DNA of 32,000 bases from an uncultured archaeon. GTDB lineage: Archaea > Iainarchaeota > Iainarchaeia > Iainarchaeales > CSSED10-239. Each line of letters starts with the position of its first letter. Position 1 is the first letter of the stretch. This document shows, one piece after another, positions 1 through 32,000 of this stretch. The notes under the pieces were generated by a model, which was not told the origin of the DNA, did no database searches, and saw nothing but the letters and a program-made list of their open reading frames with translations. The stretch covers positions 1 through 32,000 of the forward strand of contig CAZQEL010000007.1 in the NCBI GenBank assembly GCA_964591795.1. The letters are read 5' to 3'. The position numbers were made by a program, and so were the translations under genes.

Positions 1-22
1 AAATGATTTTCTCTAATAAAAA

Positions 23-481
23 TCATTTCACAATAAAATATACCTTTCTTCCTGCTTGTATTTTTTTTAAATATCCTTCTTTAACAAGTCTATTTAATCT
101 TTGAGAAGCTGCATTTGATCCTTTATACTTAAATTCAGTTTTTACTTTTTCAGCATCAACTTTTTGATTTGCTCTAATGAAAGAAATTATCTTATCGTCA
201 ATTTCTGGTAAAATATTAATTGTATCTGTATTAGTATCATGAGACTCAACTTTTTGTTTTAAAGCAAATTGTAAAGTATCATACTTTTCGTACAAATCTT
301 TTAATATCCCATTTGTTTTCTTTCTTTCTTCAATCAATTGATGTAAAATTACTGAAAGTATCAATGGATCTTTAAACTTCTCTTGAATTTGAATAAGATC
401 ACTCAAACCCAGTTCTTTAGAATCTTGTTTTAATAACTTGTCTAAAAATATCTGTTTTGTTAATGTGTCATTTTCAGTCAT
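23..481 (-). CDS. winged-helix (MarR/TrmB-like) DNA-binding protein, putative regulator
   Basis: 152-aa ORF. The C-terminal ~60 aa (IISFIRANQKVDAEKVKTEF...SNAASQRLNRLVKEGYLKKIQAGRKVYF) fits the helix-turn-helix-plus-wing pattern of archaeal wHTH regulators. The N-terminal half looks coiled-coil. Assignment by eye only. Confidence 0.5.
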   Translation of the reverse strand: MTENDTLTKQIFLDKLLKQDSKELGLSDLIQIQEKFKDPLILSVILHQLIEERKKTNGILKDLYEKYDTLQFALKQKVESHDTNTDTINILPEIDDKIISFIRANQKVDAEKVKTEFKYKGSNAASQRLNRLVKEGYLKKIQAGRKVYFIVK

Positions 482-753
482 AATATATCATGATAATGTC
501 ATGAAAGTATTAAAAAAGCATCGGTTTCTAAAACCTATAAGAAATAGTGATTTTGGTTTGGTTTTCAAACCAATATTCTATTATTTGAAAATTAAGTATA
601 TTCTATCAAGAAACATTAAATAAACAAACTAAATACTAATAACAATAAAATATATATTATAATATAGACAATTCTATTTATAAAGCTTTTTAGTTAATAA
701 AACAAAATAAAAAAAAGAAAAAGAAAAGAAATTTAAACTATCTATTAGTTAAA

Positions 754-2088
754 TCAACTTCTTGGGAAAAAACATGTTACACCAGGAGTAGGAGCTGGAT
801 AAACTATAGATATAGATTGAGTAGTTACAAGTCCAATAAGTCCAGGTGAATAACTAGTAATTTCTAAATTTAATATATCTCCAGCTGCGGGTATATAATT
901 AGGATTAATAGAAACTGAAATTGGATTAGATGTACCATTAAAACTACCACTTGAATTAAACACTTGATTATTTTCAAGACTTAGTTCATAATAACAAGAA
1001 CCTATACAATCTGCTTCAAAATTTCCAAAAAACTCCATAACACAGTAATCACTATTATGTGTTTCATTAAATGAAAAATTATCTATAACAGGAGAACAAC
1101 CACTTTTTGAAATTACATTATTATTATTCTTTTCAATAGTACTATATGTTCCAGATGTAGCTTGTGTTAATTCCACATTTAAATCATAATCATAATTATA
1201 TGAATTGGTAATACCAGCATTAAAATTAAATTCATAATTTGATGGATTTCCATTTATGTTTGCAGGAATAGTTTTATTTATAATTTCAAATAAATAACCA
1301 GAATAACTATTATTACCCAAAGTTATTTTTATTGTACAATTATCAATACCAGGAGTACCTTTACAAACAATACCATTAATTGTATGTGTTACATCTTTTA
1401 TACAACTATTAAATGGACTAGCAAAATTAGCTAAAGTACTAGCAGATGAAATAGTTGAAGAACTTAAATTTGAAGTTAATCCACAAATTGCTGTTTGTGA
1501 CCATTTTAATTTATTTGTTACTGAATCATATTGCAAATTAGCACCATCAATAGGACATTGACCTAAAGCTATAAGTATATCTAATTTATTAACAGAAACG
1601 GCATTATCTGCAATTTTAGGATTAGTTACTGCAAAACTACCTATTTTTTTATCAATTACAGCACCTGCAGCTAAATCATCTTGAGTTACTGCTTCATAAT
1701 CAATATTTTCAGTTAAAACTGAATTTAAACCAAGTTTACCATGAATTATAGAATAATCTTGAATTTTTGCTGATGAAATTGAATCATCTTGAAGATGAGA
1801 ATTATTAATAGTATCAATACTTATTTTACTACTTGTAATTGCACCATCTTGAATTTTTAAATTTGAAACTGCATTATTTTGTATTGCTGATGCACTTACA
1901 GAATTAGGATTTGCATGATTTGAATAATCTGCAACTATAGCACCATAATAAGGATTTGGTACAGGTATAATTACAGTAAATATCTCATCATCAAGTACTA
2001 TTGGTGGAGTAGGTGTTGATGCTGCAAAAACTACACCTGCAAAAACCACTATTGATAAAAATATTAAAAAAATATTTATAAATTTCAT
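754..2088 (-). CDS. secreted or surface repeat protein (hypothetical)
   Basis: The long ORF in the track starts at a TTG at 2103. The ATG at 2088 is preceded by GGAGGA at 7 nt and gives MKFINIFLIFLSIVVFAGVVFAAS, a signal peptide or N-terminal anchor. It is followed by about 10 degenerate copies of an I-x-D-x-A(V/I)-(T/S)-x-x-K-(I/L) motif (KIQDGAITSSKIS, LQDDSISSAKIQ, KIADNAVSVNKL). The C-terminal half is Cys/Asn/Ser-rich. Confidence 0.6.
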   Translation of the reverse strand: MKFINIFLIFLSIVVFAGVVFAASTPTPPIVLDDEIFTVIIPVPNPYYGAIVADYSNHANPNSVSASAIQNNAVSNLKIQDGAITSSKISIDTINNSHLQDDSISSAKIQDYSIIHGKLGLNSVLTENIDYEAVTQDDLAAGAVIDKKIGSFAVTNPKIADNAVSVNKLDILIALGQCPIDGANLQYDSVTNKLKWSQTAICGLTSNLSSSTISSASTLANFASPFNSCIKDVTHTINGIVCKGTPGIDNCTIKITLGNNSYSGYLFEIINKTIPANINGNPSNYEFNFNAGITNSYNYDYDLNVELTQATSGTYSTIEKNNNNVISKSGCSPVIDNFSFNETHNSDYCVMEFFGNFEADCIGSCYYELSLENNQVFNSSGSFNGTSNPISVSINPNYIPAAGDILNLEITSYSPGLIGLVTTQSISIVYPAPTPGVTCFFPRS

Positions 2089-2111
2089 TTTAATTTCCTC
2101 CAAGTATAAAT

Positions 2112-2525
2112 TTAATCACTACCATAAGTAGTTCCACCATCTACTACAACTGCATTATAATTATTAGTACATTGAGTAAGATTTGCATTAGAGATAACAC
2201 TTAATTTCATATCAATTGATTTACTAGTATAACCTACTAGATCTGAGGCAATTGGACCAACAAAAATACCTTGTGCTAAATTATCTTTAAATGTATCATA
2301 TAGAACACATGTAGATTTTCCAATAGGATAATTAGAACCGTTTGAAGTAACATATGCTAACAAAAAGAAATATCTATTACTAGGACTAGTAATATTAACA
2401 TCTCCAGTAATTTTGTACATTGTTGGTAAAGTTCTATCAGTTGGAAGTGCATGAACATTTAAACTAAAAACTACTAAAAACATAATTAAAAAAACTGTAA
2501 AAATACCTAAATTTCTAAATTTCAA
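2112..2525 (-). CDS. small secreted protein (hypothetical)
   Basis: 137-aa ORF with a TTG start preceded by AAGGTGA 5 nt upstream. N-terminal signal peptide (MKFRNLGIFTVFLIMFLVVFSLNVHA). Lies immediately upstream of, and co-oriented with, the 754-2088 surface protein. No recognisable domain. Confidence 0.5.
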   Translation of the reverse strand: MKFRNLGIFTVFLIMFLVVFSLNVHALPTDRTLPTMYKITGDVNITSPSNRYFFLLAYVTSNGSNYPIGKSTCVLYDTFKDNLAQGIFVGPIASDLVGYTSKSIDMKLSVISNANLTQCTNNYNAVVVDGGTTYGSD

Positions 2526-2607
2526 TTAAATCACCTTACTCTTTTTTAAAATTATAAAATACATATTAAGATATATTACCATAAAGTTTATAAATAATTC
2601 CTTTTAA

Positions 2608-3681
2608 TTAAAATAATCTAGATTCCCGTCTTGGAAGACGAAAACCCATTTTTTTTGTTTTTTCAAGTATACTTTGAACAATTAATTCTATTTCTTGTAA
2701 TTTAAGTCTACTTTGAAGATCAGCATCGATTAATGGAGCTGGATACACATATCTTTTATTAAATGAAGAAATAGATGCTATATTTGAAACTATAAAATCT
2801 GTATATTCTTTTAAAGAAAGTCCAAATTCCTTAAAATAAATAAATTCAATTCTTAAAGGAAAATCATCTTCTGAAAGTTTTAAGTAACAGACATAAAGAT
2901 TATTATAAATATCTGAATTAAAATCCTTTAAAACAGGATGTTCATTTAAACTATCAGAGTACTTAAAAACACAAGTTCTTTGATTTTTAGATAATAGAGA
3001 AAATACTAAAAATGAATCTGATAATGAAAAATCAATTTCATCTTTAAAAAAGTTATTTTTTAAAAAATTAAAAAATCTATCTCCACGTGAATCTTCAATA
3101 CAACCAACTAAAAACGTTTTATTTTTTTTAGATATATTATATAAAGAATTAAATAAACTTAAAAGTTTAAAATAATCCTTATAAAAAACAGATTCCTTTG
3201 TGGGTTTTGAAATATATTGTGGAATTATAGAACCATCAATTAACATAAAATCAAGAGATGGATTTTTTTCAATAATGTTTAAAGATAAAGAAAGTTCTTT
3301 TTTTAATCTTAAAATAGAAGTGTTCCAAATTATTTCTTCAATTTCTAAAGAACCAGTAGCAAGATAAGGTTTAGCTAAATTATAAACTTTAGGAAAATAT
3401 TTAACTGAAGATAATTTTGAATCTTTATAGTTAAAAATACAACCTGCTTCTTTTATAATAATTAAATTTGCAAAATTAAATTGTTTGTTAACAAATCCAG
3501 AATCAACACCTGCAAAACTTAAATTTTGATTTTTTTCAATAGCAACTGAATTAATAATATTTTCATATAAATTATAAGGATTAGAAAGTTGTGCATAGTT
3601 TTTAGTTTTAAAAATAGATACTGTTTTTTGATTTCTATCATAAACTTTTAAAAGTGTTTTAATTATGCTATCGTCTATCAT
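2608..3681 (-). CDS. nurA: NurA-like 5'-3' nuclease domain protein
   Basis: 357 aa. Acidic motifs sit at NurA-like positions (FAGVDSGF near the N-terminus, MLIDGSIIP mid-protein, CIEDSRGD), and a C-terminal YVYPAPLIDADLQSRL resembles the NurA YPxxLxxA(H/D) block. Size is typical of archaeal NurA. Needs profile confirmation. Confidence 0.55.
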   Translation of the reverse strand: MIDDSIIKTLLKVYDRNQKTVSIFKTKNYAQLSNPYNLYENIINSVAIEKNQNLSFAGVDSGFVNKQFNFANLIIIKEAGCIFNYKDSKLSSVKYFPKVYNLAKPYLATGSLEIEEIIWNTSILRLKKELSLSLNIIEKNPSLDFMLIDGSIIPQYISKPTKESVFYKDYFKLLSLFNSLYNISKKNKTFLVGCIEDSRGDRFFNFLKNNFFKDEIDFSLSDSFLVFSLLSKNQRTCVFKYSDSLNEHPVLKDFNSDIYNNLYVCYLKLSEDDFPLRIEFIYFKEFGLSLKEYTDFIVSNIASISSFNKRYVYPAPLIDADLQSRLKLQEIELIVQSILEKTKKMGFRLPRRESRLF

Positions 3682-3703
3682 AAAATTAATCCATTAAAAA
3701 AAA

Positions 3704-4624
3704 CTACATACTTTCAAGTTTTTTAATTCTTTCTTCAATTGGAGGATGAGTTGAAAACATTTTTGACAACCTATTTCCTCTAAAAGGATTTATAATATAA
3801 AGATGTGCAGTTCCTTTAGATGCTCCACTAACCGGAATATTAACACCAGAAATTTTTTTCAAAGCATTAGCAAGACCTTGTGGATATCTAGTTATTTTTG
3901 CACCTGATGCATCTGCTAAAAATTCTCTTTTTCTAGAAATAGACATTTTTATCATCATTGCAATTATTGGAGATAACACTACAAAGATTATAGCAATTAT
4001 TAAAATAACTGGATTTTTATTATTATTATTTCCTCCAGAAGCACCCCCAAAAAGAATTCCCCTAAAAGCAATATCTGACACCATCATAATAAGTCCAAAA
4101 AGAACTGTTGCAATAGTCATAACTTTAATATCTCTGTTTCTTATATGTGATAGTTCATGAGCAACAACACCTTCAAGTTCTTCTCTATTAAGTATTTCTA
4201 AAATACCAGAAGTTACAGCTATGGATGAATGTTTTGGACTTCTTCCTGTTGCAAAAGCATTAGGAGATTTATCTTGAATAATATACACTTTTGGTTTTGG
4301 AATTCCACTAGCAATTGAAAGTCCTTCAACTAAGTTATCTAAAAATTTATGTTTTGAATTTTTATCAGGTTCAATTAATTTAGCTCTAGAAGTTGCAAGA
4401 ACAATTTTATCTCCAGCATAATATCCTACCAATGCATAAACTATTGCAAAAACTCCTGCAATGAAAAGTATACCTACTCCAAAATCTGAAAAAATATATT
4501 GCAAAGCAAAGCCAACAAGCCCAATAAAAATAAAAAAACATAAAAATAAAATATATGTTTTAAAATTATTTGTTCTTATTTCACTATAAAAATTAGTTTT
4601 TAAATTATCCATATAAAATATCAC
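3704..4624 (-). CDS. htpX: HtpX-type M48 zinc metalloprotease, membrane-bound
   Basis: Two N-terminal TM segments. HEXXH motif in VAHELSHIRNRD, then two further TM segments. EFLADASGAKIT and a C-terminal THPPIEERI are both typical of HtpX/M48B. Confidence 0.85.
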   Translation of the reverse strand: MIFYMDNLKTNFYSEIRTNNFKTYILFLCFFIFIGLVGFALQYIFSDFGVGILFIAGVFAIVYALVGYYAGDKIVLATSRAKLIEPDKNSKHKFLDNLVEGLSIASGIPKPKVYIIQDKSPNAFATGRSPKHSSIAVTSGILEILNREELEGVVAHELSHIRNRDIKVMTIATVLFGLIMMVSDIAFRGILFGGASGGNNNNKNPVILIIAIIFVVLSPIIAMMIKMSISRKREFLADASGAKITRYPQGLANALKKISGVNIPVSGASKGTAHLYIINPFRGNRLSKMFSTHPPIEERIKKLESM

Positions 4625-4694
4625 ATTTTTTAAATTTAAAATTATATATAATATAAATCAAAAGAAATATAAAAATATTCTTTATTAATTAAAA

Positions 4695-5684
4695 TTAGAT
4701 TTTAAGTTTAGTATTTAATGAAGTAACACATTTAGCATTTAATCCTAATTTATACTCAATTTGTTGAGCAAATTCTTTTGTAAAACCATGTATTGTATAT
4801 ATTTTTTTAGGATTAACTTCGTTTACAAAATTTAATAATGACTCAAAATCACAATGATCAGAAACATTTACAAGAGTAGATCCTCTAGAATATTTCCAAC
4901 CAGTTAAAACATATGATGATATTTTTTTATTAATTTGATGTTCTAAACTTTTTATTAAATTATAGTTAACTAAAGATAAAGGCATAACTAAAACATCTGA
5001 AGAATAAATATTATGATCAAGTAAAACTGATTTTAAATTATTACCTGAGTTATTATAAACTTGAGTATATTTATAAGTTTCTTTGTCAACTAAAGGAGTG
5101 ATATTTAAATAATTATTTAAAAATGAAATGATCTCTTGATTTTTACCTAAAGTATACCCACCTAAAACTACAAATTTGTTTTCAGAAAGATCTTTTTTAA
5201 TTTTTTTGGCTAAATTATTATAAACCAAACTTCTTTCTTTAAAAGAAAATTCTTTACGTCCAAAAGTTGAATCAATAACAAGTGTATCTACAATTATTGG
5301 TTTTGCGCCTTTTAAAAGTAAAGATGGTTTTGTATTAAAATCCCCAGTATATAATAATGAATTTTTATTATCTTCAAATAGAAACATAGCCGCACCAAGA
5401 ATATGTCCAGCATTTAATGCAGTCACATATAAATCATCTATAAGATTTATTTTTTTATTAAACTCAAGTTCAACAAAATCAAATTTACTTTTTTTAAAAC
5501 GGCCATTAAGAAGATTAATAGTTTCTCTGGTTGCAAAAGTCTTTTGAGATGTGTTACAGGCGTGATCTGAATGAGCATGTGTAATAAATGAATATTCATT
5601 TAAAGCACACATTTTAGATTGATCTAAATTTATTTTAAGATTATTCTTTAAAATACTAAAAAATGATGCATATTCAAATTTCAT
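4695..5684 (-). CDS. metallo-beta-lactamase fold, beta-CASP/SNM1-like nuclease
   Basis: HxHxDH motif (ITHAHSDH), motif 3 His (AGHILGAA), motif 4 Asp (YTGDF), beta-CASP motifs A (VIDSTFG), B (SDHCDFESL) and C (TIHGF). At ~330 aa it resembles the short ligase-associated/SNM1-like exonucleases. Confidence 0.7.
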   Translation of the reverse strand: MKFEYASFFSILKNNLKINLDQSKMCALNEYSFITHAHSDHACNTSQKTFATRETINLLNGRFKKSKFDFVELEFNKKINLIDDLYVTALNAGHILGAAMFLFEDNKNSLLYTGDFNTKPSLLLKGAKPIIVDTLVIDSTFGRKEFSFKERSLVYNNLAKKIKKDLSENKFVVLGGYTLGKNQEIISFLNNYLNITPLVDKETYKYTQVYNNSGNNLKSVLLDHNIYSSDVLVMPLSLVNYNLIKSLEHQINKKISSYVLTGWKYSRGSTLVNVSDHCDFESLLNFVNEVNPKKIYTIHGFTKEFAQQIEYKLGLNAKCVTSLNTKLKI

Positions 5685-5755
5685 GTTTGATCATTATTTA
5701 TTTTTGCAAAATGTATTTTATAAAAATATTAATCTATTTAAAAATAGAAATTAAA

Positions 5756-5943
5756 TGGGGACACCGGGATTCGAACCCGGGTCTACAGGTATCTCCTATT
5801 TTAATTTTATATAATATAAAATTAAATTAATTTCTGTACGTAATCAATCATCTGGTTTAAAAAAAAACCATCTTGCGATCCAGATCATTTTTATTAAAAA
5901 ATATCTGGAGCCCGTAAGGTTAACCTGGCTACCCCATGTCCCC
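5756..5943 (-). tRNA. tRNA-Trp (anticodon CCA) with a 114-nt intron at canonical position 37/38
   Basis: Manual fold. Acceptor GGGGACA/TGTCCCC, D arm GGGT-AGCCAGGTTA-ACCT, anticodon stem ACGGG/CCTGT, loop CTCCAG|A, T arm CCGGG-TTCGAAT-CCCGG, discriminator A. Exons are 5943-5905 and 5790-5756. CCA is not encoded. Confidence 0.85.
5791..5904 (-). other. tRNA-Trp intron with hBHBh' splicing motif
   Basis: The central 4-bp helix pairs C32-U33-C34-C35 with intron GGAG. It is flanked by 3-nt bulges AGA (5' site, AG|A) and AUA (3' site, AU|A). The outer helix pairs intron UAUUUU with AAAAUA. This is the geometry recognised by the archaeal splicing endonuclease. Confidence 0.75.
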
Positions 5944-5995
5944 GATTTAATAAATATATATAAATAATAAAGTATTTATATGTTTGTTAAACGGC

Positions 5996-6014
5996 AAAAA
6001 AAAAAAAAAAAAAA
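5996..6014 (-). terminator. poly-T tract (19 nt on the minus strand) directly after the lemA stop
   Basis: A19 on the plus strand abuts the lemA stop codon at 6015-6017. Oligo-T tracts act as archaeal intrinsic terminators. Confidence 0.45.
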
Positions 6015-6566
6015 CTAGAAAGAAACTTTAACGTTCTTTCTTTCTGAATCTGGAGCTTCAAAAAATATTTCTGATTTAAAATTAAACATATTTGCAAAAA
6101 TATTTGAAGGAAACATTTCAATTTTGTTATTATATATCATAACTGAATCGTTATAAAATTGTCTTGCATAAGCAATTTTACTTTCAATACCTGAAAGTTC
6201 TTCTTGAAGCATTAAAAAGTTTTGACTAGCCTTAAGATCAGGATAATTTTCAACAGCAATATTAAGTCCAGTTAATGCTTTTGAAAGTTCGTTATTTGCT
6301 TTAGCTTTCATTGTCATATCAGTTGCACTCATTGCTTGTGATCTTAATTGAGTAATTTTTGTAAATGTATCTTTTTCATGTATCATATAACCTTTTACAG
6401 TTTCAATTAAGTTTGGAACAAGATCGTATCTTTTTTTAAGTTGAACATCAATCTGACTCCAAGAGTTTTTAACTCTATTTCTTAATCTTATAAGACTGTT
6501 ATAGATTGTAAACACAATTATTAGAAGCACTACAACAATAATTAAAATTATTATACCAGTTGTCAT
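6015..6566 (-). CDS. lemA: LemA family membrane protein
   Basis: Single N-terminal TM segment, then [32 protein letters not shown]-type sequence and a C-terminal [25 protein letters not shown], both classic LemA blocks. GGGGGA lies 8 nt upstream of the ATG. Confidence 0.85.
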   Translation of the reverse strand: [183 protein letters not shown]

Positions 6567-6756
6567 AATTCATTCCCCCTTCTAGTATCTTATTATTAAC
6601 TTTATTATTTATAAAATAATATAAAACTATATTAATATATATAGATAAAAAGAAATAAAAAGAAATTGTTTTTATCCAAATTAAATTATTTTTTATCAAC
6701 ACAAAATAATTCAGAAATAAATGTTAAAAAAACAAAAAAAAAGAAAAAAAAGAAAA

Positions 6757-7002
6757 TTACTCCATATAACAATCTTCAGGACAATTTAGTGGATTTTCTC
6801 CATAGACATAATCACATCTTAAATCTCCACAATATGGTTTTACATTAACTATATTGTTATGAGATGCGAATTTATCCTCAGATTCTGTATAACTAACTGT
6901 ATTTTCTTTAATGTTTATAGATAAAAAGAAAACATTAAAAAATAAAAACACAATTGTTACAACTGAAATTAAAACCATTCCTTTCTGTCTCTTATTAGGC
7001 AT
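6757..7002 (-). CDS. small membrane-anchored Cys-rich protein (hypothetical)
   Basis: 81 aa. GGAGGA lies 6 nt upstream of the ATG. One N-terminal TM segment. The C-terminal CGDLRCDYVYGENPLNCPEDC is a four-Cys module of a type recurrent in archaeal secreted proteins. Confidence 0.5.
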   Translation of the reverse strand: MPNKRQKGMVLISVVTIVFLFFNVFFLSINIKENTVSYTESEDKFASHNNIVNVKPYCGDLRCDYVYGENPLNCPEDCYME

Positions 7003-7045
7003 ACTTATTCCTCCAATGTGTGAATCGTTTTTTTGAAAAGCGTTT

Positions 7046-7161
7046 AAATTGCAAGAAAAATTTTACGTAAGATGATTACTTTGCAATCTAAATTATGGTT
7101 TGCGAATAAAAAATTGCACGAAAATGTTTATTGTAAGATAATTAATTTGCAATTTAAAATT
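7046..7161. repeat. two ~50-bp direct repeats, each bounded by TTGCAA-type palindromes
   Basis: Unit A at 7046-7094 (aaattgcaagaaaaattttacgtaagatgattactttgcaatctaaatt). Unit B at 7111-7161 (aaattgcacgaaaatgtttattgtaagataattaatttgcaatttaaaatt). About 80% identical by eye. Confidence 0.8.
7067..7090. promoter_or_regulatory. 11-bp inverted repeat TTTCCAGAAAA-ct-TTTTCTAGAAA
   Basis: Arms at 7067-7077 and 7080-7090 are reverse complements with one mismatch. The repeat lies about 65-90 bp upstream of the 6757-7002 start. Its function is unknown. Confidence 0.4.
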
Positions 7162-7334
7162 CGATTTTTCCAGAAAACTTTTTCTAGAAACTAAATGTAA
7201 TTCAAAGTTATTATAAAAAGAACTAATTTTGTTTTCAAACAAAAAAAGTAAAATAGTTTGCAAAAATAAAACTTTATGTAAACTTAAATTATTAATAATT
7301 AAATAGTTATTAAAAAATAAAAAATAAAAAAAAA

Positions 7335-9743
7335 TTACTTTTTAGAATTTTCTTTCTTTGCAACTAAAATTTTTGTTTTAATTAAAGTATCTGGATTTAA
7401 ACTCATAGAATCAATTCCAATTGATACTAAAAATTTAGCAAAATCAGGATAATCAGATGGAGCTTGTCCACAAATACCAATGTATTTACCTTTTCTTCTT
7501 GCAATTTTTACAACTTTTGTAATAAGTTCCTTAACAGCAGGATTTCTTTCATCATAAATACTTGCTACAATTTCTGAATTTCTATCAAGTCCTAAAGTTA
7601 ATTGAGTTAAATCATTTGTACCAATTGAAAATCCATCAAATACGTCCAAGAAATCTTCCGCTAATATTATATTTGAAGGAATCTCACACATACCAATTAC
7701 TTTAAGCCCTAAAAATCCTTGTCTTAAACCATTTTTCTTAAGTTCAAAAATAACTTTTTTAGCTTCTTCAACAGTTCTACAAAAAGGAATCATTATTTCA
7801 ATATTTGTAAAACCCATTTCTTCTCTTACTTTTTTAATTGCCTTACATTCTAATGCAAAACCTTCTCTATAATTTCCTTGATAATATCTTGAAGCACCAC
7901 GCCATCCTATCATTGGATTTGATTCTATTGGTTCATATTCTTTACCACCAATAAGATTCGCATATTCATCAGATTTAAAATCAGACATTCTTAAAATAAC
8001 TTTCTTTGGATAAAATGCAGCTGCAATTCTTGCAATTCCTTGTGATAATTTATCTACAAAATATTCTACTTTATTTTTATAACCTATAGTTAAACTATCA
8101 ATTTCATCTTTAACAGCTTTATCTTTTATTTTATTATAATTTATTAAAGCTAAAGGATGTATTTTTATCCAAGAATTAATAATAAATTCTTCTCTTGCAA
8201 GACCAACACCATCTGATGGTAAAAAAGATTGTTCAAAGGCTTGTTCAGGATTACCAATGTTTAACATTATTTTTGTTTTTGTAGTTGGTATTTTTTTAAT
8301 ATTATGTACATCTTTCTTAAATTTTAAAACTTTATCATAAACATATCCAAAATCTCCAGAAGAACAATCAATTGTAATCATTTGTTTATCTTTTATTTTT
8401 AAAGTTGCATCAATTGTTCCTACAACACAAGGAATACCAAGTTCTCTTGCAATTATTGCAGCATGACAAGTTTTACCACCTTTATTTGTCACAATACCCG
8501 ATGCTATTTTCATTATAGGCACCCAATCAGGATCTGTCATTTCAGTAATTAAAATATCACCTTTTGAAAAAGAATTAATATCTTTTACATCTTTAATTAT
8601 TGAGGTTTTACCAGTAGCTATTTTTTGACCAATTGAAATACCTTTTACAATAGGTTCTGTTTTTCCTAAAAGTGTATATGTTTCAATTTGATTTAAATTT
8701 TTATTAGACTGAACAGTTTCAGGTCTTGCTTGAACAATATATACTTTTTTATTAATACCATCAACAGCCCACTCCATATCCATTGGTTTATAGTGTCCAG
8801 CTTTTTCTGAATAATAATCTTCAATAACACAAGCCCATTTTGCTAAAGTTGTTGCATATTTATCATCAATACAATATTGATTTCTATGATTAATATCAAC
8901 ATTTACATTTTTAACCGATTTATTACCTTGAGTATCATAAATCATTTTAATTGATTTTTCACCAAGTCTTTTTGAAATTATTGCATTTTTACCTTGTCTT
9001 AAAGTTGGTTTAAATATAACAAATTCATCAGGATTAACTGCTCCTTGTACAATGTTTTCTCCAAGACCATAAGCACCATTAATTACAACAACATCTCTAA
9101 AACCTGTTTCAGTATCAATTGAAAACATAACCCCTGAAGCTGCTAAATCACTTCTAACCATTTTTTGAACAACAATTGAAAGTGCAACTTTAGTATGACT
9201 AAATTTTTTTTCAACTCTATAAGCTATTGCTCTATTAGTAAAAAGAGATGCAAAACATTTCCTACATGCTTGAATTAAATCTTCAGGCCCTCTTATGTTT
9301 AAATAAGTTTCTTGTTGTCCTGCAAAAGAAGCATCAGGTAAATCTTCTGCTGTTGCGGATGATCTTACAGCAACATCAAGTTCTTTTGTTTTTTCTGATT
9401 TTGAAAGAGTATAATAGGCTTCAATGATTTCTTTTTCTAAATCATGTGGTATTTCTGCAATTCTAATTAATTTTCTTATTTTTGCACCTTTTTGAGAAAG
9501 TGCTTCTAAATCATTAATATTTAAATTTTTTAAAATATTATCTATTTTTTTAATAATTTCATCTTTTTGTAAAAGATATCTATAAGCATGAGCAGTAATT
9601 GCAAAACCATTAGGTATTTTCACACCTTTTTTAGTTAAATTTCTGTACATTTCACCTAAAGATGCATTTTTTCCACCAACTATAGGAACATCTTCAATTG
9701 CTATTTCATTAAACCACAAAATAAATTTATTTTCTCTTTTCAT
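7335..9743 (-). CDS. ppsA: phosphoenolpyruvate synthase (pyruvate, water dikinase)
   Basis: 802 aa. N-terminal ATP-grasp PEP/pyruvate-binding region (VGGKNASLGEM), phosphohistidine swivel domain (GGKTCHAAIIARELGIPCVVG), C-terminal PEP-utilising TIM barrel (GFSIGTNDLTQL). Confidence 0.95.
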   Translation of the reverse strand: MKRENKFILWFNEIAIEDVPIVGGKNASLGEMYRNLTKKGVKIPNGFAITAHAYRYLLQKDEIIKKIDNILKNLNINDLEALSQKGAKIRKLIRIAEIPHDLEKEIIEAYYTLSKSEKTKELDVAVRSSATAEDLPDASFAGQQETYLNIRGPEDLIQACRKCFASLFTNRAIAYRVEKKFSHTKVALSIVVQKMVRSDLAASGVMFSIDTETGFRDVVVINGAYGLGENIVQGAVNPDEFVIFKPTLRQGKNAIISKRLGEKSIKMIYDTQGNKSVKNVNVDINHRNQYCIDDKYATTLAKWACVIEDYYSEKAGHYKPMDMEWAVDGINKKVYIVQARPETVQSNKNLNQIETYTLLGKTEPIVKGISIGQKIATGKTSIIKDVKDINSFSKGDILITEMTDPDWVPIMKIASGIVTNKGGKTCHAAIIARELGIPCVVGTIDATLKIKDKQMITIDCSSGDFGYVYDKVLKFKKDVHNIKKIPTTKTKIMLNIGNPEQAFEQSFLPSDGVGLAREEFIINSWIKIHPLALINYNKIKDKAVKDEIDSLTIGYKNKVEYFVDKLSQGIARIAAAFYPKKVILRMSDFKSDEYANLIGGKEYEPIESNPMIGWRGASRYYQGNYREGFALECKAIKKVREEMGFTNIEIMIPFCRTVEEAKKVIFELKKNGLRQGFLGLKVIGMCEIPSNIILAEDFLDVFDGFSIGTNDLTQLTLGLDRNSEIVASIYDERNPAVKELITKVVKIARRKGKYIGICGQAPSDYPDFAKFLVSIGIDSMSLNPDTLIKTKILVAKKENSKK

Positions 9744-10103
9744 ATATTAATCACAATCTATTTATTATTTTACAATATTAGTTAACCTAACTATTTTTAT
9801 AGTTATCTTGCACTTAAATCACTGCCATTATCGTCGTCTCCAAATTGACCATTAAATCCACTAAATTCTAAACTTCCATCAAATTAAAAACTACCAAATC
9901 TTATATTTAAATTATTTAAAATAAATTTATTAGATTCTATATTTATTTTTATAAAACTGCTTAATACCATTTTTCAAAAACATTTACAACACCATTAAAA
10001 TTTAAATTATAAATTATTTTTATTTAAAAAATATTAAAATATTTTACCTAAAATAATGATAACATTAATAATAATAATTAAAATAATATAAAATATATCT
10101 TTT

Positions 10104-10970
10104 TCATAAATATTCGTCATTTATAATTTCTTTTAATAAATCAATAACTTGTAAAAAAGAACCATCATTAACAATTACAATATCAAAAGTATTTTTGTAA
10201 ATTTCTAATTTATGTTCAATATCTGAATTTAAAAAACCTATTGAAAGAATAACTTTATTATTTAAGCCATCAACCATTTTCACATCTTCAAGAGAATCTC
10301 CTATAACAATTACATTTTTCCTCTCTTTTATTTGATTATAATAAGAATTATTTTTTAATTCAAATTCATTTTTATTAAGTATATGTATTGTTTTATCTTT
10401 ATAATTTGGTTTTGCATAACCATTTTGATCCCAATCAAAGAAATTAGAAACAATCTCTATATTTGAAAATAACAAATTTTCTTTGTTTAAAACAGAAATT
10501 ATAAAATCACCTATTCCTGAAGAAAATATAAGTAAAGGAATTTTTTTGTCAAAAAGAAATTTAAAAAAAATATCAACCCTTTCTCTTAATTCCATATTGG
10601 ATTTAATAATAATTTCTGAAACTATATTTTTATTCATTTTTGATTCTGAAATTAATTTTATGTGCTTTTCCCACCATTCTTTCATTTTTTCTTTCTTTTC
10701 TTCAAAAGGAATTGAAATATCAACCTCTATTGAATGATATTTATCATAAAGTGCATACGATTTTTGAGGATAATTATCTTCAAGATAACCACCATCTCTT
10801 ATTAAAGAAATTGCAGATTTAAATTTGCCAGTTTTAGTATATTCTTTATTTAATGTTTTATCAAAATCAGAAACAACATGAAGATGATTAATTCCATCTT
10901 TTTTAATTAGATCCAATTTTTCTTTTAATAAATCTCTATTTTTAATAAAAACATCTTTTAATAACTTCAT
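10104..10970 (-). CDS. HAD-superfamily hydrolase, pyrimidine 5'-nucleotidase (UMPH-1 / cytosolic 5'-nucleotidase III) family
   Basis: HAD motif I VVSDFDKTL, motif II-like LLIFSSGIGDFI, motif IV VIGDSLEDVKMVDG. A large cap sits between motifs I and II. Spacing and wording match the NT5C3/UMPH-1 family as recalled from memory. Confidence 0.65.
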   Translation of the reverse strand: MKLLKDVFIKNRDLLKEKLDLIKKDGINHLHVVSDFDKTLNKEYTKTGKFKSAISLIRDGGYLEDNYPQKSYALYDKYHSIEVDISIPFEEKKEKMKEWWEKHIKLISESKMNKNIVSEIIIKSNMELRERVDIFFKFLFDKKIPLLIFSSGIGDFIISVLNKENLLFSNIEIVSNFFDWDQNGYAKPNYKDKTIHILNKNEFELKNNSYYNQIKERKNVIVIGDSLEDVKMVDGLNNKVILSIGFLNSDIEHKLEIYKNTFDIVIVNDGSFLQVIDLLKEIINDEYL

Positions 10971-10982
10971 AATAAAAAAACC

Positions 10983-11792
10983 TCATTTTAATATTTCTTT
11001 TTTAAAAAGATTATAACGTCTATAATTTTTAGTTTTACTAGATTTATAATTTATGGCATTAAATGGACACATATTATAACATTTAGTGCACATTATACAT
11101 TTATTTGAAAATTTAACTTCTCTTTTTTGTTTTTTAACAACTATATTTTGAGTAGGACAGCCTCTTTCACAAATACCACAAAGAGTACATTTATCATAAT
11201 CCACAACCCATTTTTTTCTAGTAAGAGATTTGTTTAAAAAGTAATTTACTATGTTAGAAAATAATTTATTAAATATATTAACTTTGATAATATTTTCTTG
11301 ACCACTATATAATGAATTAAAATCAACTCTTATTTTATCTTTAACTAAACTAATTTTAGTAGAAATTAATTTTTCTTCAATTAAATCTTTTGAAAACATA
11401 AAAGAAACATTATCAGGCATAGAATAAAAATAAGTAGAAACCACATTATATTTTTTATCTAAAAGTTTTTTTCTTAAAGAACTAAAAGAAGCACCAACCA
11501 TACCACCACAAGTAGCTAAAAGTAACACTGGTTTATTAGTGGATACAGTAGGTAAATTTGAAATAAATTTTTCAACCATTTGTGGAGCTTTAAAACCATG
11601 CACAGGAAAAGCAATAACAAGCATTTCATACTCAGCTTGGCTTTTTGAAACATCAATAGTTTCAATTGGAATCATGTCAACAGAAATTGATTTTAATAAA
11701 AGTTCTTTTATATAAAGGTTAGAAACGAATAAAGTATTTCCTGTTCCTGAAAAATAATATAATGCTATATTTTTTATATTTTTAAAATACAT
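10983..11792 (-). CDS. flavodoxin-fold protein fused to a 2x[4Fe-4S] ferredoxin domain (EFR1-like)
   Basis: N-terminal flavodoxin-like YYFSGTGNT. C-terminal CTLCGICERGCP and CIMCTKCYNMCP (CxxCxxCxxxCP twice). Confidence 0.7.
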   Translation of the reverse strand: MYFKNIKNIALYYFSGTGNTLFVSNLYIKELLLKSISVDMIPIETIDVSKSQAEYEMLVIAFPVHGFKAPQMVEKFISNLPTVSTNKPVLLLATCGGMVGASFSSLRKKLLDKKYNVVSTYFYSMPDNVSFMFSKDLIEEKLISTKISLVKDKIRVDFNSLYSGQENIIKVNIFNKLFSNIVNYFLNKSLTRKKWVVDYDKCTLCGICERGCPTQNIVVKKQKREVKFSNKCIMCTKCYNMCPFNAINYKSSKTKNYRRYNLFKKEILK

Positions 11793-11933
11793 ATATTAAG
11801 TATCCTTTTAAAATTAAAATACATATATAATATTAGAAACATTTAAAAAGAAATATATAGGTCACTTACTTCCAATAAATATATATTCTATTAAGAACAT
11901 ATATTATATCTTATTTTAAAAAAATGATCAAAT

Positions 11934-13838
11934 ATGACACTAAAAAAAATATACTTTAGACACTCAAACTTTAGAGATGAACAAAAACAAATTATTATAG
12001 ATATACTTGAAGCTTTAAAAAATAAAAAAAATATGATTTTACATGCTCCTACAGGAACTGGAAAAACAGATGCAGCTCTTTCGGCTGCAATTAGTTATGG
12101 ACTTGAAAATAACAAAAAAATATTATTTTTAACACCTAAAACATCTCAACACAAAGTTGCATTAGATGTAATTCGTGGAATTAACTTAAAATATAATAGT
12201 AAAATTAAAGCAATTGATTTTGTAGGAAAAAAAAACTTATGTATTGAACCAGGAATTTCACAAATGAAAGCTGGTTTTTATGAAATCTGTAGACATGCTG
12301 TTCAAAATAAACAATGTCCTTTTTATTTAAATGTAAAACCAATAAATAAAAACGAAAGAGAAATAACTGATCAATTGATTGAAAGAGAAAATAAAAATTT
12401 AATGATCCTTTCATCCGAACATTCTAAAGATATAGCCTATAATTTTAAATCACTACAAGAAAAACCAATGCCTCTATGTCCATATGAATATTCTAAAATT
12501 TTTGCAAGAGATTGTCAAGTTATTGTAGCAGACTATTATCATTTATTTTCTAAAAAAATAGCAGATTCTTTCCTAAGTGAAATAAATATAGATATTAAAG
12601 ATTGTATTGTAATCGTAGATGAAGCACACAATTTAGAAGAAAGAATAATAAAACTATTATCAAAAACAATTAATGTAAGTATTATTAATAGAGCAATAAA
12701 AGAAGCTGAAGAAATAAATGAACTTGATGTTGCAACATTTTTAAAAGAATTTATAATTAATCTTGAAGAAATTGCAGATATTAAATTTAAAAATAAAAAA
12801 AATGTTTATGAAAAAGAAGAACACATAAAAGAACATGAACTTTTATTTAAAAAATATTTAGAAAATATTGAAGAACAAATAAATAAAGTAGAAGAAGCAG
12901 GAATAAATTATCTTGAAAAGAAAAATGAAACCAGATCTTCTCTTGTTAATTTAGCTTTATTCTTTGAAAATTGGTTTTTAGTAAAAGGAGACGATTTTGT
13001 AAAATACATTAAAATTGAAAATAATGTTATCAGTATTAAAAATAACGCAATGGATGTGTCTAAAATCACAAAAGATGTATTCAAAAGTTGCTATGCTGGA
13101 ATCATAATGTCAGGAACTTTAACTCCACTTAAAATGTATGAAGAAATATATGGACTTAAGGGTAATACCATATTAAAAGAATACAATTCTCCTTTTCCAA
13201 AAGAAAATAGACTTGATATTTTAATTAATAATGTCACTACAAAATACACTAATCGAAATGTAGATGAATATAAAAAAATTGCAAAAATTACAAGTGAACT
13301 TGTTAATGCAATTCCAGGAAACACAATTGTTTTTTTTCCAAGTTTTGAGATGATGAAAAATATTGAAAAATTTATTATTATAAGTAAACCAAAAATTTAC
13401 CAGGAAAAAGAAAGCACAACTGAGTCTTTTGAAAAAATGATTTCAAAATTTAAACAAAATTCAAATTTATTAGGATCCTGTTTATTTGCAGTAATGGGTG
13501 GAAAAGCATCAGAAGGAATAGATCTACCAGGAAATCTTTTAATGGGTGCAATTATTATTGGAATTCCACTATCTAAAATGGAAATTTATACAAAATCAAG
13601 AATTGATTATTATGAAAAATTATATAAAAAAGGATGGCAATATGCTTATATTCAACCAGCCTTACAAAAAGTAATTCAAAGTGCAGGAAGAGTAATTAGA
13701 AGTGAAAAAGACAAAGGAGTTATAGTTTATTTAGATTCTCGATATGAATGGGGAAAATATAAACAACATTTACCTAAAAATATAAAATTCACAAAATCTA
13801 AGGACTATAAAGAAGAAATAGACAATTTCTTTTCATAA
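11934..13838 (+). CDS. xpd: XPD/Rad3-family 5'-3' DNA helicase with Fe-S domain
   Basis: Walker A HAPTGTGKT and DEAH box VIVDEAHNL. Four Cys lie between motifs I and II (NLCIEP, EICRH, KQCPFY, PLCPYEY) for the 4Fe-4S cluster. C-terminal helicase motifs GKASEGIDLPG and IQSAGRVIRS. Confidence 0.85.
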   Translation: MTLKKIYFRHSNFRDEQKQIIIDILEALKNKKNMILHAPTGTGKTDAALSAAISYGLENNKKILFLTPKTSQHKVALDVIRGINLKYNSKIKAIDFVGKKNLCIEPGISQMKAGFYEICRHAVQNKQCPFYLNVKPINKNEREITDQLIERENKNLMILSSEHSKDIAYNFKSLQEKPMPLCPYEYSKIFARDCQVIVADYYHLFSKKIADSFLSEINIDIKDCIVIVDEAHNLEERIIKLLSKTINVSIINRAIKEAEEINELDVATFLKEFIINLEEIADIKFKNKKNVYEKEEHIKEHELLFKKYLENIEEQINKVEEAGINYLEKKNETRSSLVNLALFFENWFLVKGDDFVKYIKIENNVISIKNNAMDVSKITKDVFKSCYAGIIMSGTLTPLKMYEEIYGLKGNTILKEYNSPFPKENRLDILINNVTTKYTNRNVDEYKKIAKITSELVNAIPGNTIVFFPSFEMMKNIEKFIIISKPKIYQEKESTTESFEKMISKFKQNSNLLGSCLFAVMGGKASEGIDLPGNLLMGAIIIGIPLSKMEIYTKSRIDYYEKLYKKGWQYAYIQPALQKVIQSAGRVIRSEKDKGVIVYLDSRYEWGKYKQHLPKNIKFTKSKDYKEEIDNFFS

Positions 13839-13941
13839 ATCTTAAAAAACCATTTCTTTTTAAATGATTATGTGCATATATTATATTAATAAGAATAAAC
13901 ATTTAAACTAAAATTAAATTTAAAATATAAAGTGAGTAAAT

Positions 13942-14226
13942 ATGAATCTTCCAAAAACAGTAAAAGCATATTGTAAAAAATGTAAAAAACATACTGAACA
14001 AAAATTAAAAGCTTTCAAAGCTAGAAAAGCAAGAGCATTGGCTATCGGAACTAGAAAAAATGAAGCAAAACACAAATCCGGTTATGGTGGTAAAGCTAAA
14101 TTAATTAAACCAGTTAAAAAACAAAATAAAAAACCAATTTACACAGCTGAATGCTTAATTTGTAAAACAAAAAGTTATTTTGTAATACCAAAAAAAATGA
14201 AGAAAACTGAAATTAAACAAGAATAA
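13942..14226 (+). CDS. rpl44e: 50S ribosomal protein L44e (eL42)
   Basis: 94 aa. CKKCKKHT...ECLICKTK zinc ribbon and central KHKSGYGGKAK. An archaea/eukaryote-specific ribosomal protein. Confidence 0.9.
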   Translation: MNLPKTVKAYCKKCKKHTEQKLKAFKARKARALAIGTRKNEAKHKSGYGGKAKLIKPVKKQNKKPIYTAECLICKTKSYFVIPKKMKKTEIKQE

Positions 14227-14324
14227 TTTTACAATTATTCTTTGTTTTAAAAACTCTTTTTCTTTTCTATTTTTTTATTATTAAAAACAAAGTATTTTTA
14301 AATTAAATTCATAACTATACTATT

Positions 14325-15005
14325 ATGGTTAAAATAGATAACTATTATAGAGTAGTTGCATCAACTTTTGGAATTGCTTATATCATAGGTATAATTATTG
14401 CTTTAATATATGCCTATAGAGGAGAAATAATAGTTCAAACAGGAAGTAGTTTTATACAAAATCTATCTTTAACAAATTCAATTTATTTTAAACAAACGAT
14501 GTATGAGATATTTAATAATGCCACAGATTTATTTTTAGTGCCTTTTGCATATTTAGTTGCAGCAATCCAATTTTCATATATGCATGTAAATTTACTTACA
14601 TCTTCATTTTTAGGTCAAGTTAAACTACTAGTACAATTAATTCCACAATTTTTATTTTTTATAACATATATTATTTCAGCAACTTTAGGAATTAAAGTAC
14701 TTTTATTAATAGTTAAAACTTTTATAAATAGCTTTATAATAAAAGAAAATAAATATAAAATTAAAGAGCAATTTTTTACAAAAGAAGATATTAAACTTTT
14801 TTATATTGGTTTATCCACAATTGTTATTGGAGCAACAATTCAAACACATTTAATTAAAGTTTTATTTATTTTCTTTGTTAATTTAAAATCAATTGCCTAT
14901 ATTTTAATTGCTCTTGTATATCTTTTGATAATAATATTATCTGGATACATTACAATTAAAACAATTAACAATTATTTAAAAAAATATAAGAAAGAAAAAT
15001 TATGA
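14325..15005 (+). CDS. polytopic membrane protein (hypothetical), translationally coupled to the downstream ATPase
   Basis: 226 aa with about 5-6 hydrophobic segments. The stop overlaps the next start (ATGA at 15002-15005). There is a weak, unverified resemblance to SpoIIM/DUF95-type membrane proteins (EIFNNATDLF...). Confidence 0.6.
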   Translation: MVKIDNYYRVVASTFGIAYIIGIIIALIYAYRGEIIVQTGSSFIQNLSLTNSIYFKQTMYEIFNNATDLFLVPFAYLVAAIQFSYMHVNLLTSSFLGQVKLLVQLIPQFLFFITYIISATLGIKVLLLIVKTFINSFIIKENKYKIKEQFFTKEDIKLFYIGLSTIVIGATIQTHLIKVLFIFFVNLKSIAYILIALVYLLIIILSGYITIKTINNYLKKYKKEKL

Positions 15006-16297
15006 GTTTAGATTTTACAGAAAATATTGTTGTTGGAAGACGGCAAAACGATCTTAAAAAATACAAAGAAAAAGCAACAGGTTATATTGGAAAAGTTGTT
15101 GTTTCTGGTGGAGATAATCCAATTTTAGGAAAAAAAGTGCTAATGGATCTTTCAAGATCACATGTAATGATTATTTGTGGTAAACGTGGTGGAGGAAAAT
15201 CATACACACTATCTGTTGTAATGGAAGAATTTGCAAAACAACCATTTGAAATAAAGGACAGACTATCTGTAATTGTAATAGATACTGTTGGTATTTTTTG
15301 GACCATGAAATACCCAAATAAAGAAGTACCACAAAAAGTTTTAGATAAATGGAATTTAACTCCAGAAGGAATAAAAATTAGAAATTTAATACCTTTTGGA
15401 AAAAAAGAATTTTACACAGAAAAAGAAATTCCTTTTGATGCTCCTTTTTCAATAAGAACTTCTCAAGTTGATTTAGAAGATTGGTTAGCTTTATTTAGAC
15501 TTACTTGGAGAGATCCTGAATCATCTTTACTTTCAAGAACCATTGAAAATTTAAAATTAAAACTTGGTAATTTATATGATATTGATGATATTATTACTCT
15601 TTCAAAAAAAGATATTGAAACAACAAAAGAGACTATTGATTCATTAACTAACAGATTAAGAGTTGCAAAAACATGGGGCCTTTTTTCAAAATCAGGAACT
15701 ACCATGAAAGAGTTTGCAAAATCAGGAACAATAACAACTATTGATGTATCAACCTACAAACAAGCAATAGGTATGGAATCTGTCCAAGAATTAATTGTTG
15801 GTCTTTTAGGTAAAAAGTTATATGAAGAGAGAATGCTTTACAGAAAAGAAGAAGAAAAAAGTCTTCTTGAAGGTAAAAATAAAACCAGTGAAATGCCAAT
15901 TGTTTGGATGGTTATTGATGAAGCACACATGTTTATGCCACAAGACAGACCAAGTATGGCATTAGATGTTTTATTACAATGGATAAGAGTAGGTAGACAA
16001 CCAGGACTTTCATTAATTCTTGCAACTCAAAGACCAAATAAACTTCACTCAGAAACAATATCTCAATGTGATTTATTTTTAAGTATGAGAATGACTGCTC
16101 AAGAAGATATTCAAGCAGTTTCATCAATAAGACCTAGTTACTTACATGTACCTATGGATAAATACTATGCACAAATGCCTAAAGAACAAGGTTATGCAAT
16201 AATGATTGATGATAACTCAGAAAAAGTAATGCTTTTAAAAATCAGACCTAGAACAACATGGGATGGTGGAAAAACAGCTAATGTTTTCTCAGATTAA
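15002..16297 (+). CDS. HerA/FtsK-superfamily (DUF87-type) P-loop ATPase lacking an N-terminal HAS barrel
   Basis: Walker A CGKRGGGKSYT and Walker B VWMVIDEAHMF. GRQPGLSLILATQRPNKLHSETISQCDLFLSMRMT is the HerA-like sensor/arginine-finger block. C-terminal RPRTTWDGG. Only ~55 aa precede Walker A. Confidence 0.75.
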   Translation: MSLDFTENIVVGRRQNDLKKYKEKATGYIGKVVVSGGDNPILGKKVLMDLSRSHVMIICGKRGGGKSYTLSVVMEEFAKQPFEIKDRLSVIVIDTVGIFWTMKYPNKEVPQKVLDKWNLTPEGIKIRNLIPFGKKEFYTEKEIPFDAPFSIRTSQVDLEDWLALFRLTWRDPESSLLSRTIENLKLKLGNLYDIDDIITLSKKDIETTKETIDSLTNRLRVAKTWGLFSKSGTTMKEFAKSGTITTIDVSTYKQAIGMESVQELIVGLLGKKLYEERMLYRKEEEKSLLEGKNKTSEMPIVWMVIDEAHMFMPQDRPSMALDVLLQWIRVGRQPGLSLILATQRPNKLHSETISQCDLFLSMRMTAQEDIQAVSSIRPSYLHVPMDKYYAQMPKEQGYAIMIDDNSEKVMLLKIRPRTTWDGGKTANVFSD

Positions 16298-16442
16298 TTA
16301 AGTCTAAAATAAAATATTTAATACTTATTAAAAAGATAGAAATGAATAATGTATCTTCTTAAAAAAAATTAAAAAAATCATAATTTAATAATTTTATGTT
16401 TACAAGATATATTTTAATTAACTACATTTTTAAATAATAATT

Positions 16443-17975
16443 TTATTTTAATTTTTTAAATTTATTTATTATTTCTTTTTCTTCATCTTTAATTTTATTA
16501 ATTGCACTCATAACTTCTTTCTTTTCTTTTTTTATTTTTTCAGAAATCATCTTACTTTCCTTCTTTGTAAATTCTTTAAGTATAATTTCTTCATTTCTTG
16601 CTTTTATAAATAATTTTTTTTCTTCATGTGATAAATATATTCCAAATATTTTAAATCCATAAAAAACTGGTTTCTGTAAAATAATATTTTTAAAAAGATT
16701 TATATTTCTTCTATTTAAATCTTCAATAGTTCTACCATATAAATATGCAAATACCCTAAATACAGCAGAAACTAAAAATACTGTAATTAAAGCATATAAT
16801 TCATTTCCAAAATAATTTCTTGCAATAGAGATAATCCATGCACCAAACAAAGTTCCTAATAGAATAGCAGTTGCTTGAATTATTAAAAAGAAAGATGAAT
16901 GATTAATTAAATCTGATTTTATATTTTGATAAAAATAATTTGTTATGGATAAATTAAACCCTGCAAAAACAATTCCTCCAAAAAAACTAGATAACACAAT
17001 TATAAAATATGATTTATAAAATAATGCTGGAAGCAAAATAAATAAAGGCATGAATAAAACTGAAGTCTTTAAAATTTTAATAGAACCATATTTATCAGAA
17101 ATATAACCCCAATAACTTAAACTTAATAAAGTTCCAGCAATAAATACTATCTTCCACCAAATATACATTGTATATGTATATGCTAAGGTATCTAATAAAA
17201 AATAAGACAAATATAAAGTACCAATATATAATCCAAAATAAAAAATAATTATAAATATTAAAAAATTAAGAAAAGGTTTATCATTCAATACTTCTTTTTT
17301 AAAAATTTTAAAAACAGGTTTAATTCTTTTTTTTGTTTCAATTAAAATACTCTTTTTATCTTCAGTAACACTCATTTTTTTTAAATATCTAGAAGAAATA
17401 AATCTAAATAAACCAGCACAAATAAATATTATTGTAAATCCAACTAATGTTTCTGATGATTTAATTATATCTAAAAAATAGCCAGTTAAAATAATTGGAA
17501 TAATTGATATAAATTCAAGAATTATATATTTTTTTGCAAGATAACCACCCATTTTTTTAATAGGAAATATTTTTCTAATCCAATCTAAATAAATTGGATG
17601 AACAATAGTTCCTAATCCAATTATTATAATATATACAGCAATAGTAACCCAAATAGTTAAGCTATTACTAAAAAAGAAATGTGCAATAGCTAATGGTAAC
17701 CACAATAATGCTTGTAAAGTTACAAACACTACAACTGAGTTTTTCTTAGATTGAAATAATCTTAGTAATCTATATGAAATTAAAACTAACAAAGATGCTA
17801 AAAAGATAGGTAATGCTTGTAATAAACCAACTTGTAATGGATTTGCTCCTAATGAAATAACATATGGAACTAAAAAAGTTAATGCAATTGAATTCATTAG
17901 AACCCAAAAAACACCATATTTTACTGAAAATTCAAAATCTTTTTTAATTTGTTTTTCTGATTGCTTAAATGTCAT
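16443..17975 (-). CDS. MFS-type transporter with a Lys/Glu-rich C-terminal coiled-coil extension
   Basis: 510 aa. About 12 hydrophobic segments in a 6+6 arrangement with a central basic loop (KKMSVTEDKKSILIETKKRIK). The last ~90 aa are K/E-rich. Substrate is unknown. Confidence 0.6.
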   Translation of the reverse strand: MTFKQSEKQIKKDFEFSVKYGVFWVLMNSIALTFLVPYVISLGANPLQVGLLQALPIFLASLLVLISYRLLRLFQSKKNSVVVFVTLQALLWLPLAIAHFFFSNSLTIWVTIAVYIIIIGLGTIVHPIYLDWIRKIFPIKKMGGYLAKKYIILEFISIIPIILTGYFLDIIKSSETLVGFTIIFICAGLFRFISSRYLKKMSVTEDKKSILIETKKRIKPVFKIFKKEVLNDKPFLNFLIFIIIFYFGLYIGTLYLSYFLLDTLAYTYTMYIWWKIVFIAGTLLSLSYWGYISDKYGSIKILKTSVLFMPLFILLPALFYKSYFIIVLSSFFGGIVFAGFNLSITNYFYQNIKSDLINHSSFFLIIQATAILLGTLFGAWIISIARNYFGNELYALITVFLVSAVFRVFAYLYGRTIEDLNRRNINLFKNIILQKPVFYGFKIFGIYLSHEEKKLFIKARNEEIILKEFTKKESKMISEKIKKEKKEVMSAINKIKDEEKEIINKFKKLK

Positions 17976-18039
17976 ATTAAATCAATTAAAAATATTGGTT
18001 AGAATATAAATTAATAAACAAATAGTTTATATAAATATG

Positions 18040-18113
18040 TGCTCGAAAGGGGATTCGGACCCCCGTTATCAGAGTGAGAGTCTGATGTGATTACCGGGCT
18101 ACACTATTCGAGC
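18040..18113 (-). tRNA. tRNA-Glu (anticodon CUC)
   Basis: Manual fold. Acceptor GCTCGAA/TTCGAGC, anticodon stem TCAGA/TCTGA, loop CTCTCAC, T arm GGGGG-TCCGAAT-CCCCT, discriminator A. 74 nt, no intron. Confidence 0.85.
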
Positions 18114-18128
18114 ATTTATTTTTAAAAA

Positions 18129-18210
18129 TGCAAGGGACAGGATTTGAACCTGCGAAGCACTAAGCACACGGTTCTTAGCCGTGCCCCTTTGACCACTCGG
18201 GAACCCCTGC
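18129..18210 (-). tRNA. class II tRNA-Leu, apparent anticodon AAG
   Basis: Manual fold. Acceptor GCAGGGG/CCCTTGC, D arm CCCG-AGTGGTCAA-AGGG, anticodon stem CACGG/CCGTG, loop C-U-A-A-G-A-A, 13-nt variable arm TGCTTAGTGCTTC, T arm GCAGG-TTCAAAT-CCTGT, discriminator A. 82 nt. Confidence 0.75.
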
Positions 18211-18265
18211 ATAAAAAAACAGTTTATTATATATATAATATAGAATCAAAAAGAATATAAATAAA

Positions 18266-18883
18266 TTATATTTCTGAATTTTCATTTTTAGTTGGTTTTT
18301 TTTGTTTAATTAGCTCTGAATCAATACCATCTCCAACATCATCATCTTTAGTTTCATCTAAATCAAAAGAAGAATCATTGTTATTTTCATCAGAATTAAA
18401 ATCATCTCCATCATCAAAATCATCTTCTACAAAATCATCAAGTGATTCACTATTATCTGTATCAGATTTTAAATCATCTGAATTATACTCAGAATCATCA
18501 ATATCTTCTTCTAATTCATTAGCTTTTTTCAACCCTAAAATATTTGTAGATATATTTTTTTGATTTGAATAAGATGTAAAATATACAATTAAAAAAAATC
18601 CAGCTATAAAATAAAATGCAATTTTATAAAAAATATTTAAATTAATATCCATAAATAAACGAACAAATAAAACAATAGAAAAAAATAACTCTAGTTTTGA
18701 CAAATATCTTTTTTGTTTAAATAACTCAAAAAAGTTTATTTTAATAAATGCTAAAAAAGAAAGAGAAATAAAAATTAAACTTAAAGTTTCATTATCATAA
18801 AAAATAAAAGAAAATAAAGTAGATATAAATAAAATATATGATGCGAATTTTCTAAACAATAAAACTATTTTATTCATATGCAT
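18266..18883 (-). CDS. membrane protein with a highly acidic C-terminal tail (hypothetical)
   Basis: 205 aa. About four N-terminal TM segments, then ~90 aa dominated by D/E/S/N (EEDIDDSEYNSDDLKSDTDNSESLDDFVEDDFDDGDDFNSDENNNDSSFDLDETKDDDVGDG). Confidence 0.5.
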   Translation of the reverse strand: MHMNKIVLLFRKFASYILFISTLFSFIFYDNETLSLIFISLSFLAFIKINFFELFKQKRYLSKLELFFSIVLFVRLFMDINLNIFYKIAFYFIAGFFLIVYFTSYSNQKNISTNILGLKKANELEEDIDDSEYNSDDLKSDTDNSESLDDFVEDDFDDGDDFNSDENNNDSSFDLDETKDDDVGDGIDSELIKQKKPTKNENSEI

Positions 18884-18921
18884 TTATCATCTCTTATTTT
18901 AAATGAAAACAACCTTAGTAA

Positions 18922-19497
18922 CTAACAATTACAAGAAGATTTGTCATCATCACAGTCATCACAACCATCTTTAGCACAACTATCAGCCTCACTAGATTTA
19001 GTATGTTCATGACCAGGATGTTTACTAGCTAACTCATCTTCAAATAATTTTACTTGAGCTTCTGAAAAAATTGTTTTTATTTCAATTTCAAAAGTTAAAT
19101 CTTCACCAGCTAAAGGATGATTAATTACAGCTTTAATTTTGTCATCCAAAATATCAACCACATCAATCTTTATAGGTCCCATATCTGTCATAAAATTAAA
19201 ACTCTTACCTTTTTCTAAAACTTTAATATCCTTAAAAGAAGTTTTAGGAACTTCTACAGATTCTATATTTTTAGGCCCGTAAGCATCTTTAAAAGGAATA
19301 GTAAATTCTTTCTTAGCACCCACATCTAAATCTAAAACTGTAGCATCAAACCCAGGAATTACCATACCAGCACCAACTTTAAATTTTAAAGGATCCTTAT
19401 CTTTTGAAGTATCGAATATTTCTCCGTTTTTTAATTTTCCAGTATACTCCACTTCAATCCAATCATTTTGTACAATAGTCATAAGTATCAACTCCAT
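18922..19497 (-). CDS. FKBP-type peptidyl-prolyl cis-trans isomerase, SlyD-like, with IF domain and Cys/His/Asp-rich metal-binding tail
   Basis: VEYTGKLKNGEIFDTS...FKVGAGMVIPGFD FKBP core, an inserted flap domain, NHPLAGEDLTFEIEI, and the tail HPGHEH...CAKDGCDDCDDDKSSCNC. The true start may be the ATG at 19482 (MTIVQND). Confidence 0.85.
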   Translation of the reverse strand: MELILMTIVQNDWIEVEYTGKLKNGEIFDTSKDKDPLKFKVGAGMVIPGFDATVLDLDVGAKKEFTIPFKDAYGPKNIESVEVPKTSFKDIKVLEKGKSFNFMTDMGPIKIDVVDILDDKIKAVINHPLAGEDLTFEIEIKTIFSEAQVKLFEDELASKHPGHEHTKSSEADSCAKDGCDDCDDDKSSCNC

Positions 19498-19744
19498 TTT
19501 TAAATAATTATGTGACTAAAGGTTTATAAATTGATTTTGTCCTAAAATAAATGATGATTAAATTATAATATAATTTTAAAATTAAACCAAATACAATAAA
19601 AAGAATATATATTTATAAATAAATAGTTATTTCAATAAAATAAAGAAAGACAAAAATAAAGTAATTAAACAAATTATGAATATATTCAAATAATACATAT
19701 GTTTAAATAAACTTTATGTATTATATTATATATTAGTATTATAA

Positions 19745-19782
19745 CAAATGATAACTTATTTTATAGCAAATAATAACTTATT
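19745..19782. repeat. 16-bp direct repeat (caaatRataacttatt) x2 with 22-bp period in the helicase promoter region
   Basis: 19745-19760 and 19767-19782 differ at one position. They lie 37-74 bp upstream of the 19819 start. Confidence 0.6.
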
Positions 19783-19818
19783 CTTATAATAATAAAAAAC
19801 AAAAAAAATGGAAAAAAT

Positions 19819-21525
19819 ATGAACGAATTTAAAAAATTAAATCTTAGTGTAGATGTTCTTAAAGCTATAGACGCTTTAAATTTTAAAGAACCTACAGAAG
19901 TACAAATTAAATCTATTCCTAAAATATTAGCTGGAGATAACTTAATTGTTCAATCAGCAACAGGAACTGGAAAAACAATAGCTTTTTTAGGAGCAACAAT
20001 TTCTAAAATAAAACCTGAAAAAAAAGCACAAATATTAATAATAACTCCAACAAGAGAACTTGCTATACAAATACTTAGTGAAGCAATAAAATTATCTAAA
20101 TTTTCAAGAACTTTTTCAAGTGCTATATATGGAGGAGATTCAATATCAAGACAAGCATCAGAATTAAGAAATGCGGATATTGTAATTGGAACCCCTGGTA
20201 GATTAATTGACCAAATGGGAAGAAAAAATTTAAAACTACACAATCTTAAATATGTAATTTTGGATGAAGCAGATAGAATGTGTGACATGGGATTTTTTAA
20301 TGATATTTCAAAAATATTTGATAAAACTTCAGAAGAAAAACAAATACTTTTATTTTCAGCTACAATTACAAGAGATGTTGAAAAACTTAAAAGAAAATAT
20401 ATTAAAAAATCAGAACAAATAATAATTGACAGCTACGTTGACCCTAATAAACTAATACAAGAATACTATATTGTTAAAGAAAATAATAAACTATCTTTAA
20501 TGGTTGATTTACTTAAAAAAAATAAAGGTAAAAAATCACTTTTATTTTGTAATACAAGAAGTGAAGTTGATTTATTATACCATAATTTTAAAATACATAA
20601 TATTGAATGTTTTAAATTACATGGTGGACTTGAACAAAGAACAAGAACAAACACTATTGCAAAATACCACAAACATGAAACAGCAGTTTTAATTTCAACA
20701 GATGTTTCTGCAAGAGGAATACATGTTGATAATTTAGAATTTATTTACAATTTTGATATTCCTAGAGAATATACTCAATATGTTCATAGAATAGGTCGAA
20801 CCGCAAGAGCTGGAAATGATGGTGTTGCAATAACATTAATAAACAAAAAACTTTTTGAAACCTATAAAAAGATGTGCAGACACTTTAAATTTAAACCAAT
20901 TGAAAAAAGTTTACCAAACTATGAAATATTAAGTATGTCAAAACCAGAAAGACAAAACTCAAGACCAAGATATACTAATAGTAAAGTTAAAAATGATAGA
21001 TTAAAAAGTAATGTTTTTGGAAAAAGAAAATTTGGTAGTAAACCAAGACAATTCAATCATAAATTTCTTGAAGATATAACTGCAAAAGATGGTTCTCCAC
21101 AAAATAGATCTAGAGTTCCAAGAGATAGACCAAGAGATTTTAGAGATAGACCTAGAGATTTTAAAGATAGACGTAGAGACTTTAATAAAGAAAGTAGTTC
21201 AAGAGATAGATTTTCAAAAACAAAAGAAAGACCTATAGACTTTAAAGACACTACTTCTAGAAATAGAAACTCACACAAAGGCCCAAAAGATAGATTTTCA
21301 AAAACAAAAGAGAGATCTGGAGCTTTTAAAGATAAACATAAACGCTCAAGAGGCCCTCCAAGAGATCCTAGAGATAAAGCACCAGGATCTATAGGAAGAC
21401 CAGCATCACTTTTAAACAAACCAAGAAGTACAGTAACTGAAAAAGATATTGACAAAATTAGAAAAGTTACTTTAAAAAAGAAAGAAGAATACAAAAGATC
21501 AAAAGAAAGAAAACATAGAAAATAA
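19819..21525 (+). CDS. DEAD-box ATP-dependent RNA helicase with Arg-rich repetitive C-terminal tail
   Basis: Q motif (FKEPTEVQ), motif I SATGTGKT, Ia PTRELA, II DEAD (ILDEADRM), III SAT, VI HRIGRTARAG. About 190 aa of basic low-complexity tail. Confidence 0.9.
   Translation: MNEFKKLNLSVDVLKAIDALNFKEPTEVQIKSIPKILAGDNLIVQSATGTGKTIAFLGATISKIKPEKKAQILIITPTRELAIQILSEAIKLSKFSRTFSSAIYGGDSISRQASELRNADIVIGTPGRLIDQMGRKNLKLHNLKYVILDEADRMCDMGFFNDISKIFDKTSEEKQILLFSATITRDVEKLKRKYIKKSEQIIIDSYVDPNKLIQEYYIVKENNKLSLMVDLLKKNKGKKSLLFCNTRSEVDLLYHNFKIHNIECFKLHGGLEQRTRTNTIAKYHKHETAVLISTDVSARGIHVDNLEFIYNFDIPREYTQYVHRIGRTARAGNDGVAITLINKKLFETYKKMCRHFKFKPIEKSLPNYEILSMSKPERQNSRPRYTNSKVKNDRLKSNVFGKRKFGSKPRQFNHKFLEDITAKDGSPQNRSRVPRDRPRDFRDRPRDFKDRRRDFNKESSSRDRFSKTKERPIDFKDTTSRNRNSHKGPKDRFSKTKERSGAFKDKHKRSRGPPRDPRDKAPGSIGRPASLLNKPRSTVTEKDIDKIRKVTLKKKEEYKRSKERKHRK
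21121..21333 (+). repeat. in-frame coding repeats in the helicase tail
   Basis: Three 21-bp units at 21121-21183 encode RDRPRDF/RDRPRDF/KDRRRDF. A ~48-bp unit occurs twice (21202-21249 and 21286-21333), encoding RDRFSKTKERPIDFKD and KDRFSKTKERSGAFKD. Confidence 0.85.
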
Positions 21526-21532
21526 AAAAATT

Positions 21533-21558
21533 ATTTGTAGGATTTAAGTCCTACAAAT
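21533..21558 (+). terminator. 10-bp stem hairpin just after the helicase stop
   Basis: ATTTGTAGGA (21533-21542) and TCCTACAAAT (21549-21558) are perfect complements around a 6-nt loop, 8 nt after the stop codon. Confidence 0.45.
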
Positions 21559-21685
21559 AAACTATTTCTTATAACTATAAAACCAATAAGCTATTTTTTA
21601 CAAAATAATTCTTAACTTCATATTGAAACTAAATAGAAATTATTAAAAACTAATACTAACATAATTTTAATAATTAATAAAGAGG

Positions 21686-22471
21686 GTGAAAAAAATGATA
21701 TTAACATATGTTCTAATAATAATTGTATTTATTTTACTAATTAGTTTAAGAGTAATTAAAGAATATGAAAGAGGAATAAAATTTACTTTCGGAAAATTCA
21801 CAAAAATAATGGATCCTGGGTTAAATATAGTAGTACCAATAGTACATACATACCAAACAGTAGACTTAAGAGTAAAAGCAGTTGATGTTCCAAATCAAGA
21901 AGCTATTACAAAAGATAATATACCAACTGGAATAAATGCAGTTATATATTATAAAATAACAAATGCACAAAAAGCAATATTAGAAGTTGAAAATTATTTT
22001 TACGCAACAAGTCAATTAGCACAAACAACTATGAGAAATATTGTTGGTGAAGTTGAATTAGATGAACTTTTATCTAAAAGAGATAAAATTGCAAATAAAA
22101 TAAAAGAAATAATTGATCGTGCAACAGACCCATGGGGAATTAGTGTTGAAGCAGTTGAACTTAAAGATATTATACTTCCAGAAAATATGAAAAGAGTAAT
22201 TGCAAAACAAGCAGAAGCTGAAAGAGAAAAAAGATCTTCAATAATTAAAGCTGAAGGTGAAGTAATTGCATCCGGAAATCTTTCAAAAGCAGCAAACACA
22301 TTATCTCAAGCACCAGGAGCTTTACATCTTAGAACATTGCAAACATTAAATGATCTTTCATCAGATCAAAGTAACACAGTTATATTTGCAATACCTTTAG
22401 AAATATTAAGAGCTTTTGAATCGTTAGATACAAAAAAAATAACAGAAACTATTAAAAAAATAAAAAAATAG
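21686..22471 (+). CDS. SPFH/band 7 (stomatin/prohibitin-like) membrane protein
   Basis: N-terminal TM segment, then VIKEYERGIKFTFGKF...DLRV...TKDN, the SPFH domain. C-terminal coiled coil QAEAEREKR. GTG start at 21686 after AGAGGG, with an alternative ATG at 21695. No NfeD partner gene is adjacent. Confidence 0.9.
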   Translation: MKKMILTYVLIIIVFILLISLRVIKEYERGIKFTFGKFTKIMDPGLNIVVPIVHTYQTVDLRVKAVDVPNQEAITKDNIPTGINAVIYYKITNAQKAILEVENYFYATSQLAQTTMRNIVGEVELDELLSKRDKIANKIKEIIDRATDPWGISVEAVELKDIILPENMKRVIAKQAEAEREKRSSIIKAEGEVIASGNLSKAANTLSQAPGALHLRTLQTLNDLSSDQSNTVIFAIPLEILRAFESLDTKKITETIKKIKK

Positions 22472-22492
22472 TTTCTTGTTTTTTTTCTTTTT

Positions 22493-23426
22493 TTAAAAAT
22501 CAATACTAACGTACCTCTCAAATCTATCTGGAAATAACATCAGATAATTACCAACCTCCTTATTTTGAATATATCTTTTTACAATAGAATAAACTGCACC
22601 AGAACTAATCCCAACTAATAAACCATTATTTCTAATAAGCTCCTTTGTAGATTCATAAGCTTCTTTAGTATATGCAGTTTCTATTTTATCAAAGTATTTT
22701 GTAGTATAAATCTTAGGAACTATAGCTTCAGACATATTTTTTAAACCAAATATCTTATGACCAATCTCTGGTTCTACAGCAATTGTTTTTATATTTGGAT
22801 TATATTCTTTAATTGCTTTTGATAAACCAACAGCAGTTCCAGAAGTACCTAATCCTACAAATAAATGGGTTAAGTTAGGTAATTGAGCAATTATTTCTTT
22901 TGATGTTTGATAATAATGAGTCAAAGTATTAATTTTATTAGAAAATTGACTTGGTAGAAAATATTTATCTGGATCTTTTGCATAAATTTCTTGTAATAAT
23001 TTTATAGACCCATCAGTACCTTGATTACCTTGACTTAAAATTAAATTAACCCCTAAAAGCTCAAGTATCTTTTTTCTTTCAAAACTAACATTTTTACTTA
23101 AAACAATATCGATTGAATACCCTTTTACAGCTGCAACCATTGCAAGCCCAATAGCAGTATTACCAGAACTAGCTTCAAGTATAATTTTATTTTTATTTAA
23201 AAGTCCTTCTCTTTCAGCAGATTCAATAATATTATATGCAATTCTATCTTTTATTGATCCACCTACATTAAATCCTTCTAATTTAGCAAATAAATTTATA
23301 TTATTTGAAGTTAAGTTAAGATTTAATAAAGGAGTTTTACCAATTAAATCAAAAATTGTATTAACAGGGTGAAAAATAACCTTCGGTCTTATTAAAAGTA
23401 TATTTTTTTAAAAAATCTATATTCAT
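22493..23426 (-). CDS. cysteine synthase / CBS-family PLP-dependent enzyme, 5' end frameshifted (possible pseudogene or homopolymer assembly error)
   Basis: The track ORF (22493-23140) begins mid-domain. The same frame stays open upstream to 23407 and encodes IGKTPLLNL...GGSIKDRIAYNII...EASSGNTAIGLA, which holds the PLP-lysine and SSGNT motifs but no ATG, GTG or TTG. An ATG at 23426 with GGAGGA 7 nt upstream is in a different frame and stops after 21 codons. The frames meet at a T6A7 run. Confidence 0.8.
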
Positions 23427-23626
23427 ATTTATTCCTCCATATAATTAGATTTTTGATAACAAATGATTTACAAGTATAATTAACAGAAACAGAAATAGAA
23501 ACAAAGTTTTACTAAATTACTTGAAATCATAAATATATATAACACAACAAATATATAAACTTATTTAAAAATATTTAACATTTCTAATTATACAAAATAG
23601 CTTTAATAATACAATTTATATTATTT

Positions 23627-24262
23627 ATGATTAACATATCTATTAAAATAATACACATAAAAATGATAAATATGATAATTAAAAAAACAAAATTTAATTT
23701 AAAACATGAGACTAAAAAACATACTTTAAGAAAATTTATATTAGTTTTATTAATATTGATAGCATATCTTACAATTACTTCTATAAAATTAGGTTTTAAA
23801 GAAGGAATTTCAATAACACTATTAACATGGTCCTTTTTTGTTTTTTGTACACCAGTTGCTGATGCCGGATTTTTAATAGATTTTCCAATTAGATTAATCA
23901 CAAGATTTAGAATGGTTTATTCTGAGATGATAGTATGGAGTATTGCAGTAATTATAAATTTAATTTATTTTATTACAAATTCTCAAATATATAATAGTAC
24001 AATAATATTAGCTTTATTTAAACAAATTTTAACTAATCCATGGCCATATTGGATAATAATAATATTATCAGGACTTGGTACTTTCTTATCAATTATCTTT
24101 GCTGATGAATTAATGGATGTTTCAAAACACCATGAAAGAAAAAAATATCATAAACATATAAGTAAATATCAATTAATTATTTTTGCATTTATAATAATTA
24201 TAATTATTGTAATATATTATTTTTTAATAAAACAATTAGGACTTAGTATTCCTTTAATATAA
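23627..24262 (+). CDS. polytopic membrane protein (hypothetical)
   Basis: 211-aa ORF with about 5 hydrophobic segments and a HHERKKYHKH loop. The start is uncertain (ATGs at 23627, 23660 and 23669). No recognisable family. Confidence 0.5.
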   Translation: MINISIKIIHIKMINMIIKKTKFNLKHETKKHTLRKFILVLLILIAYLTITSIKLGFKEGISITLLTWSFFVFCTPVADAGFLIDFPIRLITRFRMVYSEMIVWSIAVIINLIYFITNSQIYNSTIILALFKQILTNPWPYWIIIILSGLGTFLSIIFADELMDVSKHHERKKYHKHISKYQLIIFAFIIIIIIVIYYFLIKQLGLSIPLI

Positions 24263-24313
24263 ATAAAAGAAATGATTAAAAATAACTAAGTTATAAATTT
24301 AATTTTAACAAAA

Positions 24314-24952
24314 CCTGGTTTAGCTATAATTGTTGATGGAGTTAAAAAAAGAGCAATATACCAAAAAATATATAATCACATTAATTATATACTTACAAAA
24401 ACATTTCGTATTCTTTTTTTAGTTCCTTTTTCAATACTTGTCTTTAGTTTTTTTCCTATAACACCTATTCAACTAGTATTATTATCTGTATTAAATGATA
24501 TTCCAATCTTAGCAATGACAACAGATAAAGTTGGAGAATCTAAAATTCCTAAAAAATAAAAATTAAAAAAACTAATGAGCATATCTTCAATTCTCAATTT
24601 TATCAATTTTTTAAACAGTGAATTATTATTAATATTATTTGTTTTTTATTAAATTTACCAGTAATACAAATACTTTTATTTCTTAAGCTTTTAATATCAC
24701 ACAGGTAATTTAATGATATTTCAAGCTAGAAGTAAAGAACCAGTGCAAAAAGGGTTAAGACCCTCTAAGATTTTGTTATATTCAGTAATAATAACTCAAT
24801 TAATAGCAACAACAATGGTTTTATTGGGTATATTTGTAACTACAATAAGTATAACCACAATATTACTTATGTGGGGCTAAATAATTTTATTTTTCTTTAT
24901 AACAGAATTATTTAAGCATTGGATATATAAATATGCAGAAAAAAAGAAATAA
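24314..24952 (+). pseudogene. decayed 3' remnant of a P-type (P3A, H+-ATPase-like) cation pump
   Basis: Manual translation gives PGLAIIVDGVKKRAIYQKIYNHINYILTKTFRILFLV...PIQLVLLSVLNDIPILAMTTDKVGESKIPKK*KLKKL...FLKLLISHR*/MIFQARSKEPVQKGLRPSKILLYSVIITQLIATT...LLMWG*IILFFFITELFKHWIY. This is colinear with the TM5-TM10 region of plasma-membrane-type H+-ATPases. It is interrupted by in-frame stops at 24557, 24650 and 24878 and by two frame changes near 24649 and 24705. The N-terminal ~600 aa are absent. Confidence 0.7.
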
Positions 24953-25064
24953 AAAGATATATTTAAAATTAATTTTTATTTAAATATCCATCAAATATCA
25001 TTTTTGACAAAATAATTACATTTGGGGCTAACTTATATTTTTTTAGAGAACCAATAGAAATAAA

Positions 25065-25445
25065 TTAACCTTCTGAAAAATTATTTTCAATTTGTTTAGG
25101 CAAACTATCATAAAAAGAAATAAAATTGTAAGATCTTCTTTTTTTATTATCAGGACTAGTAAAGTCAATAAAAAATGGTTTAATGTTTTCTAATTTATTT
25201 GTAAAATCAATTCCAATTTCTTCCTTAATTTCTCTTATAGCAGTATTTTTTAAAATAGTATATTTAAAATTATTAATTCTATCAAACAATTCAACTTTAC
25301 CACCTGGAATTTCCCAATGTTTATGATCTTTTCTTTTTAATAATAATATTGATATGTCCTCTTTATCAAATCTAACTATTAATATTCCAGAATTAACAAT
25401 TCTACCATCTTCCATAAATTTTTTTAAATTTAAATTATATTTCAT
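25065..25445 (-). CDS. NUDIX hydrolase
   Basis: 126 aa. The Nudix box is GGKVE...AIREIKEEIGI, with an unusually long insertion (LFDRINNFKYTILKNT) between the G-x5-E and REx2EExG halves. Confidence 0.65.
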   Translation of the reverse strand: MKYNLNLKKFMEDGRIVNSGILIVRFDKEDISILLLKRKDHKHWEIPGGKVELFDRINNFKYTILKNTAIREIKEEIGIDFTNKLENIKPFFIDFTSPDNKKRRSYNFISFYDSLPKQIENNFSEG

Positions 25446-25505
25446 AAGTAACTCACTTTAAATTATTTTCATTTAATTTTTTTATTTCTTTTAAATTTGT
25501 TAATA

Positions 25506-25551
25506 TTCATAATATATCATTATATATATTCATAATATATCATTATATATA
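25506..25551. repeat. perfect 23-bp tandem duplication (ttcataatatatcattatatata x2)
   Basis: 25506-25528 is identical to 25529-25551. It lies 60-105 bp upstream of the NUDIX start. Confidence 0.9.
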
Positions 25552-25715
25552 TTTATAAGATTAAGTTTAAACTTTATCTAAACACACATGTTTTATTTAA
25601 AAAACACCTAAATCGTATACTTTAACTAAAATTTAATTATTTAATATAAACTCATAATAATCAATAATTAAAACCAATTAATTTATTCAAAAAATAAAAA
25701 TATATAAAAATAACT

Positions 25716-26681
25716 TTAAGCCAAAAAGAAAATCACATATACTAAAAATAAAATATATATTGTAAATAAAATAATTGCTTGTTTTTTATTTAAAGTATTA
25801 TTTTGAGATAAAAAATATAATATAAGTATTGATGAACCTAAAAGCCCAAAAATGATTTCAATATGTGTGAAATTAATTGCAGTTGACATTCCAAGAACAA
25901 TAGCTAAAAAAACAGGAATACTTAATCCAATTAATATGTCAACAATATTAGATCCAAAAACATTTGATATAGCATCATTAATATCTCCTTTTTTTGCATT
26001 AATAATTGAAATAATTGCATCTGGAATAGATGTTGCTATCGCAACAATAGTAAACCCAATTATTACAGGACTAATTTTTAAATATTCAGAAATATAAATT
26101 GCAGTATATGTCAAAAAATAAGTTGCAATACCAATAATTATAAAAGCTATAATAAAAGTTGTAAGTTCTTTTTTTAAAGAAATATTAAAGGATTTTACAG
26201 CAAATTGTTTTTTATATAACTTTGAATCTTTTCTAAGTACAAATACATACCATAAATAAATACAAATAAAAAAGATAACTATAAATAAATTCCAATTACT
26301 AAAGTAAAATACAGAAATTAATAATAAAAATATTGACATTATATAAAAAATTGCATCTCTTGAAATTACCTTAGAATTAACTTTAAATACTACTGGAGAT
26401 ATAAACACACAAATTGCTGGAATTATTAATAAATTAAATAATGCTGAACCAGAAATAGTACCTAATCCTAATTCAAATTTTTTAAATAACAATATAGAAA
26501 AAACAGCAACCATTAACTCAGGGAAAGAACTTGAGATTGCATCAAAGGTAGCTCCCTTAACTGATCTTGGTAATCTGAAATAATCTCCTAAATTTGAAGA
26601 AGCTACTGTGAATTTACTTCCTGCAAAATAAATAACTACACCTGAAAGAACAAAAATGATGATTGAAAATAGTAAATTCAT
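25716..26681 (-). CDS. Ca2+/cation (Na+/Ca2+) antiporter, CaCA family (YrbG/NCX_Mj-like)
   Basis: About 10 TM segments with two alpha-repeats: ISSSFPELMVAVFS...GTISGSALFNLLIIP and IATSIPDAIISIINAKKGDINDAISNVFGSNIVDILIGL. Confidence 0.85.
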   Translation of the reverse strand: MNLLFSIIIFVLSGVVIYFAGSKFTVASSNLGDYFRLPRSVKGATFDAISSSFPELMVAVFSILLFKKFELGLGTISGSALFNLLIIPAICVFISPVVFKVNSKVISRDAIFYIMSIFLLLISVFYFSNWNLFIVIFFICIYLWYVFVLRKDSKLYKKQFAVKSFNISLKKELTTFIIAFIIIGIATYFLTYTAIYISEYLKISPVIIGFTIVAIATSIPDAIISIINAKKGDINDAISNVFGSNIVDILIGLSIPVFLAIVLGMSTAINFTHIEIIFGLLGSSILILYFLSQNNTLNKKQAIILFTIYILFLVYVIFFLA

Positions 26682-26816
26682 ATTAAATAAATAGTAGAAA
26701 AACTATATAAATTGTAGTTATTTTAATTAATGTTTTAATTAAAAATAGAAATGTATATAAATAAATGTAGTAAATATATATAAATAATTAACAAATATTA
26801 AACTAAGAGATTACAT

Positions 26817-27497
26817 ATGAACAAATTAGAATCAATAGGGTTTATTCTTGATGGAAATAGAACTTACGGAAAATTAAAAAAAATATCATATTCTGAAGCT
26901 TACCAGAAAGGTGCTGACAAAGCAATAAATATGATAAATTATATTTATGAAAAACACACAGAAATAAAACAAATACAACTATATGCATTATCTAAAGAAA
27001 ATATAAAAAATAGAAACAAATTAGAATTAAAAGAACTATATAATCTTTTTATTAAAAATTTTAATATAATTAATAATTTTAAAAATAAAGATATTAATAT
27101 TAAATTTATTGGAAGATTTAATTATTTTTCAAAAATAATTAAAAATCAAATATCTAAAATTAATAATAAAAATAAAAATGCAAGATTAACAGTATATTTT
27201 TGTATAGGTTATGGTGGAAAAACAGAAATAATTGATGCTGTAAACCTAATTATTAAAAACAAAGTTAAAAAAGTTACTGAAGAAAACTTTAAAAACTACT
27301 TATATGACCCAGAATTAATTGATCCAGATGTAATTGTAAGAACCTCAAATCAAAAAAGATTATCTGGATTTTTATTATATCACTCAGCTTATTCAGAACT
27401 AATTTTTTTAAAAAAATTATGGCCAGAAATTACTAATTATGATATAGATAAAATAATTAATAATTATAAAGGTATAAAAAGAAACTTTGGAAAATAA
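26817..27497 (+). CDS. uppS: cis-prenyltransferase (undecaprenyl / di-trans,poly-cis-polyprenyl diphosphate synthase)
   Basis: IGFILDGNRTYGK (the DGNRR motif region), YALSKENIKNR, and VRTSNQKRLSGFLLYHSAYSELIF (the RTSGExRLSNFLLWQ equivalent). Confidence 0.85.
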   Translation: MNKLESIGFILDGNRTYGKLKKISYSEAYQKGADKAINMINYIYEKHTEIKQIQLYALSKENIKNRNKLELKELYNLFIKNFNIINNFKNKDINIKFIGRFNYFSKIIKNQISKINNKNKNARLTVYFCIGYGGKTEIIDAVNLIIKNKVKKVTEENFKNYLYDPELIDPDVIVRTSNQKRLSGFLLYHSAYSELIFLKKLWPEITNYDIDKIINNYKGIKRNFGK

Positions 27498-27509
27498 AAA
27501 TAAAAAAAC

Positions 27510-28937
27510 CTATCCAAAAAAGATAGGTCTTTTACTCAAACAACGTGGTAAAGAAAACAATACTTTTGGATATAATTTAATTTGATCCAATATTTCCATT
27601 TCTAATTGCTTTTGATCACAATTAATTTTAATATTACCTTCTCTTTTATTAACACTAAATACATTAGATTCTATTTCTTTATTTCCAATCACAAGAACAT
27701 AAGGAATCCATTCTTTTCTAGCATTTACAATTTTTTTTGATAATCTATTATCTGAATCATCAATATCCCACCTTATATTTTCATTAAATTTAAGATTTTT
27801 ACAAAAGGATAATTGTTTTTCAGAAACTGGGATTACTCTCAACTGAATAGGAGAGCACCATAAAGGTAAACTAGAAATTTCTTTTTTTAAAGCTTGTTCT
27901 AGTAATGAATACATTAATCTTTCTATGGAACCTATTGAAGAATGACAAATAACATATCCTTTTTTGTCACCACTAGCTCCTATATAACCTAAACCATAAA
28001 TTTCAGAATCCTTAATATCTAATTGTATAGTACTTAGTTGAACATTTCCATTTACACTATCAATTGCTTGATATTCATTTTTTAAAGCCCAATAATGTTT
28101 CATTTCAGATAATAATTCAATAAACACTGGTTTATTAGAATATTTTGCAATGTTTAAAATCATTGGTTTATATTGTTCATAATATTTTTCAACAACTCTA
28201 AAAACTAATGCAAAATCAATTTTCAAACCATTTAATAGTTTATCAAATTTATTATGAATACACAAGAATTCTTCTTTAGCAAAATCTGCATCTTTTGAAA
28301 AACTATGAATATCTGGCATGTGAAATGCTCTAAGTCTTTTTAATCCAGATAATTCTCCTCTTTTTTCATATCTAAAACTTTTAGAAAATTCATAAATTCT
28401 TAAAGGTAATTGATTATGATTCACATTAGCTGATTTTAACATTTTAAATAAACCAAAATCCCCTGCAAACCTTAAAATAAATTCTTTATTTTTATTATCT
28501 GGTAACTTAACAACATAATGTCTTTCATGGAACGATTTTGCTTGTTCAAATATTTCTGGATCACTCCAATCATATAACACAGGAGAATCTATTTCAAAAC
28601 ATTCTAAATCATCAATTGCAATCTTATCACACCACTCTTTTATTAAATTAAATAAAATTTTTCCTTTTGGAAATAATTGAAAATGACCAGAATCACTAGA
28701 TGAAACATATCCTACTAATTCTTGTTGTTGCATAACTTTAATTGAAGGAGGTTCTTTATTTGAAACTATTTTTAGTTCTTCTGAAATAACATAATTTTTA
28801 AGGTTATTATCTTCAATTTTATTTAAGATATTTATTACTTCTTGGTTATTTTCTAAATTCAAATTAATTTCAGAACCATCTTGTTTTAAAATTAAATATT
28901 TTGAACTTATATTTTGTGCAATTTCTTCTCTATTCAT
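27510..28937 (-). CDS. thrS: threonyl-tRNA synthetase, archaeal type, catalytic plus anticodon-binding domains only
   Basis: Class II motif 2 FRYEKRGELSGLKRLRAFHMPDIHSF. EPPSIKVMQQQELVGYVSSSDSGHFQLFPKG matches the archaeal ThrRS linker and start of the catalytic core. C-terminal anticodon-binding domain (LPLWCSPIQLRVIPVS...PYVLVIGNKE). The start is set at the ATG at 28937 (AGGTGG 5 nt upstream) rather than the GTG at 28946. Confidence 0.85.
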   Translation of the reverse strand: MNREEIAQNISSKYLILKQDGSEINLNLENNQEVINILNKIEDNNLKNYVISEELKIVSNKEPPSIKVMQQQELVGYVSSSDSGHFQLFPKGKILFNLIKEWCDKIAIDDLECFEIDSPVLYDWSDPEIFEQAKSFHERHYVVKLPDNKNKEFILRFAGDFGLFKMLKSANVNHNQLPLRIYEFSKSFRYEKRGELSGLKRLRAFHMPDIHSFSKDADFAKEEFLCIHNKFDKLLNGLKIDFALVFRVVEKYYEQYKPMILNIAKYSNKPVFIELLSEMKHYWALKNEYQAIDSVNGNVQLSTIQLDIKDSEIYGLGYIGASGDKKGYVICHSSIGSIERLMYSLLEQALKKEISSLPLWCSPIQLRVIPVSEKQLSFCKNLKFNENIRWDIDDSDNRLSKKIVNARKEWIPYVLVIGNKEIESNVFSVNKREGNIKINCDQKQLEMEILDQIKLYPKVLFSLPRCLSKRPIFFG

Positions 28938-29324
28938 ACATACCACCTATAAATGTATTTTTTTATTTAAAAAGATAAATAGCTTACTTAACAATTATAG
29001 AAAAATAAGCTAAAAATAAAATTAGTTATTGGTGGTTGAGGTATATTGATAAATAGATAAACAGTTATTATTAAAATTATTTAAAAACATTTTTTGTATT
29101 TTCATAAATTACACCTCGTATATTAATAAATATATTAACTTACAAAACATTTATAAATTATATTTTTTATTTTTATTTAAAAAAACTAGTAAAAAATAAT
29201 AAAAATAAAAAAAAGAAAGATTATCTAGTTCAACTAATTCTTAAAATTATAGATTTAAAATTATTAAAAAAAGGCTATTATAAAAAAAGTAAAACTTTAT
29301 TTAATTAAAAAAATATAATTTTAT

Positions 29325-30209
29325 TTAAGATAAAAACTTATTAATAATTTCATCATTTATTTTTTTAAAAATTAATTTGTATTTCTCATCATATTCTACA
29401 ATAGGAATCTTATTTACCATTGCTTTAACAAAAGATTTATCAAAAGGAATTTTGGAAATTATTAAAATATTATTTTGTTTTGCAAATAATTCTATTTTAT
29501 CACAATATTTTTTATTTAAATCAAATTTATTAATAATTATTGAATATTTAATGTTAAAATGATTTACTATATCAATGGCTCTTAACATATCTTCATATCC
29601 AGCAATAGTTGGTTCAGTAATTAATAAAGCATAATCATTTCCAGTTACTGATGCTATAACTGGACATCCAATGCCTGCTGCAGAATCAATAATCATAATT
29701 TCTGCATTAGGTTCTATATCTTTTGCTTTTTTTCTAACTTCTGCAACTACTTTTCCAGATCCTGAACTACTTGAAAGTAATTGAGCAGAAGCAATTTTAA
29801 AATTATACTTTGTTTTAGCATATCCAATCTGTGCATTATTTACATTTTTAAGAGTAATTGCTTTATTTGGACAAACAAGCTCACACACTCCACATCCTTC
29901 ACAACTAAATTCTTTTAAAACTGGATAATTATTTTTAAAATCTAATGCATCAAAATAACAAGAATCTACACATTTTTTACAACCATTACATTTACTTTTA
30001 TCAATTATTGCTATTTGATTTGTTGATAAATAACTCCATTGTTCATAATCTTCTGGATATATTGAAAATAAAATTGATAAATTAGATCCATCTACATCAC
30101 AATCAGCACAAACTATTTTTTTATGTTCTGACATAGTAATAGCTAAAGATGCGACAATACTACTTTTACCAACTCCTCCTTTTCCTGATAACACAACTAA
30201 AGATTTCAT
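29325..30209 (-). CDS. MinD/ParA-superfamily P-loop ATPase with inserted 2x[4Fe-4S] ferredoxin domain (COG1149-like)
   Basis: Deviant Walker A LSGKGGVGKSS and DCDVDGSN. Inserted CNGCKKCVDSC and CEGCGVCELVCP. Walker B-like IIDSAAGIGCPV. Confidence 0.8.
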   Translation of the reverse strand: MKSLVVLSGKGGVGKSSIVASLAITMSEHKKIVCADCDVDGSNLSILFSIYPEDYEQWSYLSTNQIAIIDKSKCNGCKKCVDSCYFDALDFKNNYPVLKEFSCEGCGVCELVCPNKAITLKNVNNAQIGYAKTKYNFKIASAQLLSSSSGSGKVVAEVRKKAKDIEPNAEIMIIDSAAGIGCPVIASVTGNDYALLITEPTIAGYEDMLRAIDIVNHFNIKYSIIINKFDLNKKYCDKIELFAKQNNILIISKIPFDKSFVKAMVNKIPIVEYDEKYKLIFKKINDEIINKFLS

Positions 30210-30218
30210 ATTTTCCCT

Positions 30219-31067
30219 TTATTTTTTAAAATCGTCAAATATTGATAAAATATTTGAAATAATTATTGGTTTTCCTTCTGTATATGAATTAATAATTTCT
30301 TTAAAAAATTTAATTTCTAAAATAATATTAACATTATATTTATTTGCTAAAGATTCAATTTCTTTTTTTTCTCCAAAATCTGAACGATTAATAATAATAG
30401 ATCCTTTTTTATTTAATTTATTTAATAAATTTAAAATTATATTTAAATCATGAGCACCCAATGGTGTTGGTTCTGTAACTGTAATTATTTTATCAGCATA
30501 TTTTAATGCTGCAATAACAGGGCAATGAGATCCTGCCGCAGTATCAATAATAATGTAATCATAAAAAAATTTCATCTTTAATAATTCTTTATTTAAATTA
30601 TTTACTATAAACTCAGAAACTGGTTGATTTGTTTTTAGTTCACCAGATAATAAATCTAAATTATCTTTTTTACCTTTATATAAATGTCCAATTTCTTTTA
30701 ATTTCCAACTAATTGCATCAAACTTACAACTTATTTTACATGCTCCACAGCCATTACATTGCTCTGGTAAAAATATAGGATATTTATCTTTAATAAAAAC
30801 AATTGCATTATTTTTACATACTTTTGAACAAACACCACATTTTTCACATTTACTTAAATCAAAATTAGCTATTCTTTGTTCTATTTTTTTTAAATGTTCT
30901 TTTTTGATATTTAATAATAAATGATCATTAGGACAATCAACATCTGCATCTATCAATAAAACTTTGTTTTTTTTAGATAATTCATAGGCTAAAGCAGTTG
31001 CAACAGTTGATTTTCCTGTTCCACCTTTTCCACCAGTTACAGCAATAATCACAATTAATGTCCACAA
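30219..31067 (-). CDS. MinD/ParA-superfamily P-loop ATPase with inserted 2x[4Fe-4S] ferredoxin domain (COG1149-like), paralog
   Basis: VTGGKGGTGKST and DADVDCPN. Inserted CEKCGVCSKVC and CNGCGACKISC. IIDTAAGSHCPV. The track start is the TTG at 31067. A GTG at 31052, 2 nt after the upstream stop, gives a more typical MIIAVTGGKGG N-terminus. Confidence 0.8.
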   Translation of the reverse strand: MWTLIVIIAVTGGKGGTGKSTVATALAYELSKKNKVLLIDADVDCPNDHLLLNIKKEHLKKIEQRIANFDLSKCEKCGVCSKVCKNNAIVFIKDKYPIFLPEQCNGCGACKISCKFDAISWKLKEIGHLYKGKKDNLDLLSGELKTNQPVSEFIVNNLNKELLKMKFFYDYIIIDTAAGSHCPVIAALKYADKIITVTEPTPLGAHDLNIILNLLNKLNKKGSIIINRSDFGEKKEIESLANKYNVNIILEIKFFKEIINSYTEGKPIIISNILSIFDDFKK

Positions 31068-31873
31068 CTTTCTTTTAAATTAATAATATTATATAAATTA
31101 TCTATTACCTTGTTAATGGTATCATAATTACCTGTCTTTAAAGAAATATTATTTTCTTTTGCTTCTTTTATTGCTCTATCACCTATATCTCTTGCAAAAA
31201 TTGTAGTTATATTAAAAGCATCACAAATTTGAGCAATTGGACTTTTATTTGCATTTGTATGATCTAAATTATTTGGCACTATTTTTAAATCTTTTTTATT
31301 TACATTATATATTCCAAAAAAAGGAGCATGACCAAAATGCAAACTTATTTTTGACAATAATCCCTCATTATTTAATAATGGTAAAAATATTTTTTCTTCT
31401 TTATTATTTATTTTATTTTCTTTAAAAGCTTCTACTTTAGTAAATTCTACTTTAAGATCTTCTACTTTAGAATCTTCTACTTTAGAATCTTCTACTTTAG
31501 AATCTTCTACTTTAAGATCTTCTACTTTAGGAACTTCTACTTTATTATTAAACGAAATATTTAATATTTCATTTAAAGCATCTTTTGCAACACCAGATTT
31601 AGAATATACTTTAATTTTTAATTTATTTAAAATTGTTTCTGCATTTGGACCAACTGTACCAGTAATCAATGTATCTACATTTAAATTACCTAATTGTTCT
31701 GCAGCTTTTATACCAGCTCCATGTGCTTCTTGAATACATGTATTTGATATTGCTTGTGTATTGATTATTTTATTATTTTCTACATCTATAATTAAAAAAT
31801 ATTTACATCTTCCAAATCTTTGATCAATTAAAGAATCTAAATTTTCTTTGTCACAGGTTATCGCTATTTTCAT
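31055..31873 (-). CDS. tandem fusion of two NifX/NifB-C-terminal-like (Nitro_FeMo-Co, COG1433) domains joined by a KVEDx repeat linker
   Basis: Domain 1: MKIAITCD...IDQRFGRCKYFLIIDVEN...AHGAGIKAAEQL...DTLITGTVGPNA. Domain 2: ISLHFGHAPFFGIYNV...IFARDIGDRAIKEAKENNI. GAGGTGA lies 5 nt upstream of the ATG. Confidence 0.75.
   Translation of the reverse strand: MKIAITCDKENLDSLIDQRFGRCKYFLIIDVENNKIINTQAISNTCIQEAHGAGIKAAEQLGNLNVDTLITGTVGPNAETILNKLKIKVYSKSGVAKDALNEILNISFNNKVEVPKVEDLKVEDSKVEDSKVEDSKVEDLKVEFTKVEAFKENKINNKEEKIFLPLLNNEGLLSKISLHFGHAPFFGIYNVNKKDLKIVPNNLDHTNANKSPIAQICDAFNITTIFARDIGDRAIKEAKENNISLKTGNYDTINKVIDNLYNIINLKESCGH
31428..31547 (-). repeat. 8 x 15-bp in-frame tandem repeat encoding (K-V-E-D/x-x)8
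   Basis: Plus-strand units of tcttctactttagaa. The three central copies (31458-31502) are identical and the outer copies diverge. Encodes KVEVP KVEDL KVEDS KVEDS KVEDS KVEDL KVEFT KVEAF. Confidence 0.9.
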
Positions 31874-32000
31874 TAAATCACCTCATATTTATAGAATATA
31901 TATTCAAAACAAGTTTTAAATATATGCTTTTTATTAAATAATTAGATTTATTATTAAAAATAAATATTAATAATATTTATTATAAATATTAACAAAACCC

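Follow-up and report, generated by a model that had tools for sequence, protein, structure and literature searches.

A HAS-barrel-less HerA/FtsK-superfamily ATPase gene with a clade-restricted membrane-protein neighbour in Iainarchaeota

Results

Two overlapping genes for a membrane protein and an ATPase

The window, i.e., the whole stretch of 32,000 nucleotides that was analysed, carries a pair of overlapping forward-strand genes, of which the first encodes a polytopic membrane protein (c8) and the second a P-loop ATPase. The features that are relevant here are:

14325..15005, + strand: membrane protein gene c8, 226-aa ORF, polytopic, about six TM helices
15002..16297, + strand: HAS-barrel-less HerA/FtsK-superfamily P-loop ATPase gene, 431-aa ORF
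15176..15208, + strand: Walker A (P-loop) CGKRGGGKSYT, residues 59-69, invariant across 29 homologs
15902..15934, + strand: Walker B VWMVIDEAHMF, residues 301-311, with D306, E307, A308 and H309 invariant in 29 homologs
16013..16045, + strand: LILATQRPNKL block, the FtsK/HerA-type "QRP" motif after the sensor strand, residues 338-348
14293..14304, + strand: TATA-like AT run tatttttaaatt, situated after the T-runs that follow rpl44e and about 25 nt before the c8 ATG
2608-3681, - strand: nurA, 11 kb from the ATPase gene, with no ATPase gene adjoining it
23..481, - strand: c1, a coiled-coil and winged-helix protein of 152 aa, 46% identical to cluster c1

At the ATGA junction, which can be read directly in the sequence, the ATG of the ATPase gene (15002-15004) overlaps the TGA of c8 (15003-15005). 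The initial annotation had described two ORFs, this overlap and an ATPase without a HAS barrel, and all three points hold. Both ORFs are genuine genes, not chance ORFs. Given that tight packing is common in these genomes, with 27% of same-strand neighbour pairs lying at most 15 nt apart and 15% overlapping, the 4-nt overlap between c8 and the ATPase gene is by itself weak evidence. Judging from adjacency and overlap together, the two genes are probably co-transcribed. The AT run at 14293..14304 would yield a leaderless two-gene c8-ATPase transcript, TATA-like matches such as this one being expected by chance at 21% GC. An Rfam scan of the window returned two tRNAs and nothing else.

The ATPase represents a DPANN-wide group of the HerA/DUF87 branch

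Within the FtsK-HerA superfamily, the ATPase falls into the HerA/DUF87 branch, where it had been placed from its motifs. It is a member of Pfam DUF87 (E = 5e-9; 36.9 bits, gathering cut-off 23.2), and a Foldseek search of the PDB with its AF2 model gives HerA hexamers as the top matches (9x1m, E = 1e-20; 4d2i; 7wrw), with E-values of 1e-20 to 1e-16 and query-normalised TM-scores of 0.6-0.67. The AF2 monomer (pLDDT 87) starts with three short strands and continues with the ATPase core, into which a helical segment is inserted. The Walker A, Walker B and LILATQRPNKL motifs had been named correctly at the outset, and their invariance in 29 homologs extends in the last of these to L338, L340, A341, T342, Q343 and R344; this block aligns with the SQRP/ASQRP of solved HerA structures. 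Walker A is preceded by 58 residues, close to the approximately 55 first estimated. Candidates for a trans arginine finger are R329, R332 and R344, all of which are conserved. We also looked for a hydrophobic or TM segment in the ATPase and found none. Every sequence and fold relative of the ATPase is a DNA pump and, with HerA as the best fold match, a ring DNA translocase mechanism is to be expected.

The ATPase has thousands of homologs, which form 209 clusters at 50% identity (E < 1e-30). The orthologous group of approximately 430 aa comprises at least 567 loci in GTDB species-representative genomes; the members listed are 50-60% identical and mostly from Iainarchaeota. The length within the group is constant at about 431 aa, and the mean column identity is 72%. 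Members from Aenigmarchaeota and Nanoarchaeia are about 40% identical, and their genes lie amid ribosomal, translation, RFC and proteasome genes. About 24 of 87 ATPase loci have an intein in the P-loop. Its insertion site, the K66|S67 junction, is occupied in many homologs, with the window allele being intein-free, and the junction (GGGK|C...HN|SYT) was read in L022, a lineage discussed below, and in P0175/P0172. Some distant homologs have a second intein site after E307 of Walker B, as seen from alignments that split at residue ~308 and from HN|CH junctions in P0172, P0175 and P0177. DPANN archaea keep very few genes, and the fact that nearly every Iainarchaeota genome retains this ATPase, whose two catalytic motifs are both intein targets, suggests that it is probably important for chromosome handling. 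At the level of sequence, the group is established as vertically inherited, uncharacterised, HAS-less and DPANN-wide. A literature search, which did not include the 2004 FtsK-HerA classification paper (PMC521647), found no description of this subfamily.

c8 is a young membrane protein that is always adjacent to the ATPase gene

For c8, hydropathy and AF2 helices indicate about six hydrophobic helices (at roughly residues 12-32, 69-91, 98-120, 121-140, 158-180 and 186-212), in keeping with the 5-6 TM segments originally proposed. The AF2 model is all-helical (pLDDT 83). According to the positive-inside rule, the predicted cytoplasmic parts are a loop of about 17 residues and a tail of about 14, and parts as small as these would leave little surface for the docking of a hexamer. 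The absence of any known catalytic motif, another of the early claims, was upheld: c8 has no match in Pfam, NCBIfam, PADLOC or PHROGs, and a Foldseek search of the PDB with the c8 model gave no fold match (best E 1.8), the listed TolQ and T4SS chains being noise. Likewise, no fold similarity to VirB6/CedA or to solved channels was detected (R388 T4SS chain, E 4.6, TM 0.13). We considered c8 as a divergent SpoIIM/DUF95 protein on the basis of an "IFNN" motif and rejected this, since the c8 family does not conserve this motif and none of 21 c8 members matches SpoIIM/DUF95, or any consistent Pfam family, at E-values up to 10. The motif that is conserved in c8 reads H..LLTSSFLGQ.KLLV..P. Homologs number 22 among 5.8 billion database proteins, with 20 more metagenome loci. 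With dN/dS values of about 0.08-0.30, c8 is under purifying selection.

All c8 genes are confined to a Forterrea-like clade of Iainarchaeota, and none was seen away from the ATPase gene. Every c8-bearing locus that extends far enough has c8 directly upstream of the ATPase gene, at a spacing of -11 to +15 nt. In a neighbour-joining tree, the c8-adjacent ATPases form an exclusive branch (15/15), with the c8-less L022 as sister; in this sister lineage, rpl44e already precedes the ATPase gene. c8 is a young gene whose origin lies in the ancestor of the Forterrea-like clade, where it appeared in the interval from rpl44e to the ATPase gene. The survey of the pair across archaeal genomes that had been proposed turned out against general conservation, as the ATPase gene has no c8 or other membrane partner in L022, about 60 other Iainarchaeota loci, and the Aenigmarchaeota and Nanoarchaeia loci. 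Thus, the "dedicated membrane partner" of the initial annotation survives in part: c8 is a strict neighbour wherever it exists, but it is limited to one small clade. The same annotation had named an accidental, lineage-specific pairing as the outcome that would speak against it, and here the pairing is indeed lineage-specific but, within the lineage, seems not to be accidental.

What, then, does the adjacency mean? The two genes could constitute a dedicated membrane translocation module, with c8 as the channel or anchor on which an ATPase hexamer docks to move DNA or another polymer. Such a module would resemble FtsK/SpoIIIE or Ced and might serve a symbiont in scavenging DNA or nucleotides. 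It would account for the consistent adjacency and spacing (-11 to +15 nt) and for the purifying selection on c8, it fits with ATPase relatives that are DNA pumps, and it has a precedent in Ced (PMC11868833). The lifestyle of Forterrea would suit it as well, this organism being described as a symbiont with nucleotide metabolism at its centre (PMC5905446). However, dozens of genomes, including L022, keep the ATPase at 50-60% identity without a membrane neighbour, demonstrating that its core function cannot depend on c8. In addition, c8 is unlike VirB6/CedA or any solved channel fold, neither protein has an NCBIfam Ced match at E < 0.1, there are no pilin or secretion genes nearby, and the ATPase lacks both a TM helix and a VirB4-like N-domain. 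We therefore consider such a module unlikely. A dedicated channel is conceivable for the Forterrea-like clade only.

We are similarly doubtful that c8 and the ATPase gene are unrelated neighbours, which would mean that c8 was inserted, or originated, in the spacer between rpl44e and the ATPase gene, in a genome that is compact and AT-rich, and has not moved because the clade is young. The frequency of tight spacing in these genomes would be compatible with this, as would the order in L022, with rpl44e before the ATPase gene and c8 absent, and the block XPD-rpl44e-c8-ATPase-MFS is syntenic as a whole across much of the Forterrea-like clade. Where both flanks have been rearranged, however, the adjacency is kept, as in L005/L006, with a radical-SAM cluster inserted upstream, and in L012-L014, L015, L016 and L023, which have other neighbours. 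It also persists down to 33-38% c8 protein identity, and c8 occurs nowhere else.

The ATPase is distinct from canonical repair HerA

Another Diapherotrites genome (L094) encodes a separate HerA of 512 aa, with a HAS-barrel region, 2.2 kb from nurA. This protein matches Sulfolobus HerA over residues 24-476 (E = 4e-31) and is 26% identical to the window ATPase in the C-terminal half. The whole 431-aa ATPase can be aligned with it only from its residue ~120 onward, showing that about 120 N-terminal residues, corresponding to the HAS barrel, are absent from the ATPase. The HAS barrel is the face that is bound by NurA in HerA-NurA structures. Mre11, Rad50 and a second HerA were sought within the window and none was found, confirming the earlier remark that mre11 and rad50 are missing and that the NurA gene lies 11 kb off on the other strand. 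Around ATPase genes of the 431-aa type, NurA homologs are absent from all of about 90 loci, and in none of about 100 loci does such a gene adjoin nurA. The NCBIfam HerA equivalogs score the ATPase at 33-55 bits, far below their cut-offs of 800-970 (NF040819, 44.8 bits versus 970; NF040937, 32.9 versus 800). In summary, the ATPase has neither the HAS barrel nor the nurA linkage nor the equivalog scores of a canonical repair HerA, and these measures mark it as a paralog, and not a variant form, of the NurA-linked HerA. The proposal that it differs from repair HerA is supported by L094, with its 512-aa HerA near nurA, and by the 431-aa type never being found beside nurA.

The orphan NurA gene at 2608-3681 raises the possibility that the ATPase is its partner, as a trimmed-down repair HerA; no ATPase gene adjoins nurA in the window, and the ATPase finds its best fold matches in HerA-NurA complexes. 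We reject this partnership as very unlikely on account of the lack of any NurA homolog across about 90 ATPase loci. Moreover, a canonical HerA in its own right is encoded close to nurA in the same phylum, and the ATPase is without the HAS barrel.

A defence system and a viral origin both fit the locus poorly

A defence module had been suggested as well, and PADLOC HerA models together with mad8 do match the ATPase (E = 4e-21 to 3e-14), with a Haloplanus plasmid and a Helarchaeota contig carrying relatives of 33-36% identity in BREX-related capture loci that match the BRC system (PMC12839542). Nevertheless, an anti-phage or anti-plasmid system driven by the HerA-like ATPase is very improbable: most PADLOC HerA matches cover just the shared C-terminal half (mad8 covers residues 43-375), no effector gene (SIR2, nuclease, PglZ or BrxC) lies beside the ATPase gene in the window or in any of about 100 related loci, integrase and transposase genes and phage matches are lacking, and the ATPase gene, slow-evolving and syntenic with housekeeping genes, occurs widely in the phylum. 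The adjacent effector or sensor gene and the patchy, island-like spread of HerA-type defence systems were not found.

A tblastn search against 50,697 phage records gave no match. A virus or plasmid origin was rejected, given the lack of phage matches and the distance of the plasmid matches, the best of which is the haloarchaeal defence locus.

Neighbouring genes hint at a DNA substrate

In about 40 loci, c1 is encoded at most three genes upstream of the ATPase gene, and in most other Iainarchaeota it lies directly upstream; in the window, 14.5 kb separate the two. PDB sequences searched with profiles yielded only weak wHTH matches for c1 and no match for c4, and a Pfam scan of c9 gave nothing significant. 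More distant archaeal relatives of the ATPase have fused TrmB/MarR-type wHTH domains, and also SAP domains. c1 is a possible DNA-binding partner of the ATPase. The order of c1, c9 and c4 beside the ATPase gene, inside one phylum, may reflect shared ancestry rather than function.

Other neighbours of ATPase genes are XPD in the window, and Hel308 and Orc1/Cdc6 in L097. SepF or PRC-barrel genes occur near ATPase relatives in four non-core loci (L091, L093, L096 and L097). A link to cell division was dropped, because a BLAST search of the window and of about 80 Iainarchaeota loci finds no SepF or PRC-barrel gene.

Discussion

We favour, with a probability of roughly 0.55, a core housekeeping ring DNA translocase that was later joined by a clade-specific membrane accessory, possibly a tether. 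Homology and gene context suggest that the ATPase would form a ring and pump double-stranded DNA, and that the process it serves would be a housekeeping one on the chromosome, for example segregation, resolution or repair. Its probable partner is c1, the coiled-coil/winged-helix DNA-binding protein. c8 would lie outside the ancestral machine, as an accessory of the Forterrea-like clade that most plausibly tethers or regulates the motor at the membrane, and the pair would not be a defence system. Since c8 is a recent add-on limited to one small lineage, it does not make the pair a new system of general occurrence for membrane translocation or defence. What carries out FtsK-like DNA pumping in archaea is a long-standing question, for which the ATPase group offers a concrete candidate.

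A more speculative idea, which we regard as a long shot, is that the HAS-less paralog is the DPANN counterpart of FtsK, a core motor for pumping chromosomes that is guided by a separate wHTH protein. If this were true, the Forterrea-like clade would have added a six-TM anchor, and three genes would rebuild an FtsK/SpoIIIE-like membrane DNA pump there. In another version, the c8-ATPase pair would be a minimal gate through which the symbiont takes up or exports DNA.

Comparison with known systems

With canonical archaeal HerA, the helicase of HerA-NurA end resection (4d2i, 9x1m), the ATPase shares the RecA-like core, the helical insertion, Walker A and B and the QRP motif; unlike it, the ATPase has no HAS barrel, and its gene is not beside nurA, mre11 or rad50. 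The closest non-DPANN relatives in a recognisable gene system are those of the BRC, SIR2-HerA, DUF4297-HerA and mad8 type (33-36% identity over nearly the full length). Association with a wHTH protein is a theme of BRC-type systems (PMC12839542), as it is for the ATPase family described here. However, the window ATPase has no PglZ, BrxC-like, STAND, GNAT or nuclease partner, and its gene is single, syntenic, vertically inherited and surrounded by housekeeping genes. Viral packaging ATPases (STIV B204, PRD1 P9 and A32-like) share the ASCE core at low significance (matches at E 0.3 and at E 1e-7 to 1e-4, and a PHROG "terminase" family at E 3e-15), but the window ATPase is twice as long and no capsid or other viral genes are present.

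The Ced system for DNA import in crenarchaea consists of CedA/CedE and CedB/CedD (PMC11868833, PMC9905601) and pairs the VirB6-like CedA with the HerA-clade CedB/CedD (PMC11868833). The resemblance is clear: in both cases, an archaeal polytopic protein with 5-6 TM segments is paired with a HerA-clade ATPase, and Ced moves DNA across the membrane. The NCBIfam Ced models match neither c8 nor the ATPase at E < 0.1, while CedD does match the canonical HerA of L094. VirB4 models match only a stretch of ~50 residues in the ATPase which, in contrast to Ced and T4SS ATPases, lacks both a TM segment and an N-domain of the VirB4 kind. Also different from Ced, CedA1/A2 pilin genes are lacking and c8 does not have a VirB6-like fold; no pilin or other secretion genes were found near the pair.

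FtsK/SpoIIIE differs in several respects. The Pfam FtsK_SpoIIIE model scores the ATPase at 23.7 bits, just below the cut-off of 24, there is no fused TM or gamma domain, the membrane protein c8 is restricted to one clade, and an association with cell division was not found for the Iainarchaeota ATPase loci. Still, the window ATPase has the LILATQRP motif in common with FtsK, and some of its relatives are motor-wHTH fusions. Together, c8, the ATPase and c1 mirror in three genes the anchor, motor and winged-helix gamma domain of FtsK.

Distribution and classification of the ATPase

Within the window, which has a G+C content of approximately 24%, ORF calls recovered both proposed genes, and the start ATG of the ATPase overlaps the stop TGA of the membrane protein gene (c8). 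The nucleotide-binding motifs described in the initial annotation are invariant in an alignment of 29 homologs.

Features of the window
14325-15005 (+): c8, membrane protein, 226 aa (ORF call)
15002-16297 (+): ATPase, 431 aa (ORF call)
ATPase residues 59-69: Walker A, invariant in 29 homologs
ATPase residues 301-311: Walker B, invariant in 29 homologs
ATPase residues 338-348: LILATQRP block, invariant in 29 homologs
2608-3681 (-): nearest NurA gene; its neighbours encode secreted proteins and a peptidase (M48)
23-481 (-): 152-aa coiled-coil and winged-helix protein, c1 ortholog (similarity to cluster c1)

The pair has an unremarkable neighbourhood, with genes for XPD helicase, ribosomal protein L44e, an MFS transporter, FKBP and a DEAD-box helicase, along with two tRNAs. 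The protein encoded at 18266-18883 (-) (cluster c24) has four TM segments and an extended, strongly acidic tail rich in Asp, Glu and Ser; in several related genomes it is kept beside the MFS transporter that follows the ATPase. Further away, a 215-aa PALP-domain ORF (22493-23140, -), whose match to the Pfam profile begins only at position 72, and an unannotated 105-aa ORF upstream on the same strand (23584-23901, -) may represent a truncated or split PLP-enzyme gene. At 29325-31873 (-), two MinD/ParA-type P-loop genes lie in tandem and have 4Fe-4S ferredoxin domains embedded in them; a Nitro_FeMo-Co family gene lies upstream on the same strand, overlapping the nearer one by 13 nt.

Pfam assigns the ATPase to DUF87, the HerA central domain (E 5e-9), with FtsK_SpoIIIE scoring slightly below threshold; the HerA models of NCBIfam and PADLOC mostly match the C-terminal half only, far under equivalog cut-offs. 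The AF2 model, computed from the alignment of 29 homologs, is confident (pLDDT 87), and in the PDB it most closely resembles HerA hexamers from Thermococcus, Sulfolobus, Deinococcus and SIR2-HerA systems (E 1e-20 to 1e-16), in agreement with the HerA/DUF87 placement proposed initially. Cellular HerA is a better structural match than the viral packaging ATPases, and a tblastn comparison with 50,697 phage records gave no homolog. Just three short strands precede the P-loop strand in the model, and the HAS barrel is therefore absent, as had been suspected.

A word-indexed search returned more than 2,300 homologs, the best 120 of which are approximately 431 aa long, 54-100% identical and, where named, labelled Diapherotrites, Iainarchaeum or plain 'archaeon'. 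GTDB species genomes contain at least 567 loci, with Ca. Forterrea multitransposorum (87% identity) the closest named organism among the matches listed, and HMMER, run exhaustively against 1.84 billion cluster representatives, gave 209 clusters at E<1e-30. In Aenigmarchaeota, Nanoarchaeia and 'DPANN group' genomes there are orthologs of approximately 430 aa that are about 40% identical; in the Aenigmarchaeota and Nanoarchaeia loci examined, these lie beside ribosomal, translation, RFC and proteasome genes and lack a membrane partner. Within the HerA superfamily, the ATPase is a distinct and conserved paralog without the HAS barrel, widespread in DPANN, and our literature search found no paper on this subfamily.

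About 24 of 87 ATPase loci carry a P-loop intein between K66 and S67, and some distant members (P0172, P0175, P0177) have another following the Walker B glutamate. Intein-bearing homologs are found among L005-L010, L015-L024 and L073-L090. Many of the P-loop inteins have LAGLIDADG domains; the window allele is intein-free. Inteins usually occupy conserved active-site motifs of essential information-processing proteins.

A membrane protein linked to the ATPase in one clade

c8 has about six hydrophobic helices, close to the five or six predicted at the outset. It has no match in Pfam, NCBIfam, PADLOC or PHROGs and no fold match in the PDB, despite a reasonable model (pLDDT 83). Only 22 homologs were found among 5.8 billion proteins, and another 20 loci came from JGI metagenomes through a profile-pattern scan. 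Since its length and motifs are conserved and dN/dS is 0.08-0.30, c8 is a real gene.

The ATPase gene directly follows in every c8 locus reaching past the c8 stop codon, a set made up of the genome-derived loci and 18 of the 20 metagenome loci, the remaining two stopping at a contig edge. Spacing ranges from -11 to +15 nt, which on its own means little, given that 27% of same-strand gene pairs in these genomes lie within 15 nt and 15% overlap. Adjacency is kept where upstream and downstream genes differ (L012-L014, L015, L016, L023) and where a four-gene radical-SAM/PqqD cluster separates rpl44e from c8 (L005/L006), and c8 identity falls to 33-38% where the linked ATPase holds 66-88%. The inserted cluster (1430-4567), three radical-SAM genes and PqqD with a 44-aa ORF, may be of RiPP type.

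An NJ tree built on the C-extein region groups the 15 ATPases that have c8 upstream in a clade that contains no others. In its sister, L022, rpl44e is followed after 406 nt by the ATPase, without c8; an antisense 107-aa CxxCxxCC-type ORF (6178-6501, -) lies inside this spacer. Across the remaining Iainarchaeota loci (ATPase ≤63% identical), no membrane gene recurs consistently beside the ATPase. The proposed conserved membrane partner thus holds as a strictly linked, selected upstream neighbour, but only within one small clade. A dedicated membrane translocation system can likewise not be a general module, as c8 occurs in this clade alone, but is possible for the clade itself. c8 would be a late accessory, perhaps a membrane tether, co-transcribed with the ATPase, possibly from a TATA-like element approximately 25 nt upstream of 14325.

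Other neighbours and relatives

In Iainarchaeota without c8, three other genes repeatedly neighbour the ATPase. Upstream of it in about 40 loci, and directly so in most Iainarchaeota, is c1, a same-strand coiled-coil and winged-helix protein of approximately 160 aa. The other two, both uncharacterised (L004, L027, L038-L040, L090 and others), are c9, a divergent upstream coiled-coil protein of approximately 156 aa (spacer 27-88 nt), and c4, a convergent downstream protein of approximately 225 aa; neither is present in the window.

In Diapherotrites, Theionarchaea and Promethearchaeota, longer relatives (33-38% identity) carry the ATPase fused to a C-terminal TrmB/MarR-type winged-helix, SAP or DUF835 domain, one having an N-terminal subtilase. 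The fused winged helix suggests that c1 and the ATPase are functionally linked. The Diapherotrites fusion gene (L097) and the end of a Hel308-type helicase gene overlap, with Orc1/Cdc6 and SepF nearby. Four loci have SepF, PRC-barrel or Orc1/Cdc6 genes a few kb at most from an ATPase relative; they come from Aenigmarchaeota (L091, 1484-1810), Diapherotrites (L097, fusion form; 10110-10466, 8857-10041), Nanoarchaeia (L093, 4430-4690) and Theionarchaea (L096, 8715-9017); by BLAST, about 80 Iainarchaeota loci had none.

Another branch (33-36% identity) resides in defence loci, with a BrxC-like ATPase and GNAT on a Haloplanus plasmid (L098, NZ_CP098519) and with a phosphodiesterase-family protein and PAPS reductase on a Helarchaeota contig (L092). 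Both loci correspond to the HerA/FtsK 'BREX-related capture' system of PMC12839542. The contexts of all these relatives point to DNA as the probable substrate. Only the DPANN branch of approximately 430 aa looks housekeeping. The defence role once envisaged for the gene pair is unlikely. We infer a housekeeping role for the ATPase as a ring translocase of DNA, possibly under the guidance of the winged-helix protein. This conserved, intein-laden core ATPase merits specialist attention; the membrane coupling behind the original finding is narrow and a candidate only.

Comparison with canonical HerA

The window nurA stands alone, distant from the ATPase and on the opposite strand as initially noted, and the 32 kb hold no Mre11, Rad50 or second HerA. 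Directly downstream of nurA (754-2525, -) are two proteins without a Pfam match (449 and 137 aa); both start at TTG and have an N-terminal signal or anchor segment. NurA homologs occur in none of about 90 ATPase loci. In the Diapherotrites locus L094, nurA (6001-7101) is separated by 2.2 kb from a downstream gene for a 512-aa DUF87 protein (9350-10888), the gap holding small genes including a PIN protein and a HAD hydrolase. This protein matches Sulfolobus HerA (4d2i) over residues 24-476 (E 4e-31) and the NCBIfam HerA models (E 1e-44). It is just 26% identical to the window ATPase, over the C-terminal half only, and aligns with the whole 431-aa family only from its residue ~120 on. Both a canonical HerA and a shorter paralog are thus present in the phylum, bearing out the view that the ATPase is not the repair enzyme. 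The ATPase clearly belongs to the superfamily, yet does not qualify as canonical HerA, FtsK, Ced/VirB4 or defence HerA; the L094 canonical HerA has approximately 120 more N-terminal residues and a nurA 2.2 kb away, whereas the window ATPase has neither.
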